Below, piece after piece: positions 1 through 64,000 of a stretch of 64,000 nucleotides of DNA (positions are counted from its first letter, which is position 1; every line of letters starts with the position of its first letter). The stretch spans positions 34,326 through 98,325 of the forward strand of contig JBBQFP010000002.1 in the NCBI GenBank assembly GCA_038322045.1, written 5' to 3'. The position numbers and the translations under genes were made by a program. The notes under the pieces are model-generated. The model did not search any database, was not told where the DNA came from, and worked only from the letters and a program-made list of their open reading frames with translations. The DNA is from Actinomycetes bacterium. Its GTDB lineage: Bacteria; Actinomycetota; Actinomycetes; JBBQFP01.

Positions 1-155
1 GGACAGCGCCGCGGACTACGGCCGCGACCGGGCCTTCGCCCACGCGGGGCGCGCCCGTGCCGTGCTCGGCGGCGCGGCGCCCGGTGCTCGCCGTCCCTTC
101 TCCCACCTCGACGCCAGAGCCCTGCGCCGCGGGAGTCGCTGACACCGCTCTGCGG

Positions 156-1205
156 TCAGCCCGCCCGACCGGTCCACGCGAGGAGGTCCTCGAGCGGCAG
201 GGTGTTGACGACCATCTCCGGCGTCACCCCGTTGGCTGCGGCGCGGGCGCAGCCGAGGTGCTGCCACTCGAGCTGGCCCGGGGCGTGGGAGTCGGTGTCG
301 ACGCTGAAGCGGCACCCGGCCTCGACGGCGAGGCGGATGAGACGCTGCGGCGGGTCGGCGCGGTCGGGCCGCGCGTTGACCTCGACGGCGACGCCCAGCT
401 GCGCGCACGCCGCGAAGACGATCTCCGCGTCGAACTGGGACTCGGGACGCCCCTTGCCGTCGAGACGACGGCCGGTGCAGTGGCCGAGGACGTCGGTGTG
501 CGGGTTGGCTACCGCGGCGACCATGCGCCTGGTCATCTCGGCGCGGTCCATCCGCAGCTTCGAGTGGACCGAGGCGACGACGACGTCGAGGCGGGCCAGC
601 AACGCCGGCTCCTGGTCGAGGCCGCCGTCGTCGAGGATGTCGCACTCGATGCCGTTGAGCAGGCGGAACGGCGCGAGCTCGGCGTTGATCTCGGCGACGA
701 GGTCGAGCTGGGAACGCAACCGCTCCGGGCTCAGGCCGCGCGCGACGGTCAGCCGGGGCGAGTGGTCGGTGAGTGCCAGGTACTCGTGGCCGAGCTCCTT
801 GGCGGCGAGCGCCATCTCCAGCGGCGGGCTGCCGCCGTCGGACCAGTCGGAGTGCGCGTGCAGGTCTCCGCGGAGGGCCCGGAGCAGCGGCCCGCCGACG
901 GGGTCGGGCTCCGGGCGGTGGTCCTCCTCCTGCAGCCGGCGCAGGTACTCCGGCGTCCCGCCCGCCAGCGCCTCGACGACGACGTCGGCGGTCGCCTTGC
1001 CGATGCCGGTCAGCTCGGTGAGCGTGCCGGCCGCGGAGCGCCGCTCGACCTCACCAGGCGCGAGGCCCTCGACGACGGCAGCCGCCGTCCGGAACGCGCG
1101 CACGCGGTAGGTCGGCTCCGAGGCGCGCTCAAGGAGGTAGGCGATGCGCCGGAGCGCGGCGGCGGGGTCCATGGTTCTGCGGCTACCCGCCGCGCCGGGG
1201 CTCAT
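156..1205 (-). CDS. PHP domain protein (histidinol-phosphatase/Pol X-like PHP fold)
   Basis: Translation shows HAHSDWSDGG, ALTDHS and VASVHS motifs typical of PHP metal-dependent phosphoesterases. Divergent from the fasR-like gene. Start ambiguous between M at 1205 and M at 1172. Confidence 0.6.
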   Translation of the reverse strand: MSPGAAGSRRTMDPAAALRRIAYLLERASEPTYRVRAFRTAAAVVEGLAPGEVERRSAAGTLTELTGIGKATADVVVEALAGGTPEYLRRLQEEDHRPEPDPVGGPLLRALRGDLHAHSDWSDGGSPPLEMALAAKELGHEYLALTDHSPRLTVARGLSPERLRSQLDLVAEINAELAPFRLLNGIECDILDDGGLDQEPALLARLDVVVASVHSKLRMDRAEMTRRMVAAVANPHTDVLGHCTGRRLDGKGRPESQFDAEIVFAACAQLGVAVEVNARPDRADPPQRLIRLAVEAGCRFSVDTDSHAPGQLEWQHLGCARAAANGVTPEMVVNTLPLEDLLAWTGRAG

Positions 1206-1269
1206 GCGCTCATCATCGCCGCCGAGGCTCGAGCCATCGGGCGACGTCGTCCGGCAGGATGGGCCGACC

Positions 1270-2481
1270 ATGCCTCCCCTGCCCTCGCTGCGCCGCGGCC
1301 GCGCCTCGACCGCGCGCCACCTCGAACGCCAGACCGGTGCGCTGGCCTCGGCGGCGATCGCGCGGATGGACGAGCGCTACGCGTGGTACCGGGCGATGTC
1401 GGCCGAGCAGCGCTCCTGGGTCGGGCTGGTCGCGCAGGCGGGGATCGCGGCGTTCGTCGAGTGGTTCCGCGAGCCCGGGCGCCCGCCGGCCATCACCGCG
1501 GACGTCTTCGGCACTGCACCCCTCGAGCTCGCCCGCGCCGTGAGCCTCGAGCAGACCGTCGACATGGTCCGCGTGACCATCGAGGTCGTCGAGGAGCGCA
1601 TCGACGAGCTGGCCGCGCCCGGGGACGCCGAACGCCTGCGCCAGGCGGCGCTGCGGTACTCCCGCGAGGTCGCCTTCGCCACCGCCGGGGTCTACGCGCG
1701 CGCCGCCGAGGCCCGCGGGGCGTGGGACGCCCGACTCGAGGCCCTCGTCGTCGACGGGCTGCTCCGCGGCGAGGCCGACGACTCGCTGCGCTCCCGCGCG
1801 GCCGCTCTCGGCTGGGGCGCGCCGTCCCGGATCGTCGTCGCTGCGGGGACCGCGCCGGACGCCGACCCCGAGACCGTCGTCGGCGCCGTCGCCCGAGCGG
1901 CCCGAAGCAGCCGGCTCGACGTGCTCGCCGGGGTGCAGGGCGACCGGCTCGTCGTCATCCTCGGCGGCGAGCAGGACGCGCTCGCGGGGGTGCGCCGGCT
2001 CGCCAACCAGTTCGGTCCGGGCCCCGTCGTCGTCGGGCCCGCGGTGGGCGACCTGCTCCAGGCGACCCGCTCGGCGCGGGCGGCGCTCTCGGGTCTGGCG
2101 GCCGTGCGGGCCTGGCCGAGCGCCCCACGGGTCGTCACGGCCGACGAGCTGCTCCCCGAGCGCGCGCTCGCCGGAGACGCCGAGGCCCGCGCCATGCTCG
2201 TCGAGGAGGTGTACCGCCCGTTGGCCGAGGCCGGCTCGGACCTCCTGCCGACGGTCGTCGCCTACCTGGAGGAGTCTGCCTCGCTCGAGGCGACGGCGCG
2301 GCTGCTCTTCGTCCACCCCAACACCGTCCGGTACCGCCTCAAGCGGGTCGCCGAGGTGTGCGGACGCTCACCAGCCGAGCGTCGCGACGCCTTCGCGCTG
2401 CAGCTCGCGCTCGTCTACGGCCGTCTGGACGAGCGCTCCGGCACACCCGGCGAGCCCGTGGGCGGCTCGGGCCACTTGTAG
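1270..2481 (+). CDS. fasR: PucR-family transcriptional regulator, FasR/MabR-like (FAS-II regulator)
   Basis: C-terminal PucR HTH (VHPNTVRYRLKRV) and the conserved position immediately upstream of fabD-fabH-acpP-fabF in actinomycetes (SCO2386/Rv2242 synteny, established knowledge). Start chosen at the in-frame ATG 1270 (MPPLPSL), downstream of the track start. Confidence 0.7.
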   Translation: MPPLPSLRRGRASTARHLERQTGALASAAIARMDERYAWYRAMSAEQRSWVGLVAQAGIAAFVEWFREPGRPPAITADVFGTAPLELARAVSLEQTVDMVRVTIEVVEERIDELAAPGDAERLRQAALRYSREVAFATAGVYARAAEARGAWDARLEALVVDGLLRGEADDSLRSRAAALGWGAPSRIVVAAGTAPDADPETVVGAVARAARSSRLDVLAGVQGDRLVVILGGEQDALAGVRRLANQFGPGPVVVGPAVGDLLQATRSARAALSGLAAVRAWPSAPRVVTADELLPERALAGDAEARAMLVEEVYRPLAEAGSDLLPTVVAYLEESASLEATARLLFVHPNTVRYRLKRVAEVCGRSPAERRDAFALQLALVYGRLDERSGTPGEPVGGSGHL

Positions 2482-2560
2482 GAAACCTCCAAGATCGGGA
2501 GGGCGAACTTCGTGGGCGTCGGCACCCCAAAGGGGGCACCGCACCGGGGAGATTGGAGAG

Positions 2561-3514
2561 GTGCTTGTTATCACCGCTCCCGGACAGGGATCACAGACGC
2601 CCGGCTTCCTCGCGCCCTGGCTCGACCTGCAGGGTGCGCCCGAGCGGGTGCGCTGGTGGTCGGCCGTCACGGGCTTGGACCTCGTCCGGCTCGGCACGAC
2701 GGCTGACGCCGACGAGATCCGCGACACCGCAGTCGCGCAGCCGCTGCTCCTCGCCGGGGCACTGCTCAGTGCCGCGGAGCTGTTCCCGCACGGCTTCGAC
2801 CTCGACGACGAGATCGGGGCGGTCGCCGGGCACAGCGTCGGCGAGCTCGCCGCTGCCGTCGTCGCGGGAGCGCTGAGCGCCGAGTCCGCGCTCGTCCTCG
2901 TCCGCGAGCGCGGCCGTGCCATGGCGTCCGCGGCTGCCGCCACTCCCACCGGGATGACGGCGGTGCTCGGCGGTGACGCGCTCGACGTCGAGGCCACCCT
3001 GCACGGCCACGGGCTCACCGCGGCGAACGTCAACGGCGCCGGCCAGGTCGTCGCCGCCGGCACCCTCGAGCAGCTCGCCGCGCTGGCCGCCTCGCCCCCG
3101 GCCGGGGCGCGGCTGCGACCTCTTGCGGTCGCCGGCGCGTTCCACACCGAGCACATGGCGCCCGCCACCGAGCACCTGTCGCGACTCGCGGCAGGGGTGA
3201 CGTTCTCCGAGCCCCAGACCACGCTGCTGTCCAACCTCGACGGCGAGGTCGTCGCCAGCGGCGCCGAGCTGCGCGAGCGGCTCGTCGCGCAGGTCGCCGC
3301 GCCCGTCCGGTGGGACTCATGCCAGCGCACCCTCGCGGGCCTCGGCGCCACCGCCCTCATCGAGCTCGCCCCCGGCGGGACGCTCACGGGCCTCGCCAAG
3401 CGAGCGCTTCCGGGCATCGACGCCGTCGCCCTGCGGACCCCCGACGACCTCGAGGCCGCGCGGACGCTGCTCGACCGCTACCGCAGCACCTACCCCACCA
3501 CCGTGGTGGCGTGA
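2561..3514 (+). CDS. fabD: malonyl CoA-ACP transacylase
   Basis: GQGSQ and GHSVGE active-site motifs. GTG start preceded by GGAGAG. Stop overlaps fabH start (GTGA). Confidence 0.9.
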   Translation: MLVITAPGQGSQTPGFLAPWLDLQGAPERVRWWSAVTGLDLVRLGTTADADEIRDTAVAQPLLLAGALLSAAELFPHGFDLDDEIGAVAGHSVGELAAAVVAGALSAESALVLVRERGRAMASAAAATPTGMTAVLGGDALDVEATLHGHGLTAANVNGAGQVVAAGTLEQLAALAASPPAGARLRPLAVAGAFHTEHMAPATEHLSRLAAGVTFSEPQTTLLSNLDGEVVASGAELRERLVAQVAAPVRWDSCQRTLAGLGATALIELAPGGTLTGLAKRALPGIDAVALRTPDDLEAARTLLDRYRSTYPTTVVA

Positions 3515-4521
3515 GCGTGGCGGCACGCCTGAGCGCGCGCACCGGCTCACCCGGCTCGCGGCTCCTCGGCCTTGGCGCGCACCGACCCGCCCGGGTCGTC
3601 ACCAACGACGAGATCTGCGAGCACATCGACTCCACCGACGAGTGGATCCGCGAGCGCTCCGGCGTCGTCGAGCGCCGCTTCGCCGGAGAAGACGAGTCGG
3701 TCGTCGACATGGCCGTCTCGGCGGCCGAGAAGGCCCTCGCAGCCTCGGGGGTCGCTGCTGGCGAGATCGGCATGGTGCTCCTCGCGACGGTGACCTACCT
3801 CTCGCAGACGCCCTCCGCGGCGGCGCTCGTCGCCGACCGGCTCGGGGCGCACGCGGCCGCGGCGCTCGACATCTCCGCCGCGTGCGCAGGCTTCTGCCAC
3901 GGCGTCGCGCTGGCCGACGACATGATCCGGGCGGGCAACGCCGAGCATGTCCTCGTCATCGGCGTCGAGCGCCTCTCGGACATGGTCGCGCGTGACGACC
4001 GGGGCGCGGCGTTCCTCTTCGCCGACGGTGCCGGCGCCGCGGTCATCGGTCCGTCGCAGACGACGGGTATCGGACCGGTCGTCTGGGGCGCCGACGGTTC
4101 CCAGGGCGAGGCGATCTCCCAGGACGTCCCATGGACCGCTCTGCGCGACGACCCCAGCACCCCGTTCCCGCACCTCACCATGCAGGGCCAGGCGGTGTTC
4201 CGCTGGGCCGTGTTCCAGATGCCCGCCGTCGCCGAGCAGGCGCTCGCCGCCGCGGGGATCACCGTCGACGAGCTCGACGTCTTCGTGCCGCACCAGGCGA
4301 ACCTGCGGATCATCGAGGCCATGGTCAGGCGGCTGCACCTGCCCGAACGGGTCGTCGTCTCCCGCGACATCGTCACGACAGGCAACACCTCAGCGGCGTC
4401 GATCCCGCTTGCGCTCACAGCCTTGCTCGAGCAGGGCGAGGCCTCGAGCGGCGACGTCGCCCTGCTCCTCGGCTTCGGTGCCGGCCTGAGCTACGCCGCC
4501 CAGGTCGTCGTCCTGCCCTAG
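3511..4521 (+). CDS. fabH: 3-oxoacyl-ACP synthase III
   Basis: FabH-like sequence (AACAGF catalytic Cys region, HQANLRI, GNTSAAS). The long track ORF is trimmed to the GTG at 3511, which overlaps the fabD stop. Confidence 0.88.
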   Translation: MSVAARLSARTGSPGSRLLGLGAHRPARVVTNDEICEHIDSTDEWIRERSGVVERRFAGEDESVVDMAVSAAEKALAASGVAAGEIGMVLLATVTYLSQTPSAAALVADRLGAHAAAALDISAACAGFCHGVALADDMIRAGNAEHVLVIGVERLSDMVARDDRGAAFLFADGAGAAVIGPSQTTGIGPVVWGADGSQGEAISQDVPWTALRDDPSTPFPHLTMQGQAVFRWAVFQMPAVAEQALAAAGITVDELDVFVPHQANLRIIEAMVRRLHLPERVVVSRDIVTTGNTSAASIPLALTALLEQGEASSGDVALLLGFGAGLSYAAQVVVLP

Positions 4522-4586
4522 GGCCCCTGAACGCACCACCGGCACCACCAGCACGTCAATCCGTCAACGAACGCAAGGAGCACACC

Positions 4587-4841
4587 ATGGCAGCCACCGA
4601 GCAGGAGATCCTCGACGGTCTCGCAGAGATCGTCAACGAGGTCGCCGGCGTCCCCGCCTCCGACGTCACCCTCGAGAAGTCCTTCACCGACGACCTCGAC
4701 GTCGACTCGCTGTCGATGGTCGAGGTCGTCGTCGCCGCCGAGGAGCGCTTCGGCGTGAAGATCCCCGACGACGACGTCGCCAAGCTCGCGACCGTGGGCG
4801 ACGCCGTCTCCTACATCCAGCGGGCAGGTGTCTCGGCGTGA
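4587..4841 (+). CDS. acpP: acyl carrier protein (AcpM/AcpP)
   Basis: 84 aa with the DLDVDSL phosphopantetheine-attachment motif. AAGGAG RBS 7 nt upstream of the ATG. Confidence 0.9.
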   Translation: MAATEQEILDGLAEIVNEVAGVPASDVTLEKSFTDDLDVDSLSMVEVVVAAEERFGVKIPDDDVAKLATVGDAVSYIQRAGVSA

Positions 4842-6097
4842 CTCCGTCGGGTCACCGCGACGCCCCCCGCGTCGTCATCACTGGGCTGGGTGCCAGCACC
4901 CCGCTCGGTGGGGACGCCGCGAGCACCTGGGAGGGCTTGGTCAACGGCCGGTCCGGGGTCCGGGCGCTGACGCAGGAGTGGGCGCAGGAGCTCCCCTCCC
5001 GCATCGCCGCGACCGCTGCGGTCGACCCGTCCGAGGTCCTGGACCGGGTTGAGGCGCGCAAGCTCGACCGCTCGCAGCAGCTCGCGCTCATCGCCGCGCG
5101 CGAGGCGTGGGCCGACGCCGGCGCCCCGGACATGGACCGTGAGCGCCTCGGCGTCGTCGTGTCCACGGGCATCGGTGGCGCGGTCTCGCTGCTCAACCAG
5201 TGGGACATCATGCGCGAGAAGGGCTTCCGCCGCGTCTCGCCGCACACGGTGCCCATGCTCATGCCCAACGGTCCGGCTGCCGTCGTCGAGCTCGAGCTCG
5301 GTGCCCAGGCGGGGGCGCACTCCCCCGTGAGCGCGTGCGCGTCGGGCTCCGAGGCCCTGTCCTACGCCCTCGACATGATCCGCTACGGGCGGGCCGACGT
5401 CGTCGTCGCGGGAGGCACCGAGGCGTGCATCCACCCGCTGCCCATGGCGGCGTTCGCCGCGATGATGGCCGTGTCGCGTCGCAACGACGAGCCGGAGCGG
5501 GCCTCCCGGCCCTACGACAAGGGCCGCGACGGCTTCGTCTTCGGCGAGGGGGCAGCAGTGCTCGTCCTCGAGTCGGCCGAGCACGCCGCTGCCCGGGGCG
5601 CCAGGGTGTACGCCGAGCTCGCGGGCGCGGGCCTGAGCTCCGACGCCCACCACATCGCCCAGCCCGAGCCCGAGGGCAAGGGGGCCGCCCGCGCCATGCG
5701 CCTCGCGCTGGCCGACGCGGGCCTCACGCCCGAGGACATCGTCCACGTCAACGCGCACGCGACGTCGACCCCCCAGGGCGACATCGCCGAGTCGCTCGCC
5801 ATCCACGCGGCCCTCGGGGAGTGGGGCGGGCACGTCGCCGTCTCGGCGACGAAGTCGATGACCGGGCACCTCCTCGGTGCGGCCGGGGCGGTGGAGTCGA
5901 TGGCGACGGTGCTCGCCCTGCACCACCGGCTGGCACCGCCGACGATCAACCTCGAGGACCCCGACGACGCCGTCAGCCTCGACGTCGTCTCCGGGGAGGC
6001 GCGCGCCCTGCCCGCTGGCCGGATCGCCGCGCTGAACAACTCCTTCGGCTTCGGCGGCCACAACGTCGCCCTGGCCTTCGTCGCTGCCGACGCCTAG
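4838..6097 (+). CDS. fabF: beta-ketoacyl-ACP synthase II (KasA/FabF)
   Basis: KAS II family (CASG active-site Cys, HATSTPQGD, GHLLGAAG). GTG start overlaps the acpP stop. Confidence 0.9.
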   Translation: MTPSGHRDAPRVVITGLGASTPLGGDAASTWEGLVNGRSGVRALTQEWAQELPSRIAATAAVDPSEVLDRVEARKLDRSQQLALIAAREAWADAGAPDMDRERLGVVVSTGIGGAVSLLNQWDIMREKGFRRVSPHTVPMLMPNGPAAVVELELGAQAGAHSPVSACASGSEALSYALDMIRYGRADVVVAGGTEACIHPLPMAAFAAMMAVSRRNDEPERASRPYDKGRDGFVFGEGAAVLVLESAEHAAARGARVYAELAGAGLSSDAHHIAQPEPEGKGAARAMRLALADAGLTPEDIVHVNAHATSTPQGDIAESLAIHAALGEWGGHVAVSATKSMTGHLLGAAGAVESMATVLALHHRLAPPTINLEDPDDAVSLDVVSGEARALPAGRIAALNNSFGFGGHNVALAFVAADA

Positions 6098-6122
6098 GCC
6101 GGCGGCCCAGCCCCCCGGCGGC

Positions 6123-6617
6123 TCAGCCCACCCGGTGGAGCAGCCGCACGGGGGCGCCGTCGCCGGCACGCCGGAACGGCTCGAGCTCGTCGTCCCACGG
6201 CTGGCCGAGCAACCGGCGCACGAGCGCGGCGAGGTCGGCGTCCGCCGCCTCTGCCGATGCCACGGCGGCGGCGAGCCTCGCCTCGGGCACGAGGACCTGC
6301 CCTGCGGCGTCCGTGACGGCGCAGAACATCCCCAGGGCGGGCGTCGAGCAGAACCGCGCGCCGTCGGATCCCGAGGATGGCTCCTCGACGACCTCGTAGC
6401 GGACGCCGGTGCAGCGCCGCAGCGCGGAGGCGAGCAGCGCCGCCGTCCCGGCGCGACCGGCCCAGGTGAGCTCCGCGCGCAGGGATCCGGGCGCGACGGG
6501 CTGGGTGACCCAGTCGAGGGTCACGGGCACGCCAAGAACGCCCGCGAGCGCCCACTCGACGTGGGGGGTCAGCGCGGGCGCGCTGGAGTGGACGTACACG
6601 ACGCCACGTGTGCTCAC
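6123..6617 (-). CDS. DUF3145 domain protein
   Basis: N-terminus STRGVVYVHS matches the DUF3145 family that follows fabF in many actinobacteria. GTG start with an AGGAGG RBS. Trimmed from the 215 aa track ORF. Confidence 0.75.
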   Translation of the reverse strand: MSTRGVVYVHSSAPALTPHVEWALAGVLGVPVTLDWVTQPVAPGSLRAELTWAGRAGTAALLASALRRCTGVRYEVVEEPSSGSDGARFCSTPALGMFCAVTDAAGQVLVPEARLAAAVASAEAADADLAALVRRLLGQPWDDELEPFRRAGDGAPVRLLHRVG

Positions 6618-6735
6618 CGATGCCTCCTGGGGTCGAGGTGCGCCTTCCCCAGCGGCCTCGTCCCGGGCGTGCCCGGTGCAGTGACGAGTCTGCCCCAGCA
6701 GTGCCGTGGCGCGCCAGCCCAGGGCCGGCCGGACC

Positions 6736-7221
6736 TCAGACGAGGACGACGGAGAGCACCCCGGTGCCATAGCCCGGGACGGTGACCTCGAGGTCGAGGC
6801 GACGGCCCAGCGCGGCCGCGGCCGCCCGGATGTCGACCGGCACCGAGTCCCCAGGGCTGTGGACGCCGTAGAGCTTGACGTGCGGCGTGCCCGGCTGGTT
6901 GAGCAGCCCGCTCACGATGTTGAGCACCTCGGCGAGGTTCTCCCGGGCGTTCTCCGGAAGCACCTTGTCCTTGACAGCGTCCTTCGCCGCGCCGGCAGGC
7001 ACGAGGCCCAGCGCCGAGCCGATGAACACCGAGCAGGGCAGGTCGGCCATGACGATCGCCCGGGTTCCCAGGTGCTCGTCGACGTAGATCGCGAGGCTGT
7101 CCGTAGGCACCGAGGCGACAGGGGCGTGCGGGGCGACGTCGACGGCTCGCCCGAGGAGGTCCGCGAGGGTGTCGCGGACCGCCTTGGACGTCGGCAGCTT
7201 CGTGTCACCGGTGGCGCTCAT
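6736..7221 (-). CDS. cheX: CheX-family chemotaxis phosphatase-like protein
   Basis: 161 aa of CheX-like size and composition. Translationally coupled (ATGA) to the upstream cheY. Confidence 0.6.
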   Translation of the reverse strand: MSATGDTKLPTSKAVRDTLADLLGRAVDVAPHAPVASVPTDSLAIYVDEHLGTRAIVMADLPCSVFIGSALGLVPAGAAKDAVKDKVLPENARENLAEVLNIVSGLLNQPGTPHVKLYGVHSPGDSVPVDIRAAAAALGRRLDLEVTVPGYGTGVLSVVLV

Positions 7222-7580
7222 GCAAGCACCGGGTCCAAGTGGTCGGAGAAGGTGTCGGCGGTGAACGGCTTGGCGATGAGGAACGCCGCGCCGGCGGCCG
7301 ACGCCATCTCGCGCATCTCCGCCGAGCCCTCGGAGGTGACGAAGCCGAAGGCGACGGCGTTCCCGCCGGCCCGCAGCGCGCGGAGCAGCTCGATGCCCGA
7401 CATCTCCGGCATGTTCCAGTCCGACAGGACGAGGTCGGGCTTCTCCGAGCCGACGAGGTCGAGGGCCTCGCGGCCGTTGGCGGCCTCGACGAGCTCGTGA
7501 CCGGTGTACCCGGCCTGGCGCAGGGTCCTCGTGACGATCTGCCGCATGACCCGGCTGTCGTCGGCGATGAGGATCTTCAT
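7218..7580 (-). CDS. cheY: CheY-like single-domain response regulator
   Basis: MKILIADDS...DLVLSDWNMPEMSG...KP receiver motifs. Start at MKILIAD with an upstream GAAGGG. Confidence 0.85.
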   Translation of the reverse strand: MKILIADDSRVMRQIVTRTLRQAGYTGHELVEAANGREALDLVGSEKPDLVLSDWNMPEMSGIELLRALRAGGNAVAFGFVTSEGSAEMREMASAAGAAFLIAKPFTADTFSDHLDPVLA

Positions 7581-7582
7581 GA

Positions 7583-8068
7583 TCAGGACTTCCCCTCGTT
7601 CACGCCGGCGTAGACCATGACCGTCACGGCCTCGCCGTTCCAGGCGCCGTCGATGCGGCACACCTCCTCGGCGCCGGGCCAGCTCTGGTGGCTCCCCGGC
7701 TGGGTGACGACGTGCGGTAGCGACAGGGCGCTCGGCGATGCGACGAGGCTCTTGACGTTGCCGCCGATCATGTTGGCGAGCTCACCGACGGCGTCGGCCA
7801 CATCGTCCTCGGACGCCTCGTCCTCGGGCAGGGCGAGGAGCGCGGCCGCGACCATGCGGGCGGCGCGAGCGCTGCACTCGATGATGACGTGGCCCTGCCA
7901 GGCGCCAGTGATCGACACGACGGCGGACGTCGTGGCGTCATGCTCTGCCCAGCGGTGCGGTGCTCCAGCGACGAGCGGGGTGTCGCCGTCGACGTCGAGG
8001 AAGGATCCCCAGACGTCGGCCGTGATGGCCTCGAGGTCCTCCTGGAACGGGGCGACGAGGGTGCTCAT
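7583..8068 (-). CDS. CheX-like protein (second copy)
   Basis: 161 aa CheX-like. Coupled to the upstream cheY by a stop/start overlap. Confidence 0.55.
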   Translation of the reverse strand: MSTLVAPFQEDLEAITADVWGSFLDVDGDTPLVAGAPHRWAEHDATTSAVVSITGAWQGHVIIECSARAARMVAAALLALPEDEASEDDVADAVGELANMIGGNVKSLVASPSALSLPHVVTQPGSHQSWPGAEEVCRIDGAWNGEAVTVMVYAGVNEGKS

Positions 8069-8448
8069 GCGCTGGCCCCCGTCCGGGCGAGACCGAGGAG
8101 GACGAGCTTGTCCTCGATCGCGTCGGGCGTGAACGGCTTCATGAGGTACTCGTGAGCACCAGCCGCCAGAGCACGCACGACCTGGTCGTGCTCGCTCTCC
8201 GTCGTCACCATCATCAGCGTGATCCCTCTCAGCTCCGGTCGTTTGCGTACCTCGGTGATGAACGTGAGTCCGTCCATCACCGGCATGTTCCAGTCCACGA
8301 GCGCGATGTCGGGAACATAGCCGCCGTTGAGCGACTCCAGCGCCTGCGCACCGTCCCCTGCCTCGGTGACCTCGAAGTCCAGCTGCGACAGGATCCTCCG
8401 GAGGATCAGCCGCATCGCTCGCGAGTCGTCGATGACCATCGCGCGCAT
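8065..8448 (-). CDS. cheY: CheY-like response regulator (second copy)
   Basis: MRAMVIDDS...DIALVDWNMPVMDG...KPF receiver domain. Start trimmed to M at 8448. Confidence 0.85.
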   Translation of the reverse strand: MRAMVIDDSRAMRLILRRILSQLDFEVTEAGDGAQALESLNGGYVPDIALVDWNMPVMDGLTFITEVRKRPELRGITLMMVTTESEHDQVVRALAAGAHEYLMKPFTPDAIEDKLVLLGLARTGASA

Positions 8449-8453
8449 GTCAC

Positions 8454-9299
8454 TCACCTCGTCCCGTTGGATCCGGCCAGCGCCACCGCGCGAGCCCTGT
8501 GCACCGACGTCCGGCCGACGACCAGACGCTCCCATCCGTCGTCGACCCCGATGGTCGTCTCAGCCGAGCCCAGGAAAAGGCATCCCCCGGGCTTGAGCAC
8601 CCCCCTCACCCGCTTCAAGATGTCCCTCCTGGTCTGCATGTCGAAGTAGATGAGCACGTTGCGAAGGAACACGACGTCGAAGGCCGGCATGGGCGGGAAC
8701 GCTGTCGCGAGGTTGAGGTGGCGGAACGTCACGAGCCTGCGGACCGCCTCGGAGAGCTGCCACTCCGCTCCTGCACGGGTGAAGTGGCGCACGAGCATGG
8801 GCGCGGGCAGGCCGCGGTTGACCTCGAGCTGCGTGTAGCGACCGGACCGCGACTTCGTGAGCATCTCCTCGGAGATGTCCGTGGCGTGGATCTCGGTCTG
8901 CCAGCCGCGCAGGCCCGCCTCCTCGGAGAGGAGCATGGCGAGGCTGTAGGGCTCCTGGCCGCTCGAGCAGGCTGCCGACCAGATCCGCAGCGAGCGCTGT
9001 TCGGGGTGCTCCGCACGGATGAGGGGCACGACCGTCTTGGTCAGCGCCTGGAACGGCTCGCTGTCTCGGTACCACGAGGTCTCGTTCGTCGTGAGCGCCT
9101 CGACGATCTTCATCTGCGCGGGGCGCCCACCCCGTTGGGCGGCGGAGACGTACTCCCCGATACCCGCGAGGCCGGCCTGGCGCACGAGCGGCGCCAGCCT
9201 CGCCTCCACGAGGTACTCCTTGCTCCGGTCGAGGACGATCGCCGACTCCCGGTAGACAAGCTGCCGGACGAAGTCGAAGTCCGATGCGCTCAGTGACAT
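8454..9299 (-). CDS. cheR: chemotaxis protein methyltransferase
   Basis: 281 aa CheR (SAM-binding GCLFLG region, WSAACSSGQEPYS). The ATG at 9299 overlaps the cheB stop by 1 nt (TGATG). The upstream part of the 722 aa track ORF is a shadow frame. Confidence 0.9.
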   Translation of the reverse strand: MSLSASDFDFVRQLVYRESAIVLDRSKEYLVEARLAPLVRQAGLAGIGEYVSAAQRGGRPAQMKIVEALTTNETSWYRDSEPFQALTKTVVPLIRAEHPEQRSLRIWSAACSSGQEPYSLAMLLSEEAGLRGWQTEIHATDISEEMLTKSRSGRYTQLEVNRGLPAPMLVRHFTRAGAEWQLSEAVRRLVTFRHLNLATAFPPMPAFDVVFLRNVLIYFDMQTRRDILKRVRGVLKPGGCLFLGSAETTIGVDDGWERLVVGRTSVHRARAVALAGSNGTR

Positions 9300-10606
9300 C
9301 AGGCTCCCTTTCGAGTGATACGGGCCGGCAGGAACGACGAGCGGAGGGCGCCTCGCGGGCCAGGGGTCGGAGTGAGGCTCGCCGGTGGCTGCTGGATCCC
9401 GGGCGATCGGGTGATCGGCTTGGCCGCGGCGGTGAGCCCGACGAGGGCTCGAGTCGCGGTGTTGGTCGCGGTCGGCGCCGAGGCGTGGCCGACCCGGTCG
9501 AGCACGGCACGGGAGACGTCGCCGAGCGGCAGGACGGCGTCGGCGAGACCGGCCTCCGTCACCGCGCCGGGCATCCCCCAGACCACCGAGGTCGCGGCGT
9601 CCTGAGCGAGCACCGCACCTCCGAGTGAGCGGATCTCTTCGGCACCCCGTCGTCCGTCCTGGCCCATGCCGGTGAGGACGACGGACAGGACGCCCTCCCC
9701 GTAGACCTTCGCCACCGAGCGGAAGAGCACGTCGACGGCGGGGCGGCAGAAGTTCTCCGGCGGGCCCTCGTGCAGCCGCGTGACGACCTGGGTGCCGCGG
9801 CGGATGACCTCGAGGTGCCGGTCTCCAGGGGCGATGTGCACCGTCCCGGGCGCGAGCACCGTCCCGTCGACGGCCTCGACGACGCGCAGGGCGCACGACC
9901 GGTCCAGGCGCTCGGCAAAGAGGCGGGTGAACAGCGGAGGCATGTGCTGGACGACGACGACGGGCACGGGGAAAGACGCCGGTAGGGCCGCGAGGACCTT
10001 GTTCAGGGCGTCGGGACCACCGGTTGACGCGCCGACGGCGAGGACCGTGACGGGCTGCTTGGAGCGCCCGGGTCGCAACGCCCGCGTCGCGCTTGCTGGG
10101 GCCGTGCGGGCGAGGGCAGCCGCCGTAGCACGTCCGGCTGCTGAAGGGCGCGGGCCGCACAGGGCGTGGATCCGCGGGACGAGCTGGCTGCGGATCGCCT
10201 CGAGGGACGCGGCGATGCTGCCGACGTTCGAGGGCTTGGTGACGTAGTCGGTGGCACCGGCCGCGAGCGCGTCGAGAGTGGCCGAGGCGCCCGCCGCGGT
10301 GAGCGTGCTGAACATGATCACCGGGAGGTTCGGCCGGGTGACCCTCAGCGCGCGCAGGGTCTCGATGCCGTTCATCTCCGGCATCTCGATGTCGAGCGTG
10401 ATGATGTCGGGAGCGAGCTGGTCGAGCTTGGCGAGGGCGACCTTGCCGTTGGGAGCCGTACCGACGACCCGGATGCCCGGGTCGGCGGAGAGCACGTCGG
10501 TCACCATGCGGCGCACGACGACGGAGTCGTCGACGACGAGGACCGAGATCGGTGTCACGTGCGCCTCCGCAGACGATGCCGGCGGGAGGGGTCCCGCCTT
10601 CGACAC
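9299..10606 (-). CDS. cheB: protein-glutamate methylesterase/response regulator
   Basis: N-terminal receiver ([12 protein letters not shown]) plus C-terminal methylesterase (GASTGGP, HMPPLFT, GMGQDG). Confidence 0.9.
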
Positions 10607-10766
10607 GATGTGCCGGCTTCAAGGTCTATCGGCGGTTCTCGGCCATGGTTGAGGTCTGCACGAGCACTCGTACGCTCGTCGGTGCCGAGGCGGCTGACTG
10701 CTCAGCTGCTCGCGCGGCTGCTCGACGGGTCACGCGGGCCGCTAAGTCGGTGCGGGTGCGGCCGCG

Positions 10767-11762
10767 TCAGACGCCGTCCGGGCCCAGGGCCTCGAGGACC
10801 GGAGCGACGAGCAGGTGCATGGTCTCCTCGTCCAGGGCGTCCCAGACGGCGAGCGCCTGCAGGGCCCCGCTGACGACGTTCCAGCTGCCGGTCGCGGCGT
10901 CGGAGCTCGTGAGGTCGCTGCTGCGTAACGCCTGGACGAGGGCGAGCTGGCCGGCGGCGGCCTCGCGGACCCGTCCGCAGAGGAACACCGCCCACGACGC
11001 CGAGTGCACGGCCTGGCTCCAGCCGCCGCCCGCACGCGACCGGGCGGAGGCGTCCCGGAGCCGCTGGAGGTCACGGGCGTCGAGGCGGGCGCAGCGCTCG
11101 ACGAGCCGGCCCATCCGCTCCTCCTGCGGACCGAGCCCGGCGACGCGCTCGGGGAGGCGGCGCAGCGCGTGCAGCCACGGCCCGACGAGTCGGCGCCGGG
11201 TGTCCTCGGGCAGGAGGTCCTCGAGGTAGCAGGCGGTCGCGGCGTCGCAGACGACGGCGACCGCGGCGGCAGCGACGTCGTCCTGGACGGCGACCGTCGA
11301 GTCCTCGCTGCGCCGCCAGGTCCACGAGAACACGTCGTCGCGGATGAGGGTGAGCAGCGCGCCGAGGGTGCCGATGGGCGCCGCCTCGAGCAGGGCGAGC
11401 GAGCCGAAGGCCTCGACGTCGGTCTCGGTGGAGGTCACGAGCAGGGCGACGTCGCAGACGCCGGAGCGGACCCGCTCGGCGCTGGCGACGTCGAGCCAAG
11501 CGCCGTCGTGCGGCGCCCCTGGGGTGGCCGCCGCGGCGAGGACCGGGAGGTCCTCCGGGCGCAGGGCGAGCGCGGTGAGCACCACCTCGGCCACCCGCGA
11601 GCCCCCAGCGAGTCGGACGAGGTCGAACCCCAGGACCGGTGTGCTCACGAGGCTGTACACGTCTGCGAGTGTGGCACCAGGTGACGCAGCGTGACGTGCA
11701 GATCCCCCTGATGGCCCAGTTGCCTCCAGGGGGATCTCACTGCCCGTGCCCGCCACGCGCAC
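10767..11762 (-). CDS. hypothetical protein embedded in the che operon
   Basis: 331 aa ORF on the operon strand between cheW and cheB, with no recognisable motif. Start uncertain. Confidence 0.4.
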   Translation of the reverse strand: MRVAGTGSEIPLEATGPSGGSARHAASPGATLADVYSLVSTPVLGFDLVRLAGGSRVAEVVLTALALRPEDLPVLAAAATPGAPHDGAWLDVASAERVRSGVCDVALLVTSTETDVEAFGSLALLEAAPIGTLGALLTLIRDDVFSWTWRRSEDSTVAVQDDVAAAAVAVVCDAATACYLEDLLPEDTRRRLVGPWLHALRRLPERVAGLGPQEERMGRLVERCARLDARDLQRLRDASARSRAGGGWSQAVHSASWAVFLCGRVREAAAGQLALVQALRSSDLTSSDAATGSWNVVSGALQALAVWDALDEETMHLLVAPVLEALGPDGV

Positions 11763-11795
11763 CCGGACGGGGCGCGCGTGGCGGTCGACGTCAGG

Positions 11796-12218
11796 TCAGG
11801 CCAGGTCCGCCGCACGCTCGGCGTCGAGCGCGAGGACGAGGCCCTGCGGCAGCTTGAACGCGCCGACGATGAGCTCGCGGGCGACACCGGTGAGGGTGTC
11901 CGGCGGCGCCTCGAACGCATCCTGGTCGAGCTCGACGACGTCGCCGATCTTGTCGACGAGCAGGCTGACCCACTCGTCGGCGACGCGGACGACGACGTTC
12001 ATCCGCTCCTTGTCGGTACGCGTCGGCAGGCCCATCCGCTGGCGGAGGTCGACGGCGTCGATGACCTGCCCGCGGAGGTTGATGAGACCGCCGAGCGAGG
12101 ACGGGGCCAACGGGACGGGGGTGTAGTCGGTGAACCGGAAGACCTCCTGGACCCGCGACACCTCCACGCCGTAGAGCTGGTCGGCGACGGTGAACGTCGC
12201 GTACTGGACGCCGGCCAT
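11796..12218 (-). CDS. cheW: chemotaxis coupling protein
   Basis: 140 aa CheW-like (GLINLRGQVI, VVELDQDAFE). Confidence 0.85.
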   Translation of the reverse strand: MAGVQYATFTVADQLYGVEVSRVQEVFRFTDYTPVPLAPSSLGGLINLRGQVIDAVDLRQRMGLPTRTDKERMNVVVRVADEWVSLLVDKIGDVVELDQDAFEAPPDTLTGVARELIVGAFKLPQGLVLALDAERAADLA

Positions 12219-12219
12219 G

Positions 12220-14667
12220 TCAGACCTCCACAGTCTCGGCCAGGTGGCCGCCGAGCTCGATGCCGCTGCTCAGGCGCGCGAGCTCGGCGAGCTCGGCCTC
12301 GGTGATGTCGTAGAAGCGCGGGTCCGCGGCGAGGATCGCGCCACGGACGTCGAGCAGCTCGGTGACCCGCGACTGGATGACCGCGGACCCGGTGAGCCCG
12401 GACTCCTCGATGTCGCTGCGGACGTCGACCTCCCCCTCGACGATGTCGAGGATGGCGTCGACGGCCAGCGCGACGCTGCGGCCGCGCTCGGAGTAGACGA
12501 CGACCTGGACCGTCGGGCGGTCCTCGGTGCTGTACGAGCCCAGGAGGGTCGCGAGGCGCAGGACCGGGAGGATGCTGCCGCGGTACTGGACGACCTCACG
12601 GCTGCCCACCCGCTCGATGCTCTCCGCCGCGAACTCCTCGAGGCGGGTGACCATGTCGAGCGGGATCGCCACCCGGCGCTCGCCCACCCCGGCGACGAGG
12701 AGCCGCTCGCCCGTGCGGTGCGCGGCCTGGTCGGTGACCCCGAGGGCCAGCTCCGCCCGCTCGACGGCCTCGGCGGCGAGGTGCGACCGGCGGGCCAGGG
12801 CCTGGACGTCGAGGATGAGCGCGACCCGTCCGTCGCCGAGGATCGTCGCACCGGCGTAGACGCCGACACCTTTGAGGCGCCCGGAGAGCGGCTTGACGAC
12901 GATCTCCTCGGTGTTGAGCACCCGGTCGACGACGAGGCCGAACTTGCGCCCTTCGGCCTGCAGGACGGCGATGTAGATCTCGCCGCCCTCCGTGGGCTCG
13001 GACGGGGGCAGGCCCAGGGTGTCGGAGAGCCGGACGAGCGGGAGCAGCTTGCCGCGGAGCCGGTAGACCGGGGCGTCGGAGACGTACTCGATGGAGCGGC
13101 CGGCCTGGCCGTCGAGGCACACGAGCTCGTGGACGCTGAGCTGTGGGATGGCGTAGCGCTCACCGCCGCACTCCAGGGTCAACGCCTGGATGATCGCCAG
13201 GGTGAGCGGGATGGTCAGCCGCCAGGTGGTCCCACGACCGAGCTCGGACTCGACGTCGACGGTGCCGCCGATCCGTTCGATGTTGGTCTTCACCACGTCC
13301 ATGCCTACGCCCCGGCCGGAGACGTTGGTGACCGCTGCGGCCGTCGAGAAGCCCGGCTTGAACAGCAGGAGCAGCAGGTCGTGGTCAGTCATCTTCGCGG
13401 CCTGCTCGCCGGTGATCAGGCCCTGCCGGAACGCCTTGTCGGCGACCGCGACAGTGTCGACGCCCGCACCGTCGTCGGTGACCTCGACCACGACGTGGCC
13501 GCCCTCGTGGAACGCCCGCAGCAGCAGCACGCCCTCCTCGGGCTTGCCGACGTCGGCCCGGTCGGTCGGGGTCTCGACCCCGTGGTCGACGGCGTTGCGG
13601 ACGAGGTGGGTCAGCGGGTCCTTGACGGCCTCGAGCAGGGTGCGGTCGAGCTCGGTGTCCTGCCCCTCCATCTCGAGGCGGACCTTCTTGCCGCAGGTGA
13701 GGCTCAAGTCGCGGACCACGCGGGGCAGCTTGTTCCAGATGTGCTCGATGGGCTGCATGCGCGTCTTCATGACGCCCTCCTGCAGCTCGCTCGTGATGAG
13801 GTTGAGTCGCTGGGCGGCACGCAGAAGCGGTACCTCGCGCTGCTCGCCGGCGACCCGGACGAGCTGGTTGCGCGTGAGGACGAGCTCGCCGACGAGGCGC
13901 ATGAGGGTGTCGAGCAGGACGACGTCGACCCGGATGCTTGTGTCGCTGACGCTGCGGCGACCGGGGCTCACGGACTCCTCCTCGGCGACGGGCTCGGCGA
14001 CGGCGACGGCGACGGCGACGGACACGGCGGCCGCAGGTGCGGGCACGGCCGGCGCGGCGACGGGCGCGGGGGCCTCGACCGGCAGAGCGGCCTCGACGAC
14101 CGTCGCGGCGGGCTTGGCGGCAGGCTTGGTGCTGCGACGCGGGGCGCGCGGCTTCTTCACCGGCGGGGCCGCGGCGGGAGCGTCCTGGGCCTTCGGAGCC
14201 GGAACCGGCTCGGCCACGGGGGCCTCGACGACGGCCATCCCGACCTCGACAACCGGCTCGGACGTCGCGGTCGGGGCAAGACGGCCCTCGGCGCACGCGG
14301 TCACCGTCTCGACGACGGCGGCGACGTCGAGCTCGCCCTCAGCGCCGGTGGCCTCGATCTGGCCGAGGAGGACCCGGACGGCGTCGACCATGCCGAGGAG
14401 CACGGTCGTCGTCTCGGGGGTCATCTCCTGGACGCCGTCGCGCAGGCGGCTCAGGAGGTTCTCACCCACGTGGGTGACGGCCTCCAGCTTGCCGAACGCG
14501 AGGAACCCGCTCGTGCCCTTGATGGTGTGGATCGTCCGGAACACACTGGAGAGCAGCTCGCGTGACCCCGGCTCGCGCTCGAGGGCGACGAGGTCGCGGT
14601 CCAGCTGGTCCAGGTTCTCCTGACTCTCGACGAGGAACTCCTGGACGATCTCGTCCATGTCGTTCAT
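12220..14667 (-). CDS. cheA: chemotaxis histidine kinase
   Basis: HPt domain (HTIKGTSGF), HATPase domain and C-terminal CheW-like domain. A long Ala/Pro/Val linker. Start placed at MNDMDEIV (ATG 14667, GAAGGG upstream); the alternative is 14688. Confidence 0.9.
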   Translation of the reverse strand: MNDMDEIVQEFLVESQENLDQLDRDLVALEREPGSRELLSSVFRTIHTIKGTSGFLAFGKLEAVTHVGENLLSRLRDGVQEMTPETTTVLLGMVDAVRVLLGQIEATGAEGELDVAAVVETVTACAEGRLAPTATSEPVVEVGMAVVEAPVAEPVPAPKAQDAPAAAPPVKKPRAPRRSTKPAAKPAATVVEAALPVEAPAPVAAPAVPAPAAAVSVAVAVAVAEPVAEEESVSPGRRSVSDTSIRVDVVLLDTLMRLVGELVLTRNQLVRVAGEQREVPLLRAAQRLNLITSELQEGVMKTRMQPIEHIWNKLPRVVRDLSLTCGKKVRLEMEGQDTELDRTLLEAVKDPLTHLVRNAVDHGVETPTDRADVGKPEEGVLLLRAFHEGGHVVVEVTDDGAGVDTVAVADKAFRQGLITGEQAAKMTDHDLLLLLFKPGFSTAAAVTNVSGRGVGMDVVKTNIERIGGTVDVESELGRGTTWRLTIPLTLAIIQALTLECGGERYAIPQLSVHELVCLDGQAGRSIEYVSDAPVYRLRGKLLPLVRLSDTLGLPPSEPTEGGEIYIAVLQAEGRKFGLVVDRVLNTEEIVVKPLSGRLKGVGVYAGATILGDGRVALILDVQALARRSHLAAEAVERAELALGVTDQAAHRTGERLLVAGVGERRVAIPLDMVTRLEEFAAESIERVGSREVVQYRGSILPVLRLATLLGSYSTEDRPTVQVVVYSERGRSVALAVDAILDIVEGEVDVRSDIEESGLTGSAVIQSRVTELLDVRGAILAADPRFYDITEAELAELARLSSGIELGGHLAETVEV
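13995..14022 (-). repeat. (GGCGAC)n coding microsatellite inside the cheA linker, encoding an (AV)n tract
   Basis: ggcgacggcgacggcgacggcgacgg seen directly. Encodes VAVAVAVAVA in the minus-strand frame. Confidence 0.7.
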
Positions 14668-14700
14668 GCGTGCGCCCTTCGTTGCCATCGGTAAGACGTC

Positions 14701-14716
14701 CCGATCCTCAGATCGG
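14701..14716 (-). promoter_or_regulatory. perfect hairpin/palindrome CCGATC-ctca-GATCGG between the panD remnant and the cheA start
   Basis: Seen directly. Position fits a che operator or a weak terminator. Confidence 0.25.
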
Positions 14717-14738
14717 CATCTGGGCGCGAAGGTTGAGG

Positions 14739-14993
14739 TCAGAGGACGTGGCGGTTCTGCTCGTCGACGTGAACGACACGAGGAACGAAGCTCCGGGCCT
14801 CGGCGTCGTCGAGCGCGACGTAGCTGGCGATGATGACGAGGTCGCCCGGGTGGACGAGGTGCGCCGCAGCGCCGTTGATGGCGATGACGCCGGACCCCGC
14901 GGGACCGGCGATGACGTAGGTCTCGAGCCGCGCGCCGTTGGTGACGTCGAGGACGTGGACGAGCTCGTGCTCGAGGAGGTCGGCGGTGCGCAT
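14739..14993 (-). pseudogene. panD: aspartate 1-decarboxylase (PanD) C-terminal remnant with a disrupted N-terminus
   Basis: These 84 aa align well with PanD residues about 40-125 ([36 protein letters not shown]). The upstream in-frame sequence lacks any start codon and lacks the Gly-Ser self-cleavage site. A degenerate N-terminal-like stretch (TILRG) appears in a different frame. Confidence 0.5.
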
Positions 14994-15121
14994 GAGCGCC
15001 GCGTCGGCGACGGGGCGGGCACGGACCGGCGAAGGTCCCTGCCCGCCCCGTCGTGAGACCCCCGGGGAGGGGTGGTCGGTGGTCGGCGACCCCGCAGGAT
15101 CGTGCCGGGTGGCGCAGCTCG

Positions 15122-16477
15122 TCAGGTGGCGCTGCTGCTGCCGAGGGTGACCGTGACGGTGCTCGGCGTCCCGTTGCGGGTGTAGGTGAGCGGGACCGAG
15201 GCGCCGACCTTCTGCGACCGGACGGTCGTCGACAGGTCGCCGCCGTCCTGGATCTTTCGCCCGGCGAAGGACGTGATGACGTCGCCCTCCTTGAGCCCCG
15301 CCTTCTCCGCGGCGCTGCCGGAGCTCACCGAGGCGACGAGCGCGCCGCCGTCAGGGCTGTCGCCCACGGAGACGCCGAGCTGGGCGCGCTGGACGGTCCG
15401 GCCGGCGAGCAGGTCGTCGACGACGGTCCGCGCGTCGTCGATGGGGATGGCGAAGCCGAGGCCGATGCTGCCGGACTGTCCGCTGCTCGAGCCGAGCGTG
15501 GCGATGGCGGAGTTGATGCCGACGACGCGGCCCTGGGCGTCGACGAGAGCACCGCCAGAGTTACCGGGGTTGACCGCGGCGTCGGTCTGGATCGCGCTTC
15601 CCACGCTTGCCTGGGTCTGCATCCCGGAGCCGCCGAAGGGATCGCTCTGCTGCTGGGAGGAGCCCAGCCGGACCTGACGGTGCAGCGCGGAGACGATGCC
15701 CGAGGTCACCGACCCGTCCAGGCCGAGGGGGCTGCCGATCGCCAGGACGGTGTCTCCTACGTGCAGGCTCGTCGAGCTGCCGAGCGTCGCGGGCTTGAGC
15801 CCGCTGAGCCCCGAGGCCCGGATGACGGCGAGGTCGCTCGAGGGGTCCCGCCCGATGATCGTCGCCTTCGCGGTGCGCCCGTCGCTGAGCTTCACGGTGA
15901 TGTCGCCTCCGCCGTCCGCAGCGTCGGCGACGACGTGGTTGTTCGTGACGATGGTGCCGTCGGTGCGCAGGATGATCCCCGAGCCCTCACCGGCACCGGA
16001 CTGGGTCCTCACGTTGATGGAGACGACGCTGGGCTGCACAGCGGCGGCCACCTTGGCCAGCGGCTCGGTCGGACCGGTGACGTCGGAGGCCGGGGTGACC
16101 GGTGCGGAGGCGGCGTTCACCGACGTCGAGGACGACGGGGCCGGGTCGATCCCCCGCGAGATGGCCGCGCCCGCGGTGCCGCTACCGAGGGCGATGGCCC
16201 CGACGGCGACGCCTGCGGCGACCCGGCGCCGCCACCGCGGGGTGGTCGTCGGGGTCGCGACGGGCTGCGATCCGAGCCACGGCATGGCCGTCGTCGCCTC
16301 GCCCGCAGGCGGCACGGTGGTCGCGTGATCGCCCGCGAGCTCCGGGCCGGTCATCGGCTGCTCCTGCGGCGCCGCGGACTGCGCCCACCACGGTGCGGTC
16401 GTCGGCCGCGGGGTCGTCGCGTCCGGGTCACCTGCGCTGGGCTGCTGGGGCTGGGTGCGGAACTCGTCGTCGCTCAT
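15122..16477 (-). CDS. HtrA/DegP-like trypsin serine protease with PDZ domain
   Basis: GNSGGAL catalytic Ser motif, His/Asp regions and a C-terminal PDZ-like segment. Start trimmed to MSDDEFRT (ATG 16477). The long Arg-rich N-terminus of the track ORF was rejected. Confidence 0.8.
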
Positions 16478-16542
16478 GCCACGACTGTGCCGGTCGGCGC
16501 TCCAGCGAGGCTGGACGCAACCTGTGAGTCGGCTGAGAGCCT

Positions 16543-16983
16543 TCAGCCGAGGCGTCGCCCGCTCACCGAACGGGCGCGGACCGTGGCGACGACGGGCTTC
16601 TCGCCGGCCGCCCACGGGTGGACGACGTCGCCGAGGGCCCGCTCGGCCTCGGTGCCAGCCTCGCGCAGCTCGCCACGGACGACGACGCTCCACCCGTGGC
16701 GCGCCGCGACGTCGATGCTGTCGGCCTCGAAGGCGGCCTCGCGGCCCCAGGTGGCCCCGCGACCGAGCACGCCGGCGCTGCCCGTCCGGAAGACGACGGC
16801 GCCGTCGGCCACGACGTAGTTCACGGGGAGGATCTCGGCGTGCTGCCCCTCGACGACGACGACGCGACCGACCGCCGTCGAGCCGAGCAGCTCCCAGCAC
16901 TCCGCCTCGGTCAGCGCGGCGAGCTCGCCTCGGGGGGCGTCCGGCTCGTCGGTGTGCAACGAGAGGTCCTCGGATGGCTGCAC
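16543..16983 (-). CDS. pyridoxamine 5-phosphate oxidase family protein (PPOX/F420-type split barrel)
   Basis: 146 aa with a composition typical of the PPOX class (PVNYVVADGAVVFRT). GTG start with a GGAGGAG RBS. Confidence 0.65.
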   Translation of the reverse strand: MQPSEDLSLHTDEPDAPRGELAALTEAECWELLGSTAVGRVVVVEGQHAEILPVNYVVADGAVVFRTGSAGVLGRGATWGREAAFEADSIDVAARHGWSVVVRGELREAGTEAERALGDVVHPWAAGEKPVVATVRARSVSGRRLG

Positions 16984-17190
16984 GGCTGCTCCTCCGCTGG
17001 GTGGTCCGCCCCAGGCTAGGCGAGCGCGAGGTCGTACGTACCCGTTCGGAGGGTTCAGCACCCTCGACGTCCGGGGCCGACCTGGTCGGGAGATGGCATG
17101 GTGCCGCGGACGAGCGGGGATCCCGCGCATCGCTGGACCGGGAGGTGCCCCGCGGCCGTGCCGGGGCGCTGGCGCGTCCTGGCGCGCAGC

Positions 17191-18144
17191 TCAGCGCAGA
17201 ACCGTGCCGCCTGCGGCGTCGAGCAGCTCCAGCTCGGCGCGGGTCGGCAGGCCTTCCCAGTCGCCGGGGACAGTGACCGCGAAGGCGCCGACCCGGCATC
17301 CGGTCCTCAAGCAGGCTTCCGGCGAGGCGCCGTCCAGCACGTCCGCGAGGTAGCCGGCGACGAAGGCGTCCCCCGCGCCGACCGGGTCGACCGCGTGCAC
17401 CGGCACTGCCGGCGCGGAGTACGACTCGCCATCGACGCGCGAGACGGCTCCGCGCGCGCCGAGCTTGACGACGGCGTGCCGCGGTCCGAGGGCCGCCAGC
17501 GCCACCGCGGCTTCTCCGGGTTCAGCGGTCCCCACGACGAGCGCCGCCTCGTCGTCCCCGGCGAAGACCAGATCGGCCCGCCTCGTGAGCTCCCGGAGGA
17601 CAGGGGCGGCCTCCTGAGACGACCACAGGGCCGAGCGGTAGTTGTAGTCGAGCGACACCAGCACGCCCGCCTCACGTGCGACGGCAACCGCCCGGTCGAC
17701 CGCGTCGCGAGCGGTGACGCTGAGCGCCGGGGTGATCCCCGTGACGTGCAGCAGCCGGGCGCTGCGGATGCTGGCGTCACCGAGGTCCCCGGCACGCAGG
17801 CGTGAGCCGGCACTACCCGCGCGGTAGTAGAGGACACGCGTCAGCTCCGGCGTCCGGCGCTCCTTGACCATCAAGCCGGTGGGCGCCTCCGGGTCAATCA
17901 CCGCGCCGCTGACGTCGACGCCCTCGCCGCGGACCCGCGCCAGCACGAGATCCCCGAGCGCGTCGGCGCCGACCCGGCCCACCCACGCGGTCGGCACGCC
18001 GAGCCGGCGCAGGCCGATGGCGACGTTGGACTCTGCGCCGGCGACGGTGACGAGCATGGACGTCGCGCTACGCAGGACGCCCACGGAAGGAGCGCCGAAC
18101 ACGACCATGGACTCGCCAAGCGTCACGACCTGCGTCCCGCTCAT
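17191..18144 (-). CDS. kdgK: PfkB-family sugar kinase (2-dehydro-3-deoxygluconokinase-like)
   Basis: Ribokinase-fold motifs (VTLGESMVVF, DPVGAGDAF). Start at MSGTQ (18144), overlapping the upstream gene's stop (ATGA). Confidence 0.8.
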   Translation of the reverse strand: MSGTQVVTLGESMVVFGAPSVGVLRSATSMLVTVAGAESNVAIGLRRLGVPTAWVGRVGADALGDLVLARVRGEGVDVSGAVIDPEAPTGLMVKERRTPELTRVLYYRAGSAGSRLRAGDLGDASIRSARLLHVTGITPALSVTARDAVDRAVAVAREAGVLVSLDYNYRSALWSSQEAAPVLRELTRRADLVFAGDDEAALVVGTAEPGEAAVALAALGPRHAVVKLGARGAVSRVDGESYSAPAVPVHAVDPVGAGDAFVAGYLADVLDGASPEACLRTGCRVGAFAVTVPGDWEGLPTRAELELLDAAGGTVLR

Positions 18145-18998
18145 GGCAGCACGACGATCCCGGCCGGCCCTACGACGTGCACCGTGAGCGGCAGCCCGTG
18201 GCGCGCGACGTGCGCGACGACCGCCGCGAGGTCGCCGGTGTTGCCCACCACGCCGTCGTCGTGGCACGGCACCAGGTTCGCGATCCCGGCGGCTGCGGCG
18301 AGCGCCGCGGCCTCGCTGGGGTGCAGGTTGCCGACGAGGCCCGCGGCCTCGCGCATCGCATCGCGGCCGTTGACCGGCAGCAGGGCGACGTCGACATGCT
18401 CTCGGCGCAGCCGCTCGGCGTCGCCGGGCACGCGCACGGTGTCGCCGGAGTGGAACAGCGTGACCCCTCCGAACCGCAGCACATACCCGACGGCGCGGTG
18501 TCGACCGTCCGGGTCGCGCCACCAGTCGTACCCGCCGAAGCCGCTCGGCGCGAACGCGTGCGGCGCCGGCAGCGCGAGCACCTCGACCCCGGCAACGGTC
18601 ACCGGCCGCTCCACCTCGACGCCGACAGCGCGGTCGCCGTCGATGCCGGCTTCCGCGAGCAGGTCGAGCAGCGGGCTCGGGACGACGAACCTCGCGTCCG
18701 GCGAGCGCTTCGCCACGTCGCGCAGCGCGTCGACGTCGAGGTGGTCTGGGTGCTCATGCGTGCAGCACACCAGGTCGACCCGCGGCAGGTCCGCTGCAGT
18801 GCACGGCGGCCGGGTCGCCCGCGTGATCGGCTCCGGGTTGAGCGGGCTCGCCGTCTCGAGCCACCCCGACAGCCACGGATCGAGCAGCACGGTCACCCCG
18901 CCGCCGCGGACGACGAAGCCCGCCTGGACCAGGCGCCACAGGCGGACCCCAGGATCCGGGACGGTGGCGCTCCCGACTCGCTCGGCAAGAGTGGGCAT
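18141..18998 (-). CDS. MBL-fold metallo-hydrolase
   Basis: HEHPDH metallo-beta-lactamase motif. Start at MPTLAERV (18998). Confidence 0.75.
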   Translation of the reverse strand: MPTLAERVGSATVPDPGVRLWRLVQAGFVVRGGGVTVLLDPWLSGWLETASPLNPEPITRATRPPCTAADLPRVDLVCCTHEHPDHLDVDALRDVAKRSPDARFVVPSPLLDLLAEAGIDGDRAVGVEVERPVTVAGVEVLALPAPHAFAPSGFGGYDWWRDPDGRHRAVGYVLRFGGVTLFHSGDTVRVPGDAERLRREHVDVALLPVNGRDAMREAAGLVGNLHPSEAAALAAAAGIANLVPCHDDGVVGNTGDLAAVVAHVARHGLPLTVHVVGPAGIVVLP

Positions 18999-20146
18999 CA
19001 CAGGTCCCTGCGGTGCCAGTCCTCGGCCCAGAGGTTGAAGTGCAGCGGACGGTACGGGTGCTCGGCACAGACGGCGTGGTCGAGCTCTACCCCCAGGCCG
19101 GGAGCGGTAGGCAGCGGGAACGCGCCGTCCGGGCCGATGACGGGGTGGCCGGGGACCGCCCGACGTACGAACTCCTCGGCGAAGTCGTCGAAGGACTCCT
19201 GCAGGCGCACGTTCGGGGCCGATGCATGCAGGTGCAGCGCCACCGCAGAGCACACGGGGCCGTTGGAGTTGTGCAGCGCGACCTGCGCCGAGTACAGCTC
19301 GGCCATCCCCATCATCTTCTTCGTCTCGAGGATGCCGCCGGTGTGCAGTGGGTCCGCCTGGAACACCGCGAGGGCGTTGGTCTCGAGCAGCCGCTGCGCG
19401 TCGTAGCGGGTGTAGACGCGCTCGCCGGACGCGACGGGGATCGGGCTGGCGTCGGCGACGCGGCGCAGGCCGACGAGGTCCTCGGGCTGCACAGGCTCCT
19501 CGAACCATCCGAGGTCGAGGTCAGCGAAGGCCCGCGCGACCTGGACGGCGGTGGCGGCGTTGAACCGGCCGTGTCCCTCGAGCAGGATCTCGACCTCCAA
19601 ACCGACTGCCTGTCGCACGGCCTCGACGAGGTCCCGCGCTGCTTCCAGCTCCTGTCGCGAGAGCCGTAGCCCGCCCGCGCCGAACGGGTCGACCTTGAGT
19701 GCTCGGTACCCGCGGGAGACGACCTCGCCGGCGCGGCGCGCGAAGTCTGCAGCGGTTCGCTCGCCGGTGTACCAGCCGTTGGCGTAGGCAGGCACCCGGT
19801 GCGAACAGGCACCGCCGAGCAGCCGGTAGACGGGCTGGCCGGTCGCCTTGCCCATGAGATCCCAGCAGGCGATCTCGATGCCGGCCAGCGCCGTCATCTG
19901 CACCGGCCCGCCGCGGAAGAACTCGTCGCGGAAGATACGCGCTACCAGGTCCTCGACGTCGAACGGGTCGCGGCCGAGCACGTAGCGCCGCGCGAGGGAG
20001 TCGACGTGCGCGACGACCGCCTCCTCGAAGTTGTGCAGCGTCGCCTCGCCGAGGCCGACCAGCCCATCATCGGTCTCGACCTCCACGAACACGAGGTTGC
20101 GCCAGGCGGTGCCGACGACGACGGTCCGGATCTTCGCGATCTTCAC
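18998..20146 (-). CDS. enolase-superfamily dehydratase (mandelate racemase/muconate lactonizing family)
   Basis: KxK and metal-ligand Asp/Glu pattern (ALKVDPFG, FEEP). GTG start at 20146, overlapping the eda stop. The N-terminal 280 aa of the track ORF is spurious. Confidence 0.8.
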   Translation of the reverse strand: MKIAKIRTVVVGTAWRNLVFVEVETDDGLVGLGEATLHNFEEAVVAHVDSLARRYVLGRDPFDVEDLVARIFRDEFFRGGPVQMTALAGIEIACWDLMGKATGQPVYRLLGGACSHRVPAYANGWYTGERTAADFARRAGEVVSRGYRALKVDPFGAGGLRLSRQELEAARDLVEAVRQAVGLEVEILLEGHGRFNAATAVQVARAFADLDLGWFEEPVQPEDLVGLRRVADASPIPVASGERVYTRYDAQRLLETNALAVFQADPLHTGGILETKKMMGMAELYSAQVALHNSNGPVCSAVALHLHASAPNVRLQESFDDFAEEFVRRAVPGHPVIGPDGAFPLPTAPGLGVELDHAVCAEHPYRPLHFNLWAEDWHRRDL

Positions 20147-20796
20147 GTGCTCGCCTCCTTGACACGACGTATCAGGTCCTTTGCCCGATCGGCCAGCGCC
20201 TGCAGATCGCCGCCGTCCGCGGCGTCGCCCAGCAGGGGGCTCCCCATGCCCACCGCGAAGGCGCCGGCCCGCAGGTACGCCGGGACGTCGCCGATACTGA
20301 CACCGCCCGTCGGCACGAGCGGGATGTCGGGCAGCGGCGCTCGCACGGCCGCGACGTACGCCGGGCCACCAGCCTGCGCGGCAGGGAAGACCTTGACCGC
20401 CGCGGCACCGCCCCGCCACGCCCGCAGGATCTCCGTCGGCGTGAACGCGCCCGGTATCACCGGGACGCCGAGGTCGTGGCCGCGCCGGATCACGTCGAGG
20501 TCCACCGAGGGGCTGAGCAGGTAGCGAGCGCCGGCAGCGACTGCCTGTTCCGCCATCCTGCAGTCCAGGACTGTCCCGGCCCCGACCACGATCTCGGCCG
20601 GCGCCGCCGCCGCGAAGTCGCGCAGCGCCTCCAGCGTGCCCTCCGAGGACAGCGCGAACTCGATGCACGTGACGCCTGCCGACGCCAGCACCTCGGCGAC
20701 CTCGGCAAGGCGGGCGGGGCGCGACGCGCGGAGCACCGCGACGACGCGCGACCGCCCGATCTCGGCCAAGGCCGGGGCTGACCCGGCGGACGTCAC
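20143..20796 (-). CDS. eda: KDPG/KHG aldolase
   Basis: 217 aa Eda family (VFPA, PTGGV). Confidence 0.85.
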   Translation of the reverse strand: MTSAGSAPALAEIGRSRVVAVLRASRPARLAEVAEVLASAGVTCIEFALSSEGTLEALRDFAAAAPAEIVVGAGTVLDCRMAEQAVAAGARYLLSPSVDLDVIRRGHDLGVPVIPGAFTPTEILRAWRGGAAAVKVFPAAQAGGPAYVAAVRAPLPDIPLVPTGGVSIGDVPAYLRAGAFAVGMGSPLLGDAADGGDLQALADRAKDLIRRVKEAST

Positions 20797-22304
20797 TGCG
20801 GCGGCAGCCCTGCGGTCTCGGACTCGGCCGGCGCCGCGGAGTCATCCTCGTACTTGAGGTAGACGGTCTTGCGCCGGTGGTAGCGCTCGAAGCCGTGCAC
20901 GCCGTCGTCGCCGCCGAGTCCGGACAGGCCGTAGCCGCCGTGGAATCCCTGCAGCTGCTCCGGACCGATCTTGTTGATGTAGACCTCACCAGAGTGCAGG
21001 GCGTCGACCGCGCGCATCGCAGTGCGGAAGTCCTCGGTATAGATGTACGACGTCAGGCCGTACTTGGTGTCGTTCGCGAGCGAGACGGCCTCGTCGAAGT
21101 CTTCGAACGACTGCACGGGCAGCACCGGCCCGAAGACCTCCTTCTGCACGATGTCCCAGTCGTTGTGCACGCCGGTAAGCACAGTCGGCGCGAACCAGTA
21201 GCCCTTCTCGAACTGAGGTCCCTCAGGCGGGCCGCCACCCGTCAGGAGCTGGGCGCCCTGCGCGACCGCGGCGTCGACGAACGCCTGCACCTTCTCGACC
21301 TCGGGCTTGTTGACCTTCGGCCCCATCTCGGTGTCCTCGTTCATCGGGTCGCCGACCTTGAGCGCCTCCGCCCGCGCCACGTACTTGTCGAGGAACTGGT
21401 CGTACACCCCGGACTGCACGTAGGTGCGCTCGTTGCACGTGCAGACCTGCCCGCAGTTCCACATACGCGCCTCGAACGCCGCCTGAACAGCCGCGTCGAC
21501 GTTCGCGTCGTTCATGACGATGAACGGCGCCTTGCCGCCGAGCTCCAGCGACACGACGGTGATGTTCTCGGCCGACGCGGCAAGGATCTCGCGTCCGGCG
21601 CGCACCGAGCCGGTGACCGTCACCAGCGCCGTGATCGGGTTGCGCACCAGCGCGTCGCCAACAACGCGGCCGGCACCCGTGACCACGTTGACGACCCCGG
21701 CGGGGACGCCCACCTCGTCACAGATCTGCGCGAGCGCGAGAGCCGAGAGCGGGGTGTCCTCGTGCGGCTTCAGCACGATCGCGTTGCCGGCCATGATCGC
21801 CGGCCCGACCTTTCGGGCGAACAGAGCGGACGGGTAGTTCCACGGGATGATGCCGACGACGACGCCGTAGGGCACCAGCCGACTGATCAGCTGCTCACCG
21901 CGGCCGTCCGGTGCGTACATCGAACCGATCTGGCCTCGCTCGAAGCTCGTGGAGAAGTTGAAGAACCCGGCAGTGCCGCCGATCTCACCCCGAGCCTCGT
22001 TGATCGTCTTTCCCTGCTCCGCCACCACGAGCCGGGCCAGGTCTTCGGATCGTTCCTGGATCTTCGCGACGATCGCGCGGACGACAGCCGCCCGCTCGAC
22101 GTAGCTTCGTCGCGCCCACTCCTTCTGCGCGCGCTGCGCGGCCTCGAGAGCCTGCTGGGCGTGCTCGGCGGTGCCCTCGGGCACCTCCATCAGCACTTCT
22201 TCGGTCGCCGGGTTGAACACCGGGCGGGTCTCGCCGGCGCTCACCCACTCGCCGCCGAGATACATCTCGGGCCGCGGGAGAAAGCTCGCGGTCTGCGCCG
22301 TCAT
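20793..22304 (-). CDS. NAD(P)-dependent aldehyde dehydrogenase
   Basis: ALDH motifs (LELGGKAP, catalytic Cys region CTCNERTYV, GGYGLSG). Confidence 0.9.
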   Translation of the reverse strand: MTAQTASFLPRPEMYLGGEWVSAGETRPVFNPATEEVLMEVPEGTAEHAQQALEAAQRAQKEWARRSYVERAAVVRAIVAKIQERSEDLARLVVAEQGKTINEARGEIGGTAGFFNFSTSFERGQIGSMYAPDGRGEQLISRLVPYGVVVGIIPWNYPSALFARKVGPAIMAGNAIVLKPHEDTPLSALALAQICDEVGVPAGVVNVVTGAGRVVGDALVRNPITALVTVTGSVRAGREILAASAENITVVSLELGGKAPFIVMNDANVDAAVQAAFEARMWNCGQVCTCNERTYVQSGVYDQFLDKYVARAEALKVGDPMNEDTEMGPKVNKPEVEKVQAFVDAAVAQGAQLLTGGGPPEGPQFEKGYWFAPTVLTGVHNDWDIVQKEVFGPVLPVQSFEDFDEAVSLANDTKYGLTSYIYTEDFRTAMRAVDALHSGEVYINKIGPEQLQGFHGGYGLSGLGGDDGVHGFERYHRRKTVYLKYEDDSAAPAESETAGLPPQ

Positions 22305-22368
22305 GTGCGGATCCTTCCTAGGTGGAGCGGCGCGCTGCCCGCGCCGCGGGTGGGGATGGTGCGATGCG

Positions 22369-23424
22369 CTAGCCGCGTCGCGGGTCGAGCAACGCCTTGA
22401 CGACCCGCCGCTCTGCGAGGGCGTCGAAGGCCGACTGCCATCGGGACAGCGGGAAGACGGTGGCGAGCGGCGAGGGATCGACCGTCCCGCGAGCCATGAG
22501 AGCCAGCGCGCCGTCCCAGCTCGACCACGAAGACGACAGGGAGAAACTGATGTCCAGAGCGCGAGTCATCGCCAGGTCCCACGGGATCTCCAGGGTCGAC
22601 CGCCCGCTCACGCCTACGACGCACAGGCGCCCGCGACGTCGCAGCACGCGCATCGCGGTCGCGATGGCTTGCGCAGACCCCGACGCCTCGATCACGAGGT
22701 CGGCGCCCCGGCCGGCGGTGAGCTCGTCGACCGCCGCGTCGACATCGACGTCAGTGGTGTCCCACGTCCTCACCCCGAGCTCGCGCGCGAGCCGCAGCCG
22801 CCCCGCGCTGGAGGGGCGCCCGAGCAGGACGACGGTTCCGGCGCCGCAGGCCTGCGCCACGAGGGCGGTGAGCAGCCCGACCGGCCCGGGTCCGAAGACG
22901 AGGACGGTCTCGCCTGGCGAGATCGGCATGCGCTCGAGGGCGGTGACGGCGATCGCGGTCGGCTCGCACAGGGCTGCGGCCAGGTCGGGCACGCTGTCGG
23001 GCACCCGGTGCAGCAGGTGTGCCGGGACCGCCACCTTCGCCGCCATGCCGCCGTCGATCCCCCAGCCCGGCGAGCGCTTCGCCGCGCACAGGTGCGCGAA
23101 CCCGCGCCGACACAGGTGGCAGGTGCCGTCGGCGAGGGAGTGCGGCTCGCACACGACGCGGTCGCCTCCCGACCATCCGGTCACCCCGTCGCCGACCTCG
23201 GCGACCCGCCCTGTGAACTCATGGCCGATGGTGACCGGCGGCCAGCTCGGGAAAGTGTTGTGCGCGATGTGCAGGTCCGTACCGCAGATCCCGGCGTACG
23301 TGACCTCGAGCACGACCCAACCCGTGTGCGCCACTGGGACATCGGCGTCAGTGAGAACGAGCTCGGTGTCCTCCGGTGCGAGCTTGCGCAGCGCGGTCAT
23401 CCGCAGCTTCCCGGCATCGCTCAT
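22369..23424 (-). CDS. Zn-dependent alcohol dehydrogenase (MDR family)
   Basis: GICGTDLH and GHEFTG zinc-binding motifs. Start trimmed to MSDAGK (23424). Confidence 0.8.
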   Translation of the reverse strand: MSDAGKLRMTALRKLAPEDTELVLTDADVPVAHTGWVVLEVTYAGICGTDLHIAHNTFPSWPPVTIGHEFTGRVAEVGDGVTGWSGGDRVVCEPHSLADGTCHLCRRGFAHLCAAKRSPGWGIDGGMAAKVAVPAHLLHRVPDSVPDLAAALCEPTAIAVTALERMPISPGETVLVFGPGPVGLLTALVAQACGAGTVVLLGRPSSAGRLRLARELGVRTWDTTDVDVDAAVDELTAGRGADLVIEASGSAQAIATAMRVLRRRGRLCVVGVSGRSTLEIPWDLAMTRALDISFSLSSSWSSWDGALALMARGTVDPSPLATVFPLSRWQSAFDALAERRVVKALLDPRRG

Positions 23425-24398
23425 CGACCAGCCACCTCCACGAGGACCTTGAGCTCGGCCCCCGCACGCAGCAGCGGGAGGGCGTCGGCGGCGCGCTCGA
23501 GCGGAACGTCTCGCGTGAGCAGCGGGTCGGGGTCGAAGGAGCCCAGCACGATCATGTCGACGGCGGCCTGCAGGTCCGACCGGGAATACACCCGGGTGCC
23601 GATGACCGTAAGCTCCTGGAAGCACGTCGCCTGCAGGTCGACCGGCGTGGGACGGCCGTAGACGCCGACAACGAGCACGCGACCGCCGGGACGCAGCGAT
23701 CGGGCCCATGACTGCGCGACCGACGAGTGCGCTGCAGCGTCGAACAGGACGTCTGCCTGGGCCGCCGGGACGCGCTCCTCCGTCCGAAACCCCAGCGACT
23801 CGGCGACGGCGCGGCGCGGCTCGGAGGGCTCCCCGATCACGATCGAGGCTGCGCCGGCGGCCCTGGCGCAGGCCGCGACCGCGAGGCCGATCGGCCCGGC
23901 CCCTGCCACCGCGACGTGCTCGCCCAGGCACAGCCTCGACCGCCGGACTGCGCGCACCGCGACGGCCAACGGCTCGGCGAACGCCAGGCGGCGCAGGTCG
24001 GCCCCGTCGGGCAGCGCGACGATGCCGTCGACGGGTACCGCGACCTGCTCAGCGGCACCGCCCGGGACGTCGATGCCCAGCAGACGCAGCCGCTCGCACG
24101 TGTGCGGGCGGCCGGTACGGCAGGTCGCGCACTCCCCGCAAGGCAGCAGCGGGTTGACGACGACCTTGGTGCCGCGCGCGTACCCGCCGCCGTCGGCCGC
24201 CACCCGGCCGGAGAACTCGTGACCGAGCACGGTCCCGGGCTGCGCCCGCGGGTGCTCCCCCGCACAGATGTGCAGGTCGGTGCCGCACAGGCCGGAGTAG
24301 GCGACGTCGACGAGGAGCTCCCCTGCGCCGGCCGCCGCGGCCGGGACGTCGACCACCGCGGCGCCGTCCCCGCCGGGCCAGGTCAGGGCCCGCATCAC
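23421..24398 (-). CDS. Zn-dependent alcohol dehydrogenase (MDR family), second copy
   Basis: GLCGTDLH, GHEFSG and CGEC structural-zinc motifs. ATGA-coupled to the downstream ADH. Confidence 0.8.
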   Translation of the reverse strand: MMRALTWPGGDGAAVVDVPAAAAGAGELLVDVAYSGLCGTDLHICAGEHPRAQPGTVLGHEFSGRVAADGGGYARGTKVVVNPLLPCGECATCRTGRPHTCERLRLLGIDVPGGAAEQVAVPVDGIVALPDGADLRRLAFAEPLAVAVRAVRRSRLCLGEHVAVAGAGPIGLAVAACARAAGAASIVIGEPSEPRRAVAESLGFRTEERVPAAQADVLFDAAAHSSVAQSWARSLRPGGRVLVVGVYGRPTPVDLQATCFQELTVIGTRVYSRSDLQAAVDMIVLGSFDPDPLLTRDVPLERAADALPLLRAGAELKVLVEVAGR

Positions 24399-25405
24399 AG
24401 CACCCGCGCGATCGGCTCATTGACCGGCGAGCGCGGTGGCTCGCCGTCGAGCACGCGCAGCGCCTCGCGGGCGACCTCTGTCTTGAGCGAGGCGAACGAC
24501 TCCTCGGAGTACCACGCGGCGTGCGGCGTCATGACAATCCTCGGGTGGCAGGCGAGCCGGCGGCCGACGGAGTCCGGCGGCTCGACCGCCAGGACGTCGA
24601 TCGCGGCGGCGGCGATCTCGCCGGCGTCCAGCGCAGCGAGCAGAGCGCAGGTGTCGACGAGCCCACCCCGCGCGGTGTTGACGAGCACCGCGGATGGCTT
24701 CATGGCGTTCAGCGCGCGCTCGTCGATGAGGTTCTCCGTGCTCTCGTCGAGAAAGGCATGCAGCGACACGACGTCCGCCTGCTCGAGCACCTTGGCGAAC
24801 GACACCTTCTCGATCCGGGCGTCGTCCGGTGGGCGCTGCGGGTGCGGGTCGCACCCGATCACTCGCATGCCGAACACCGCAGCACGGCGGCCTGCTGCGG
24901 TGCCGATGGCACCGCAGCCGACAACGCCGTAGGTGAGGGTTCGCAGCCGCCGGAGCGGTCGCGCCTCCTCGTAGTTCCAGCTACCGCTCCTGACGGAGCG
25001 GTCGAGGCACGCGACTCCCCGGAGCATGGACATCGCCAACGCGATGGCATGGTCGGCGACCTCCTCGGTGCCGTAGTCGGGCACGTTGGCCACCCAGACG
25101 CCACGCTCTGTCGCCGCGCCGACGTCGACGTTGTCGACGCCGACGCCGTAGCGCACGACGAGGCGCACCGTCGGCAACGCCTCCAGCACGGCAGCCGTGA
25201 TGGGCGCGTACTGGTTGATCAGCACGGTGGCTCCGGCCGCCTGACTGATGACGTCCTCGGCCGTGGCGCACGTAGCGAGCCGGATCTCGGCGCCGGAGTC
25301 CCGAAGGACCGCCTGCTCCTCGGTGATCGCGCCGTGATCGCAGTCCGTGATGACAACGAGCCGTCCCGCTCCGCTCATGACGGTGTCGCGAGCCTCGATC
25401 GTCAT
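24395..25405 (-). CDS. D-isomer-specific 2-hydroxyacid dehydrogenase
   Basis: GxGxxG NAD-binding motif (GVVGCGAIG) and catalytic NTARG...H region. Confidence 0.8.
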   Translation of the reverse strand: MTIEARDTVMSGAGRLVVITDCDHGAITEEQAVLRDSGAEIRLATCATAEDVISQAAGATVLINQYAPITAAVLEALPTVRLVVRYGVGVDNVDVGAATERGVWVANVPDYGTEEVADHAIALAMSMLRGVACLDRSVRSGSWNYEEARPLRRLRTLTYGVVGCGAIGTAAGRRAAVFGMRVIGCDPHPQRPPDDARIEKVSFAKVLEQADVVSLHAFLDESTENLIDERALNAMKPSAVLVNTARGGLVDTCALLAALDAGEIAAAAIDVLAVEPPDSVGRRLACHPRIVMTPHAAWYSEESFASLKTEVAREALRVLDGEPPRSPVNEPIARVL

Positions 25406-25412
25406 GTCCCGA

Positions 25413-26189
25413 TCAACTCATCACCATGCCGCCCTCGACGTTAAACGTCTGGGCCGTGATGTAGTCAGCGCCGGGACCAGCGAGGAAGAGCGCGAGGGGG
25501 ACGACATCCTCCGGGACCGATGTGCGGCCCAGTGGGATGACGTTCGCGACGTCGCGGAAGGTCTCGCCCTCGGCCTTGCCCGTGATGGCGCCGAACTGCT
25601 TGTCGACCTCCTTCCAGTACGGCGTGTCGACGACGCCAGGTGCCATCGCGTTGACGTTGACGCCGTAGGGCGCCAGCGCGAGGGCGAGCGACTGGTTGAT
25701 GTTGATGACCGCCGCCTTGGAGGCGCAGTAGGCGGAGACGAGCGCCTCACCACGCCGGCCGGCGATCGACGCGAGGTTGATGATGCGCCCGCTGCGCTGC
25801 TGGCGCATGGGCTCGGCTGCGGCCTGGGCCATGAAGAACAGGCCCTTGACGTTGACTGCGAAACACCGGTCCCACTCCTCCGGTGTGGTGCTCCATACCT
25901 CCTTGATGAGGCCGATCCCGGCGTTGTTGATCAGGATGTCGAGATGACCGTGCCGGCTGACGACGTCCTGGACGAGGGCCTTGGACTCCGCCGGCTGGGC
26001 GACGTCAAGCTTCCTGGCCTCGGCCTTCCCGCCGCTGCCCTCGATCTCGGCGACGACCTTCGCACCGGCTTCCTCGTTCAGGTCGGCCACGACGACGGTC
26101 GCGCCCTCACGCGCGAAGGCCAGCGCCATGGCGCGGCCCATGCCCGACGCGGCGCCGGTGATGACGGCGACCTTGCCTTCGAACTGCAT
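25413..26189 (-). CDS. SDR-family oxidoreductase
   Basis: TGAASGMG Rossmann motif, NNAG, and YCASK catalytic motif. Confidence 0.85.
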   Translation of the reverse strand: MQFEGKVAVITGAASGMGRAMALAFAREGATVVVADLNEEAGAKVVAEIEGSGGKAEARKLDVAQPAESKALVQDVVSRHGHLDILINNAGIGLIKEVWSTTPEEWDRCFAVNVKGLFFMAQAAAEPMRQQRSGRIINLASIAGRRGEALVSAYCASKAAVININQSLALALAPYGVNVNAMAPGVVDTPYWKEVDKQFGAITGKAEGETFRDVANVIPLGRTSVPEDVVPLALFLAGPGADYITAQTFNVEGGMVMS

Positions 26190-26264
26190 GGATCCTCCTT
26201 ATGTCCCGAGTGCGGGATGTGTGGACACGCCCGGTCGGGCGTGACGTGGTGGGACGGTTTCGCG

Positions 26265-27482
26265 TCAGGCCGACGCCTCGCTCGTCCGTGGCGGCGCCGC
26301 CTGGTAGCGGCGCAGCGTCTCGCGGTCGAACGCGACGCCGAGTCCAGGCCGTTCCGAAAGCGTGAGGACGGCGTTGCCGTCGAGCTCGACGGGGACGTCG
26401 AGCAGCTCCGAGCGCAAGCCGTTCGGGTTCTGATCGATCTCGAGGACGTGGCTGTTGGGCAGCGATGCGACGAAGTTGAGGTTGGCGACGACGCTGACAG
26501 CGGTCGAGTACACGTGCGGTACCACCGGCAGCCCGGCCGCATAGGCAAGCGCGGCGACGCGGCGGCACGGGGTGATCCCGCCGGTCCAGATGACGTCGGG
26601 CTGCACGACGTCGACCGCGCCGAGCGCGATGAGGTCGCGAAAGCCCGAGACGAGGCTCTCGGTCTCGTACCCGGCCACGGGCGTGTCCAGCGCCTGCGCG
26701 AGCCGTGCGCTGCCCACACGGTCGTCAGTGAGGACCGGCTCCTCGAACCACGCGATGCCGAGCCGGTCGAACTCACGCCCGGCCCGCAGCGCGGTGGCCA
26801 CGTTCCACGCGTTGTTCGCGTCGACCGCGAGCGAGAAGCCGTCGCCGACCGCGGCACGCACGGCGCAGACGCGCTCGAGGTCCTCCTCGAACGAGACGGT
26901 GGCGAAGTCCGGGCGGGCCTGGTGCAGCAGCGGGTTGAGCGGGGTATCGGGCGTGCGGCCGACCTTCATCTTGCCGTTGCGGAACCCCCGTGCCGCGTAG
27001 CCCTGAAACTCCTCGGCGAGCGCCGCGGCGTCCTTGTCCTCGAAGTAGAACCCTGCGCTCGCGTAGCCACGGACTCGGTCGTGGTGGCCTCCGAGCAGTC
27101 GCCACAGCGGCACCCCGGCGGTACGGGCGACGAGGTCCCAGATCGCGATGTCCAGCCCCGCGATCGCCATCGGCAGGGCTCCGCCGTTGCCGAGCTGGTG
27201 AGACGGCCACATCATCTGGTCCCACAGCCGCTCGGGCGCCCGGACGTCCTCACCGAGGATCCGCGGGGCGAGGACGTCGTGGATCAGCGCCTCGGTGACC
27301 GAGCCACTGCCGCCGTAGATCGCCGACTCACCGATGCCCACGGTGCCGTCGTCGGTGGTCATCTCGACCAGCAGCGCTGCTCGGCTGGGGATGTAGTGCA
27401 GCGCGTCGGCCATCGGCCGCTCGAGGGGGTAGTCGACGCGGTACGTCGTCACCTTGGCGATGTGTGGCGGGGTCGGGCTCAT
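26265..27482 (-). CDS. enolase-superfamily enzyme (second MR/MLE-family dehydratase)
   Basis: 405 aa MR/MLE fold (KMKVG, AWFEEP, DANNAW). Confidence 0.8.
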   Translation of the reverse strand: MSPTPPHIAKVTTYRVDYPLERPMADALHYIPSRAALLVEMTTDDGTVGIGESAIYGGSGSVTEALIHDVLAPRILGEDVRAPERLWDQMMWPSHQLGNGGALPMAIAGLDIAIWDLVARTAGVPLWRLLGGHHDRVRGYASAGFYFEDKDAAALAEEFQGYAARGFRNGKMKVGRTPDTPLNPLLHQARPDFATVSFEEDLERVCAVRAAVGDGFSLAVDANNAWNVATALRAGREFDRLGIAWFEEPVLTDDRVGSARLAQALDTPVAGYETESLVSGFRDLIALGAVDVVQPDVIWTGGITPCRRVAALAYAAGLPVVPHVYSTAVSVVANLNFVASLPNSHVLEIDQNPNGLRSELLDVPVELDGNAVLTLSERPGLGVAFDRETLRRYQAAPPRTSEASA

Positions 27483-28276
27483 GCGGTGTACCCCATTCGT
27501 TGCGAGATGTCGGCGGCGGTAGCCAGCAGCAGCGGGACGATGGCGGCGCGCTTGCGCGGCATCCGCTCGGAGGGACCGGCGACGGAGATGGCCGCGATCG
27601 GCCTACCGGTGCGGTCGCGGAGCGCCGCCCCGACGCACGAGACGCCTTCTTCGACCTCCTCGCGGTCGGTGGCGTAGCCGCGCGCCCGGGTTGCGAGGAT
27701 GTCGGCACGCAGCACGATGGGGTCCGTGATGGACTGGTCGGTGAGGGCGATCATCGGCAGCGTCCTCAGCGAGGTCTCCAGCTCGTCGTCGGGCAGCGCG
27801 GCCAGGTAGGCCTTGCCCAACGAGCTGCAGTTGAGCGGCCGGCGGGTGCCCAGGTGCGCCGTGACCTTGATCGCACCTGGCCCCTCTGCCTGGTAGACAT
27901 AGATCATCCCGTCGCGCCGGGCCACTGCAAGGTTGACGGTCTCCTCGGCTTCCTGCGCTAGAACGACCAGCCGCGGCGGTGCGACGTCCATGACGTCGAG
28001 CTGGTTGAGGGCGGCCACGCCGAGAGGGATGAGCTGCGGTCCGAGCCGGTAGCTCCCCTCCGGCCGTGACTCCTGGAGGTAGCCGATGGAACGCAAGCGG
28101 TCGACGAGCCGGTAGGCGCTGCTGCGGGACAGGCCCAGCCCCTTGGCGACGTCCGCGGCCGACACGCCGCCCCGCTCGGCCGCGAGCTGCAGGACCGCCA
28201 GACCCTTCTCGAGCACGCCGCCCAGCGCCTCGTCAGCGGGCACCGTCTGGTGCGGGTTGAGGGCCTCGGCGGTCAT
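27479..28276 (-). CDS. IclR-family transcriptional regulator
   Basis: N-terminal HTH (VAKGLGLSRSSAYRL) plus a C-terminal IclR effector domain. Start at MTAEAL, coupled to the permease stop. Confidence 0.8.
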   Translation of the reverse strand: MTAEALNPHQTVPADEALGGVLEKGLAVLQLAAERGGVSAADVAKGLGLSRSSAYRLVDRLRSIGYLQESRPEGSYRLGPQLIPLGVAALNQLDVMDVAPPRLVVLAQEAEETVNLAVARRDGMIYVYQAEGPGAIKVTAHLGTRRPLNCSSLGKAYLAALPDDELETSLRTLPMIALTDQSITDPIVLRADILATRARGYATDREEVEEGVSCVGAALRDRTGRPIAAISVAGPSERMPRKRAAIVPLLLATAADISQRMGYTA

Positions 28277-29280
28277 GCCGCCCTCCCCGTGGCACTCCGA
28301 CGTCTGATGAGCCGCACCTGCAGCAGGACGACGACCAGCAGGAACGCGCCACGGATCACCGATTCCCAGTACGAGGAGATGGTGAGGACGTGCTTGCTGT
28401 TCTCGAACACGATCAGGTTGAAGATGAGCTGCAGCAGCATGACGCCGACCAGGGTCGAGAGCACGGAGCCGATGCCACCGGTCAGCAGGGTGCCGCCGAC
28501 GACCACGGCCGCGATGGCGGACAGCTCCCACCCCTGGCCGGCCGCCGTATCGACAGATCCGTTCTGCGACCCCAGGAACACCCCGGCGCAGCCCGACAGC
28601 GCGCCAGACAAGACGTAGACGCTGAACGTCGTCCGAGCGACCGGCAGCCCCATGAGCCGGGCGGCGTCCACGTTGCCGCCGACGGCGAGGACCTGCCGGC
28701 CCCACGGCGCGTAGTGCAGGGCCGCGGCACCCCCCACGAACGCCAGGACCATCGCCCAGGCAGCGACCGGCAACCCGAAAGCGCTCCAGTCGCCGAGCTT
28801 CTGGAAGTTCGACTCCGACGAGGCCACCGCGGCGCGGGTGTGCGCGACATTCAGGGCGAGCCCTCGCACCGCTAGCAGCATCGCCAGCGTCACGATGAAT
28901 GGCTGCAGCTTGAGCCGCGTGATGAGCCACCCGTTGACGATCCCGACGAGGGCGCCGACGCCGATACCCGCGGCGAGGCCCGCCACCAAGCCGTGCTGGC
29001 TTACCTTGATCGCCACGACGCCGCCGAGCGCGACGACCGAGCCCACCGAAAGGTCGATGCCGCCGGTCATGATGACGAAGGTCATGCCGAGCGCGACGAG
29101 CCCGTACTTGGCATTGTCGGCGAGCAGGCTCTGGACGTTGTAACCCGTGGCGAACCGGTCCCCGTAGCGCAGGACGCCCAGGACGACGAGCAGGACAAGC
29201 GCAATCAGAGCGCCCTGGCGTTGCAGCAGCAGCCCGACCTGAAGGCGGCGCGCACGCGGCGGGGCGGTGGCGGTGGTCAT
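28273..29280 (-). CDS. sugar ABC transporter permease (RbsC/AraH-like)
   Basis: Multi-TM hydrophobic protein with the GGIDLSVGS motif. Start at MTTATAPP. Confidence 0.8.
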   Translation of the reverse strand: MTTATAPPRARRLQVGLLLQRQGALIALVLLVVLGVLRYGDRFATGYNVQSLLADNAKYGLVALGMTFVIMTGGIDLSVGSVVALGGVVAIKVSQHGLVAGLAAGIGVGALVGIVNGWLITRLKLQPFIVTLAMLLAVRGLALNVAHTRAAVASSESNFQKLGDWSAFGLPVAAWAMVLAFVGGAAALHYAPWGRQVLAVGGNVDAARLMGLPVARTTFSVYVLSGALSGCAGVFLGSQNGSVDTAAGQGWELSAIAAVVVGGTLLTGGIGSVLSTLVGVMLLQLIFNLIVFENSKHVLTISSYWESVIRGAFLLVVVLLQVRLIRRRSATGRAA

Positions 29281-29290
29281 CGGCCGGTCC

Positions 29291-30295
29291 TCACGACTCG
29301 TGGCGCTGCAGGTACAGCGCGGCAACGATCACGACACCCTCGATCATCTGGGCGACTTCCTTGGTGATGCCGTGCGCGATAAGGGTGTTCTGCAGCAGCT
29401 TGAGCATCACGGCACCCACGACCGCCCCCCACACAGTGACGCGACCACCTGTCAGGGGCGTGCCCGCGACGGCCACGGCGGCGATCGCGTCGAGCTCCAT
29501 GCCGAGACCGGTGTTGTTCGCGTCCGAGGCGGAGTTCGCCGACACCGCGATGAGTCCGACGAGCCCCGCAAGCGTCGCTGAGGCGATGTACGCGTAGAGC
29601 TTCACGCGTGCCGACGGCACGCCGGCCAGCCGCGACGCCGTCTCGTTCCCCCCCACCGCCAGCACGTGGCGGCCGAAGACCGTCAGCCGCATGACCAGCC
29701 ACGCGACGACGGCGACGACCAGCGCGATGATGACCTGAGCCGGTACGCCGCCAGGCCTGGCCAGGCCGACCCACTGGAACGCGGGGTTGGCGAGCGGCTG
29801 CAGCTCACCCCCTGTGATGAGCTGGGCTATGCCGCGTCCCGCGATGAAGAGGATGAGCGTTGCGATGATCGGCTGAACGCCGTAGCGGGCCACCAGAGTG
29901 CCGTTGAAGAACCCGCACACGGCCGACACCAGCAGCGCGGCGGCCATCGCGAGCACGACGGGATGGTCGTGGAGCACGATCGTGGCGCCGACCTGTCCCG
30001 CGATCGCCATGACGGACCCCACGGACAGGTCGATACCGGCGGTTCCGATGACGATCGCCATGCCGATCGCGACGATGGCGATCGGAGCAGCCTGCCGCAG
30101 CAGGATGAACAGCAGCGACTGCTTGGTGAGGAAGTGCGGGGTCTCGACGGCGTTGTACAGGAACAGGACGGCGAGCGTTGCAAGCGCGCCGTACTTCTGC
30201 GCATAGCCCTTCCACTGTTCCCGCATCCGGGCGCGCGACCGGACAGTCGCGGAAGGGGCGTCGGCCGCTGGCGTCTGAACAGCACCCTGTGTCAT
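29291..30295 (-). CDS. sugar ABC transporter permease (second)
   Basis: Paralogous permease with the GIDLSVGS motif. Confidence 0.8.
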   Translation of the reverse strand: MTQGAVQTPAADAPSATVRSRARMREQWKGYAQKYGALATLAVLFLYNAVETPHFLTKQSLLFILLRQAAPIAIVAIGMAIVIGTAGIDLSVGSVMAIAGQVGATIVLHDHPVVLAMAAALLVSAVCGFFNGTLVARYGVQPIIATLILFIAGRGIAQLITGGELQPLANPAFQWVGLARPGGVPAQVIIALVVAVVAWLVMRLTVFGRHVLAVGGNETASRLAGVPSARVKLYAYIASATLAGLVGLIAVSANSASDANNTGLGMELDAIAAVAVAGTPLTGGRVTVWGAVVGAVMLKLLQNTLIAHGITKEVAQMIEGVVIVAALYLQRHES

Positions 30296-31830
30296 ACCGG
30301 GCTCCCCGTGTCGGCAGCGGCTCCGGTCGCCATGGCCTGCATGAGCGCCCCTTCATTGATGTCGTCACCAACGAGCTCGGCGACGGCGCGACCGTCCCGG
30401 AGCGTCACGACGCGGTCCGAGTTCGCGACGATCTCCTCGAGCTCCGAGGAGATGAGCAGCACGGCGAGCCCCTCGTCGGCGAGCTGGCGCACCAGCACCT
30501 GGATGTCTCGCTTGGCGCCGACGTCGATGCCCCGAGTTGGTTCATCAAGGATGAGCAGCTTCGGGTCTGTGCACAGCCAGCGCGCGAGCAGGACCTTCTG
30601 CTGGTTGCCGCCCGACAGCTCACGAATGGGCTGCTCGGGGCTCGAGCACTTGATTCCGATCGCCCCGATGAAGCGGTCGACGATCTCCGCCTGGCGATGC
30701 CGGTCCACGATGCCGTTGCGCCGCAGGTGCGGCAGCAGCGCGAGCGTCATGTTCTCGCGCACGGACAGCTGCGGGACGATGCCGTCCGTCTTGCGGTCCT
30801 CGGGGGAGAACCCGATCTTGTGCCGCACGGCGTCCCGCGGCGACTTGATGGTGACAGGCTGGCTGTCGACCTTGATCGTGCCCGAGTCCAGGGGGTCGGC
30901 ACCGAACACGGCCCGAGCCGTCTCGCTGCGACCAGACCCGAGGAGACCGGCAAGCCCGACGATCTCCCCGGACCGCACCGCCACGGACACCCCCTCGAGC
31001 GCGCGCCCGCGGTGCAGGTCGGTCGCCTCGAGCACCGGCACGCGGTCCTCGACGCCTGTCTGCACGGCCGAGCGCCGCTGCGAGAGCTCCTCGGCCAGCT
31101 CGCGTCCCAGCATCTTCGACACCAGCTCGTAGCGCGAGATCGCACTCATCGGGCGGTCCTCGAGCGTGTGGCCATCGCGCATGATCGTCACGCGGTCGCA
31201 GACGGCGTAGAGCTCGTCGAGCCGGTGCGAGACGAAGACGACCGAGATGCCGTCGGACCTCAGTCGCCGGATCACGTCGAACAGCGTCTTCACCTCGTGC
31301 TCGGCGAGTGCCGATGTCGGTTCGTCCATGATCACAAGCTTCGCCTCGGTGGAGAGCGCGCGCGCCAACGCCGTCATCTGCTGCGTGGCGATGGAGTACT
31401 CGTAGAGCGGACGCGTCACGTCGACCCGGATGTCCAATCGCTCCAACAGCGCGGCAGCGTCGGCGTTCATCCGCCGCCAGCTGATGGCGCCATAGCGCTT
31501 CGGTTCGCGGTTGAGGAACACGTTTTCGGCAACCGAGCGGAACGGGACGAGGTTGACCTCCTGGTAGATGGTCGACACGCCCGCCAGCTGCGCCGCGTGC
31601 GGCGAGTGGAACTCCACCTCGGCACCGTCGAGCTCGACGGTGCCCGAGTCGCGCCGGTAGACACCGGTGAGCACCTTGATGAGAGTCGACTTGCCGGCCC
31701 CGTTCTGGCCGATGAGTGCGTGGACCTCTCCACGCGCGACGTCGAGCGAGGCGTCGACGAGTGCGGGCACGCCGAGGAACTGCTTGTTGATGCCACGCAT
31801 CGACAGCAACAGCGGAGGCCGGTCACCCAC
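30292..31830 (-). CDS. sugar ABC transporter ATP-binding protein (tandem NBDs, RbsA-like)
   Basis: Two Walker A/ABC signature sets (GQNGAGKST ... LSGGNQQK). Confidence 0.85.
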   Translation of the reverse strand: MGDRPPLLLSMRGINKQFLGVPALVDASLDVARGEVHALIGQNGAGKSTLIKVLTGVYRRDSGTVELDGAEVEFHSPHAAQLAGVSTIYQEVNLVPFRSVAENVFLNREPKRYGAISWRRMNADAAALLERLDIRVDVTRPLYEYSIATQQMTALARALSTEAKLVIMDEPTSALAEHEVKTLFDVIRRLRSDGISVVFVSHRLDELYAVCDRVTIMRDGHTLEDRPMSAISRYELVSKMLGRELAEELSQRRSAVQTGVEDRVPVLEATDLHRGRALEGVSVAVRSGEIVGLAGLLGSGRSETARAVFGADPLDSGTIKVDSQPVTIKSPRDAVRHKIGFSPEDRKTDGIVPQLSVRENMTLALLPHLRRNGIVDRHRQAEIVDRFIGAIGIKCSSPEQPIRELSGGNQQKVLLARWLCTDPKLLILDEPTRGIDVGAKRDIQVLVRQLADEGLAVLLISSELEEIVANSDRVVTLRDGRAVAELVGDDINEGALMQAMATGAAADTGSPV

Positions 31831-31983
31831 GGCTCGTCCTTTCGGGGGGAGTCTTCTCGTGCAGGCGGTGAGCCGGGCGCGGCCACGACGGTCGCGCCCG
31901 GCTTTGGGCGTCAGGAGCTCTCGACGGGCTCGGCGCTCACCATGTCGAGCCCGGTGGACGTCAGCACCGTGACGACGCGACCG

Positions 31984-33126
31984 TCAGTACGCCTTGTCCA
32001 CGTTCTCTGCGGCGTTGTCCTTGGTGAACAGCTGGTCGGTGTTGATGATCAGCGTGGCAACGTCCTTGCCTTCGGCGTAGGCCTTCATGGTCTCGAAGGC
32101 CTTCGGACCGAAGCGCGGGCTGCACTCGACCGTGGCGTACATGTCACCGGCAGCGACGGCCTTGAGACCATCCTTCTCGCCGTCGATGGAGACGACCTGG
32201 ATGTCCTTGCCAGGAGTCTTGCCGATCGCCTTGATAGCGGCGATGGCACCCAGCGCCATCTCGTCGTTGTGGGCGTAGATGGCCGTGGCATCGGGGTGCG
32301 ACTGCAGCAGCGTCTCGGCGACCGACTGGCCCTTGGCACGGGTGAAGTCGGCATCCTGGGACACGATGACCTGCAGGTCGGGGCAGGCCTTGATGGCCTC
32401 GTCGAAGCCCTTCTTGCGGTCGATGGCCGGCGACGCGCCGGTGGTGCCCTCAAGCTCGATGATCTTCGCCTTGCCCTTGGTCGCCTTGGCCATCTGGACA
32501 GCTGCGCGCTTGCCCTCCTGCACGAAGTCGGACTGGATCACCGTGACGAAGTCCGTGCCCGGCTTGGCGATGTCTTGGCTGACGGCACGGTCGAGCAGGA
32601 ACACCGGGATCCCCGCCTTGCCGGCGTCCTTGATGACGTTGGCCATCTGCTCGGTGATCGGGGCGATGAAGATCGCGTCAGGCTTCTGCGCGATGAGACC
32701 CTTCATGTCCGCGATCTGCTTCGACTGCTGGTTGTTCGCGTCCGTGATGGTCAGCTTCACGCCCTGCTTGGCGGCCTCCGCCTTCATGCTCGCCGTCTCA
32801 GCGAGGCGCCACGGGTTGTTGCTGGCATTCTGGCTGAACGCGACGTTGTAGCTGCTCTTCTTCTGCAGCTTCGGGGCGTTCGCGGCCATCGCCACGCCCG
32901 AGGGAGCCTCGGAGTTGCCCGGGTCTTCCTGGTCGACCAAGGCGCAGCTGCCGCTCCCGGTACCGCCTGTAGCGGTGCTGGGAGCGACACTGGCCGGTCC
33001 GCCCGAGCTGGCGCTCGGAGCGGCGGCGGCGTTGCCCGAGCCGGAGCTCGAGCTGCCGCATCCCGTGAGAAGTCCCACGGACAGCACGGCGATGCCGGCG
33101 ACGGGGGTGAGCTTGCGAATGATCAC
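31984..33126 (-). CDS. periplasmic sugar-binding lipoprotein (ABC substrate-binding, RbsB-like)
   Basis: GTG start with a GGGAGGA RBS. Lipoprotein signal (IIRKLTPVAGIAVLSVGLLTGC lipobox). Periplasmic-binding-protein fold motifs. Confidence 0.8.
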   Translation of the reverse strand: MIIRKLTPVAGIAVLSVGLLTGCGSSSSGSGNAAAAPSASSGGPASVAPSTATGGTGSGSCALVDQEDPGNSEAPSGVAMAANAPKLQKKSSYNVAFSQNASNNPWRLAETASMKAEAAKQGVKLTITDANNQQSKQIADMKGLIAQKPDAIFIAPITEQMANVIKDAGKAGIPVFLLDRAVSQDIAKPGTDFVTVIQSDFVQEGKRAAVQMAKATKGKAKIIELEGTTGASPAIDRKKGFDEAIKACPDLQVIVSQDADFTRAKGQSVAETLLQSHPDATAIYAHNDEMALGAIAAIKAIGKTPGKDIQVVSIDGEKDGLKAVAAGDMYATVECSPRFGPKAFETMKAYAEGKDVATLIINTDQLFTKDNAAENVDKAY

Positions 33127-33377
33127 GTGGTCCTCCCACACGGAGTCGTCCCGCTCGATGTTCGACGGGAGCCTGACGCCCGCGGGGCAACGTCCCAAGG
33201 AGTGGGATGCGTTCCCGCGAACTGGCACGCAGTATTGACCCGTCTCGCGCAGGACGGGAAGGGGTTTGTGCCGGGAAATGTGCGCCCCGAGGACACAACT
33301 TGGTAACGGGCCTCACCCGACCGAGGTCAGGCACCTGCTGCGTCCTCGCCGGCGTTGATGGCCTGCGCCGCAGGTCA

Positions 33378-34475
33378 TCACCGCTGCACCCGTGCCCCCG
33401 CACCCCGAACCAGCGCCTCCACCTCGGCGAGAGTTGCCATGGAGGTGTCCCCCGGCGTCGTCATGGCCAGGGCGCCGTGGGCCGCGCCGTACTCGAGGGC
33501 CAGGGCGACGTCGCCCTTCTCCATGAGCCCGTAGACCAGGCCGGAGGCAAAGCTGTCGCCGCCGCCGACGCGATCGAGGATCGCGAGCTCCGGTCGCCGG
33601 GTCGCCTCGACGAACCCGCCCTCCGCCCAGGCCACCGCGCCCCAGTCGTTGACCGAGGCGGTCCGAACGCCGCGAAGCGTCGTCGCGACCACTCGCAGGT
33701 TGCCGAACTCAGCTGTCACCGCGTCGATCATGCGACGGAAGTTCGCGACGTCGAGGGCCGTGAGGCCGGGCTCGGTGTCGGGCACCTCGAAGCCGAGCGC
33801 GGCGGTGAAGTCCTCCTCGTTTCCCAGCATGACGTCGACGTAGCGCGCCAGCCGCCGGTTCACCTCGCAAGCGCGCTCCTGACCGCCGAAGCTGCGCCAG
33901 AGGCTCGGACGGTAGTTGAGGTCGTAGGACACGACGGTGCCGTGCCGGCGAGCTGACTTCATGGCCTCCTCGACGACCTCGGGCGTGGTCTCGGAGAGCG
34001 CGGCGAAGATGCCGCCGGTGTGAAACCACCGGACCCCGAGTGTCCCGAACAGGTGCTCCCAGTCCACGTCCCCTGCCCGCAGCTGGCTCGCGGCTGTGTG
34101 CCCGCGGTCGGAGACCCCAAGCGCCCCCCGCACGCCGAAGCCCCGCTCGGTGAAGTTGAGGCCGTTGCGGACCGAGCGCCCCAGCCCGTCGTAGGGCACC
34201 CAGCGCACGTGCGAGAGGTCCATCCCACCCTGGAGCATGCAGTCCTCGACGAGCCGGCCTACGGCGTTGTCAGCGAGCGCCGTCACGATGGCCGCTCGCA
34301 GGCCAAAGCAGCGCCGCAGCCCGCGGGCGACGTTGTACTCTCCGCCGCCCTCCCACACTGTGAAGGACCGCGTGGTGCGGATGCGGAGGTCACCCGGGTC
34401 GAGGCGGAGCATGACCTCGCCGAGCGAGACCACGTCGTAGCGGCAGTCGGTGGCGGGACGAATCTCGAGCGGCAC
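33378..34475 (-). CDS. kdgK: 2-dehydro-3-deoxygluconokinase (PfkB family), second copy
   Basis: YDVVSLGEVMLRL N-terminus and DRVGGGDSF motif. GTG start with an AAGGGAG RBS at 34475. The rest of the 614 aa track ORF is read-through. Confidence 0.8.
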   Translation of the reverse strand: MPLEIRPATDCRYDVVSLGEVMLRLDPGDLRIRTTRSFTVWEGGGEYNVARGLRRCFGLRAAIVTALADNAVGRLVEDCMLQGGMDLSHVRWVPYDGLGRSVRNGLNFTERGFGVRGALGVSDRGHTAASQLRAGDVDWEHLFGTLGVRWFHTGGIFAALSETTPEVVEEAMKSARRHGTVVSYDLNYRPSLWRSFGGQERACEVNRRLARYVDVMLGNEEDFTAALGFEVPDTEPGLTALDVANFRRMIDAVTAEFGNLRVVATTLRGVRTASVNDWGAVAWAEGGFVEATRRPELAILDRVGGGDSFASGLVYGLMEKGDVALALEYGAAHGALAMTTPGDTSMATLAEVEALVRGAGARVQR

Positions 34476-34516
34476 GGCAGGCTCCCTTGGATCGGCTGGA
34501 GACGGCAGGACGGCGG

Positions 34517-35170
34517 TCACGAGCGGGTGGCTGCGGCCACGAGCGCGACGGCCTCCGCGGTGAGCTGCGTGACCTCGTCGAACCTGCCCGAGGACACCAG
34601 AGCCTTGGAGACCATCCATGTGCCTCCGACGGCGAGAACCTGCGGCAGCGCGAGGTAGTCGGGGAGGTTCGCCGCAGTCACCCCGCCCGTCGGGATGAAG
34701 CGGACCATGGAGTACGGCGCGCTCATCGCCTTGAGCGCGGCGACTCCGCCAAATGTGCCGGCGGGGAAGAACTTCACGACGTCGAGCCCCGCGTCCAGCG
34801 CCATCTGGATCTCCGTCGGCGTCGCGATGCCCGGGAACACCGGCAGGCCACGGTCGTGGCAGGCGCGGACCACGGCAGGTGAGAACCCCGGCGTGACGAT
34901 GTAGCGAGCCCCCGCTGCAAGAGCGCGATCCACCTGCTCCACGCGGGTGACGGTGCCGGCCCCGACCAGGATGTCGGGGTCCTCGACCATGTTGCGGATA
35001 GCTGCCTCGGCTGCCGTGGTTCGGAAGGTGACTTCGGCCACGACGAGGCCACCGGCCTTCAGAGCGGCAGCGAGCGGCGCGGCCGCCGCAGCGTCGTCCA
35101 GCACGATGACCGGCACCAGCCGCGCCGCCGCGAGAGCAGAGGTGATGGGATGAGTCTCGTCTACCGGCAT
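34517..35170 (-). CDS. eda: KDPG aldolase, second copy
   Basis: 217 aa Eda (VKFFPA, PTGGV). Confidence 0.85.
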   Translation of the reverse strand: MPVDETHPITSALAAARLVPVIVLDDAAAAAPLAAALKAGGLVVAEVTFRTTAAEAAIRNMVEDPDILVGAGTVTRVEQVDRALAAGARYIVTPGFSPAVVRACHDRGLPVFPGIATPTEIQMALDAGLDVVKFFPAGTFGGVAALKAMSAPYSMVRFIPTGGVTAANLPDYLALPQVLAVGGTWMVSKALVSSGRFDEVTQLTAEAVALVAAATRS

Positions 35171-35392
35171 GTCTCACACGCTCCTTCGAACCGCGCGTGC
35201 GGACACGTCGCGTCCTTTCCAAGCCGCGCGGTCGGGCCGAGGCTAGCGCGGGTATGCCCCGAATGGGACCGCGTCCCAGAACGAGGGACGCGGGACCGAC
35301 GAGTGCACAATCCGCGTCGCGCTGAGCCGCGGACCGAGGTGGCCACGCTCGTCGTCTGGACCCACCCAGGGATCGGCCGCCGAGGAGCTCCC

Positions 35393-35692
35393 ATGACGAC
35401 GCAGCCGCCAGGTGGCACGTTCCCCCTCGCCGACGACCTCACCGTGAGCCGCTTGGGCTACGGCGCGGCCCGCACACCATCAACGAGGTCATCAGGGAAG
35501 CCCAGCACCCCTTCCCCGAGGACCGCACGCAGACGACCGGCGCGACGGACTGAGCCTGGTCGAGCTGGGTCGGGGTGACGGTGCTGACGCCGAGGCATCT
35601 ACAGGCAGAACATCGCCGCCGGCTCGCTGACCCTTCCTGACGACGCCGTCGCCGAGCTCGACGCCATCGGACGTCCACAGGATGCCGCATGA
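35393..35692 (+). pseudogene. aldo/keto reductase remnant (large internal deletion plus frameshifts)
   Basis: An AKR-like N-terminus (ATG 35393 with a GAGGAG RBS) and a typical AKR C-terminus (NIAAGSLTLPDDAVAELDAIG) lie only about 300 nt apart, in different frames. Confidence 0.45.
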
Positions 35693-35872
35693 CGACGCAG
35701 CCGCACGTTGGGGCGTGCGGTTCCCCCGTAGGTCCCGGGAGCGCGTCGTGCGCGGCACTGGTGTGCGCCGGGCTGATCTCGGTGCTGCTCTTCCCGATGG
35801 CGGCCCTTCTCTGTTTCCTCCGGCGCAGAAGTGTCTCGGCGTACTGGTTCACAGTGCCTTGTCTGCAACGGG

Positions 35873-36583
35873 TCAGCGAGTCGCGTGCGCGTAGGGGGCC
35901 CCGACGATCCAGCCGCCGATGTCGTCCGGGTCCTCCGTGCTCGTGACGGTCCGGACGGGATCCCCGACGGAGACGAGTCCTGGGCGGATCACCCAGCAGT
36001 TGAGGGCGAGCTCGCCGCCGAACACGTCCCGGATGCGTCGCAGCACGGAAAGGTCCTGGGCGCCTGTATCGGGGTCGATCGTGGTGACGACGCATCGCTG
36101 CCGAACGGAGTGCACCCCGACCAGAACGTCACCGATCTGGAGGGCGCGTCCAGGCAGTTCCGGTTCGAGGTCGGCGTCGACGCCGGACAGCACGATGTTG
36201 GGTCGCAGTCGTCGCACGTCATGGCCGAACCGTGCGACGGCGCCGTCCGTGGCGACGAGGAGGTTGAGGATGTCGAACCGGTGAGGGCTGGGGTCTGCCA
36301 CCAGGCGCGCCCCGTTGCGGCCGTGTTCCGCGATGATCTGCGCGGCTTCCTCCGAGTCCCACCGGTGGCCGTCGACCATCGGGACACCGTCCTGGCCGGT
36401 CCAGGCGGGCACCGTGAGCAGGCCGTTGCGGGTGCGGCCCGTGAGCGGTCCATTCGGGCCGGCGACGTGGACGATGCGGTCCCCCGGAATCCCGTCGAGC
36501 GTCAGCTCGGCGGACTCCAACGGCTCCCCGCGCAGCGACTTGACGGGATAGCGCCAGAGCTGCGAGATGTGCACGTCGTTCAT
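35873..36583 (-). CDS. MOSC domain protein
   Basis: MOSC N-terminal beta-barrel plus MOSC domain (ISQLWRYPVKS, conserved Cys region). Start at MNDVHIS. Confidence 0.7.
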   Translation of the reverse strand: MNDVHISQLWRYPVKSLRGEPLESAELTLDGIPGDRIVHVAGPNGPLTGRTRNGLLTVPAWTGQDGVPMVDGHRWDSEEAAQIIAEHGRNGARLVADPSPHRFDILNLLVATDGAVARFGHDVRRLRPNIVLSGVDADLEPELPGRALQIGDVLVGVHSVRQRCVVTTIDPDTGAQDLSVLRRIRDVFGGELALNCWVIRPGLVSVGDPVRTVTSTEDPDDIGGWIVGAPYAHATR

Positions 36584-36834
36584 CGTGATCTCCCGTTTCC
36601 GCTGTGCCATGACCGCATGCCCTCGAACTGTCGAGCCCCGCCCACCTGCGAGGTCGCAGGGTCGGTCGGTTCGGCATGTCCGGACTCCTCAGAAGCCTCG
36701 ATGAGCCACCGGTATTCCTCCCGGCAAGCCGGACAGCTCAACAGGTGCACTGCCAACCTGCGGTGGGTGCGCCCTCCGGATCTCCGCCGGCGAGCTGTTC
36801 GTTCACCTACTCGTGAAGCAGGGAGAACACCGCG

Positions 36835-37020
36835 TCACATCCTGGAGCCGACGTCGCGGAGCACGGACGCGCATCCGGCCCGAGCAGTCTTCCTCGCGGC
36901 TTTCGTCGAGCGTCGAACAGCAACCAGTCGAGCAGTCAGCTGCTCCCACGTGGCGTCGTCCCAGGTCGCGCGGCGCTCGCGCCAGAAGTGTCGGCCCATC
37001 TTCGTGGAGACCTCGAACAT
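36835..37020 (-). CDS. small hypothetical ORF in a lower-GC spacer
   Basis: 61 aa ORF. This is the only candidate in the about 1 kb region between the MOSC gene and eat. Weak support. Confidence 0.2.
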   Translation of the reverse strand: MFEVSTKMGRHFWRERRATWDDATWEQLTARLVAVRRSTKAARKTARAGCASVLRDVGSRM

Positions 37021-37571
37021 GGCCGAGTCTGAATGATGGTCGGGTTGGGAGTTGCTCGGCCGCCCGTGGGCGTACGGGAACCGCCGGGTCTGCCGGCTTC
37101 TCCGAGGTCCTGGTTGTCAGGCCGGGCGGTGCTGTTCATCAGCGCATCGGGATCGCGACGATCGTGTCCAGAGCGGCGGTGGTCATGGCCACCGCCCAGG
37201 GCCAGTTCGGGGTCAGCGCGAGCCAGGCGGCGTTGGCCCTGCAGGCGACGTGCTCGAGATCGAGGCCGACCACCGCCGGCGCGCCGTCATCGATGCTGTC
37301 GACACCGGCGAGCTTCGACCCCCTGCGCAACGACATGGGCGCCGGCTTGGCCAACCCGTCCGAGGACGGCGGCTGGGACACGACGAGATCAAAACACGAC
37401 GAACCGGACTTCACGATCGACCCGCCGACACGCCAACCATCAGGCCCCCAACCGACCCCGGAGCCGATGACCTATCCAGTCACCTGAACCAGTGAAGGTC
37501 TTAGGTCCCGACTTGGTCGCCCGACTGTTGAACTCCGCTCGACCGAGGTCTAAGTTCCGCAAGCAACGACA

Positions 37572-37584
37572 CCTCACCGTGAGG
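37572..37584 (+). promoter_or_regulatory. perfect 6-bp inverted repeat (CCTCAC-c-GTGAGG) in the eat 5-prime leader, 23 nt upstream of the start
   Basis: Seen directly. Imperfect direct repeats (AGGTCTTAGGTCCCG / AGGTCTAAGTTCCG) at 37495-37560 precede it. Candidate operator or leader hairpin. Confidence 0.3.
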
Positions 37585-37606
37585 TGGCAGCGGCGGAAGG
37601 TCGCCC

Positions 37607-39061
37607 ATGGCCAGAACGACGCACACGACTGGCTCACAGGCTGTCGAGTACGACATCGAGGGCCGCGAGTACTTCGAGAAGCGAGAGCTGCGAGGCGGCG
37701 TCGCTGGCTGGCTGCTCCTCGCGGGGCTTGGGGTGGCCTACGTCATCTCGGGGGACTTCGCCGGGTGGAACTTCGGCTTGGAGCAGGGCGGTTGGGGTGG
37801 CCTGCTCGTGGCGACCATCCTCATGGCGACCATGTACCTCTTCATGGTTTTCGGCCTCGCCGAGCTATCCTCGACGATCTCCACCGCCGGTGGCGGCTAC
37901 GCATTCGCCCGGCGCGCCATGGGCCCCTGGGGCGGTTTCCTCACCGGCACCGCGATCCTCATCGAGTACGCGATCGCGCCGGCCGCCATCGCCAACTTCA
38001 TCGGGGCGTACGTCAACTCGCTGACCAACCGGGAGGTCCCCGGCTGGATCGTCTTCCTGGCGTTCTACGCGCTGTTCGTGGGCCTGCACCTCTACGGCGT
38101 CGGCGAGGCGCTCAAGCTGATGTTCGTCATCACGGCGATCGCTGTCGTGGCGCTGGTGGTCTTCGTGGTCGCGGCCGCCGTCAAGTTCGACCCGTCGAAC
38201 CTGCTGAACATCCCGAAGACCGACGCGGTGGGGGCCAGCTCGTTCCTGCCGTTCGGCGTGATCGGGATCTGGGCGGCGCTCCCTTACGCGATCTGGTTCT
38301 TCCTCGCCGTCGAGGGCGTGCCGATGGCCGCCGAGGAGACCAAGAATCCCGCCAAGGACATGCCCAAGGGAATCATCGTCGCGATGCTGGCTCTGCTGGT
38401 GTTCGCAGCGGCAGTCCTCACGACCGCGCCCGGCGCAGCCGGCTCGGAGTTCCTGCGCACATCCGGCAACCCGCTGGTCGAGGCGCTCGAAGCCCCGAAG
38501 GCGTACGGCGGGCAGAACTTCGTCAGCCAGTTCATCAACCTGGTCGGCCTGCTCGGGCTCATCGCGAGCTTCTTCTCGATCATCTACGGCTACTCCCGGC
38601 AGACCTTCGCGCTCTCCCGCGCCGGGTACCTGCCGAAGATCCTCTCGATCACCGGTCGACGCAAGACCCCGTTCCTCGCCCTCATTGTGCCCGGGATCAT
38701 CGGGTTCGTCATGGCCGTCTTCAACCAGGGCGACCTGCTCATCCTCGTGGCGGTCTTTGGTGCGACGATCTCCTACATCATGATGACGCTGTCGCACATC
38801 GTGCTCCGGAAGAGGGAGCCCGACCTGCCGCGGCCCTACCGCACGCCTGGCGGCGTCGTCACCACCGGCATCGCATGCGTCCTCGCCTGCATCGCGCTCG
38901 TTTCGGGTGCGCTGGTGGACCCGCGTGTCTTCTGGATCACAGCGGCCGTCTACGTGCTGGCGATCGCGTACTTCGCCCTCTACAGCCGTCACCACATCGT
39001 GGGGTCGGCCCCGGAGGAGGAGTTCGCGCTCATCGAGTCGGCGGAGGCCGAGCTCAACTGA
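37607..39061 (+). CDS. eat: ethanolamine permease (APC family)
   Basis: 484 aa, 12-TM APC transporter of the Eat type. GGAAGG RBS. First gene of the eut cluster. Confidence 0.8.
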   Translation: MARTTHTTGSQAVEYDIEGREYFEKRELRGGVAGWLLLAGLGVAYVISGDFAGWNFGLEQGGWGGLLVATILMATMYLFMVFGLAELSSTISTAGGGYAFARRAMGPWGGFLTGTAILIEYAIAPAAIANFIGAYVNSLTNREVPGWIVFLAFYALFVGLHLYGVGEALKLMFVITAIAVVALVVFVVAAAVKFDPSNLLNIPKTDAVGASSFLPFGVIGIWAALPYAIWFFLAVEGVPMAAEETKNPAKDMPKGIIVAMLALLVFAAAVLTTAPGAAGSEFLRTSGNPLVEALEAPKAYGGQNFVSQFINLVGLLGLIASFFSIIYGYSRQTFALSRAGYLPKILSITGRRKTPFLALIVPGIIGFVMAVFNQGDLLILVAVFGATISYIMMTLSHIVLRKREPDLPRPYRTPGGVVTTGIACVLACIALVSGALVDPRVFWITAAVYVLAIAYFALYSRHHIVGSAPEEEFALIESAEAELN

Positions 39062-39091
39062 TCCCCACAACGCCACGACGAAAGGGTCCGC

Positions 39092-39382
39092 ATGCTGATC
39101 GCGAGAGTCCGCGGCTCCGCCGTGTCGACCGTCAAGGAACGCAGCCTGGTGGGGCACAAGTTGCTGCTCGTGCAGGAGGCGACGGAGTGCGACGAGCTGA
39201 TCGGCCGGACGTTCGTCGCCGTCGACGGTGTCGGCGCGGGCACCGGCGAGCTCGTGCTCATCGCCACGGGGAGCGCCGCGCGCCACGGGGAGCGCACGCA
39301 GGACCAACCGGTCGATGCGCTCGTCATCGGCATCCTCGACTCGATGGACGTGGACGGTCAGACCACGTTCCGAAAGAGCTGA
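39092..39382 (+). CDS. eutN: BMC vertex protein (BMC-P, EutN/CcmL family)
   Basis: 96 aa, MLIARV...GSAV..K...G.KLLLV...VAVD.VGAG.GE.VL...GSAAR pattern of the EutN/PduN pentamer family. Confidence 0.85.
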   Translation: MLIARVRGSAVSTVKERSLVGHKLLLVQEATECDELIGRTFVAVDGVGAGTGELVLIATGSAARHGERTQDQPVDALVIGILDSMDVDGQTTFRKS

Positions 39383-39383
39383 C

Positions 39384-40820
39384 GTGCCGGTCTCAGGCCG
39401 CGACGTCCTCAGCGTCGGCATCGACGTGGGCACGACCACCACACAGGTCGTGTTCTCGCGGTTGTCGCTGCACGACGTCGCGCGCCCGGGACAGATACCC
39501 CGCATCCAGGTCGACGAGAAGTCGGTCGTCTACCGCAGCGAGGTCCACCCGACCCCGCTGACCAGTCCCGACGAGGTCGATGCGCCGGCCCTGGCGGCGA
39601 TCGTGCGCGAGGAGTACCGCCGCGCTGGCATCGAGCCGTCCGCCATCGAGACCGGCGCGGTCATCATCACGGGGGAGACCGCGCGCACCCGCAACGCCGA
39701 CGCTATCCTCGCGGAGCTGTCCAAGGAGGCCGGCGACTTCGTCGTCACGGTCGCCGGCCCGAACGCGGAGGCCCAGATCGCCGGGCGAGGCTCGGGCGTC
39801 GCTCGATGGTCAGCCGACCACTACGAGCAGGTCACCACCGTCGACGTCGGCGGCGGGACGTCGAACGCCGCGGTGTTCAAGATGGGCCGCCACCTGGGCT
39901 CGTCGGCGCTGGCAGTCGGCGGGCGCCAGGTCGAGATCGACAGCAGCGGCCGCGTGCTGCGCATCGCCCCACCGGGACGCTCCCTCGTCGAGGCGCTGGG
40001 ACTCGACCTGCGCGAGGGCGACGTCGCGACGCTGTCATCGTTGCGCCGCTTCTGCGACGTCATGGCCGATCTCATCGCCGACCTCGCTACCGGCCAAGAA
40101 GTCCGGATCGGCCGCGGCGTGCAGCTCACGCCACCGCTGCGCGACACCGCCGCGTCGACGTCGCTGTTCCTCACCGGCGGCGTGGGCGCTTGTTACTACG
40201 GGCGCGCGCCGTTCGGCACGGTCGCCGAGGTCGCGGCGTTTGGCGACGTCGGGCCGCTGCTCGCGGAGTCCTTGCGCCACAACGACCGGCTCGTGCGATT
40301 CACGGTGCGCGAGCCGCCGGAGACGCTGCGGGCCACCGTGCTCGGTGCCGCCGGGCAGACCGTGACGCTGTCGGGCTCCACGATCTGGGCCGACCGGCAG
40401 CTGCTGCCGTTGCGTAATCTGCCGGTGCTGCGTCCCTCGATGCCCGGCCGCGGCGGCGGTCCGCCGTTCGCCGAAGCCGTTGCCGAGGCCCGCAGCCGGT
40501 GGGATCTGGACGCCGATGCGCAGGTCGCGATCGTCGTCGACCTGCCCGCCGAGCTCGGCTACGCCGGGCTGACGGCTGTCGCCGGCGACATCGTGACCTA
40601 CCACGGCACGCGCCACGGCAGCTCACCGCTCGTCCTGGTCATGGCCCAGGACTACGCGCAGGTGCTCGGGCAGACCGTCCAGGCGCTGCGCCCGGGTCTG
40701 CCGCTGCTCGTCATCGACCAGGTCGGGCTCGGCGAGGGCGACTTCGTCGACGTGGGTGTGCCGATGCTGGACGGCCGCGCCGTCCCGCTCTCCATCAAGA
40801 CGCTGGTGTTCTATGACTGA
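39384..40820 (+). CDS. eutA: ethanolamine ammonia-lyase reactivase
   Basis: About 478 aa with EutA-like tandem actin-like ATPase motifs (GIDVGTTTTQ, DVGGGTSN). GTG start directly after the eutN stop. Confidence 0.85.
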   Translation: MPVSGRDVLSVGIDVGTTTTQVVFSRLSLHDVARPGQIPRIQVDEKSVVYRSEVHPTPLTSPDEVDAPALAAIVREEYRRAGIEPSAIETGAVIITGETARTRNADAILAELSKEAGDFVVTVAGPNAEAQIAGRGSGVARWSADHYEQVTTVDVGGGTSNAAVFKMGRHLGSSALAVGGRQVEIDSSGRVLRIAPPGRSLVEALGLDLREGDVATLSSLRRFCDVMADLIADLATGQEVRIGRGVQLTPPLRDTAASTSLFLTGGVGACYYGRAPFGTVAEVAAFGDVGPLLAESLRHNDRLVRFTVREPPETLRATVLGAAGQTVTLSGSTIWADRQLLPLRNLPVLRPSMPGRGGGPPFAEAVAEARSRWDLDADAQVAIVVDLPAELGYAGLTAVAGDIVTYHGTRHGSSPLVLVMAQDYAQVLGQTVQALRPGLPLLVIDQVGLGEGDFVDVGVPMLDGRAVPLSIKTLVFYD

Positions 40821-40853
40821 GTCCCACGCCCGAGGCTCGGGAGCTGAGGCCTG

Positions 40854-42218
40854 ATGCTCGCCGCCACGCTGTTCGGTCACCGGTACGAGTTCCGCGACGT
40901 CAAGGACCTCTTAGCGAAGGCCAACGAGGAGAAGTCCGGCGACCAGCTCGCCGGGATCGCCGCCGAGTCCGCCGCCGAACGCATGGCGGCGAAGTGGGTG
41001 CTGGCCGAGGTGACGCTCGAGACGCTGCGCCAGAATCCCGCCGTCCCGTACGAGCAGGACGAGGTCACGCGCGTCATCGACGACGCCGTCAACGAGACCG
41101 TCTACGGCGACATCAGGGGCATGGCCGTCGGCGAGCTGCGCGAGTGGTTGCTCGCCGACACGACGACCGAAGACATGATCAAGCGCACGTCGCTCGGCCT
41201 GACCGCCGAGATGGTGGCCGCGGTCACCAAGCTGATGTCGAACCTCGACCTCATGCTCGGCGCGAGCAAGATCCGCAACGTCAAGCACTGCAACAACACG
41301 ATCGGGCTTCGCGGCACGCTCGGCAGCCGGTTGCAGCCGAACCACCCCACGGACTCGGTTGAGGGCATCCGCGCCGAGATCTACGAGGGGCTCTCCTTCG
41401 GCTCGGGCGACAGCGTCATCGGCATCAACCCCTCCGACGACTCGATAGGCAGCGTCACGCGGCTCCTGGAGATGACGCACGAGGTCATCACGCGCTGGGA
41501 GATCCCGGCGCAGAACTGCGTGCTCGCCCACGTCTCCACGCAGATGGAAGCGCTCAAGAAGGGCGCGCCGGTCGGGTTGGTGTTCCAGTCCCTGGCCGGC
41601 TCGCAGCTGGGCTGCGAGTCGTTCGGGATCAGCGTCGGCATGCTGGACGAGGCGTACGCGCTGGCGAAGCGCTACTGCTGGACGCCGGGCCCGAACTACA
41701 TGTACTTCGAGACCGGCCAGGGCTCCGAGCTGTCCGCCGACGCGCACCACGGGGCCGACCAGCTCGTCATGGAGGCTCGCTGCTACGGGCTGGCGAGGCG
41801 CTACGACCCGTTCCAGGTCAACACGGTCGTCGGGTTCATCGGTCCGGAGTACCTCTACGACGCCACGCAGATCACCCGGGCCGGGCTCGAGGACCACTTC
41901 ATGGGCAAGCTCACCGGCATCTCGATGGGCTGCGACGTCTGCTACACCAACCACGCCCGCTCGACGCAGAACGAGAACGAGAACCTCGCGGTGCTCCTCG
42001 GCGCGGCCGGCGTGAACTTCATCATGGGCGTCCCGATGGGCGACGACGCGATGCTCAGCTACCAGAGCACCAGCTACCACGACGCGCCGAGCCTGCGCCG
42101 ACTGCTGAACCTGCGCCCCCTCCCGGAGTTCGAGCAGTGGATGACGGACCTGGGCCTGATGCGCGACGGCCGGCTGACCGAACGCGCTGGCGACGCCTCG
42201 TTCTTCCTCGGCCGCTGA
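40854..42218 (+). CDS. eutB: ethanolamine ammonia-lyase large subunit
   Basis: 454 aa with strong EutB similarity over its length. Confidence 0.9.
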   Translation: MLAATLFGHRYEFRDVKDLLAKANEEKSGDQLAGIAAESAAERMAAKWVLAEVTLETLRQNPAVPYEQDEVTRVIDDAVNETVYGDIRGMAVGELREWLLADTTTEDMIKRTSLGLTAEMVAAVTKLMSNLDLMLGASKIRNVKHCNNTIGLRGTLGSRLQPNHPTDSVEGIRAEIYEGLSFGSGDSVIGINPSDDSIGSVTRLLEMTHEVITRWEIPAQNCVLAHVSTQMEALKKGAPVGLVFQSLAGSQLGCESFGISVGMLDEAYALAKRYCWTPGPNYMYFETGQGSELSADAHHGADQLVMEARCYGLARRYDPFQVNTVVGFIGPEYLYDATQITRAGLEDHFMGKLTGISMGCDVCYTNHARSTQNENENLAVLLGAAGVNFIMGVPMGDDAMLSYQSTSYHDAPSLRRLLNLRPLPEFEQWMTDLGLMRDGRLTERAGDASFFLGR

Positions 42219-42228
42219 GGAGCGCGAC

Positions 42229-43251
42229 ATGCCTACCGTTGCCGCCGCCGAGATCCGCGCGATCGTCGCCGAGGTGCTCGCCGAGCTCGCGTCGTCCCGC
42301 GCCGCATCATCGGCCAGCGCGGCGCCGTCCTCGCCGGGCTCGCCGCTGCCCGCCGCTCCCCCGCCGGCCGGCTCGCCGCCCGCGACCACCGCTCCGGCAC
42401 CGCCCAAGGCGATGCCGACCGCGGCCGCGGGCGCAGCCGGCTCCCAGCCCTCGGGACCGACCCCGAGCATCGAGGTCGCCGACCCGACCGTCCCGGCCGC
42501 CCGGCACCGCATCGGCGTTAGCGACCCGGTCAACGCCAGCGGCCTGGAGAACCTCGTGGCCTCCACGACGGCGCGTATCGGCGTCGGCCGCGCCGGCTCT
42601 CGGCCGCCCACGGCGACGACGCTGCTCTTCGGGTCCGACCACGCAGTCACCCAGGACGCCATCTTCGGCACGGTCCCCGACGCGCTGCTCGAGCAGTTCG
42701 GCCTGTTCAGCGTGCAGACCCGGGTCAGCACCCGCGACGAGTACCTGCTGCGTCCGGACCTGGGCCGGCTGCTCTCCGACGATGGTCGGGCTCTGGTCGC
42801 GCAGCGCTGCGCGAAGAACCCCGACGTGCAGATCGTGGTGGGCGACGGCCTGTCCGCGGCGGCGATCACGAACAACCTCGACAAGATCTACCCGGTGCTC
42901 GAGCGCGGCTTCACCTCGGCCGGCGTCTCGCTCGGCACCCCGTTCTTCGTGCGGTTCTGCCGGGTGGGCGTGATCAACGACATCAACGATGTGATCGGCG
43001 CCGGCGTGGTCGTGCTGCTCATCGGCGAGCGGCCGGGACTCGGGGTCGCCGACGCGATGAGCGTCTACTCCGGGTGGCGTCCGACCGCCGGTAAGACCGA
43101 CGCGCACCGCGACGTCGTCTGCATGATCACCGAAAACGGAGGGACGAATCCCATGGAGGCTGGCGCGTTCGTCGTCGAGCATGTGCGGACCGTCCTGAAG
43201 GCACAGGGGAGCGGCGTCGACCTGCGGCTGCAGCAGAGCGCGAGCCGGTGA
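42229..43251 (+). CDS. eutC: ethanolamine ammonia-lyase small subunit with N-terminal extension
   Basis: C-terminal about 240 aa is EutC. The N-terminal about 20 aa amphipathic segment plus a about 70 aa Pro/Ala-rich linker is consistent with a BMC encapsulation peptide. Confidence 0.85.
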   Translation: MPTVAAAEIRAIVAEVLAELASSRAASSASAAPSSPGSPLPAAPPPAGSPPATTAPAPPKAMPTAAAGAAGSQPSGPTPSIEVADPTVPAARHRIGVSDPVNASGLENLVASTTARIGVGRAGSRPPTATTLLFGSDHAVTQDAIFGTVPDALLEQFGLFSVQTRVSTRDEYLLRPDLGRLLSDDGRALVAQRCAKNPDVQIVVGDGLSAAAITNNLDKIYPVLERGFTSAGVSLGTPFFVRFCRVGVINDINDVIGAGVVVLLIGERPGLGVADAMSVYSGWRPTAGKTDAHRDVVCMITENGGTNPMEAGAFVVEHVRTVLKAQGSGVDLRLQQSASR

Positions 43252-43907
43252 TGGGCGTCCTCGACCCGATCCGGGCCACCATCCTCGCCACCCGCGTCAT
43301 CTCGTCGGTCGAGCGCGGCCTCGCCCAGAAGTTCGAGCTCCGTGACGACCAGCACAGCCTCGCGCTGGTCACGTGCGACATCGACGACGTCCTGTACACC
43401 TCGCTCGACGAGGCGACCAAGAAGGCCGACGTCGAGGTCGTCTACGCCCGCAGCTTCTACGCCGGCTCGGCGCACGCCTCCGGACCGCTGTCCGGGGAGA
43501 TCATCGGCGTCTTGGCCGCTCCCGACCCAGAGGAGGCGCGGGCCGGGCTGGCCGCCTGCGTCGACTACGCGATGACGAAGGCGTGGTTCGAGGCGGCCGA
43601 CGAGGCAGGCGACCTCGCGTTCTTCAGCCACCCGATCTCGCGTACCGGCAGCTTCTTGTCCAAGGAGGCCGGCGTCCCGCTCGGCACCTCGCTCGGCTAC
43701 GTCATCGCCCCCCCGCTCGAGGCGACGTTCGCCCTCGACGCCGCGCTGAAGGCCGCGGAGGTCGAGCTCAAGGTGTGGTTCGCACCGCCCTCCGAGACCA
43801 ACTTCTCCGGCGGCTACCTCATCGGCGACCAGAGCGCCGTCGTCGCGGCGTGCAGCGCGTTCCGCGACGCCGTCGTCTCCGTCGCCGCCGGGCCGCGGGA
43901 GGTCTGA
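43248..43907 (+). CDS. eutL: BMC-T shell protein (permuted tandem BMC, EutL)
   Basis: 219 aa that aligns along EutL (LALVTCDIDDVLYTS...VVYARSFYAG...SRTGSFLS). Confidence 0.85.
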   Translation: MMGVLDPIRATILATRVISSVERGLAQKFELRDDQHSLALVTCDIDDVLYTSLDEATKKADVEVVYARSFYAGSAHASGPLSGEIIGVLAAPDPEEARAGLAACVDYAMTKAWFEAADEAGDLAFFSHPISRTGSFLSKEAGVPLGTSLGYVIAPPLEATFALDAALKAAEVELKVWFAPPSETNFSGGYLIGDQSAVVAACSAFRDAVVSVAAGPREV

Positions 43908-45433
43908 TGGGCGCCGTTCACGCCGGCAATGAGCTGGACGCCGACCTGCGCTCGGTCCAGGAGGCCCGGAGCCTCGCGCTGGCCTGCCGGGAGGCACAGC
44001 GGCAGTTCGCGACCGCCACCCAGGAGCAGGTCGATCGCGTCTGCGCGGCCATGGCCGACGCGGTGTACCGCGACGCCGAGCGGCTCGGTCGGCTCGCGCA
44101 CGAGGAGACCGGGTACGGCGTCGCAGCCCACAAGCGGCTGAAGATCGAGTTCGCCTCGCGCACGGTGTGGGAGTCGATCCGAGACCTGCGCACCGTCGGG
44201 GTGCTGCGGCGGGACGACGAGCGCCGGGTCGTCGAGATCGGGTGGCCGGTCGGCGTGATCGTCGGCCTGACGCCGTCGACGAATCCCAACTCCACCGCCG
44301 TGTACAAGGTCCTGATCTCGGTCAAGGCCCGCAACGGGATCATCATCGCCCCGCACCCGGCGGCCGTCCGGTGCTCCTACGAGGCCGTGCGGATCATGGC
44401 CGAGGCCGGCGAGCGCGCGGGTATGCCGCGTGGCCTGGTCGCCTGCATGCAGGAGGTCTCCCTGAAGGGCTCGCAGGAGCTTATGCGCCACGAGGCGACC
44501 TCGTTGATCCTCGCGACGGGCGGCACACCGATGGTCCGGGCGGCGCACAGCACGGGCAAGCCCGCTTTCGGCGTCGGCCCGGGCAACGTGCCGGTGTACG
44601 TCGACCGCAGTGCCGACGTCCCGGCCGCCGCCCGCGCGATCGTCAACAGCAAGGCGTTCGACTCCTCGGTGATCTGCGCGACCGAGCAGGCGGTCGTCGT
44701 CGACCGCCCGGTCGAGGCGGCGCTGCGCGCCGAGATGATCGCCAACGGCGCCTACTGGGTGCCGCCCGCGGACAAGCCGGCGCTGGAGCGCGCGCTTTTC
44801 ACGCCCACGCTCGGCATGGACCCGATGGCCGTCGGGCGCACCCCGCAGCAGCTCGCCGCGAAGGCTGGCATATCGGTGCCCCCCGAGGCACGGATCCTGG
44901 TGGTCGACCTCGACCGGGTCGGGCGCTCGGAGCCGCTGTCCGGCGAGAAGCTCACCACGGTGCTCGGCTTCTACGTCGCGGACGGCTGGCGCGCCGGGTG
45001 CGACCGCGCCGTCGAGCTGCTCCACCACGGCGGCGACGGACACTCGATGGTCATCCACGCCACCGACGAGGACGTCATCCTGACCTTTGGCATCGAGAAG
45101 CCGGCGTTCCGAATCCTCGTCAACACGTGGGGCACGCTCGGCGCGATCGGGGCCACGACAGGCGTGATGCCGGCACTCACGCTGGGTCCCGGCGGCATCG
45201 GCGGCGCGGTCGTCGGCGACAACATCACGACCACCCATCTGCTCAACGTCAAGCGGCTCGCGTACCCGCTGCGGGAGCCGCCGCCGATCGCGTACGAGCT
45301 GGCGCCCGACGTCCGGCCCGGCGCGCCCACAACCGCTCGCGACGGCCGCACGGCCGCTGGCGCTATGGTCCTCGACGAGCAGGTCGAGCGGATCGTGGCC
45401 CGCGTCCTCGCGCAGCTCGGCGGCCGGCCGTGA
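43907..45433 (+). CDS. eutE: CoA-acylating acetaldehyde dehydrogenase
   Basis: ALDH-like EutE/PduP family. 508 aa with a about 45 aa C-terminal extension. ATG overlaps the eutL stop by 1 nt. Confidence 0.85.
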
Positions 45434-45579
45434 CCGCGGACACTGCGTCGGCGCCGAAGACCACCCCTGATCGCGCGCCGGGGCCGGACGCCCGCCGTCC
45501 GGACCGCAGCACCCATCCCCCGCCGCACCGGAGCGACCTTGACGACCCGGCACCACCTCCCCCCGGAAGGACCAGCACA

Positions 45580-45891
45580 GTGGCGACTCCCCAGCTCATC
45601 GCGCTCGGCATGATCGAGACCCGCGGCCTCGTCGGCGCCATCGAAGCCGCCGACGCCATGGTCAAGGCGGCGAACGTGACCCTCATCGGCAAGGAGCAGA
45701 TCGGCGGTGGCTACGTCACCGTGATGGTCCGCGGCGACGTCGGTGCCGTGAAGGCCGCCACCGACGCCGGTGCTGCCGCGGCGCAGCGCGTCGGCGACCT
45801 CGTCAGCGTGCACGTCATCCCCCGGCCGCACGGCGACGTCGAGTTCATCCTGCCGACGACCAGGTCGGGCGGCGTTCCCGACACCATCTGA
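45580..45891 (+). CDS. eutM: BMC-H shell protein (EutM/PduA family)
   Basis: [26 protein letters not shown] canonical BMC (Pfam00936) domain. GTG start with a GGAAGGA RBS. Confidence 0.85.
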
Positions 45892-45931
45892 CCCGACCTG
45901 ACCTGCTGGTCGCTGCTGCCGAAGGGTTCCC

Positions 45932-46537
45932 GTGAGGGACGACGATCCCGTCGCGTTCCGCCGTGTCGTCACGGCCGAGGACGTGCTCCGCCTCGTCCGC
46001 GAGGGCGTGGCGGAGCTCGCCGTCGGCCCGGACGACCGGTTCACCTCGCTCGCGCGCGACCTGGTGCGCGAGAAGGGGGTGCGCGTCGTCGTCCGCGACG
46101 CAGCCGGACGCGGCGGTGGTCCCGCACCCGGGCCTGACGTGCCCGCGCTCCCGCCGGTGGCGTCCCGGTCCGGCCCGGCTCGCCGGCTCACCCACGTGGC
46201 CGACGTGCTGCGTCTGACGCTGGACCCCTTCCCGGTCGAGCTCGGCCGGCCGGCGATGGACGTGCGGCTGCGCGACGTCGTGACCGCGCGGGACGGGCTG
46301 CCGATGGCCGCCGGCGTCATGAGCCTGCGGGAGGGCAGCTTTCCCTGGCATCTCGACTACGACGAGGTGGAGTATGTCCTCGAGGGCGAGCTGCACATCA
46401 CGACTCCCGACCAGAAGGTCGTCGGGCGTCCCGGCGATGTCATCGCCGTCCCGAAGGGCTCCTCCATCACCTTCGGGACGCCGTCCTGGGCCAAGTTCCT
46501 CTACGTCACCTACCCCGCGGACTGGAGCGGAGCGTGA
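45932..46537 (+). CDS. eutQ: ethanolamine utilisation cupin protein EutQ
   Basis: C-terminal cupin ([32 protein letters not shown]) and an N-terminal EutQ-type domain (VTAEDV...[24 protein letters not shown]). Confidence 0.75.
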
Positions 46538-47367
46538 AGGACGTCGAGTCCACGATGGCGGCAGCCGCAGCGGTGATGGCCACACCGGACCGGCCCGCCG
46601 AGCGCCCCGCCGCGCTGAAGGTCGGGGTCGACCTCGGCACGGCATACACGGTCGTGGTCGCGCTCGACGCCGACGACCGACCGCTCGCCGGCGCCTACGA
46701 GTTCGCCGACGTGGTGCGCGACGGCGTCGTCACGGACTTCCTCGGCGCGGTCGACCTGGTGCGCCGGCTCAAGCGGCAGGTCGAGGACCGACTCGGGTGC
46801 TCGATCGCCGCGGCGCACGGCGCGTTCCCGCCGGGAGTGCCCGCGGCCGAGGTCCGGGCTGTCCGGCACGTCATCGAGGCGTGCGACATGGACTGCTCGG
46901 GGCTGGTCGACGAGCCGTCCGCGGCCAACGCCGTCCTGCAGCTCACCGACGGGGTCGTCGTCGACGTCGGAGGCGGTACCACCGGGATCGCCGTCGTGCG
47001 GGACGGCATCGTCGTGCACACCGCCGACGAGGCCACCGGCGGTACCCACATGACCCTCGTCATTGCCGGGGCGCTCGGCGTGCCGTTCGAGACGGCCGAG
47101 CGGCACAAGCTCGACCCGGCACAGCAGGTGCGCCTGCTCCCGCTGATCCGTCCGGTGATGGAGAAGGTTGCCGAGATCGCGCGGCGCAACACCGCGGGGT
47201 TCGACGTCCCACACATCACCCTCGTCGGAGGCCCCGCGGCCTTCCCCGGCTTTGCCGAGGCGGTGACGGATGCTCTCGGCGTGCCGACCACCGTCCCGCC
47301 GCATCCGCTGTTCGTGACCCCGCTCGGGATCGCGCGGAGCGCGCCCGTGTACGCCCCCCTGTCCTGA
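46534..47367 (+). CDS. eutJ: EutJ (Hsp70/actin-like chaperone)
   Basis: GVDLGTAYT, DVGGGTTGIAV and LVGGPAAFPG actin-fold ATPase motifs. GTG start overlaps the eutQ stop. Confidence 0.8.
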   Translation: MKDVESTMAAAAAVMATPDRPAERPAALKVGVDLGTAYTVVVALDADDRPLAGAYEFADVVRDGVVTDFLGAVDLVRRLKRQVEDRLGCSIAAAHGAFPPGVPAAEVRAVRHVIEACDMDCSGLVDEPSAANAVLQLTDGVVVDVGGGTTGIAVVRDGIVVHTADEATGGTHMTLVIAGALGVPFETAERHKLDPAQQVRLLPLIRPVMEKVAEIARRNTAGFDVPHITLVGGPAAFPGFAEAVTDALGVPTTVPPHPLFVTPLGIARSAPVYAPLS

Positions 47368-47392
47368 CACCGCTCGATCGAGGAGACCTCCC

Positions 47393-48016
47393 GTGGCCGA
47401 CGACCTGGAGCTGCGCTGCTACAGCTACATCGACCGGATGCAGCCGCAGTACGCGTCCTTCGTGGGCACGGTGACCTCCGGGGACCTGCCGGTGGAGGGC
47501 ATGGCCGCCCTGTACGTGGAGATGGCGCCGGGCAACCACGTGTTCCGGGTCGTCGACGTCGCCGTGAAGGCGACCGACGCGCGGCCGGGCGCGCAGATCG
47601 TCGAGCGGCAGTACGGCATGTTCGAGCTGCACTCGCAGTCGCAGGCCGAGGTGCTGCAGGCGGGCGACGCGGTGCTCGCCGAGCTCGGGCTCCGCGCGAC
47701 CGACCGGGTACGACCCAAGATCGCGTCGCTGCAGGTCATCACGAATGTGAGCCCGTACCAGTCGCAGCTGCTCAACCGGTTCACCCGCGGCATGATGCTC
47801 GTCGCCGGCCAGACCATGCTGGTGGTGGAGTGCACGCCCGCCGCGTACATCAACTTCGCCGCGAACGAGGCCGAGAAGGCCGCGACGGTCAACCTCATGC
47901 ACGTCGCGTCCATCGGCATCTTCGGCCGGCTGTGGATGGCCGGCTCCGAGGCCGACATCGTGACCGCGCGTGACGCCGTGGTCTCAGCGCTGGAGGGCAT
48001 CGATGGCCGGGACTGA
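47393..48016 (+). CDS. tandem BMC-domain shell protein (non-permuted BMC-T, PduT/CcmO-like)
   Basis: Two consecutive segments each align to the canonical BMC-H fold (ALYVEMAPGNHVFRVVDVAVKATDA... and LVVECTPAAYINFAANEAEKAATV...). A Cys is present in the second domain. Confidence 0.65.
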   Translation: MADDLELRCYSYIDRMQPQYASFVGTVTSGDLPVEGMAALYVEMAPGNHVFRVVDVAVKATDARPGAQIVERQYGMFELHSQSQAEVLQAGDAVLAELGLRATDRVRPKIASLQVITNVSPYQSQLLNRFTRGMMLVAGQTMLVVECTPAAYINFAANEAEKAATVNLMHVASIGIFGRLWMAGSEADIVTARDAVVSALEGIDGRD

Positions 48017-48350
48017 CGCGCAGCGGCGCCGCTTCGTCACCCGCGCCCACGTCGAGGACGCGGCCGCCACGGGGCAAGCCCTGCGCCTCGGCCCGCGCGA
48101 CGTGCTCACCGACGAGGCGGGGACCCGCGCCCGCGACCTCGGCGTGGCGATCGAACGGGACGGCGCGCCGGCCGGGGCTCCCGGTCGCCGCCCTACGCAG
48201 GCCCCTGCCGCGTCAGGCGCCGCGACATCGCAGGGCGAGGACGCGCTGCGTGTCGCCGTCCGGGCCGCCGTCGTCGCCGAGCTCGGCGCGGGCACGCCGG
48301 GCATCGATGCCGCGATCGACCGGGTCTTCGCCCGCCGCGCCAGCCGCTAG
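48003..48350 (+). CDS. small protein with an EutQ N-terminal-like domain only
   Basis: RRRFVTRAHVEDAAATGQALRLGPRDVLTDEAGTRARDLGVAIE shares the motif of the EutQ N-domain and is followed by an Ala-rich tail. Overlaps the BMC-T 3-prime end by 14 nt. Confidence 0.4.
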   Translation: MAGTDAQRRRFVTRAHVEDAAATGQALRLGPRDVLTDEAGTRARDLGVAIERDGAPAGAPGRRPTQAPAASGAATSQGEDALRVAVRAAVVAELGAGTPGIDAAIDRVFARRASR

Positions 48351-48611
48351 GACTCGACCAGCCACCGCGCCTGGTACGGCCGCCAGTGCTCGGCCACGCC
48401 GAACAGCTCGAGCAGCGGTCCGAGCGGGTGCTCCCGCAGCACGTGCAAGACCCCGAAGCGGCGTGACCCTCCCCCTGCCGCGCCGGCCGCCGCCGCGTCG
48501 TCGTCGTCGATCGCCCTCCCGATGTCGTCGTGGCAGCGCATGTAAGTGATCCACGCTGTCGTCCCCCGTTTTGGGCCAGGGGTGGGAGACGGACACGGCG
48601 TGCGAGCGCGG

Positions 48612-49347
48612 TCAGACCAGGGATGCGCACTGACCGATCGCGTTGCGGCCGACGACGTTGACGCTGCCGAGGACGAAACCTCCGGACACTCCCGGGGTCA
48701 GTCCCGTGCAGGTGAGGTTCCGCCCGATCGTGTTGCGAACGATGTAGACGCCGGGGCGCCCAGGTGGGGGTCGTTCAACGCGAAGTTGGTCAGTGTCGCG
48801 TTCCTGCCGATCTTGTTGAAGAGTACGCCAGCCACTCGGTTCTCTGCCCGCTGACCGTGAGGTTCCCGCCGACCGTGTTGTTCTTGATCGACCACGGAAT
48901 CGGGCCGCCTCCACCGGTCAGAGTGACGTTCCTCGCGACCGTGATCCCGTTCAGCAGAACGACGAACGCGTTGAGGGCCGAGACGTTTCCGTTGATAGTG
49001 ACGGTGGAGTGCCCGTCCGGCTCGTCGGTGCACTCGTGTCCCGAGTTGCCCGTGTACGAGGGCGGCTGGCAGCCCAGACCGAGGATCGAGCCGGAAGCCA
49101 CGGTGACGTTGTGCCCGACGGTGATCGTCGAGGGCGCGCTTTGCGCGTCGAGGACGGCGCCAGCTCCGACGTTCACGTTCCCGACGACGGTGATCACGGC
49201 ATCGGCCGGCACGGAGCACCCGCCCGTGACCGTGCCACAGCCCAGGGCCAGGTTTCGGGCAGGGCGAGCCGGGCGGCGCTGGCCACGAAGTTGCCCGGCA
49301 GGTGCGCCAGCCCGGCGCTGGCTGGAGCAGTGCCGTGGTGCGTTCAA
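48612..49347 (-). pseudogene. beta-helix repeat protein gene with internal frameshift
   Basis: Periodic ITVxGNVxV / NTVGGNLTV / RNTIGRNLT repeats continue across two reading frames (48790-49347 and 48612-48914). Confidence 0.4.
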
Positions 49348-49349
49348 AG

Positions 49350-49745
49350 ATGCAGCCCACGGGCCGTTTCACCGTTCTCCGGCTCGAGGTCGCCGACCGT
49401 GTGACGCACCTACCCGGACAGCACTACGTCGTGCGGCTGCGCGCCGACGACGGGTACACCGCGTCCCGCTCGTACTCTGTCGCGTCCGCACCCGTCGATC
49501 CCCTGGTGAAGCTCTGCGTCGAGCAGCTCGACGACGGCGAGGTGTCGGGGTTCCTCGCCGACGTCGTCGAGGTCGGCGACACCCTCGAGGTTCGGGGACC
49601 GATCGGCGGCTGGTTCGTCTGGGACGGTGCGACCCCCGCGCTCGCAGTCGGCGGCGGGTCTACGCCGAGGAAATCCTCGACGGCTGTCACGTCGTGGCGC
49701 TCTCCCAAGAAGCGTCGCCCACCAGACGCCCGGCCGTTCGCCTGA
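49350..49745 (+). pseudogene. FNR-like FAD-binding oxidoreductase fragment (truncated before the NAD-binding domain)
   Basis: RSYSVAS FAD-binding motif and ...LAVGGGS, then the frame is lost. Confidence 0.35.
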
Positions 49746-49789
49746 CCGAGGCAGACCTCCTGCCGTTCCTGTTGGAGGGTCAGGCGGTG

Positions 49790-50077
49790 CCCGCTGCCCG
49801 CAACTGTCGTCGGGCTGCGGGACCGACTTCGTGCCGCCGACGCGCTGCTCATCTGCACCCCGAGTACGCAGTCGGTCTCCCCGGCTCCTTCAAGAACCTG
49901 CTCGACTGGACCGTCGGCAGACAGGAGGTCGAGCGTCCCGTCGGGTGGATCAACGAGTCCACCTCCCCCACCAGCGCCCGCCGCGCGCACGAGTCCCTCA
50001 GTGCCGTCCTCGGCTACAGCGGCGCCCACGTCGTCGAGACCACCTGTTCGTCGAGAGATGCTCGACGCCTCGGCTAG
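49790..50077 (+). pseudogene. NAD(P)H-dependent FMN reductase fragment
   Basis: HPEYAVGLPGSFKNLLDW motif typical of the SsuE/ArsH-type FMN reductase core, lacking an N-terminus. Confidence 0.3.
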
Positions 50078-50353
50078 ATGACGGATCTCCGCGTCTGTGC
50101 CGAGGTGGCGGAGGCCCTGGCCGAGCTGGTTCGGGCGGTGGATGCTGCGGAGCGCGAGACCCTGAGGTGACGGATCGGCCGGTGTCGACGACGCCGGTGG
50201 CCAGGGCAGGTGATTCGGGTCACGACCCGGCGACGCGACGAGACGCGGTGCGCCATCGACTTGGGCCGGACCCACCAAGGGGCGACCCCGTGTTGGGTCG
50301 CCCCTCGGCCTACGCGTCGCTCGGGTCGATCGACACGACTTGGTGCGCTGTCG

Positions 50354-51502
50354 TCAGATGGCGACGATGCCCTCCGGGCCGCCGACGGCATCGATCTTGG
50401 GGAGGCCAGTGGTCACGCCCGCAGGAACGAGGCTCCCGTCCCTGTGCGCGGTGAACGCGTCGACCTCACCGGCGAGCGCGCTCAGCACGTACACGAACTG
50501 ACCACCATGCGAGGCGGCCAGGTCGATGGGACCCGACGATGTCGTGGCCGCGACCGGCGCGAGCACGGACGTGGTGCCGTCCTTCGCCACGGTCCACGAG
50601 GTGAGCGTGCCGCTGCCGGCGTTGGTGCCGTACAGGTGCGAACCGACACGGACGTTCCAGCACAGGGCGGCGCCGCCCGACGAGGCCGAGACGCCGAGCG
50701 CCACGAGGGATGAGTCGGCCGCGACGGCGTACGAGGCCGTACGCCCGTCACCGGCCTGGGTCACCTCGAGGTGTCCGCGGCGGTCGAACACGAACGAGAA
50801 TGGGACCGGTCCCTGCGACGCGTTCACGATTTCGTCGCCGAGGCTGCCGTCACGTCCGAGGGGGAAGGTCACGATCGTGTTGTTGGCCTTCGTCGCGACG
50901 ACGAGGGTCCGTCCGTTCGGGGTCACGCCGATCTGGCTCGGTGCTGTCAGGAAGAACGGCACCGTCGCGTTGGACAGGCCGAGGCTGCGCCCCGAGCCGG
51001 GGATCGGCACCAGCCGGTCGCCGCGAAGACGGAAGCCGGAAACGCTGCCGGTGCCACCGGCGTTGAGCACGTAGACCGCGGACCCGTGCGTGGCAACGCT
51101 CGACGGAAACGAGCCGCCCGACGGGACAACCGAGTCGAGCGTCAGACGGTTGCGGTGGATGCCGAGCGCGGAGACCGTGCCGCTGCCGGCGTTGACTGCC
51201 ACCAGGGTCTCGTTGCCGTCGACCAGCGCCAGCGAGCCCTGAGAGGCGAGGGCGTCGACCGGCGCGCCGACCTCCTTGCCGCCGAGACCACCGGTCGTGA
51301 ACTCACCGACCGGCGTCAGCGAGCCGTCGTCAGCGCGCGTGAACGCCTCGATGCTGTTGCCTGCCCCAGCGTTGAGCTGGACGAAGACCGCGCCGTCGCG
51401 GAGGTCGCTCGCGTGGGTCCCGTGTGCCGATGCCGATGTCGCGGGCGCCAGCACGAGCGTGGACGCCACCGCGGCGGTCGCCCACAGTCGTACGTTCCTC
51501 AT
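50354..51502 (-). CDS. secreted 7-bladed beta-propeller (lactonase/3-carboxymuconate cyclase-like)
   Basis: Signal peptide (MRNVRLWATAAVASTLVLAPATSASA) and repetitive Gly/Ser/Thr-rich blade-like repeats. Confidence 0.65.
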   Translation of the reverse strand: MRNVRLWATAAVASTLVLAPATSASAHGTHASDLRDGAVFVQLNAGAGNSIEAFTRADDGSLTPVGEFTTGGLGGKEVGAPVDALASQGSLALVDGNETLVAVNAGSGTVSALGIHRNRLTLDSVVPSGGSFPSSVATHGSAVYVLNAGGTGSVSGFRLRGDRLVPIPGSGRSLGLSNATVPFFLTAPSQIGVTPNGRTLVVATKANNTIVTFPLGRDGSLGDEIVNASQGPVPFSFVFDRRGHLEVTQAGDGRTASYAVAADSSLVALGVSASSGGAALCWNVRVGSHLYGTNAGSGTLTSWTVAKDGTTSVLAPVAATTSSGPIDLAASHGGQFVYVLSALAGEVDAFTAHRDGSLVPAGVTTGLPKIDAVGGPEGIVAI

Positions 51503-51789
51503 GTCGTTCCTCTCGTCAGTGCCGATCACGCGACCGGCCTGACGCCCACCATGTCGGGGGAACCCGAGGATGTCCCTTACGCCAGCATTACGCGCAGGCC
51601 GGACGGACCATCCGTAAGATCCCGATAACCAGATGCAAGACGCCGGACTCAGTGGGCCGCGTCGACCGCGGTGAGGCGCTCACGATGGCCGGCGGGGTCG
51701 TCGAGGGTGATCGTGTCCGTGGGCTTACGTAACTCTCACGGGCTGCTCGGGTCGGCGGTCCCCTGGTGCGAGGCTGCTTCGGGTGGGCA

Positions 51790-52223
51790 CATGAGGCGGC
51801 CCACTCCGGGACGGCCTCGAGGCTCTGCGGATCGCGGCGGCTGCGCTCCCGGACCTCGTGGTTCTCGACGTGACGCTGCCGGGCATCGACGGGCTCAAGG
51901 TGTGTCGTCGGCTGCGTGCCGACCGGCCTGACCTGCCCCTTGCTCTACGCCCCTTCGTCGCCGGCCAGCCTGCCGATGCTGCCACCGGCCGTCGTGGCCT
52001 GGCCAAGCAACTCGCGACCAGCTCCGTGCCGGCGACACCGAGAAGGCGCTGGACGCCTCACCAGCGGCGGGCTCGAGCGCGGCTACGCCTTACCGTGCAC
52101 CAAAGCCAAGGCATGACCTGCGACACCGCACTCCTGCTCGGCAACGACGCGCTCTACCGCGAAGCCGGCTACGTCGGGCTCAGCCGCGGCCACGCCCACA
52201 GGCTGGCCCGCGACCTGCGCTAG
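51790..52223 (+). pseudogene. fragments of a response-regulator receiver and of a RecD/TraA-like helicase C-terminus
   Basis: LVVLDVTLPGIDGLKVCRRLRADRPDLP (OmpR-type receiver piece) and VHQSQGMTCDTALLLGNDALYREAGYVGLSRG (helicase/relaxase C-terminal motif), without intact ORFs. Confidence 0.35.
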
Positions 52224-52373
52224 GGCCGACCTATAGTTAGGCTCATCGCCCGCTCGATGACGTTGGGGTTGCTGGGTCTCGATCTGAGACGTTCTGAGTT
52301 GCTGTCCGACTATCGCAGTTGGGCTGGGCACTCTGACCGTCCCCGGAGGTGGATCCGCTACCGGAGAGGCCTC

Positions 52374-53075
52374 ATGCCCGGGTTGGAGGCGCTACCCACG
52401 AGCACGGTGCTTGCCGGGGCTCGCGATATCCCTGACCGAGTTGCCGACGCCCTGCGCGATGCCATCGCTCGAGGTCTGCTCAACGACGGCACGGAGCTCA
52501 ACCAGGTGGCGCTGGCCCGGCACTACGGCGTATCGCGGGTGCCGATTCGCGAGGCGCTGCGCCAATTGCAGGCCGAGGGGTTCGTGCGCGCCGAGCGCAA
52601 TCAGCGCACCGTCGTGGCAGGGCTCAGCGATGCCGATCTCATGGAGATCCTCGAGCTGCGCGAGCTGCTCGACGGCCATCTGGCCACTCGAGCAGCAAGT
52701 CGGGTCACGGCTTCGGCAACGCGCCGGTTGCGGGCCACCGCTCGCCAGATGGGCCTCCTGCGGGGAGACCAGGTGGAGCGGTGGGCCGCGTTGCACGTGG
52801 CCTTGCACACCCAGATCAACCAGCTCAGCGGTGCTGTGCTCACGATTGCAACGGCGCAGGCCCTGGCCGCGCGCGGTCAGCGCTACCTCGTGGCGGTCGG
52901 CCCTGGGAACTCTCTGGACGATGCCCGGCTGCAGACGGCGAGCGCCGAGCACGACGATCTCGTCGACGCTGTCTGCAGTGGGGACCCGGAGTGGGCCGGC
53001 GAGGCCGCTCGGGAACATGTCGCGCGAGCGCGGGCGCGGGTCGCAACCACGCTGGCGCAGCGTCGCACGCCCTGA
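52374..53075 (+). CDS. GntR-family (FadR/FCD subfamily) transcriptional regulator
   Basis: N-terminal wHTH (LARHYGVSRVPIREAL) plus an FCD ligand domain. Confidence 0.8.
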   Translation: MPGLEALPTSTVLAGARDIPDRVADALRDAIARGLLNDGTELNQVALARHYGVSRVPIREALRQLQAEGFVRAERNQRTVVAGLSDADLMEILELRELLDGHLATRAASRVTASATRRLRATARQMGLLRGDQVERWAALHVALHTQINQLSGAVLTIATAQALAARGQRYLVAVGPGNSLDDARLQTASAEHDDLVDAVCSGDPEWAGEAAREHVARARARVATTLAQRRTP

Positions 53076-53263
53076 CCCCGGCGAGGACACGCGCGCGGCC
53101 GCAGAAGCGAATGACCAATGCGCTGCCACTGCATGGTCCGGCGAATTCTTTGCTCCACCGCTATGGCCAGGGGCCCGCCACGTGCCTATGGTGTATTCAC
53201 TCGCCACCGTGACGGTCGTCAGGCACCAGGCCAATGCCGTCCCTGGCTCACCCCGGGAGCGCA

Positions 53264-54148
53264 ATGATCGTCCTCACTGGACCCACCGGAAACGTCGGCG
53301 ACGAGCTACTGGGCCTGTTCGTCAAGCAAGCTGACGCGCCGCCCTACAGGGTGGCCGCCCACCATCCGGAGCGTGTGCGTGAGCTGCATGGCGTCGATGT
53401 GCCGGTCGTCGCCTTCGACTTCGACGACCGCAGCACCTGGCCAGCCGTCCTCGACGGCATCACCGCACTCTTCTTGCTCTATCCGCTGCCGCACCCCCGC
53501 ACGGTCAAGACCCGGATGACGCCGTTCATCGACGCCGCGGTCGCAGCGGGGGCTACGCACATCGTCTACGTCTCGGTACCCGGTGCCGACCACCTCAAGG
53601 TGGTTCCCCACCATGGGGTGGAGCGCCACATCGAGGCCTCCGGAGCCTCCTGGACCTTCTTGCGCTCCAGCTACTTCATGCAGAACCTGGTGCGCGCGAT
53701 CTCCAGCCATGGAGTCGACATCATGGACAGCAACGAGATTTTCATTCCCGCGGGAGACGGGCGGACGTCGTTCGTCGATTCCCGCGACGTCGCGACCGTG
53801 GCCTACCAGGCGCTCACCGAACCTGGCGCCCACGCTCGACAGGCCTACACCCTGACCGGCCCCACGCGACTGAACTTCGACGAGGTCGCGGCGATTCTCT
53901 CCGAGGTCCTGGAACGCAAGATCGTCTACACCAGGCCCTCGCTGCTCGCGTTCTGGCGGCGGATGCGCCGCCGGGGACGGCCCCGCGACGTCGTGTTCTT
54001 CATGGGCATCGTCTACACCCTGACCCGCACCGGCCGGAACGAGCCGCTGACCGGCGAGCTCGGGCCGCTGCTCGGCCGGCCACCGGCCACGCTCGAGCAG
54101 TTCGCCCTGGCCTACCGGGACCGGTGGCTCACCCGGTCCTGGACCTGA
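53264..54148 (+). CDS. NmrA-like NAD(P)-binding protein
   Basis: MIVLTGPTGNVG Rossmann start, atypical SDR/NmrA family. Confidence 0.7.
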   Translation: MIVLTGPTGNVGDELLGLFVKQADAPPYRVAAHHPERVRELHGVDVPVVAFDFDDRSTWPAVLDGITALFLLYPLPHPRTVKTRMTPFIDAAVAAGATHIVYVSVPGADHLKVVPHHGVERHIEASGASWTFLRSSYFMQNLVRAISSHGVDIMDSNEIFIPAGDGRTSFVDSRDVATVAYQALTEPGAHARQAYTLTGPTRLNFDEVAAILSEVLERKIVYTRPSLLAFWRRMRRRGRPRDVVFFMGIVYTLTRTGRNEPLTGELGPLLGRPPATLEQFALAYRDRWLTRSWT

Positions 54149-54170
54149 TCGGCGCGCACGGTCTCGCTCG

Positions 54171-54200
54171 GCCCGCCCCCGCCCCCGCCCCCGCCCCCTG
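54171..54200. repeat. (CCCCCG)n microsatellite, about 4.5 units
   Basis: Seen directly in the intergenic region upstream of the membrane protein gene. Confidence 0.8.
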
Positions 54201-54249
54201 GTCCCTCGCCCCCCGTCCCCTGGTCGCTCGTCTCGAAGGAGAGCTCGAC

Positions 54250-54936
54250 GTGAACCCGCTACTCGCCCGACGCATCCGCCTCGGCGTCATCGCCTTCATC
54301 CTCACCGGCGCCGTCACCGTCGTGGGACTGCTCCTGCGCGGCCCCAACCGGCCGGCCAGCGCCGACTCCGCAGCGTGGGCCGAGGCCGCCGCCAGCGGCA
54401 CATCTCACCTCGGCTGGCTGGTGCTGCTTCCCGGCCCGGTCCTGCAGCTGTTCGCCTTCTTGGCGATCGCGGCGAGCCTGCGCGGCACCGCCAGCGAGCG
54501 GCTGGCGTTCCGCGGCGCCATGTGGAGCCTCGCCGGAAACGGTCTCTACCTTCCCTTCGTGGGCCTGTCCGCCTTCCTGGACAAGCCTGCGGCCGACGCT
54601 TACCTGGCCGGCGAGAGCGGCGCCGTAGAGATCGTCCGGTCGGCCATGTTCGAAGGGGCGGGGCTGAGCATCCTGCTCCTCTCGGCCATCATCCTGGTCG
54701 CCGGGGTGGCGATGACCTCGGTGGCCGTCTGGCGGACGGCGGTCCTGCCCCGCGGCACGGCGGTCATCTACCTCCTGCAGGTCCTCTGCCTGACCATCGC
54801 GGCCCAGTTCGCCTACGCCGTCGAGCTGACCGGCGGCGTGCTGCTGCTGGCCAGCTCGGTGTGGATGGGCGCTGCGATGTGGCGTCGGGCCGAGCAGGCA
54901 GCAGCCGAACCGACGCTGGCAGCGGCCGCCGCCTGA
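54250..54936 (+). CDS. integral membrane protein (unknown function)
   Basis: GTG start with an AAGGAG RBS. About 6 hydrophobic TM segments. Confidence 0.6.
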   Translation: MNPLLARRIRLGVIAFILTGAVTVVGLLLRGPNRPASADSAAWAEAAASGTSHLGWLVLLPGPVLQLFAFLAIAASLRGTASERLAFRGAMWSLAGNGLYLPFVGLSAFLDKPAADAYLAGESGAVEIVRSAMFEGAGLSILLLSAIILVAGVAMTSVAVWRTAVLPRGTAVIYLLQVLCLTIAAQFAYAVELTGGVLLLASSVWMGAAMWRRAEQAAAEPTLAAAAA

Positions 54937-55032
54937 GCCTGACGTCTGCCATGGGCCAGGCCCCGATCCGCTGCTGCGGATCGGGGCCTCGTCGTGTCCG
55001 GCCTGCCTCGACGGCCGTCTCGGTCGCCGCGG

Positions 55033-57024
55033 TCAGTGCGTCCCGCCGCCGTGCCGACCGTGCGAACCATCGTCGGGGCGACCGTGCGAACCATCGTCGG
55101 GCAGACCGTGCGACACGCTCGGCAGCACCTGGTAGGGGTGCATCATGTCGTGGTCCTCGTGCTCGAGCATGTGGCAGTGCAGCACGTACTCCCCGCTGAA
55201 GGTCTTGTCGTAGGGCAGTCCACTTATCGGCATCGACTCCGAACCCCCGTAAGGAGCAAGCACCCGGACCACCTCACCAGGGTTGACCAGGACAGTGTCC
55301 CGCCATCCCGCTTCGGCACCGCGCGTCGGCCTCGCTGGACGGGTCGCGAACCCCGAGGCCAGCGGTGGACGCACCACCGTCCCGTCGGAGCGGACGTAGG
55401 GCGGCCCGACGTGCGAGGCGGAAGCATCAGGGATGCCGGGCGACTCCGGCGGGATGATCCCGTCGGCCTTGAGCATCGTGTTGACGGCATCGAGATAGGC
55501 CCCGGCGTCGATCGGCTGGCGGTCGACCACCCGGAACTGCACGAGGTGCACGTGCATCGGGTGCGCCTCGGTGCTGACGTTGACGAATTCCCACTGGGCC
55601 AGGGTGCCGACCGATGGAGCCTCTTGCAGCCTCGGATCCATCGACATCTGGTGCCAGCCGAGATTGTTGAGCAGCAGGGCCGTGGGGATCGGCGGGCCGA
55701 CCCGGTTGTGCACCTCGTTGGCGAACACGGTGTGCACGCTGGCCGGGCTCGGCAGCACCGGTAGCGGCGCAGGCAGCGCGCCGCCGCGCCGACGGCTCTC
55801 CCTCAGCCTCGTGGGGATCCGCGCCGGGTGCCTGCGTCGTCCGGCTCGGAAGGCCATGATCTCGGTCAGCGACTGGGGCCCGCCGGGGAAGGGCAGGGAC
55901 GCGTCATTGAGCAGCAGTACCTGCTGACCCTCGATCATCCTGGAGAAATCGATGAGAATGTCGGCCCGTTCCCCTGGCCCCATCAAGATGCCCTCGATCG
56001 GCTCCGGCGCCCCGAGCAGCCCGCCGTCGGTGCCGATCTGATACATCGGCAGCGGCTCGCTCAGGTGCAACCGGTAGTTGCGGGTGTTAGAGGAGTTCAG
56101 GACCCGGAACCGGTACACCGTGCGGTCGACGTCCAGCCGTGGCCACGCCGTCCCGTTGACCACCGCGGTGTCCCCCGCGAAGCCAGGCGCCCACAGTGAC
56201 AAGGGCCCGGGGCGGTAACTGAACCGACCCTCGGTGCCCTCGAACATCCGGTCCTGGATGATCAACGGCACTTCGTGGTGACCGTGCGGCAGGCCCAGCC
56301 GGTTGCCTCGCCCGGTGTCGTAGCGGTCGCGCACCAGATACATCCCGGACAACCCGGCGAAGACATTGAGCCGGGTGATGCCGATCGCGTGGTCGTGGTA
56401 CCACAGCGTCGTGGCTTCCTGGTCGTTGCCGTAGACGTAGGTCTTGGACTGCCCCGGCATGAAGACGTCGTCCGGGAGCCCGTCGTAGCGGCTCTCGGTG
56501 TGGCCGCCGTGCAGGTGGACCACCGTGCGCGGCGCCAACCGGTCGGACTCGACCGTGCCATGCATCGCGGGATCCATGGCGTGGCCCAGGGGGTGCGGGC
56601 CAAGCTGGTTGACAGCGCGGACCACCACTTCGCGTCCGCGCATCACCTCGAAGGTCGGCCCGAGATAGACGTCGCGCACCGAGCGGGTGACCCCGTCAAC
56701 CGTGTAGCCATACGTCGGTACCGTGCCGCCCCGCTCAGGGTGGAACTGGTGGCTCCCGCTGCGCATGCGCATGGTCCACGAACCACCCCGGCGGGCATCG
56801 ACGACCGGCGGGATCGCCAGCGGCTGGATCCACCGGGTGAACGCCGGGCTGTAGCTGGGTGGGGGCGGCGGTCCCGGAGGTCCCGGCGGGGGAGCTTCCT
56901 CGGCGTGCGCGATCGACGGCACGACGACGTCCGCCAGCACGACTCCTGCCGCGGTCGCAGCGCCCAACCACAGCGCCTCGCGACGGCTGAGCTCTCGGCC
57001 TGAACCTGCCGCTGTCTCCTGCAT
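55033..57024 (-). CDS. Tat-exported multicopper oxidase
   Basis: Tat motif SRREALWLGAATAAG. Copper-binding HxH motifs (HLHGGH, WYHDH, HPMHVHL, HCHMLEHED). C-terminal His-rich tail with a tandem PDDGSHGR repeat. Confidence 0.85.
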   Translation of the reverse strand: MQETAAGSGRELSRREALWLGAATAAGVVLADVVVPSIAHAEEAPPPGPPGPPPPPSYSPAFTRWIQPLAIPPVVDARRGGSWTMRMRSGSHQFHPERGGTVPTYGYTVDGVTRSVRDVYLGPTFEVMRGREVVVRAVNQLGPHPLGHAMDPAMHGTVESDRLAPRTVVHLHGGHTESRYDGLPDDVFMPGQSKTYVYGNDQEATTLWYHDHAIGITRLNVFAGLSGMYLVRDRYDTGRGNRLGLPHGHHEVPLIIQDRMFEGTEGRFSYRPGPLSLWAPGFAGDTAVVNGTAWPRLDVDRTVYRFRVLNSSNTRNYRLHLSEPLPMYQIGTDGGLLGAPEPIEGILMGPGERADILIDFSRMIEGQQVLLLNDASLPFPGGPQSLTEIMAFRAGRRRHPARIPTRLRESRRRGGALPAPLPVLPSPASVHTVFANEVHNRVGPPIPTALLLNNLGWHQMSMDPRLQEAPSVGTLAQWEFVNVSTEAHPMHVHLVQFRVVDRQPIDAGAYLDAVNTMLKADGIIPPESPGIPDASASHVGPPYVRSDGTVVRPPLASGFATRPARPTRGAEAGWRDTVLVNPGEVVRVLAPYGGSESMPISGLPYDKTFSGEYVLHCHMLEHEDHDMMHPYQVLPSVSHGLPDDGSHGRPDDGSHGRHGGGTH

Positions 57025-57200
57025 GCGTGTCCTCCTGAGGGGAGACCTGAAGACGTGTGCCGGGCATCCTGCTGCCTCCGCACGCGATTCATCAGTAGCC
57101 GATCCACCTGCCGGAACGTTGGTGAGAAACGGTTGTGCTCAGGACCTGGGACCCTTGACACTGCGGCAACTGCATACACTCGAGCCCTTCGGAGGAGCCC

Positions 57201-58670
57201 GTGTCCGCACCCCGTCCCCCTCTCCCACCTCGACGACGTCGGCGCTGGGCAGTCCTCGGCGCAGCAGCCCTGGCTGCAAGCACCGCAGCCATGACCGCCG
57301 CCCCCGCAGATGCTTCGGGCCGCGAGCAGCAGCCCCGGCACCGCACCGCACGCGACATCTCGGTGGTCGGCAAGCTCGACCTCGGCGGCTTCAACGCAGC
57401 CGTGGACGTGCACGGCAGGTACGCCTACGTCTCGAGCTTCGGCAACTACCCGCCCCCGCCTCCTCCCGGCGCCACCCCCACCGGCGACCCGTTGCGGTTC
57501 TGCCCGAGCAAGGGTGTGCGCGTCGTGGACCTCACCAACCCGAAGAAGCCACGGAAGGTCGCCACGTTCGCCGACGGAGCATCCGAGCCGGAGGTGGCGC
57601 ACACCTGGAACGAGACCGTGTCGGTGCGGCACGTGCACACCCACTGGTTCCACGGGGACCTCGCGGTGGTCCCGTTCTTCTCCTGCGGCGGCCCGGGGAC
57701 CTTCGAGGGTTTCGGCCTCTACGACGTCACCAACCCGCGCAAGCCCCGGCGACTGGCACTGGTCCGGATCGACAACGCGGTCTTCGGCTCCCAGGTCCTC
57801 ACGCTCTCGGTCCAGCACGGGAGGCCGTACGTCTACTCGACCAGCTCCTTCTACGAGGTCGCCAGCAGCCCCCACGCGGTGTTCGGCACCGACCCCAGCA
57901 CCTGGACCACGCCAGGCACACCAGACCTGCAGATCTTCGACGTCAGCCGCCCGAAAGCACCGAAGAAGGTCGGTCAATGGGGCGCCTGGGCGAAGCTGGG
58001 GATCAAGCCGATCCGTGACGAGCAGGGCGTGCGCCGGGCTGGTTTCGTCCACACCGTCCGGGTGGAGCGCGACATCGCCTACCTGTCCTATTTCGACAAC
58101 GGCACCGTGATGCTCGACGTACGCAATCCGGCCGCACCTCGGTACCTGGGACGCACTCACTTCGAGTCCGACGAGGCGGGCAACGCCGTCTTCTCCGCCT
58201 CCGCGCGAGGTGGGCGGATACTCGTGGAGACCGACGAGAACTTCCCGGCCGAGAACCTGTTCAGCCCGTACATGTCAGGACCCAGCGAGTGGGCTTGGGG
58301 CCACACCCGCATCTACGACGTCTCGGACAAGACCCACCCCCGGCGGCTGGCCAACCTCGAGCTACCTAGCACGCGGGCCCAACCCCCCGGTACCGATGGG
58401 CCGTTCTACACCCCGCACTGGCCCACCGTCCGCGGCAACCAGCTCCTGCTCAGCTACCACGCCGAGGGTCTGGTCGTCGCCGACATCAGCCACCCGGCTG
58501 CCCCCAAGGTCACGTACCAGTGGAAGTCACCGCGGGTGGCCGACCCATACGGCTTCTTCTCTGCGGGTACCCCCATCCGCTACCTCTGGGGCCTCGACCT
58601 CTACCGCCAGTACGTGGTGACGGCCGACCTCTCCGGTGGCTTGTACGTGCTCAACGTCCCCTGGAGGTGA
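57201..58670 (+). CDS. LVIVD-repeat beta-propeller protein, secreted
   Basis: Arg-rich n-region plus a hydrophobic signal, then repeated YV.ADLSGGLYVL-type LVIVD motifs. Confidence 0.65.
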   Translation: MSAPRPPLPPRRRRRWAVLGAAALAASTAAMTAAPADASGREQQPRHRTARDISVVGKLDLGGFNAAVDVHGRYAYVSSFGNYPPPPPPGATPTGDPLRFCPSKGVRVVDLTNPKKPRKVATFADGASEPEVAHTWNETVSVRHVHTHWFHGDLAVVPFFSCGGPGTFEGFGLYDVTNPRKPRRLALVRIDNAVFGSQVLTLSVQHGRPYVYSTSSFYEVASSPHAVFGTDPSTWTTPGTPDLQIFDVSRPKAPKKVGQWGAWAKLGIKPIRDEQGVRRAGFVHTVRVERDIAYLSYFDNGTVMLDVRNPAAPRYLGRTHFESDEAGNAVFSASARGGRILVETDENFPAENLFSPYMSGPSEWAWGHTRIYDVSDKTHPRRLANLELPSTRAQPPGTDGPFYTPHWPTVRGNQLLLSYHAEGLVVADISHPAAPKVTYQWKSPRVADPYGFFSAGTPIRYLWGLDLYRQYVVTADLSGGLYVLNVPWR

Positions 58671-58887
58671 CGCTGCTGCTCCTGGCGTTCCGTCCATCGG
58701 TACGCCAGGAGCGGTTCGCCAGTGCCTCGCAGAGTCGGCCATCCCCGCCCTGACCTGCGCGTCTGCGCTACAGAGGGGCACCTCGGCTCCTGCCGAGACG
58801 GAACCGTTACCTCCTCACCCATAGGACTTTGGTCCCGTCGCCTGTTTACTGCATACACCTCGACCCACCCAGCCAGGAGAGGCCCTC

Positions 58888-60027
58888 ATGCGCAGGACCC
58901 GCATCTCGATCGCTCTCGCTGCCACCGCCCTGCTCGCTAGCGCCTGCGGCAGCAGCAGCGGTGGCTCCACCTCCGCGGGAGGCACCGGCAGCAGCCCAGC
59001 CGCAGCGAGTCAGAACACCTCCGCTGCACCATCGTCAGCCTCGGGCACGCCGACCAAGGACATCAGTGGCAAGCTCGCTTGGTACAGCCTGACCCCGCCG
59101 GCCGCGAGCGCCAAGGTCGTCAAGGCGTTCACGGCCAAGTACCCGAACGTCACGGTCGAGACCACCAACTTCCAGGGTCCGGACATCCTGGACCGCGTCA
59201 AGGCGGAGGCGTCGGGGGGGCTGAACAAGTTCGACGTCATCGACATGGCGGGGCGCAACCCGCTGCGGGCTCTGGCCGCCGGCGGGCTGCTCGCCGACTA
59301 CCAGCCGAGCACACTGTCGACATACCCGGCCGACAAGCAGAAGCAGATCGCCGACAGCAACGCCTGGGTCTACGGGGCCAATGCGCACGGGATCTGCTAC
59401 AACGCCGAGGCCGTCAAGACCCCGCCGACCAGCTACGACGACCTGCTCAAGCCTGAGTACAAGGGCAAGATCGTCTACGGAGCGCCGATCCAGACCGGCT
59501 TCGGTCAGAACTTCACCGTCGAGTCCAAGGACGCCTGGGGCGAGGCCAAGTGGAAGGACTTCTGGACCCGGCTGGGCAAGCAGAACGTTCTCGTAACCGA
59601 TAACCCCTCAACGGCGATGAGCCAGACCGTCAGTGGCGAGCGGCCCATCCTCATGTACTGCAACCTCTCGGCCTTGAACGGCGCGGTGCGCAAGGGCGCA
59701 CCGATCAAGTGGCAGACGACGGAGCCCAACATCGCCAACGAGGTTGCGCTGGCGATCTCGGCCAAGGCGCCCAACCCCGAGCCGGCTCGCGCCTTCGTCG
59801 ACTTCATGCTGTCCACAGAGGGTCAGGCCCTGGTGGCACCCGACTTCGGCCTGCAGCCGATCATGGACGGCGCCCCGGTGCCTGACGCCGCGAAAGGCCT
59901 TGCCGACGTCAAGCTCATCCTCTCCCCCAGCAAGTTCGCCGTCGACGAGCTCCACGGCGTCAAGGAGTTCGACAAGGCGGCCTACAGCGAGTATGTGGCG
60001 TTCATGAAGCAGGCCTTCGGCAAGTGA
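58888..60027 (+). CDS. ABC transporter substrate-binding lipoprotein (family 1, Fe3+/polyamine type)
   Basis: Lipobox LLASAC, then an SBP family-1 fold. Confidence 0.8.
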   Translation: MRRTRISIALAATALLASACGSSSGGSTSAGGTGSSPAAASQNTSAAPSSASGTPTKDISGKLAWYSLTPPAASAKVVKAFTAKYPNVTVETTNFQGPDILDRVKAEASGGLNKFDVIDMAGRNPLRALAAGGLLADYQPSTLSTYPADKQKQIADSNAWVYGANAHGICYNAEAVKTPPTSYDDLLKPEYKGKIVYGAPIQTGFGQNFTVESKDAWGEAKWKDFWTRLGKQNVLVTDNPSTAMSQTVSGERPILMYCNLSALNGAVRKGAPIKWQTTEPNIANEVALAISAKAPNPEPARAFVDFMLSTEGQALVAPDFGLQPIMDGAPVPDAAKGLADVKLILSPSKFAVDELHGVKEFDKAAYSEYVAFMKQAFGK

Positions 60028-61214
60028 CCGAGACCGTGCCGGTGCGCGAGTTCGAGACTCCGCTGCCCACCCCGAGGGGTTACATGACGAGTCATCAGCG
60101 CACGCCAGCCACGTCCGACGTGGCCCCGGCTCCGGTCGATGAGACCGGAGCCGGCGGCACCCCGGCGCTCGCCGTCCACCAGTTGGTCCGTGCCTACCGC
60201 GGCACCGTGGCCGTCGACCACGCCAGCGTCGAGGTGGCTCCGGGAGAGGTCGTCACCCTGCTCGGGCCGAGCGGGTGCGGGAAGTCCACGCTGCTCCGCG
60301 CGGTGGCCGGTATCGACCGGCTCGACGGGGGGACGATCAGCATCGGTGGACGGATCGTCGCTGATCACCAGCAGGGCACCATGGTGCCCTCCGAGAAGCG
60401 CCACGTGGGCATGGTCTTCCAGTCCTACGCGCTGTGGCCGCACCTGAGCGTGCTGGCCAACGTGGAGTTTCCGCTGCGCCGCCGCGGGATCAGCACCAAG
60501 GAACGCCGGCGGCGAGCTCTGGAGGCACTCGACAGCGTGCACCTCGGAGGGCTGGACAGGCGGTATCCGGGGGAGCTGTCCGGAGGCCAGCAGCAGCGCG
60601 TCTCGCTCGCCCGCGCCATCGTCGGCGACCCCCAGGTCCTGCTGATGGACGAGCCCTTGTCCAACCTCGACGCGCAGCTGCGTGACGCCATGCGGATCGA
60701 GATCAAGCGAGTGCAGCAGGAGCGCCACCTGTCGGTGCTCTACGTGACGCACGACCAGCAGGAGGCGCTGGCGCTGTCAGACCGGATCGTGGTGATGCGC
60801 GCCGGTCGCGTCCTTCAGGAGGGCCACCCAGAGGACATCTACACGAACCCGGCGAGCGCCTACGCGGCGCGGTTCCTCGGCGCCTCGAACCTGCTGAGCG
60901 CTACCGCCATCGGTCCGGAGAGCGTGCGGCTCGCGGACGGGACTTCTCTGCCGGTCCGTCAGCACGAGCTGGTGCCAGGCGCAGCGACGGTGGTGCGTTT
61001 CCGGCCCTCCGCCGTCAGGTTCGAACGTCCGGGTTCAGACGAGCAGGTGCTCGCCACCGTCGAGCAGTGCTCGTTCTTGGGAACCGGCTACGAGACCGAG
61101 CTGCGGTTGCGAACCGGCGAGACGGTCATCGCCGCGAGCGCCGATCCCCCGCCTGATGACGACGTGGCACTGCGCATCGTCCCCGCATATGCCTTCGCGG
61201 ACGACGAGTCATGA
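60024..61214 (+). CDS. ABC transporter ATP-binding protein with C-terminal TOBE domain (FbpC/PotA-like)
   Basis: GPSGCGKST Walker A, LSGGQQQRV signature and a C-terminal regulatory domain. Start may instead be the ATG at 60084. Confidence 0.8.
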   Translation: MTETVPVREFETPLPTPRGYMTSHQRTPATSDVAPAPVDETGAGGTPALAVHQLVRAYRGTVAVDHASVEVAPGEVVTLLGPSGCGKSTLLRAVAGIDRLDGGTISIGGRIVADHQQGTMVPSEKRHVGMVFQSYALWPHLSVLANVEFPLRRRGISTKERRRRALEALDSVHLGGLDRRYPGELSGGQQQRVSLARAIVGDPQVLLMDEPLSNLDAQLRDAMRIEIKRVQQERHLSVLYVTHDQQEALALSDRIVVMRAGRVLQEGHPEDIYTNPASAYAARFLGASNLLSATAIGPESVRLADGTSLPVRQHELVPGAATVVRFRPSAVRFERPGSDEQVLATVEQCSFLGTGYETELRLRTGETVIAASADPPPDDDVALRIVPAYAFADDES

Positions 61215-61251
61215 GCGCGCACCTGCCAGATCGCGCGGGGGCGATGAATTC

Positions 61252-63021
61252 GTGACGACTCTGCTCGAGCGCCCGGAAGCACCGGTGGCTGCTCCGCCGC
61301 CGCACGAGCGCCGGCGGCTGCTGCCGCAGCCCGTCACCGGGCTGAAGGTGGCCATCTTGGCCGTCCTGCTCGTCATCGTCGGTCTGCCGCTGTGGCAGCT
61401 GGTCTACGGCGCCTTCCACACCGGAGACCCCTTCGAGCCGGGCTCGTTCACCCTCGAGAACTTCACCACCCTGCTCGACCAGACTGACCTTGGCCGGTCG
61501 GCCTGGAACACGCTGATCTTCGCCGGTGGCTCGACCGTCCTGGCGCTGGGCATCGGGATCGTCATCGCCTGGCTGGTCTCACGGACCGATCTGCCGTGGG
61601 CTCGCTCCTTCTACGCGATGACCCTGGCCCCGATCCTCATCCCCGGCCTGATCGGCGCCGTCGCCTGGGCGGTGCTTCTTTCCGAACGGACCGGCCTGAT
61701 CAACGAGTACCTGCTCTCCCCCGTCCTGGGGTTCCGCTTCGACGTGTATTCGATGCCCGGCATGGTGGCAGTGCAGACGCTGTCCATGGTCCCACTGGTC
61801 GTGATCCTCATGGCGGCCGCCTTCCGCCGGGTGGACCCGGACATCGAGCACGCCGCCCGGGTCAGCGGGGCCAGCAAGGCTCGGGCATTCCTGCTCGCCG
61901 TCGGCGTCGTGCGACCCGCGGTGCTGACCTCCGGACTGGTGGTGCTCGTCGTCGGCCTCGAGTCCATCGAGGTGCCGTTGATCTTCGGCACACCGGCGCA
62001 GGTCTCGGTGCTCTCCGGGGACATCTACCGGGCGCTGCGCATCGAGAGTCCCACCCGGTGGGGCCCCGCCTCCGCCACCTCATTGTTGCTGATCCTGGTC
62101 GTTCTGCTGCTCTTCGTCGGCTACACCCTGCTGACCCGCAATCAGCACCGCTACGTCACGCTCACCGGCCGAGGACGGGCCGGTGCCCGCATCGAGCTCG
62201 GCGGGATGCGGTGGGTGGCCTTTCTGGCGGTAGGCGCCTTCCAGGTCCTCACCTTGGTGCTACCGACGTTGGCAATCGTCTACGCGTCGCTGATCCCCTT
62301 TGTCGGCAAGCCGGATCTGTCCAAGCTTGCCGACGCCACCTGGGACAACTACCGAGCCCTAAGCCAGAACGCGGTCTTGACCCGCGCTGCCACCAACAGC
62401 TTCACCCTGGCGCTGGTCGGAGGCCTGATCGCGCTGGCCCTTTGCCTGCTCATCGCCGTGCTCGGGCTGCGCTCGCCGTCCCGGTTGAGCCAGGTCAACG
62501 ACTCGTTCGCGCTGATCCCGTTGGCGATCCCCCGCATCGCGCTCGCCCCCGCGTTCCTCTGGGCCTTCATCTCGCTGCCCTTCGGGCTGGGTCGGCACCT
62601 GTACGGCTCGCTGACCATCATGGCCATCGCCTATGTAGTGATGTACCTACCGATCGGCACCCGCCAGATCTCCAGTCAGCTGGTGCAGATCGCGCCCGAG
62701 CTGGAGCACGCCAGCCGGGTCTGTGGCGCCGGACCTTGGCGCACCGTGCTCCGGGTGACCGTCCCGCTGCTGGCGCCTGCGCTCACCGGCGCCTTCTTCC
62801 TGGCTTTCGTCAGCTTCTACCGCGAGTTCTCGGTCTCGGCACTGCTCTACCAGACCGGCAGCGAGGTCTTCTCGGTCGCCATGTTCGGCATGATCCTCGA
62901 CGGCAACACCACCGGCGTGGCGGCGCTGTCGGTGGTGTTCATCCTCGCGGTGGCTGCTGTCCTTGGTACCGGCTTCGGCCTGCTTCGCCTCGCGACGCGG
63001 TACTCGCGAGCGGGCGGGTGA
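61252..63021 (+). CDS. fused two-domain ABC transporter permease (FbpB-like)
   Basis: Two repeated 6-TM permease modules with EAA-like loops. Start uncertain (GTG 61252 or ATG 61189). Confidence 0.75.
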   Translation: MTTLLERPEAPVAAPPPHERRRLLPQPVTGLKVAILAVLLVIVGLPLWQLVYGAFHTGDPFEPGSFTLENFTTLLDQTDLGRSAWNTLIFAGGSTVLALGIGIVIAWLVSRTDLPWARSFYAMTLAPILIPGLIGAVAWAVLLSERTGLINEYLLSPVLGFRFDVYSMPGMVAVQTLSMVPLVVILMAAAFRRVDPDIEHAARVSGASKARAFLLAVGVVRPAVLTSGLVVLVVGLESIEVPLIFGTPAQVSVLSGDIYRALRIESPTRWGPASATSLLLILVVLLLFVGYTLLTRNQHRYVTLTGRGRAGARIELGGMRWVAFLAVGAFQVLTLVLPTLAIVYASLIPFVGKPDLSKLADATWDNYRALSQNAVLTRAATNSFTLALVGGLIALALCLLIAVLGLRSPSRLSQVNDSFALIPLAIPRIALAPAFLWAFISLPFGLGRHLYGSLTIMAIAYVVMYLPIGTRQISSQLVQIAPELEHASRVCGAGPWRTVLRVTVPLLAPALTGAFFLAFVSFYREFSVSALLYQTGSEVFSVAMFGMILDGNTTGVAALSVVFILAVAAVLGTGFGLLRLATRYSRAGG

Positions 63022-63026
63022 GCGGC

Positions 63027-64000
63027 ATGCGTCGACCCCGCTCGCTGGTTGCCCGGACACGGCCCGACGACCCCGGTGACATCGGGCTCGCGGTGACCCT
63101 CGGGCCGTACCTGGAACGCACCGAGGATGCGCGCTTCTACGAGGGCGGGCTGCCCGGCCGCAGCGTGGGCGACACCCTGTACTCGCGCTCCGGGCTGTTC
63201 CTCGCGAACGATCCGCAGGTCCGCGTCGCCACCAAGGCCACGGTGGGGGTCACGTACCACCGGAGCAACGGCAGCGAGTTCACGGCGGCTCTGCTCGAGA
63301 CCGTCACCTTCGCCGACGGCAGCAGCCTGCGCTGCGAGGGGACCGCGAACCTGTCCGCTTTCGAGCGCTTCGACACCGACATCGTGCTCTCAGCCGGCGA
63401 CGGCACCGGATCGTGGTGGGGCTGGCAGGGCACCCAGGTGACCGAACGCACCACCGGTGAGCCCAGCCAAGCCCGAAGGACCTGGTTCCAGATGTCCGCA
63501 CAGAGCCGGGAGAGCGCCGGATCGGGACCCCGGTTCCTGCCGCCTCGGGCCACCAGCGGACTCGTCGAGCCGGTGAAGGCAGCCGACGTCTGGCCGGTGC
63601 TGGTCGGCGGCGAGCGGCGTCCGTTGGAGGTGATGCCCGTGCTCGACACGAGCGTCCCGGACCGCTTCGCCGTCTTCATCGTCGCGGCTCAGGTGGACGA
63701 CGGCGGGATCCTACCGGGGCTCGACGCCGTCCTGGCGCCGCGACTGGCCGCACACCAGATGCCCACCGGCTCGGCTGTGAGCGCAGGTGCTCAGGCGCCC
63801 GCCCTGGGCTATCTGGTGCTGGCCACGCCATACGGCCTGGCGCGCGGCTGGGCGCACGCAGGAGCCCATGCCCTGGCCGCCGCCCTCGATCCCGCGCTGC
63901 CCGTGGCCGTCAGCGTGGAGATCGCCCAGGCCGGCGGCCCGCCCGTGCCCACCCCCCTCGACGGCGCCGAGCCGATCCGTTGGGGAGTCGATCGCGGCCT
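63027..64000 (+). CDS. hypothetical protein, 3-prime partial (runs off the window end)
   Basis: Open frame of 324+ codons with no stop, beginning at the ATG 6 nt after the permease stop. Absent from the ORF track because no stop is reached. Confidence 0.5.
   Translation, partial: MRRPRSLVARTRPDDPGDIGLAVTLGPYLERTEDARFYEGGLPGRSVGDTLYSRSGLFLANDPQVRVATKATVGVTYHRSNGSEFTAALLETVTFADGSSLRCEGTANLSAFERFDTDIVLSAGDGTGSWWGWQGTQVTERTTGEPSQARRTWFQMSAQSRESAGSGPRFLPPRATSGLVEPVKAADVWPVLVGGERRPLEVMPVLDTSVPDRFAVFIVAAQVDDGGILPGLDAVLAPRLAAHQMPTGSAVSAGAQAPALGYLVLATPYGLARGWAHAGAHALAAALDPALPVAVSVEIAQAGGPPVPTPLDGAEPIRWGVDRG

Follow-up and report, generated by a model that had tools for sequence, protein, structure and literature searches.

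A probable EUT3-type ethanolamine-utilisation microcompartment cassette in an uncultured actinobacterium, with a small conserved gene resembling the linker region of EutQ

Analysis of a 64,000-nucleotide stretch of DNA (the window) from an uncultured high-GC actinobacterium identified an intact cluster of 12 genes that very probably belongs to the catalogued EUT3 class of ethanolamine-utilisation (eut) bacterial microcompartment (BMC) loci, forming a self-contained cassette of 11-12 genes; this assignment rests on the shell set, the gene order and protein identities. The locus type is already known; its under-described part is a small conserved gene whose product resembles a free-standing linker region of EutQ. 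To judge by its KAS II protein, which shares no more than 80% identity with any other, the host seems to belong to no well-sampled genus. All 12 open reading frames of the first-pass annotation were present on the + strand between positions 37607 and 48350, with a high GC content at third codon positions, and its reading of a compact, self-contained eut microcompartment locus in a high-GC actinobacterium was supported. HMM searches upheld 11 of its 12 gene labels, the exception being a presumed PduT-like shell protein. The genes are as follows:

37607..39061 (+): eat, ethanolamine permease, 484 aa; TIGR00908 equivalog, 579 bits (cut-off 382); PF00324
39092..39382 (+): BMC-P, pentamer vertex protein (EutN/CcmL family), 96 aa; PF03319, 2.5e-28, full length
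39384..40820 (+): eutA, ethanolamine ammonia-lyase reactivase, 478 aa; PF06277, 1.4e-161
40854..42218 (+): eutB, ethanolamine ammonia-lyase large subunit, 454 aa; PF06751, 2.9e-209
42229..43251 (+): eutC, small subunit, 340 aa; PF05985, 7e-73, residues 106-333 only
43248..43907 (+): eutL, permuted single-stack trimer shell protein (BMC-Tsp), 219 aa; TIGR04502, 333.5 bits (cut-off 300); PF00936 in two stretches
43907..45433 (+): CoA-acylating acetaldehyde dehydrogenase (AldDH), 508 aa; TIGR02518, 551 bits (below the cut-off of 620); PF00171
45580..45891 (+): BMC-H, hexamer shell protein (EutM-like), 103 aa; PF00936, 8.9e-31; NF012018 EutM, 143.5 bits (cut-off 133)
45932..46537 (+): eutQ, 201 aa; PF06249, 8e-35, cupin part only (residues 105-199)
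46534..47367 (+): eutJ, actin/Hsp70-fold chaperone-like protein, 277 aa; NF011660, 336.5 bits (cut-off 182)
47393..48016 (+): BMC-Tdp, CcmP/CsoS1D-like double-stacking permuted tandem-BMC trimer protein, 207 aa
48003..48350 (+): small conserved gene, 115 aa, homologue of EutQ residues 1 to about 99

NCBIfam equivalog cut-offs were not reached by the AldDH, BMC-P, BMC-Tdp and EutQ proteins; the top NCBIfam match of BMC-P, below its cut-off, was CcmL.

The identity of the last shell gene is central to the assignment. The PduT-like label was rejected on the grounds that the 207-aa protein gave no match to TIGR02526 and aligned over its full length with solved BMC-Tdp proteins. Near full-length matches in the PDB were to CcmP (4HT5, 3.4e-64), 5V76 (6e-61) and CsoS1D (3F56, 4e-47), and the alignments with the HO shell proteins BMC-T2 and BMC-T3 (5V76/5V74) and with the RMM protein 5L39 likewise ran end to end. 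The score against the CcmP model NF053796 was 258 bits, below the cut-off of 340; an HMM search for PF00936 in the protein gave no match, and its homologues bear the precomputed family PF27545 (CsoS1D_N). Whereas CcmP and CsoS1D are carboxysome proteins, the protein found here belongs to a catabolic ethanolamine locus. It carries a conserved E71-R72 that aligns with the Glu-Arg pair at CcmP residues 69-70, a pair reported to gate the pore in structural papers on CcmP and CsoS1D.

A BMC-Tdp is the hallmark of EUT3, which the PduT-like label had caused the first-pass annotation to miss. According to the catalogue (Sutter, Melnicki, Schulz, Woyke & Kerfeld 2021, Nat Commun 12:3809; PMC8217296, Supplementary Data 2), EUT3 loci combine one each of BMC-H, BMC-P, BMC-Tsp and BMC-Tdp with EutABC. 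Since the last shell gene encodes a BMC-Tdp and not a PduT, the shell set and EutABC of the cluster equal this description; the signature enzyme is the same, the BMC-Tsp is of the EutL type and the host is an actinobacterium. Members listed in the catalogue (PMC8217296) include Nocardioides sp. JS614 (Noca_4027 region), Kineosphaera (K. limosa), Tessaracoccus spp., Anaerolinea and Alkalispirochaeta, the first three being labelled EUT3 in its BMC-Tdp tree; no structural difference between EUT3 and the present cluster was found. The architecture had been taken for an unusual one, on the premise that actinobacteria usually carry a bare eutBC-eat set. Neither point was supported: EUT3 loci lie mostly in Micrococcales and Propionibacteriales (PMC8217296), and the same gene order is shared by at least 12 other genomes, so that the locus type is one already catalogued. 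The searchable literature yielded no experimentally characterised EUT3 microcompartment, and the functions proposed below are predicted by homology.

The order P-A-B-C-L-ald-H-Q-J-Tdp-small ORF was found in at least 12 further species-level genomes, from Nocardioidaceae, Dermatophilaceae, Actinotalea, Nanopelagicales and unclassified Actinomycetes. In seven of 12 such genomes eat stands in front; it is present here and absent from the Dermatophilaceae loci. Some relatives (L083, L084) carry a PduO-type adenosyltransferase gene between eutQ and eutJ that this cluster does not have. Protein identities to these loci range from 60 to 96%, with BMC-H at 92-96% and EutB at 83-86% (59% to E. coli EutB), while the flanking genes are unrelated from locus to locus. 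Conservation of this extent over at least 12 species with unrelated flanks therefore points to purifying selection on the whole cassette.

Two other origins of the cluster were considered. It could be a reduced, Firmicute-like EUT2 locus gained by horizontal transfer. Like EUT2 loci of Clostridium, Enterococcus or Listeria, the cluster has the core order eutA-B-C-L-ald-H (the longer sub-order eutA-B-C-L-ald-H-...-J is common to the EUT2-like loci L023-L080) and a TIGR02518-like (IPR013357) AldDH with a C-terminal encapsulation peptide, a type I enzyme "dominated by EUT2" (Sutter et al.). However, gene order is different in the EUT2-like loci, where BMC-P comes after eutJ and several genes encode BMC-H, whereas the cluster has a single BMC-H and its BMC-P at the operon front. 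They have no CcmP-type BMC-Tdp beside eutJ, although one of them, L052, shows a distant 41% Tdp match elsewhere, and the usual EUT2 marks (PMC4207490), a phosphotransacylase of the PduL kind and the EutVW two-component system, were absent from the cluster and the flanking ORFs scanned. Identities to EUT2-like AldDH (40-48%), EutC (35-48%) and EutA (33-43%) also fall short of the 60-86% seen within the EUT3-like group. These differences make a EUT2 origin very improbable. Just as little probability attaches to the idea that a sugar-phosphate (SPU6) microcompartment captured a eutABC-eutL satellite and then lost its SPU enzymes, a route said to give loci "similar to EUT3" (Sutter et al., PMC8217296). 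The BMC-Tdp and AldDH of EUT3 and SPU6 do occupy adjacent clades in the catalogue, and one of its SPU6 genomes, Chloroflexi bacterium 44-23, contains just such a bare eutA-B-C-L satellite; but in the catalogue the fused loci come from Chloroflexi and Spirochaetes and branch off basally in SPU6, whereas the cluster shows the gene order of actinobacterial EUT3 loci, with 60-96% identity to loci from actinobacteria, and no DeoC or RpiB remnant was found in or beside it. This scenario bears on the origin of the whole EUT3 type more than on the present locus.

In comparison with the EUT1 locus of Salmonella enterica and E. coli (eutSPQTDMNEJGHABCLKR), the EUT3-like cluster has the same chemistry in the first two steps, homologues of EutA, B, C, L, M, N, J and the EutQ cupin at 37-74% identity, cargo encapsulation peptides and a EutQ-type shell-cargo linker module. 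It differs by having a BMC-Tdp, by using Eat rather than EutH as the transporter, by a probable split of the linker module over two genes and by lacking EutS, EutK, EutP, EutT, EutD, EutG, EutH and EutR. Its AldDH belongs to the other major type: the peptide is C-terminal rather than N-terminal, and identity to E. coli EutE is only 32%. The enzyme is thus far from the AldDH of both EUT1 and EUT2-like loci.

By family assignment, the pathway would run as follows. Ethanolamine would be taken up by Eat, an equivalog-level HMM match, and converted to acetaldehyde and ammonia by AdoCbl-dependent EutBC, which EutA would reactivate. The volatile and toxic acetaldehyde would then be oxidised by AldDH to acetyl-CoA, with production of NADH, inside a shell presumably built of one BMC-H (facets), one BMC-P (vertices), EutL and the BMC-Tdp. 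The first-pass annotation had listed eutD/pduL, eutG, eutT, eutH, eutK, eutS, eutP and eutR/eutVW as missing, and no match to any of them was found in the cluster or, by Pfam searches, in 38 flanking ORFs, a set that covers the window apart from a few GC3-called ORFs (15186-16328, 63137-63688) and several stretches between called ORFs (about 17.2-20.1, 22.6-23.4 and 51.7-53.2 kb). The metabolosome core encoded in the cluster is therefore incomplete, and activity would call for genes not linked to it or for a putative exchange of cofactors. With no phosphotransacylase or alcohol dehydrogenase in the cluster, either acetyl-CoA and NADH must leave the compartment and CoA and NAD+ enter it, or the partner enzymes have their genes outside the cluster. 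For such exchange, the large gated pore of the BMC-Tdp would be the obvious candidate route.

The same absence of phosphotransacylase (PTAC), alcohol dehydrogenase, EutT and regulator genes from the cluster and all scanned window ORFs could mean that the shell genes are mere vestiges or do not suffice, the pathway being a non-compartmentalised eutBC-eat one or inactive through its incomplete core; Axen et al. voiced this doubt about another core-less EUT locus. We consider this improbable, if slightly less so than the two origins discussed above, because the four shell genes, both encapsulation peptides and the putative linker gene are intact and conserved at 60-96% over at least 12 species, and the BMC-H translation retains the KAAN and PRPH interface motifs.

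Features that may organise the lumen of the EUT3-like compartment were apparent in both cargo enzymes. The EutC N-terminus contains an encapsulation-peptide-like helix at about residues 4-23 (AAAEIRAIVAEVLAELA) and, behind it, a linker of some 80 aa rich in Pro, Ala and Ser; the N-terminal motif xE(V/I)RxIVxxVLAEL is kept in related loci. A similar helix forms the last 20 or so residues of AldDH, with a motif kept in 15 related loci. These conserved amphipathic helices would draw both enzymes into the lumen.

A tether between shell and cargo is suggested by the small gene and eutQ. The first-pass annotation had begun the small ORF at 47970; its true start is the ATG at 48003, as indicated by an identical 115-aa protein recorded at NCBI and by homologues that align from this methionine. 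The ORF overlaps the end of the BMC-Tdp gene, stop codon included, by 14 nt. It lies directly 3' of the BMC-Tdp gene in 15 of 17 fetched loci carrying the latter, and follows Tdp or eutJ in three further look-ups. The protein had no match in Pfam or NCBIfam, and none of its 73 homologues, which are all "hypothetical" or unnamed, has been assigned a Pfam family; a profile search returned 390 cluster representatives. Its description as EutQ-N-like was borne out by hhalign comparison with EutQ N-terminal regions (96.6%; 97.2%, E 3.5e-11, 82 columns, both ends covered).

In Salmonella, EutQ residues 1-99 link shell and cargo, helices H1/H2 binding EutL and EutM and helices H3/H4 binding the encapsulation peptides of EutC and EutE (Sci Adv 2025, PMC12487888). 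In the 115-aa protein the elements follow one another in the same way: an alpha/beta domain of the H1/H2 type, a disordered linker rich in Pro and Ala and, towards the C-terminus, two helices (LRVAVRAAVVAELG...IDAAIDRVFARR), the H3 motif reading VRAAVVAELG where E. coli EutQ has IRETIIAQLPEG. An AF2 model predicts an alpha/beta domain, a disordered linker and two helices, a topology that fits the H1/H2, flexible region and H3/H4 order. Unlike Salmonella EutQ, however, the protein is encoded by a separate gene and has no cupin domain. Conversely, the 201-aa EutQ of the cluster consists of an N-terminal H1/H2-type domain, a Pro/Gly-rich linker and a cupin domain and, as alignment with E. coli EutQ showed, has lost the H3/H4 helices of its enterobacterial counterparts. 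From these sequence comparisons, we infer that the linker function may be split between the two proteins. By homology with Salmonella EutQ 1-99, the N-terminal modules would tether shell to cargo, EutQ contributing shell-binding H1/H2 plus the cupin, and the 115-aa protein H1/H2, a flexible linker and cargo-binding H3/H4. One related locus without eutQ and eutJ has a three-domain version of the small protein after its Tdp gene.

Two non-coding elements were noted:

45434..45579 (+): spacer between the AldDH and BMC-H genes
37528..37556 (+): promoter-like element upstream of eat, TTGAAC-17 nt-TAAGTT

The spacer showed no significant fold (z +0.69). It measures 46-159 nt in all homologous loci, and in most of them an in-frame upstream extension of BMC-H contains stop codons. 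A generic sigma-70 scan upstream of eat gave no match. The -10 part of the eat element lies inside a motif, (a)GGTCTAgcGT, which alignment showed to be conserved upstream of eat in eight related loci, suggesting that the element may act as a promoter.

The window is uniformly GC-rich (0.67-0.76; overall 0.70), which made the ORF lists noisy; the + strand gene run at 37.6-48.35 kb was singled out by its third-position GC. Searches against Pfam and NCBIfam confirmed eleven of the twelve gene labels proposed in the first-pass annotation.

Genes of the ethanolamine-utilisation (eut) cassette in order, all on the + strand within 37607-48350, with their family matches
eat: TIGR00908, 579 bits against a cut-off of 382
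BMC-P: PF03319
eutA: PF06277, 1e-161
eutB: PF06751, 3e-209
eutC: PF05985, 7e-73
eutL: TIGR04502, 333 bits against 300
43907-45433, CoA-acylating aldehyde dehydrogenase (AldDH): TIGR02518, 551 bits, under its cut-off of 620
BMC-H, EutM-like: NF012018, 143.5 bits against 133
eutQ: PF06249, the match being limited to the cupin part
eutJ: NF011660, 336 bits against 182
47393-48016, last shell gene, 207-aa product
48003-48350, small gene, 115-aa product

The start of the BMC-H gene was placed at the GTG at 45580, where the ribosome-binding site GGAAGGA lies just 5′ of the codon, and its product contains the KAAN and PRPH facet motifs. An N-terminal extension starting from the GTG at 45430 was ruled out by in-frame upstream stops in most homologous loci. 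Folding of the RNA spacer between the ald and BMC-H genes was no better than that of shuffled sequences (z +0.69). At the N-terminus of EutC, an amphipathic helix (AAAEIRAIVAEVLAELA) precedes a Pro/Ala/Ser linker some 80 residues long, and AldDH ends in a C-terminal helix. Both helix motifs are kept across related loci, the second in agreement with the "type I AldDh, C-terminal EP" listed in the catalogue of BMC loci by Sutter et al. (PMC8217296).

The label that failed was "PduT-like" for the gene at 47393-48016. Its product has no match to PF00936 (E≤0.01) or to TIGR02526, and its sole NCBIfam match is CcmP. When compared with the PDB, the 207-aa sequence aligned end to end with CcmP (4HT5, 3.4e-64), Haliangium BMC-T2/T3 (5V76/5V74) and CsoS1D (3F56), as well as with the RMM proteins 5SUH and 5L39 and with 5LSR, 6N07 and 7DHQ, all nine matches covering about residues 5-205. 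These structures all belong to the double-stacking, circularly permuted type of tandem-BMC trimer (BMC-Tdp). On these alignments, the gene encodes a BMC-Tdp of the CcmP/CsoS1D class. The absence of a plain BMC HMM match is explained by the permutation of the domains and does not argue against a shell protein. The window protein keeps, as E71-R72, the Glu-Arg pair found at CcmP residues 69-70; in CcmP and CsoS1D this pair gates the pore. Homologues of the protein were found pre-annotated as PF27545 (CsoS1D_N) in the protein collection, and the local Pfam-A gave no family for it; the two copies of Pfam evidently differ, a caveat for every "no Pfam" result reported here.

With this correction, the cassette could be compared with the locus types of the Sutter et al. 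catalogue. As described there, EUT3 loci encode EutABC together with one each of BMC-H, BMC-P, EutL-type BMC-Tsp and BMC-Tdp, and an AldDH that is distinct from those of EUT1 and EUT2 and closest to that of SPU6; their hosts are mostly Actinobacteria (Micrococcales, Propionibacteriales) with some Chloroflexi and Spirochaetes (PMC8217296). Its supplementary trees name the shell HMMs Tdp_ultramarine_EUT3, P_bordeaux_eut3-like and Tsp_cerise4, and place in the EUT3 part of the BMC-Tdp tree Nocardioides JS614 (Noca_4027, 207 aa), Kineosphaera, three Tessaracoccus, Anaerolinea and Alkalispirochaeta (PMC8217296). The window cluster encodes the signature enzymes EutB and EutC and the reactivase EutA, and its shell set is exactly that of EUT3; tblastn revealed no extra copy of the four shell genes elsewhere in the 64-kb window. 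The nearest loci come from Nocardioidaceae, Dermatophilaceae, Actinotalea and Nanopelagicales, then from Anaerolineae and Caldilineae, in line with the EUT3 host range. In pairwise comparison, the window AldDH is 60-79% identical to the enzymes of EUT3-like loci; for EUT2-like loci the range is 40-48%, and for E. coli EutE the value is 32%.

The two other types do not fit. EUT1 is marked by the Pta-type phosphotransacylase (PTAC) EutD, the regulator EutR and the shell proteins EutS and EutK, all four absent from the cluster and from every scanned ORF of the window; identity to the E. coli EUT1 proteins is 59% for EutB, 50% for EutL and 32% for EutE. EUT2 loci usually have a PduL-type PTAC, and 87% of them are regulated by EutV/EutW (PMC4207490); neither within the cluster nor adjoining it is there a PduL, ANTAR or histidine-kinase gene. 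Furthermore, EUT2 is a type without BMC-Tdp, whereas the window cluster has one. Thus, by shell set, EutABC and host range, the locus is very probably EUT3, an already catalogued type. The interest that the first-pass annotation saw in the locus depended on its type being uncatalogued; EUT3 has been named since 2021, its actinobacterial bias is on record, and in later papers it stands beside EUT1 and EUT2 as one of the three major EUT types. The earlier description of the locus was accurate but for the "PduT-like" label. The name EUT3 was also used by Axen et al. (2014) for a Desulfitobacterium locus; this is another type, renamed EUT2K in the 2021 catalogue (PMC8217296). Nocardioides, Kineosphaera, Tessaracoccus and Anaerolinea are not mentioned in the 2014 paper (PMC4207490).

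Relatives of the cassette were collected by an EutL search, keeping one genome per species, and the twelve window proteins were mapped onto the 80 loci retrieved. The order P-A-B-C-L-ald-H-Q-J-Tdp-small ORF is common to twelve of them (L001, L004, L005, L006, L007, L010, L011, L012, L013, L020, L027 and L030), with eat at the front in seven. These twelve loci belong to Nocardioidaceae, Dermatophilaceae/Nostocoides, Actinotalea, Nanopelagicales and unclassified Actinomycetes; hence the EUT3-like order reaches beyond the two orders named in the catalogue, to Nanopelagicales and unclassified Actinomycetes. Six loci on shorter contigs (L002, L003, L008, L009, L021, L022) are compatible with the same order, EUT3-like partial contigs were obtained from Acidimicrobiales and Nitriliruptoraceae, and variants of the cassette occur in Chloroflexi (L014-L018) and in a Desulfobacterales MAG (L019). 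Identity of the relatives to the window is 83-86% for EutB, 92-96% for BMC-H, 82-88% for BMC-Tdp and 69-79% for AldDH. In contrast, Firmicute EUT2-like loci from the same search have several genes for BMC-H, with BMC-P placed after eutJ, and lack a CcmP-type Tdp gene adjoining eutJ; in one of them (L052) a distant Tdp match (41%) lies elsewhere. The plasmid collection yielded just fragments of eat and eutB (71-79% identity) and no plasmid-borne EUT3 relative.

Some of the retrieved loci had features of their own. In five same-order loci from Dermatophilaceae and Nanopelagicales (L004, L005, L013, L027, L030) the cassette begins at BMC-P, with no eat directly upstream; three of the five have one flanking gene family (f11) in common, unrelated to the cassette. 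In Chloroflexi bacterium 44-23 (L054), a eutA-eutB-eutC-eutL block stands alone, with no further shell gene and no AldDH gene. This genome is listed as SPU6 in the catalogue, and the block exemplifies the EutABC+EutL satellite loci of Sutter et al. (PMC8217296).

The functions missing from the cassette were sought in its surroundings. Pfam scans outside the cluster comprised 38 ORFs, leaving aside a few GC3-called ORFs (15186-16328, 63137-63688) and several inter-ORF gaps. The scanned ORFs included a sugar ABC transporter, KDPG aldolases and a PfkB kinase, along with a MOSC protein, the dehydrogenases of a sugar-acid cluster, a multicopper oxidase and genes for chemotaxis; none of the 38 encoded PduL/Pta, Fe-ADH, EutT/PduO, EutH, EutP, EutS/K or an eut regulator. 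For every ORF examined, then, the list of missing genes in the first-pass annotation was right. An incomplete core is on record for many EUT loci (PMC4207490). The window being without a PduO-type adenosyltransferase, B12 adenosylation would come from elsewhere. Two retrieved EUT3-like loci have such a gene (PF01923) between eutQ and eutJ (L083, 5640-6473; L084, 4348-5118).

Family assignments suggest how the cassette could work. Eat would import ethanolamine, EutBC, with EutA, would convert it to acetaldehyde and ammonia, and AldDH would turn acetaldehyde into acetyl-CoA and NADH. The conservation of the EutC N-terminal and AldDH C-terminal helices points to a role in encapsulation. Since neither a PTAC nor an alcohol dehydrogenase (AlcDH) is encoded in the cluster, CoA and NAD+ would have to be exchanged with the cytosol or regenerated by unlinked enzymes. 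One may speculate that the BMC-Tdp, with its large pore and kept Glu-Arg pair, is a conduit for CoA/acetyl-CoA and NAD+/NADH. If the pore carries these cofactors, internal recycling by PTAC and AlcDH would be unneeded in this metabolosome of an aerobic lineage.

Among the relatives, flanking genes are unrelated from locus to locus, and no flank family is kept across related loci, which leaves no hidden conserved regulator, PTAC or AlcDH. The unrelated flanks indicate that the cassette is a self-contained module. No tRNA gene was detected in the whole window and, therefore, no tRNA-linked island signature. A generic scan returned no promoter-like and no terminator-like sites, and an Rfam scan of 34-52 kb no riboswitch or RNA family, its sole match being a chance snoRNA (E 0.6). 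A motif, (a)GGTCTAgcGT, is kept some 60-80 nt before the start of eat in eight loci (L001, L003, L006, L007, L010, L011, L012, L020), in several of them with TTGCC(G) 17 nt further upstream. The motif is promoter-like (−35/−10) or could be an operator that overlaps the −10. Two copies occur in the window, GGTCTTAGGT at 37497 and GGTCTAAGTT at 37547, and a perfect hairpin, CACCTCAC-CG-GTGAGGTG (37570-37586), follows both in the 5′ leader.

An imperfect direct repeat (51-53 nt, 85% identity) brackets the cassette, and the 2 kb on its 3′ side (48350-50350) resemble gene debris.

Features around the cassette
37188-37238: upstream copy of the direct repeat, 369 bp upstream of eat
48790-49347, − strand: beta-helix-like ORF, 185 aa, no Pfam match
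49234-49284: downstream copy of the direct repeat, 884 bp downstream of the small ORF
49302-49745: FAD_binding_6 fragment, breaking off after a GGGS motif
ending at 50077, + strand, another frame: FMN-reductase-tail-like stretch, recognised by eye

The 18-nt core of the repeat, GCCACNGCCCAGGGCCAG, is confined to these two positions within the 64 kb (0.07 expected) and is absent from 82 fetched loci. Possibly, the repeat is a piece of a gene that was duplicated when an insertion or rearrangement carried the cassette to this site.

The contig also has a chemotaxis block (CheA, CheW, CheB and a response regulator; 8065-15324) and a KAS II gene (4850-6094). The best non-self match of KAS II among 5.8 billion proteins is just 80% identical, and its named neighbours are scattered Actinomycetes. 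These data suggest that the host is a motile member of a poorly sampled, probably uncultured, Actinomycetes lineage. As a locus, the cassette adds little, being a new example of a type already named. Its remaining interest lies in the conserved free-standing gene described below, resembling the N-terminal part of EutQ (EutQ-N), and in the EUT3 type itself: no experimental characterisation of any EUT3 compartment was found in the literature that could be searched, and the cassette is small (11-12 genes, four of them for the shell), which recommends it as a minimal ethanolamine metabolosome to reconstitute.

The last ORF starts at the ATG at 48003 and encodes a 115-aa protein, an identical copy of which is on record at NCBI; 28 homologues align from the same methionine. 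Read as 126 aa, the ORF has no Pfam and no NCBIfam match. The family has an N-domain rich in invariant residues (RRRFVTRxxVEDAxxxG...RDVLTDEAxxRAxDLGV), a low-complexity linker of variable length and a kept C-terminal helix pair (LRxAVRAAVVAELGxxxPGLDAAIDRVLxRR). Profile-profile comparison matched the N-domain to the EutQ N-terminus of the same loci (96.6%, E 6e-10). Comparison by hhalign with the N-terminal regions of EutQs of enterobacterial architecture (E. coli EutQ and those of L015, L017, L018, L024 and L076) gave 97.2%, E 3.5e-11 over 82 columns, query 9-108 against template 2-84, a span that covers the N-domain and the first C-terminal helix. In the AlphaFold2 model (mean pLDDT 79.5), residues 10-52 form a confident alpha/beta domain that contains helices 14-23 and 37-46, residues 58-74 are disordered, and helices 74-94 and 101-114 come after them; a Foldseek search of the PDB with this model returned nothing below E 0.3, just generic small alpha/beta fragments.

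According to the 2025 EutQ paper, residues 1-99 of Salmonella EutQ are laid out as helices H1/H2, a long flexible region and helices H3/H4; the binding partners are the EutL/EutM shell for H1/H2 and the encapsulation peptides of EutC and EutE for H3/H4, and assembly does not require the cupin domain (PMC12487888). The 115-aa protein matches this order of elements, with sequence homology at both ends. The window EutQ retains the H1/H2 domain and the cupin, with just a Pro/Gly-rich stretch between them; Chloroflexi EutQs retain an H3-like helix, LEAKIRAAVVKVLG. From a window EutQ without H3/H4 and a 115-aa protein with the layout of Salmonella EutQ 1-99, we infer that actinobacterial EUT3 loci divide the linker function between two proteins: the 115-aa protein would act as a shell-cargo tether and EutQ as a shell-anchored cupin enzyme. 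For EUT3 as a whole, we consider it about as likely as not that the free-standing, cupin-less EutQ-N homologue is the shell-cargo tether and that EutQ has lost its cargo-binding helices; a weaker part of this reading is that the BMC-Tdp pore carries CoA/acetyl-CoA and NAD+/NADH. If true, the split linker would represent fission and sub-functionalisation of the module that organises assembly of the Salmonella Eut BMC. The small gene offers a testable extension of the 2025 EutQ-linker model, with linker and cupin enzyme as separate proteins; the accessible parts of the EUT catalogue (PMC8217296) and of the EutQ paper (PMC12487888) contain no mention of a free-standing EutQ-N-like gene.

The family is large. 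A profile search of 1.84 billion representatives recovered 390 members (E≤1e-3; 50% identity level), mostly of 90-150 aa and matched end to end, and the family is without a Pfam or NCBIfam match. All three genomic contexts sampled are EUT3-like loci, with the gene directly after BMC-Tdp or eutJ. One of the three (L085), without eutQ and eutJ, has a gene for a 255-aa protein (P0388; 9001-9768) directly 3′ of BMC-Tdp. This protein and a second family member, P0382, represent versions of 245-255 aa with three tandem H1/H2 domains of the EutQ-N type, followed by H3/H4 helices.

Follow-up and report, generated by a model that had tools for sequence, protein, structure and literature searches.

In the aldehyde dehydrogenases (AldDh) of ethanolamine-utilisation microcompartments (BMCs), the position of the encapsulation peptide (EP) depends on the locus type: EUT1 enzymes have it at the N-terminus, those of all other EUT types at the C-terminus (Aussignargues et al. 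2015, PMC4594438). BMC AldDh have been split into type I (IPR013357), which is dominated by EUT2 and carries a C-terminal EP, and type II, which carries an N-terminal EP (Sutter et al. 2021, PMC8217296). A C-terminal EP has also been predicted for the AldDh of SPU6 loci, the sister clade of EUT3 (PMC11585597). EUT3 loci themselves have been catalogued in Micrococcales and Propionibacteriales as well as in Chloroflexi and Spirochaetes (Sutter et al. 2021, Supplementary Data 2), with a shell made of one each of BMC-H, BMC-P, BMC-Tsp and BMC-Tdp, and with an AldDh closest to that of SPU6 (Sutter et al. 2021). A C-terminal EP on AldDh is the published rule for the type I clade (PMC4594438, PMC8217296).

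Previous studies have described two modes of action of such peptides. The N-terminal EP of PduL binds the BMC-H tile PduA directly in vitro, and AMVKAA-type residues line the hydrophobic groove between tessellating BMC-H hexamers in which peptides with this motif are bound (PMC11157265). Metabolosome EPs also form trimeric helical bundles and drive the condensation of cargo (PMC12339742). In recombinant shells of the Klebsiella pneumoniae GRM2 system, CutF, whose tail is NEQNVERVIRQVLERLG, was not encapsulated alone; the signature enzyme CutC was required and the cores were enlarged, although the authors cautioned that the recombinant system may not mirror native assembly (Kalnins et al. 2020, PMC6971018).

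Here we analyzed an AldDh gene and its neighbours in a 64,000-nucleotide stretch of contig JBBQFP010000002.1 from an Actinomycetes bacterium (hereafter the window; all coordinates are window positions). A preliminary description of this DNA had noted with some surprise that the enzyme, which it named EutE, carries a C-terminal extension resembling an EP. The surprise arose because the comparison was made with EutE and PduP, which belong to the other clade; since a C-terminal EP is the published rule for type I, the tail is expected.

Results

Gene content of the locus

The AldDh gene lies in a single-strand operon of approximately 37.6 to 48.4 kb (forward strand) in a window with a GC content of 71%. 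The operon begins with a gene for an amino-acid/ethanolamine permease (37607-39061), followed by those for a BMC-P vertex protein of the EutN/CcmL family (39092..39382; Pfam PF03319 EutN_CcmL, 98.9 bits), EutA, and EutB (40854-42218; Pfam EutB, 696 bits) and EutC (42229-43251; Pfam EutC, 245 bits), which make up the signature enzyme ethanolamine ammonia-lyase. EutL, a BMC-T protein of the permuted single-layer trimer type (BMC-Tsp; 43248..43907; TIGR04502, 333 bits), directly precedes the AldDh gene. Downstream of the latter are genes for an EutM-like BMC-H shell protein (45580..45891; Pfam BMC, 106 bits; NCBIfam EutM, 143 bits), EutQ and then EutJ, a CcmP-like double-stacking BMC-T protein (BMC-Tdp; 47393..48016; NF053796 CcmP, 258 bits) that is conserved in all related loci, and a small unannotated ORF (48003-48350) that is conserved in actinobacterial EUT3 loci. 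With EutABC and four shell proteins, one each of BMC-H, BMC-P, BMC-Tsp (EutL) and BMC-Tdp, the last being the hallmark of EUT3 loci, this is an EUT3-type ethanolamine-utilisation BMC locus.

Family assignment of the AldDh

The AldDh gene (43907..45433, forward strand) encodes 508 residues plus a stop codon. Its ATG at 43907 shares one base with the TGA of eutL and is preceded by GGGAGG. An in-frame ORF extends upstream of this ATG into the well-supported eutL gene, so that a longer AldDh starting there is not credible. The segment singled out in the preliminary description (45230-45433) corresponds to residues 442-508 plus the stop codon, and the ORF translation matched the residues quoted there.

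The product matched Pfam Aldedh and, in a search against solved structures, PDB 3k9d (E = 5e-139). The best NCBIfam match was TIGR02518, which we take to be equivalent to IPR013357; it scored 551.5 bits and covered query residues 11-501, and hence the tail lies within the profile. Because this score falls short of the curated equivalog cut-off of 620.1, the protein appears to represent a divergent actinobacterial branch of the TIGR02518 clade. The score against PRK15398, the EutE/PduP-type profile, was only 202.9 bits (cut-off 403), and pairwise comparison with E. coli EutE revealed 32% identity over residues 47-334 only. The catalytic residue Cys257, in the motif SVICATEQ, was invariant in 45 homologues and aligned with the ICASEQ of 3k9d and 5j78.

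The N-terminus is short, as the preliminary description had also stated: solved homologues align from query residue 9-11 (3k9d from residue 11), and close homologues begin at the same site. Judged by its sequence, then, the enzyme is an acylating acetaldehyde dehydrogenase and a type I BMC AldDh, being nearer to TIGR02518 than to the EutE/PduP type, with the catalytic Cys kept and with a probable EP at its C-terminal end, the N-terminal end lacking one. Orthology with enterobacterial EutE is ruled out by the low PRK15398 score, the partial identity and the lack of an N-terminal EP. The accompanying remark that EPs are usually N-terminal on EutE/PduP is valid for the type II clade (EUT1, PDU) and does not apply to type I, to which the window AldDh belongs.

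Extent of the ALDH core and anatomy of the tail

Alignments with solved homologues ended at AldDh residue 456 for Listeria 3k9d, 460 for Geobacillus 5j78, 452 for AdhE ALDH domains and 464 for SucD 8cei. When curated family profiles were compared along with solved structures, the non-BMC homologues covered (the AdhE ALDH domain, SucD 8cei and the SauS profile) ended at query residues 452-475. Foldseek analysis of the AlphaFold2 model aligned approximately 438-450 columns of the 508 residues to 3k9d and 5j78, with TM values relative to the target of 0.88-0.89 for the two structures (0.89 for 3k9d). On the basis of these alignments and the Foldseek extent, the protein has no N-terminal extension and about 50 residues past the ALDH fold. 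The catalytic core thus covers residues 11-455 (43937..45271, forward strand), as defined by alignment to solved structures, and the extension beyond the core that had been described earlier is borne out. In E. coli EutE, a comparison with which had been proposed as a check, the EP is N-terminal and the protein ends without a tail. Tails were likewise missing from AdhE fusions and from many relatives of 445-470 aa among the 50%-cluster representatives.

Column entropy from an alignment of 45 AldDh homologues (72-81% identical) divided the tail into three segments, with mean values of 1.15 for residues 456-470, 2.75 for 471-489 and 1.03 for 490-505, compared with 0.54 for the core. The proximal segment (residues 456-470; 45272..45316, forward strand) is semi-conserved, with the pattern R-x-PP-x-x-A-[YF]-x-x-A-P-D-V, invariant P458, P459 and A462, and AlphaFold2 pLDDT of 73-77; its PP..A motif was also retained in Spirochaetes and Chloroflexi homologues. 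These residues are probably ordered and packed on the core. The second segment (residues 471-489; 45317..45373, forward strand) is a hypervariable linker with many indels, modelled as coil with pLDDT of ~50. It is approximately 19 residues long in the window AldDh. Tail length as a whole varied between 38 and 81 aa in the 45 homologues, and between 38 and 83 aa when further relatives were included. The preliminary description had treated the whole Pro-rich stretch as a linker. That description holds for residues 471-489, which are truly variable, and fails for the first ~15 residues; a free linker over the whole stretch is ruled out by the conservation of residues 456-470 across phyla.

The third segment (residues 490-505; 45374..45421, forward strand) is the candidate EP helix, which ends three residues ahead of the stop codon. 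R495, I496, V497, V500 and L504 were conserved in at least 90% of the 45 homologues. In the AlphaFold2 model, residues 464-483 are predicted as coil and residues 484-503 as helix, with low to moderate confidence (pLDDT ~50-67). The hydrophobic moment of an 11-mer of the tail was 0.79, ranking fifth among the 498 windows in the AldDh, whereas the 18-mer named in the preliminary description had a moment of 0.44, which was equalled by 10% of shuffles (p ~0.10) and peaked at 90 rather than 100 degrees. Amphipathicity deduced from the single AldDh sequence is thus moderate. Because the moment of the 18-mer was not significant against shuffles, we relied on comparative conservation, which is the strong evidence.

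Conservation of the tail among relatives

All of the 120 closest database homologues contained a variable linker followed by the pattern D-[DE]-x-V-[DE]-R-I-V-x-R-V-L-x-E-L-G-G. For a survey of loci, one genome per species was scanned, yielding 80 loci from Actinobacteria, Spirochaetes and Chloroflexi with AldDh 57-80% identical to that of the window; the nearest genomes were Dermatophilaceae, Nocardioidaceae and Actinotalea MAGs (73-77% identity). The terminal helix was present in 79 of the 79 complete AldDh ORFs from these loci, and thus in all three phyla. Among the 78 distinct tails, positions 493, 496, 497, 500, 501 and 504 were occupied by I, L, V, M or F in 86-100%, and the positions between them were polar in 74-96% and almost never hydrophobic. 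This i, i+3, i+4, i+7, i+8, i+11 spacing has survived in three phyla next to a scrambled linker, which is the signature of a functional amphipathic helix. The earlier proposal of an amphipathic helix is therefore upheld by the predicted helix at 484-503 (moderate confidence), the moment of the 11-mer and the alternation kept in the 78 tails, the moment of the 18-mer alone being insufficient. More distant 50%-cluster representatives had the same design with other sequences, e.g., those ending in IKAIVSEVLRQFRS and IETLVKQVLKEYQNQ.

The tail-bearing relatives are located in BMC loci. Shell-protein genes adjoined the AldDh gene in all 80 related loci, namely those for BMC-P and BMC-H, plus BMC-Tdp where the contig extended far enough. 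Chloroflexi loci contained BMC-P, AldDh, BMC-H, sometimes EutJ, and BMC-Tdp, and the full synteny of the window was common to 30-odd actinobacterial and spirochaete loci.

Similarity to known encapsulation peptides

The 16-mer of the AldDh tail was slid ungapped along whole proteins, scored with BLOSUM62 and compared with 500 shuffles. The best match in E. coli EutC started at residue 3 (QKQIEEIVRSVMASMG; score 38, reached by 0 of the 500 shuffles), and that in the window EutC started at residue 6 (AAEIRAIVAEVLAELA; score 31, likewise 0/500). In E. coli EutE, the best match also started at residue 3 (QQDIEQVVKAVLLKMQ), with 38 of the 500 shuffles reaching its score. These best matches are the N-terminal EP regions of the respective proteins.

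The EP-like helix of the window EutC (residues 6-21; 42244..42291, forward strand) shares its hydrophobic motif with the AldDh tail and is followed by an Ala/Pro-rich linker of ~80 aa; the Pfam EutC domain begins at residue 106. VERIVARVL in the AldDh tail and IRAIVAEVL in the EutC head are in one register. A strict motif of five hydrophobic positions was present as a single copy in both AldDh (residue 493) and EutC (residue 9). Elsewhere in the locus, the membrane permease had six copies, and the BMC-P protein, EutA and EutJ had one internal copy apiece. On the shell side, the BMC-H protein of the window, the presumed docking partner, carries AMVKAA and a 10-residue motif, to which EP binding in the inter-hexamer groove has been attributed (PMC11157265).

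The small ORF downstream of BMC-Tdp

In actinobacterial EUT3 loci, the small ORF (48003-48350) is laid out as a module, a variable linker and a conserved helix. The best match of the AldDh helix in this ORF lies near its C-terminus (DALRVAVRAAVVAELG; 48240..48287, forward strand), and 24 of the 500 shuffles reached its score. A Pfam search at E <= 1 revealed no domain in this ORF. The small protein may be an unrecognised EP-bearing adaptor, and it is the sole mildly novel thread of this analysis.

By eye, the N-terminal module of ~45 residues weakly resembles the N-terminus of EutQ, which we record as a visual lead only; pairwise BLAST between the small ORF and EutQ gave no significant match (E = 0.25).

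Discussion

Function of the AldDh tail

Of the features by which EPs are recognised in the definition of Kinney 2012 and Aussignargues 2015, the AldDh tail shows a predicted amphipathic helix, a position at the extreme terminus after a poorly conserved linker, and an enzyme encoded together with shell genes. We consider it highly probable that residues ~471-508 constitute a C-terminal EP module, composed of a disordered, fast-evolving linker and an amphipathic helix of ~16 residues. The suggestion of a candidate C-terminal EP in the preliminary description is supported by the terminal helix, the variable linker, the BMC operon, and a register shared with the validated peptides of EutC and EutE.

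If the helix forms in vivo as modelled, V493, I496, V497, V500, L501 and L504 would lie on one face. This hydrophobic face would be expected to form bundles with similar helices, among them the near-identical one at the EutC N-terminus, and thereby to condense the cargo into a core, or to dock from the lumen in the hydrophobic groove between EutM-like BMC-H hexamers of the shell. One or both of these interactions may take place, and in either case the AldDh would be enclosed together with ethanolamine ammonia-lyase and would convert acetaldehyde to acetyl-CoA inside the shell.

The tail could be a cargo-to-cargo cross-linker, e.g., with the EutC helix, in which case the AldDh would piggy-back on ethanolamine ammonia-lyase and the tail alone would be unable to direct a foreign protein into empty shells. 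The formation of trimeric, cargo-condensing bundles by metabolosome EPs (PMC12339742) and the common register of the AldDh tail and the EutC head point in this direction, as does the GRM2 CutF, which has a near-identical C-terminal peptide, was encapsulated only with CutC and gave enlarged cores (PMC6971018). On the other hand, direct binding to BMC-H tiles in vitro is known for N-terminal EPs that share this motif, as in the case of PduL with PduA (PMC11157265), the groove residues are conserved in the window BMC-H, and recombinant GRM2 may differ from native assembly according to its authors (PMC6971018). We regard a pure cross-linker as possible, though the less favoured outcome. Shell docking and cross-linking are not mutually exclusive; since the near-identical CutF tail was insufficient for encapsulation in recombinant shells, the AldDh tail may, by this analogy, act mainly by cross-linking cargo.

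Two explanations that dispense with an EP are far less probable. A structural or oligomerisation element of the AldDh unrelated to the compartment, such as a tetramer stabiliser or an active-site lid, would be in line with the conserved and probably ordered segment 456-470. However, solved homologues and non-BMC families (the AdhE ALDH domain, SucD, the SauS profile) stop at 452-475 and need no helix of this kind for activity, a linker varying from a few to >40 residues misfits a fixed structural contact, and the tail-bearing relatives are in BMC loci in 80 of 80 cases, which together make this role very improbable. Spurious long ORFs are frequent in high-GC DNA, and the extension might accordingly be a run-on ORF or the result of a sequencing frameshift that is not translated as read. 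That chance is very small, given that the tail is conserved as protein with a helix-specific pattern in the 120 database homologues and 79 genomic loci of three phyla, and that the TIGR02518 profile alignment extends through query residue 501. The C-terminal EP module is the reading that we retain.

Implications

The tail opens no new question, because a 2015 publication already gave this AldDh clade a C-terminal EP and the locus type entered the catalogue in 2021. The analysis confirms that EP recognition rules work on raw sequence, and the locus offers a clean actinobacterial example of two cargo enzymes of one operon that bear a near-identical targeting helix, one N-terminally and the other C-terminally. 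As a candidate C-terminal tag, the AldDh tail might be used in engineering to bring enzymes into EUT3 shells. A more speculative extension concerns the small ORF: the EUT3 core might be nucleated by three near-identical helices, namely the EutC N-terminus (IRAIVAEVLAEL), the AldDh C-terminus and the C-terminus of the small-ORF product (LRxAVRAAVVAELG), with the small protein serving as a dedicated CcmN-like adaptor between the condensed cargo and the shell. We think this rather unlikely; if true, the three-helix network would explain the insufficiency of CutF-like tails alone.

Comparison with known systems

The beta-carboxysome protein CcmN resembles the AldDh in that a variable linker leads to an amphipathic helix at the C-terminus, but CcmN is an adaptor, not an enzyme. 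The metabolosome motif is missing from its EP, which causes no condensation of cargo (PMC12339742). The N-terminal EPs of E. coli and Salmonella EutC (1-19), EutE and PduP (1-18), from EUT1 and PDU loci, are similar to the AldDh tail in hydrophobic register and residues and presumably share the site on BMC-H, whereas they are located at the opposite terminus and their host AldDh, EutE/PduP, is of the type II clade. GRM2 CutF has an almost identical peptide at the same terminus (VERVIRQVLERLG against a 13-mer of the AldDh; PMC6971018), although it belongs to a choline-utilisation BMC and its tail was not sufficient for encapsulation in recombinant shells (PMC6971018).

Comparison with the catalogued EUT3 locus revealed no difference: the EutABC and shell set are the same, the relatives are from the same phyla, and the AldDh is nearest to the SPU6-like enzymes. 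The Chloroflexi SPU6 AldDh (PMC11585597) is 57-65% identical to that of the window, its tail (I-E-x-V-V-R-x-V-V-x-E-I-L) follows the same pattern, and its neighbours are likewise BMC-P upstream and BMC-H and BMC-Tdp downstream; it differs in a shorter linker (tail of ~42 aa) and in the absence of EutABC beside the AldDh in the loci analysed. As well as the window AldDh, the type I BMC AldDh described previously (PMC4594438, PMC8217296) consists of a core, a variable linker and a C-terminal amphipathic helix of 15-17 residues, is encoded in a BMC locus and has no N-terminal extension; the window AldDh is distinguished from it by an additional conserved, PP-containing proximal segment.

Encapsulation peptide-like helices and the shell groove in the EUT3 locus

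The N-terminal region of EutC (42229–42540) consists of an encapsulation peptide (EP)-like helix at residues ~6–21 followed by an Ala/Pro/Ser-rich, low-complexity linker of ~80 residues, and the Pfam EutC domain begins only at residue 106. The helix motif is nearly identical to that in the tail of the acylating acetaldehyde dehydrogenase (AldDh), the two being carried at opposite termini, N-terminal in EutC and C-terminal in AldDh. In the BMC-H shell hexamer protein (45580–45891), two segments, AMVKAA and [10 protein letters not shown], are retained exactly as in E. coli EutM and PduA. These segments are reported to make up the groove that binds EPs where hexamers meet (PMC11157265).

Within the catalytic core of AldDh, residues 421–447 (window ~45167–45247) received very low AlphaFold2 confidence (pLDDT 31–49). 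Rich in Gly and invariant, this segment ([25 protein letters not shown]) aligns well to solved structures despite the low pLDDT, and the low confidence is probably an effect of a shallow alignment.

A conserved small ORF and the EutQ-type module

Downstream of the gene for the BMC-Tdp shell protein lies a small ORF (48003–48350, + strand; 115 aa) without a match in Pfam or NCBIfam. Among the fetched loci, it is kept at this place in 29 of the 30 actinobacterial loci of the ethanolamine type (EUT3) that reach that far, with identities of 47–67%. Its product starts with a module of ~45 aa (RRRF[IV]TRxxVEDAAxxGxxIxLxxRDVLTDEAAQRAxDLGV), and continues with a linker of high variability. The helix that comes next, LRxAVRAAVVAELG, is conserved and precedes GLDAAIDRVLxRR. 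The protein may represent an adaptor or a third EP-bearing protein.

The N-terminus of EutQ (45932–46090) carries the module 'FV.E.DV..A...G..I.....ivTP.Ar.la....V'. By eye, a module of this type was also recognisable in the small ORF; pairwise BLAST between the small ORF and EutQ was not significant (E = 0.25). Several distantly related AldDh homologues (P0124, P0129, P0145, P0221 and P0238) also show the EutQ-type module, here at the extreme C-terminal end, where it replaces an EP or comes after one.

Gene content and Chloroflexi relatives

Neither a phosphotransacylase gene (EutD/PduL) nor an alcohol dehydrogenase gene (EutG) was seen inside the operon (window 37600–48400), and thus recycling of CoA and NAD+ for the encapsulated AldDh is unaccounted for within the locus. 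The closest non-actinobacterial relatives of AldDh are held by Chloroflexi loci (L038–L081), in which a compact cluster comprises BMC-P, AldDh, BMC-H, sometimes EutJ, and BMC-Tdp. The AldDh tail is nearly fixed in length in Chloroflexi (42–46 aa), whereas it spans 46–83 aa in the actinobacterial proteins. EutABC is absent beside AldDh in these Chloroflexi loci, which resemble the sugar-phosphate utilisation type SPU6.

Follow-up and report, generated by a model that had tools for sequence, protein, structure and literature searches.

Bacterial genomes are usually biased towards deletion, and the decay of pseudogene clusters is often driven by insertion sequences. EUT3 loci are defined by the phylogeny of their aldehyde dehydrogenase. 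Microcompartment (BMC) loci have been described as modules that are prone to horizontal transfer (Sutter et al. 2021, PMC8217296); that study deals with locus transfer in a general way and does not go into scars of insertion or debris at the flanks. The locus analysed here is one documented EUT3-like module located between two genes that are neighbours in another genome; the DNA flanking it on either side is eroded, and a repeat brackets it. It fits the accepted view of BMC loci travelling as cassettes, and does not reveal the mechanism of transfer.

Within the window, i.e. the whole stretch of 64,000 nucleotides that was analysed, the interval 48350-52260 downstream of the eut genes had been characterized in a preliminary description as a 4-kb graveyard of gene fragments. 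Most of these fragments are real, but they do not form one block: an intact lactonase-family gene, which occupies 29% of the interval, separates patch A (48350-50170) from patch B (about 51.8-52.2 kb). Altogether six gene remnants flank this gene (Table 1). The interval probably represents ordinary decay in a variable region of an actinobacterial chromosome rather than a ruined mobile element. No working protein is expected from any of the six remnants. For annotation it is relevant that an automatic gene caller would output several short spurious ORFs in the interval, and could overlook that the lactonase-family gene is its sole working gene.

Table 1. Position, strand and basis of assignment of the features in and around the eut module.
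Feature	Position	Strand	Basis
Intact MOSC-domain gene, left anchor of the variable segment	35873-36583	minus	Pfam MOSC and MOSC_N
Spacer of ~1 kb, no recognisable gene	36584-37606		Pfam, Rfam, GC
53-nt imperfect direct repeat, copy B	37188-37238		BLAST self-match
Ethanolamine-utilisation (eut) microcompartment module	37607-48350	plus	Pfam; shell proteins read from translations
Amylosucrase (GH13) remnant	48350-48556	minus	blastn, BLASTP, weak Pfam match
Secreted beta-helix pseudogene	48612-49234	minus	Nucleotide alignment to intact L093 gene
53-nt imperfect direct repeat, copy A	49234-49284		BLAST self-match
Short (~209-aa) FNR-type FAD-binding oxidoreductase pseudogene	49302-49786	plus	Pfam and tblastn
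FMN reductase pseudogene	49785-50170	plus	Pfam FMN_red
Intact secreted lactonase-family 7-bladed beta-propeller gene, 382 aa	50354-51502	minus	Pfam Lactonase
Conserved upstream region of the lactonase gene	51503-51631	minus	blastn
OmpR-family response regulator remnant	51810-51944	plus	Response_reg; comparison with L100
SF1 (UvrD/RecD/TraA-type) helicase C-terminal-motif-like scrap, 34 aa	52089-52190	plus	Weak profile matches

Gene remnants and the intact lactonase-family gene

Patch A contains four mutually unrelated genes, coding for an amylosucrase, a secreted beta-helix protein, a short FNR-type oxidoreductase and an FMN reductase, each of which is cut at one or both ends. Since the ends of the FNR and FMN-reductase genes abut directly and the remaining junctions are 3-55 nt apart, successive deletions are indicated. 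Each junction may reflect a single deletion that took two gene ends together with all DNA between them, and deletion bias would have shrunk a formerly longer series of accessory genes, all of them dispensable, to ~2 kb. The debris could be cargo that arrived with the eut module or, alternatively, older neighbours that eroded. Similarity to a protein family that is of partial length or split between frames, the mark of a pseudogene, was found for the beta-helix, FNR, FMN_red, amylosucrase and response regulator sequences.

The amylosucrase remnant is an additional piece that the preliminary description did not list. It consists of two colinear scraps with an internal deletion of ~150 aa between them, and its stop codon overlaps that of the last eut gene. 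In BLASTP it aligns to residues 359-417 and 570-599 of 646; blastn yielded 80.6% identity over 72 nt (E 1e-10) with the 646-aa amylosucrase gene of a Dermatophilaceae locus (L026), and the Pfam match is weak (Amylosucrase_C-like, E 0.079). The beta-helix pseudogene corresponds, with 87% nucleotide identity, to an intact gene (2961-3662 of L093) from position 78 of that gene through to its stop codon, and lacks the first 77 nt including the start codon and the signal peptide. One nucleotide each is deleted near 48829 and near 48756, so that the remainder lies in three frames; the gene is indeed broken, as had been proposed, but in three frames instead of two and with its 5' end lost. The conceptual protein matches intact proteins of 233-272 aa with 82% identity and 97% coverage (E 6e-101); the members of the family comprise 225-272 aa and have a signal peptide. 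Mismatch rates at the three codon positions are nearly flat in this remnant (0.115/0.077/0.139), whereas those of the lactonase-family gene are dominated by third positions (0.115/0.057/0.321). It follows that selection on the beta-helix remnant was relaxed.

The homologues of the FNR-type pseudogene comprise 205-210 aa (identity up to 85%, E 1e-47). Its N-terminus is intact; further on, 34 aa are deleted internally and the frame shifts at 49661, and ~36 aa are missing from the C-terminal end. By means of tblastn, residues 1-87 of a 199-aa homologue (L094) were mapped to 49401-49661 and residues 122-163 to 49661-49786 in another frame; residues 88-121 are absent. The FAD domain reported previously was confirmed (FAD_binding_6, E 8e-10), but the NAD part is not entirely missing, as residues 122-163 survive in the other frame. 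The first part of the gene still looks constrained (codon-position mismatches 0.143/0.072/0.364), which suggests that it was inactivated later or that most of the divergence preceded inactivation. The adjoining FMN reductase pseudogene joins the truncated FNR gene without a gap and begins at profile position 54. FMN_red positions 54-83 and 79-142 are read from two different frames, in agreement with the previously reported core motif without a start. The reading frame shifts near 49860-49874 and is interrupted by an in-frame TAG at 50075-50077. The NCBIfam FMN reductase matches are weak.

The lactonase-family gene (Pfam E 3e-13) had been overlooked in the preliminary description. It has 1263 homologues, the best being 91% identical over the full length; identities of 77-91% were recorded for homologues. 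Homology of the upstream region extends to 51631 in four loci (L082-L084, L095) and elsewhere ends between 51553 and 51619. The homologues occur in at least eight different genomic contexts.

In patch B, the previously noted OmpR-type receiver fragment is present. It matches the Response_reg profile (E 1e-8) at positions 29-73 alone, and retains no more than receiver residues ~33-76. Compared to an intact 249-aa regulator (L100), it shows 76% amino acid and 79% nucleotide identity. In L100 the intact regulator gene divergently adjoins a lactonase homologue at equal spacing (344 vs 347 nt), and the fragment is therefore a native neighbour of the lactonase gene and not debris of an element; the regulator gene has decayed in place. 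The previously noted palindrome TTACGTAA has a single occurrence in the window, at 51725. In contrast, the lower GC claimed for 51540-51860 did not hold: the value is 69.2% compared to a window mean of 70.9%, which corresponds to the 34th percentile of 321-nt windows. The helicase-like scrap was matched by UvrD_C_2 (E 0.0024, 18.2 bits vs a cut-off of 27.4) and, as best named NCBIfam model, by TraA_Ti (E 1.6e-4, 20.2 bits vs a cut-off of 590); the latter match spans 34 residues and comprises the shared helicase motif only. Neither a PDB nor a plasmid match was obtained, and the scrap stays below the curated thresholds for an SF1 helicase or a MobF-type relaxase. Of the RecD/TraA-like helicase or relaxase fragment proposed earlier, a weak likeness to a helicase motif is left, both scores being far under their cut-offs. 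From its sequence the scrap is weakly identifiable; it appears indistinguishable from any SF1 helicase and its identity is uncertain.

The eut module and its flanks

The eut module codes for eat permease, EutA, EutB, EutC, an EutL-like protein, aldehyde dehydrogenase, BMC-H, EutQ, an EutJ-like protein, a conserved 207-aa protein and a 126-aa protein. EutA, EutB, EutC, EutQ and Aldedh were identified by Pfam, and the EutL-like protein and BMC-H from the translations. The 207-aa protein, which has no Pfam match, is a candidate tandem-domain (BMC-T) shell protein. All ten proteins that were scanned with Pfam are of full length. The module is collinear with the fetched actinobacterial loci (about 75-77% nucleotide identity). 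Homology to these loci has sharp edges, starting at 37606-37667 or about 39090 and ending by 48338; no flanking genes are common to them and the window, and 31 downstream contexts were counted among 37 loci. The GC content of the module is 71.0% vs 70.9% for the window. In tetranucleotide usage, the distance between the module and the remainder of the window is 0.129, which is within the range of control segments (0.095-0.176). Composition is uniform across all boundaries and not unlike that of the host, and the compositional argument for an island falls under the refuting condition that the preliminary description itself had set.

On the left, the MOSC protein is 66% identical to the product of the gene that directly follows a lactonase homologue in L085/L086. 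The adjacent spacer has a GC content of 67.1% (8th percentile of equal-sized windows), no Rfam match, and a possible zf-HC2 scrap (E 0.0096) as its sole Pfam match. An orphan ORF (37142-37471, minus strand) found one single match among 1.84 billion representative proteins, a 91-aa protein with 99% identity that presumably stems from the same or a near-identical organism. In L085/L086 the lactonase and MOSC genes are 134 nt apart; here they have the same order and orientation and are separated by 13.8 kb with the eut module in between. L085 and L086 are the same sequence, and the adjacency is that of one distant relative (80% and 66% amino acid identity).

A 53-nt imperfect direct repeat, which had not been noticed before, brackets the eut module over 12 kb. 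Its copies start at 37188 and 49234. The copies are 85% identical (BLAST E 9e-8 at whole-window scale) and represent the strongest self-match of the window apart from paralogous gene pairs. Copy A starts where the beta-helix homology ends and finishes 17 nt before the start of the FNR gene. The repeat is absent from all fetched loci, and tRNA genes were not found in the window. Judged by homology edges, contexts, lactonase-MOSC adjacency and repeat, the interpretation of the eut module as an island appears partly supported. Of the island originally postulated, the cassette-like edges, the varied contexts and the bracketing repeat speak in its favour, but composition does not, and the implied edges are at about 36.6 and 50.35 kb, or at 37.19 and 49.28 kb if the repeat is taken as the boundary, instead of 36.6-52.3 kb. 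The EUT3-like module would be a self-contained cassette, most likely acquired between the lactonase and MOSC genes, and the repeat may be a scar of this acquisition.

Weighing of alternative explanations

Besides decay next to an acquired cassette, it is conceivable, albeit unlikely, that the eut module and the adjoining genes came to this position by vertical descent, that the debris represents old neighbours which decayed in place, and that relatives like L085 lost the whole segment. Uniform GC and tetranucleotide composition, the clearly native response regulator remnant and the lack of mobility genes among the ORFs scanned are in line with this, as is L026, in which the eut module is followed at a distance of 2 kb by an equally oriented amylosucrase gene. 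However, L026 is the only locus with such a gene nearby, and the diversity of downstream contexts, the lack of common flanking genes and the bracketing repeat argue against it. Conversely, the preferred reading, decay beside an acquired module, has to face the uniform composition, the fluid gene order of a group in which lactonase homologues occupy so many contexts, and the hint from L026 that the right-hand neighbourhood was inherited and not newly joined; moreover, insertion here and loss in the L085 lineage are indistinguishable from the genomes compared, all of which lie outside the species and genus. A further variant, in which the 12,046-bp segment between the repeats (37188-49284) is a recombinase-less integrative island of eut module, amylosucrase and beta-helix remnants with the repeat as attachment-site scar, is improbable; if true, it would offer a concrete handle on the movement of whole microcompartment loci between actinobacterial chromosomes.

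The preliminary description had suggested an old integrative/conjugative element, with the helicase scrap as relaxase remnant and, in our extension, the 53-nt repeat as attachment sites. We regard this as very improbable. The TraA match and the repeat are what recommends it, but that match is confined to a motif common to helicases, the scrap is situated beyond the segment that the repeat delimits, the receiver fragment is native, and the relatives so far carry the remnant genes only as scattered chromosomal genes. Pfam detected no integrase, transposase, relaxase or transfer gene in 50 ORFs or frames from most of the window. Even less credible are artefacts, i.e. genes that are intact in the organism and seem broken owing to frameshift errors or chimeric joins during metagenome assembly. 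The closest sequences are all metagenome-derived, and of the two single-nucleotide losses in the beta-helix gene, one falls in a run of C. Most lesions, however, are deletions of tens to hundreds of nucleotides and not of single bases, the beta-helix remnant bears the trace of relaxed selection, and the ten neighbouring eut proteins that were scanned are full length. In addition, 49889-51880 is reproduced at 100% identity by an independent Logan contig (L001); the matching part takes in most of the FMN reductase pseudogene with its stop codon in frame, and also the first portion of the receiver scrap. This second assembly confirms that part only, leaving 48350-49888 outside its coverage, and the window itself probably stems from a metagenome assembly. 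A junction pattern search of JGI metagenomes gave no match.

Comparison with known systems

What the locus shares with actinomycete integrative/conjugative elements is an imperfect direct repeat at its flanks and a scrap that resembles a helicase. In contrast to these elements, it has no integrase, relaxase domain, FtsK/TraB-type DNA translocase or tRNA target, its helicase scrap is located outside the repeat-bounded segment, and its receiver fragment is native. The locus resembles the pseudogene clusters that deletional bias leaves in plasticity regions of bacterial chromosomes: unrelated genes are truncated, frameshifted or interrupted by stop codons, their breakpoints abut or nearly do so, and they lie beside an accessory module between conserved genes. 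Except that insertion sequences are missing here, nothing is unusual. The module itself resembles EUT3-type loci, with which it has in common EutA, EutB, EutC, aldehyde dehydrogenase, EutQ, the EutJ-like and EutL-like proteins, BMC-H and the conserved 207-aa candidate tandem-domain protein, as well as the organization as a compact cassette that is found in many genomic contexts and several phyla. By gene content, it is EUT3-like.

Gene remnants around an intact lactonase-family gene

The window has a GC content of about 71% and an actinobacterial character. At such a high GC content mechanical ORF lists are crowded with spurious frames, and coding calls were therefore based on third-codon-position GC, profile searches, and homologues. 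The interval 48350-52260, which follows the ethanolamine-utilisation (eut) microcompartment module, had been described as a graveyard of gene fragments. The fragments are very probably real, but the interval is not uniform debris; it surrounds an intact gene for a lactonase-family protein. The interval is best read as a variable region, next to the cassette-like eut module, that has undergone ordinary deletional decay.

Features of the eut module's left end and of the downstream interval (window positions)
Feature	Position	Strand	Basis or description
Amino-acid permease	37607-39061		Pfam
Amylosucrase remnant	48350-48556	minus	nucleotide similarity (blastn) to gene of locus L026
Secreted beta-helix pseudogene	49234 down to 48612	minus	homology to secreted proteins of 225-272 aa
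FNR-type oxidoreductase pseudogene	49302-49786	plus	homology; intact relatives ~209 aa
FMN reductase pseudogene	49785-50170	plus	Pfam profile from position 54 onward
Lactonase-family gene	50354-51502	minus	intact, 382 aa, signal peptide; Pfam Lactonase E 3e-13
OmpR-family receiver fragment	51810-51944		76% aa identity to L100 regulator
Helicase-like scrap	52089-52190		only UvrD_C_2 (E 0.0024) and TraA_Ti (E 1.6e-4)

The amylosucrase remnant shares 80.6% of its nucleotides over 72 nt (E 1e-10) with the gene of a 646-residue amylosucrase in the related locus L026. It is colinear with residues 359-417 and 570-599 of this protein; thus, the first ~358 residues, ~150 internal residues, and the end are gone. 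Its stop codon overlaps with that of the last eut gene. L026 is the only locus with an amylosucrase gene near the eut module, and the gene was rejected as a usual companion of the module. A three-frame reconstruction of the beta-helix pseudogene matches the intact secreted proteins with up to 82% identity at 97% coverage (E 6e-101). Aligned to the gene in L093 (87% nucleotide identity), it contains two 1-nt deletions and begins only at gene position 78, so that the start codon and the signal peptide are lost. Its mismatch rates at the three codon positions are nearly even (0.115/0.077/0.139), which argues that the gene drifted without selection; in the lactonase-family gene (0.115/0.057/0.321) third positions dominate.

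In the FNR pseudogene, similarity to the L094 protein runs through residues 1-87 as far as 49661, from where residues 122-163 resume in another frame; the final ~36 residues are absent. The FMN reductase pseudogene begins at the very base where FNR homology stops, changes frame near 49860-49874, and contains an in-frame TAG at 50075. The FMN_red genes located near lactonase homologues in L082 and L089 have no detectable similarity to this remnant and were rejected as its orthologues. The order FNR-FMN_red was not found in L094, where an Oxidored_molyb gene precedes FNR. Since the cut FNR and FMN reductase ends abut directly and the remaining junctions between 48350 and 50170 are 3-55 nt apart, we read these junctions as serial deletions. 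Each deletion would have taken the ends of two genes and all that lay between them.

The lactonase-family gene has 1263 homologues, the best of which is 91% identical over the full length. In relatives, nucleotide homology reaches from 50-130 nt upstream of the gene to its stop codon, and different genes lie next to it; judged from these alignments, the gene appears to behave like a single-gene unit. It was observed (50354-51631) in at least eight genomic contexts with 77-91% amino acid identity. In one relative (L087 and L088) it is 87% identical at the amino acid level, and in the region beyond it (L087 1813-2856, L088 1904-2947) only very short ORFs of 33-105 residues were called, none of which has a Pfam match. 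This stretch may be a similar decayed region.

On the other side of the gene, the receiver fragment corresponds to an intact 249-residue OmpR-family regulator in L100, which is divergent to the lactonase homologue at a matching spacing (344 versus 347 nt). The fragment is therefore what is left of a native neighbour after decay in place. The helicase-like scrap has no match in the PDB or among plasmids; behind it lies an intact GntR-family gene.

Authenticity of the lesions

A Logan contig (SRR19962014) is 100% identical over 49889-51880, which comprises the in-frame stop, the lactonase-family gene, and the start of the receiver fragment; this second assembly covers that stretch but not 48350-49888. 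A junction-spanning DNA pattern had no match in JGI metagenomes. Base-calling errors cannot account for most of the lesions, which are deletions of tens to hundreds of nt. SRR19962014 contains both this contig (L001), which is identical to the window, and L086, in which a lactonase and a MOSC gene are adjacent. The two loci come from one sequencing run, and the organisms therefore share a habitat.

Origin of the eut segment

The relaxase- and receiver-like debris had been taken as a sign of an old integrative/conjugative element. This is not supported: Pfam searches of 50 ORFs and frames from most of the window yielded chemotaxis, fatty-acid, sugar-acid, transporter, and regulator genes and no integrase, transposase, relaxase, or transfer gene; the window contains no tRNA; the receiver is a native neighbour; and the helicase match is weak. 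The supposed low-GC patch, which sits between the receiver fragment and the lactonase-family gene, has 69.2% GC (34th percentile) and is not one. The eut module, with 71.0% GC, is close to the window's 70.9%, and its tetranucleotide distance does not stand out either. Composition marks no boundary in the window. Elsewhere, a chemotaxis cluster (CheY-like, CheB, CheW, CheA) occupies 8065-15324, and two KDPG/KHG aldolase paralogues (20143-20841 and 34517-35173; 69% nucleotide identity over 226 nt) enclose a cluster for sugar-acid catabolism and ABC transport.

A 53-nt imperfect direct repeat (37188-37238 and 49234-49284; 85% identity) is the strongest self-match of the window apart from those between paralogous genes. 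The right copy starts at the exact base where beta-helix homology ends; it has no similarity to the molybdopterin oxidoreductase gene preceding FNR in L094, and a derivation from the 3' end of that gene was rejected. The left copy lies within a minus-strand ORF of 110 residues (37142-37471; third-position GC 0.88). Among 1.84 billion representative proteins, this ORF has a single match, a protein of 91 residues with 99% identity that presumably belongs to the same organism or to one nearly identical with it. Because further homologues are missing and the similarity is confined to the 53 nt, the ORF is not a remnant shared with the beta-helix 5' end. An RNA element such as a riboswitch, in the spacer upstream of the eut module or at the repeat, was likewise rejected: Rfam matches were absent across the window at gathering score, and in the spacer also at E<=1. 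At 36700-36790 (minus strand), the spacer matches zf-HC2 profile positions 18-35 (E 0.0096), possibly a scrap of an anti-sigma-factor zinc finger, which suggests that debris is present on the left side of the eut module, too.

In L085 and L086, 134 nt separate a lactonase homologue (80% amino acid identity) from the MOSC gene behind it, whose identity to the one at window positions 35873-36583 is 66%. In the window, both genes keep this order and orientation, yet are 13.8 kb apart. An insertion of the eut segment is favoured because of this split, because the right edge of the module cuts into the amylosucrase remnant, and because the 53-nt repeat brackets the segment. The adjacency, however, is known from one distant organism only, genes around the lactonase-family gene change order easily, and in L026 the eut module has an amylosucrase gene on its downstream side; the segment may therefore have been inherited and lost elsewhere. 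It may plausibly be an island, as proposed in the preliminary description, though with other edges than those suggested there.

The eut module and its relatives

Among 80 related loci compared by blastn, actinobacterial ones are collinear with the eut module at ~75-77% identity. Homology starts at 37606-37667, or at ~39090 in loci without the permease, and ends by 48338, just before the stop codon of the last gene (48348-48350). The genes that flank the module in the window are all absent from these loci, and the 37 loci with enough downstream sequence display 31 different downstream contexts. The final gene (47970-48350; 126 residues) overlaps the preceding one by 47 nt, is kept in 46 fetched loci, and has no Pfam or NCBIfam match.

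A 207-residue protein (47393-48016) near the end of the module is found in 313 loci from Actinomycetota, Chloroflexota, and a few other phyla with 69-90% identity; the closest relative (90%) is from a Dermatophilaceae genome. It has no Pfam match at E<=0.01; judged by eye, it could be a diverged shell protein with tandem BMC domains. Pfam identified EutA, EutB, EutC, an aldehyde dehydrogenase, EutQ, and an EutJ-like ATPase; EutL-like and BMC-H proteins were seen in translations. In this gene set and in the conserved, tandem-domain-like 207-residue protein, the module appears to resemble the EUT3 type (Sutter et al. 2021, PMC8217296).
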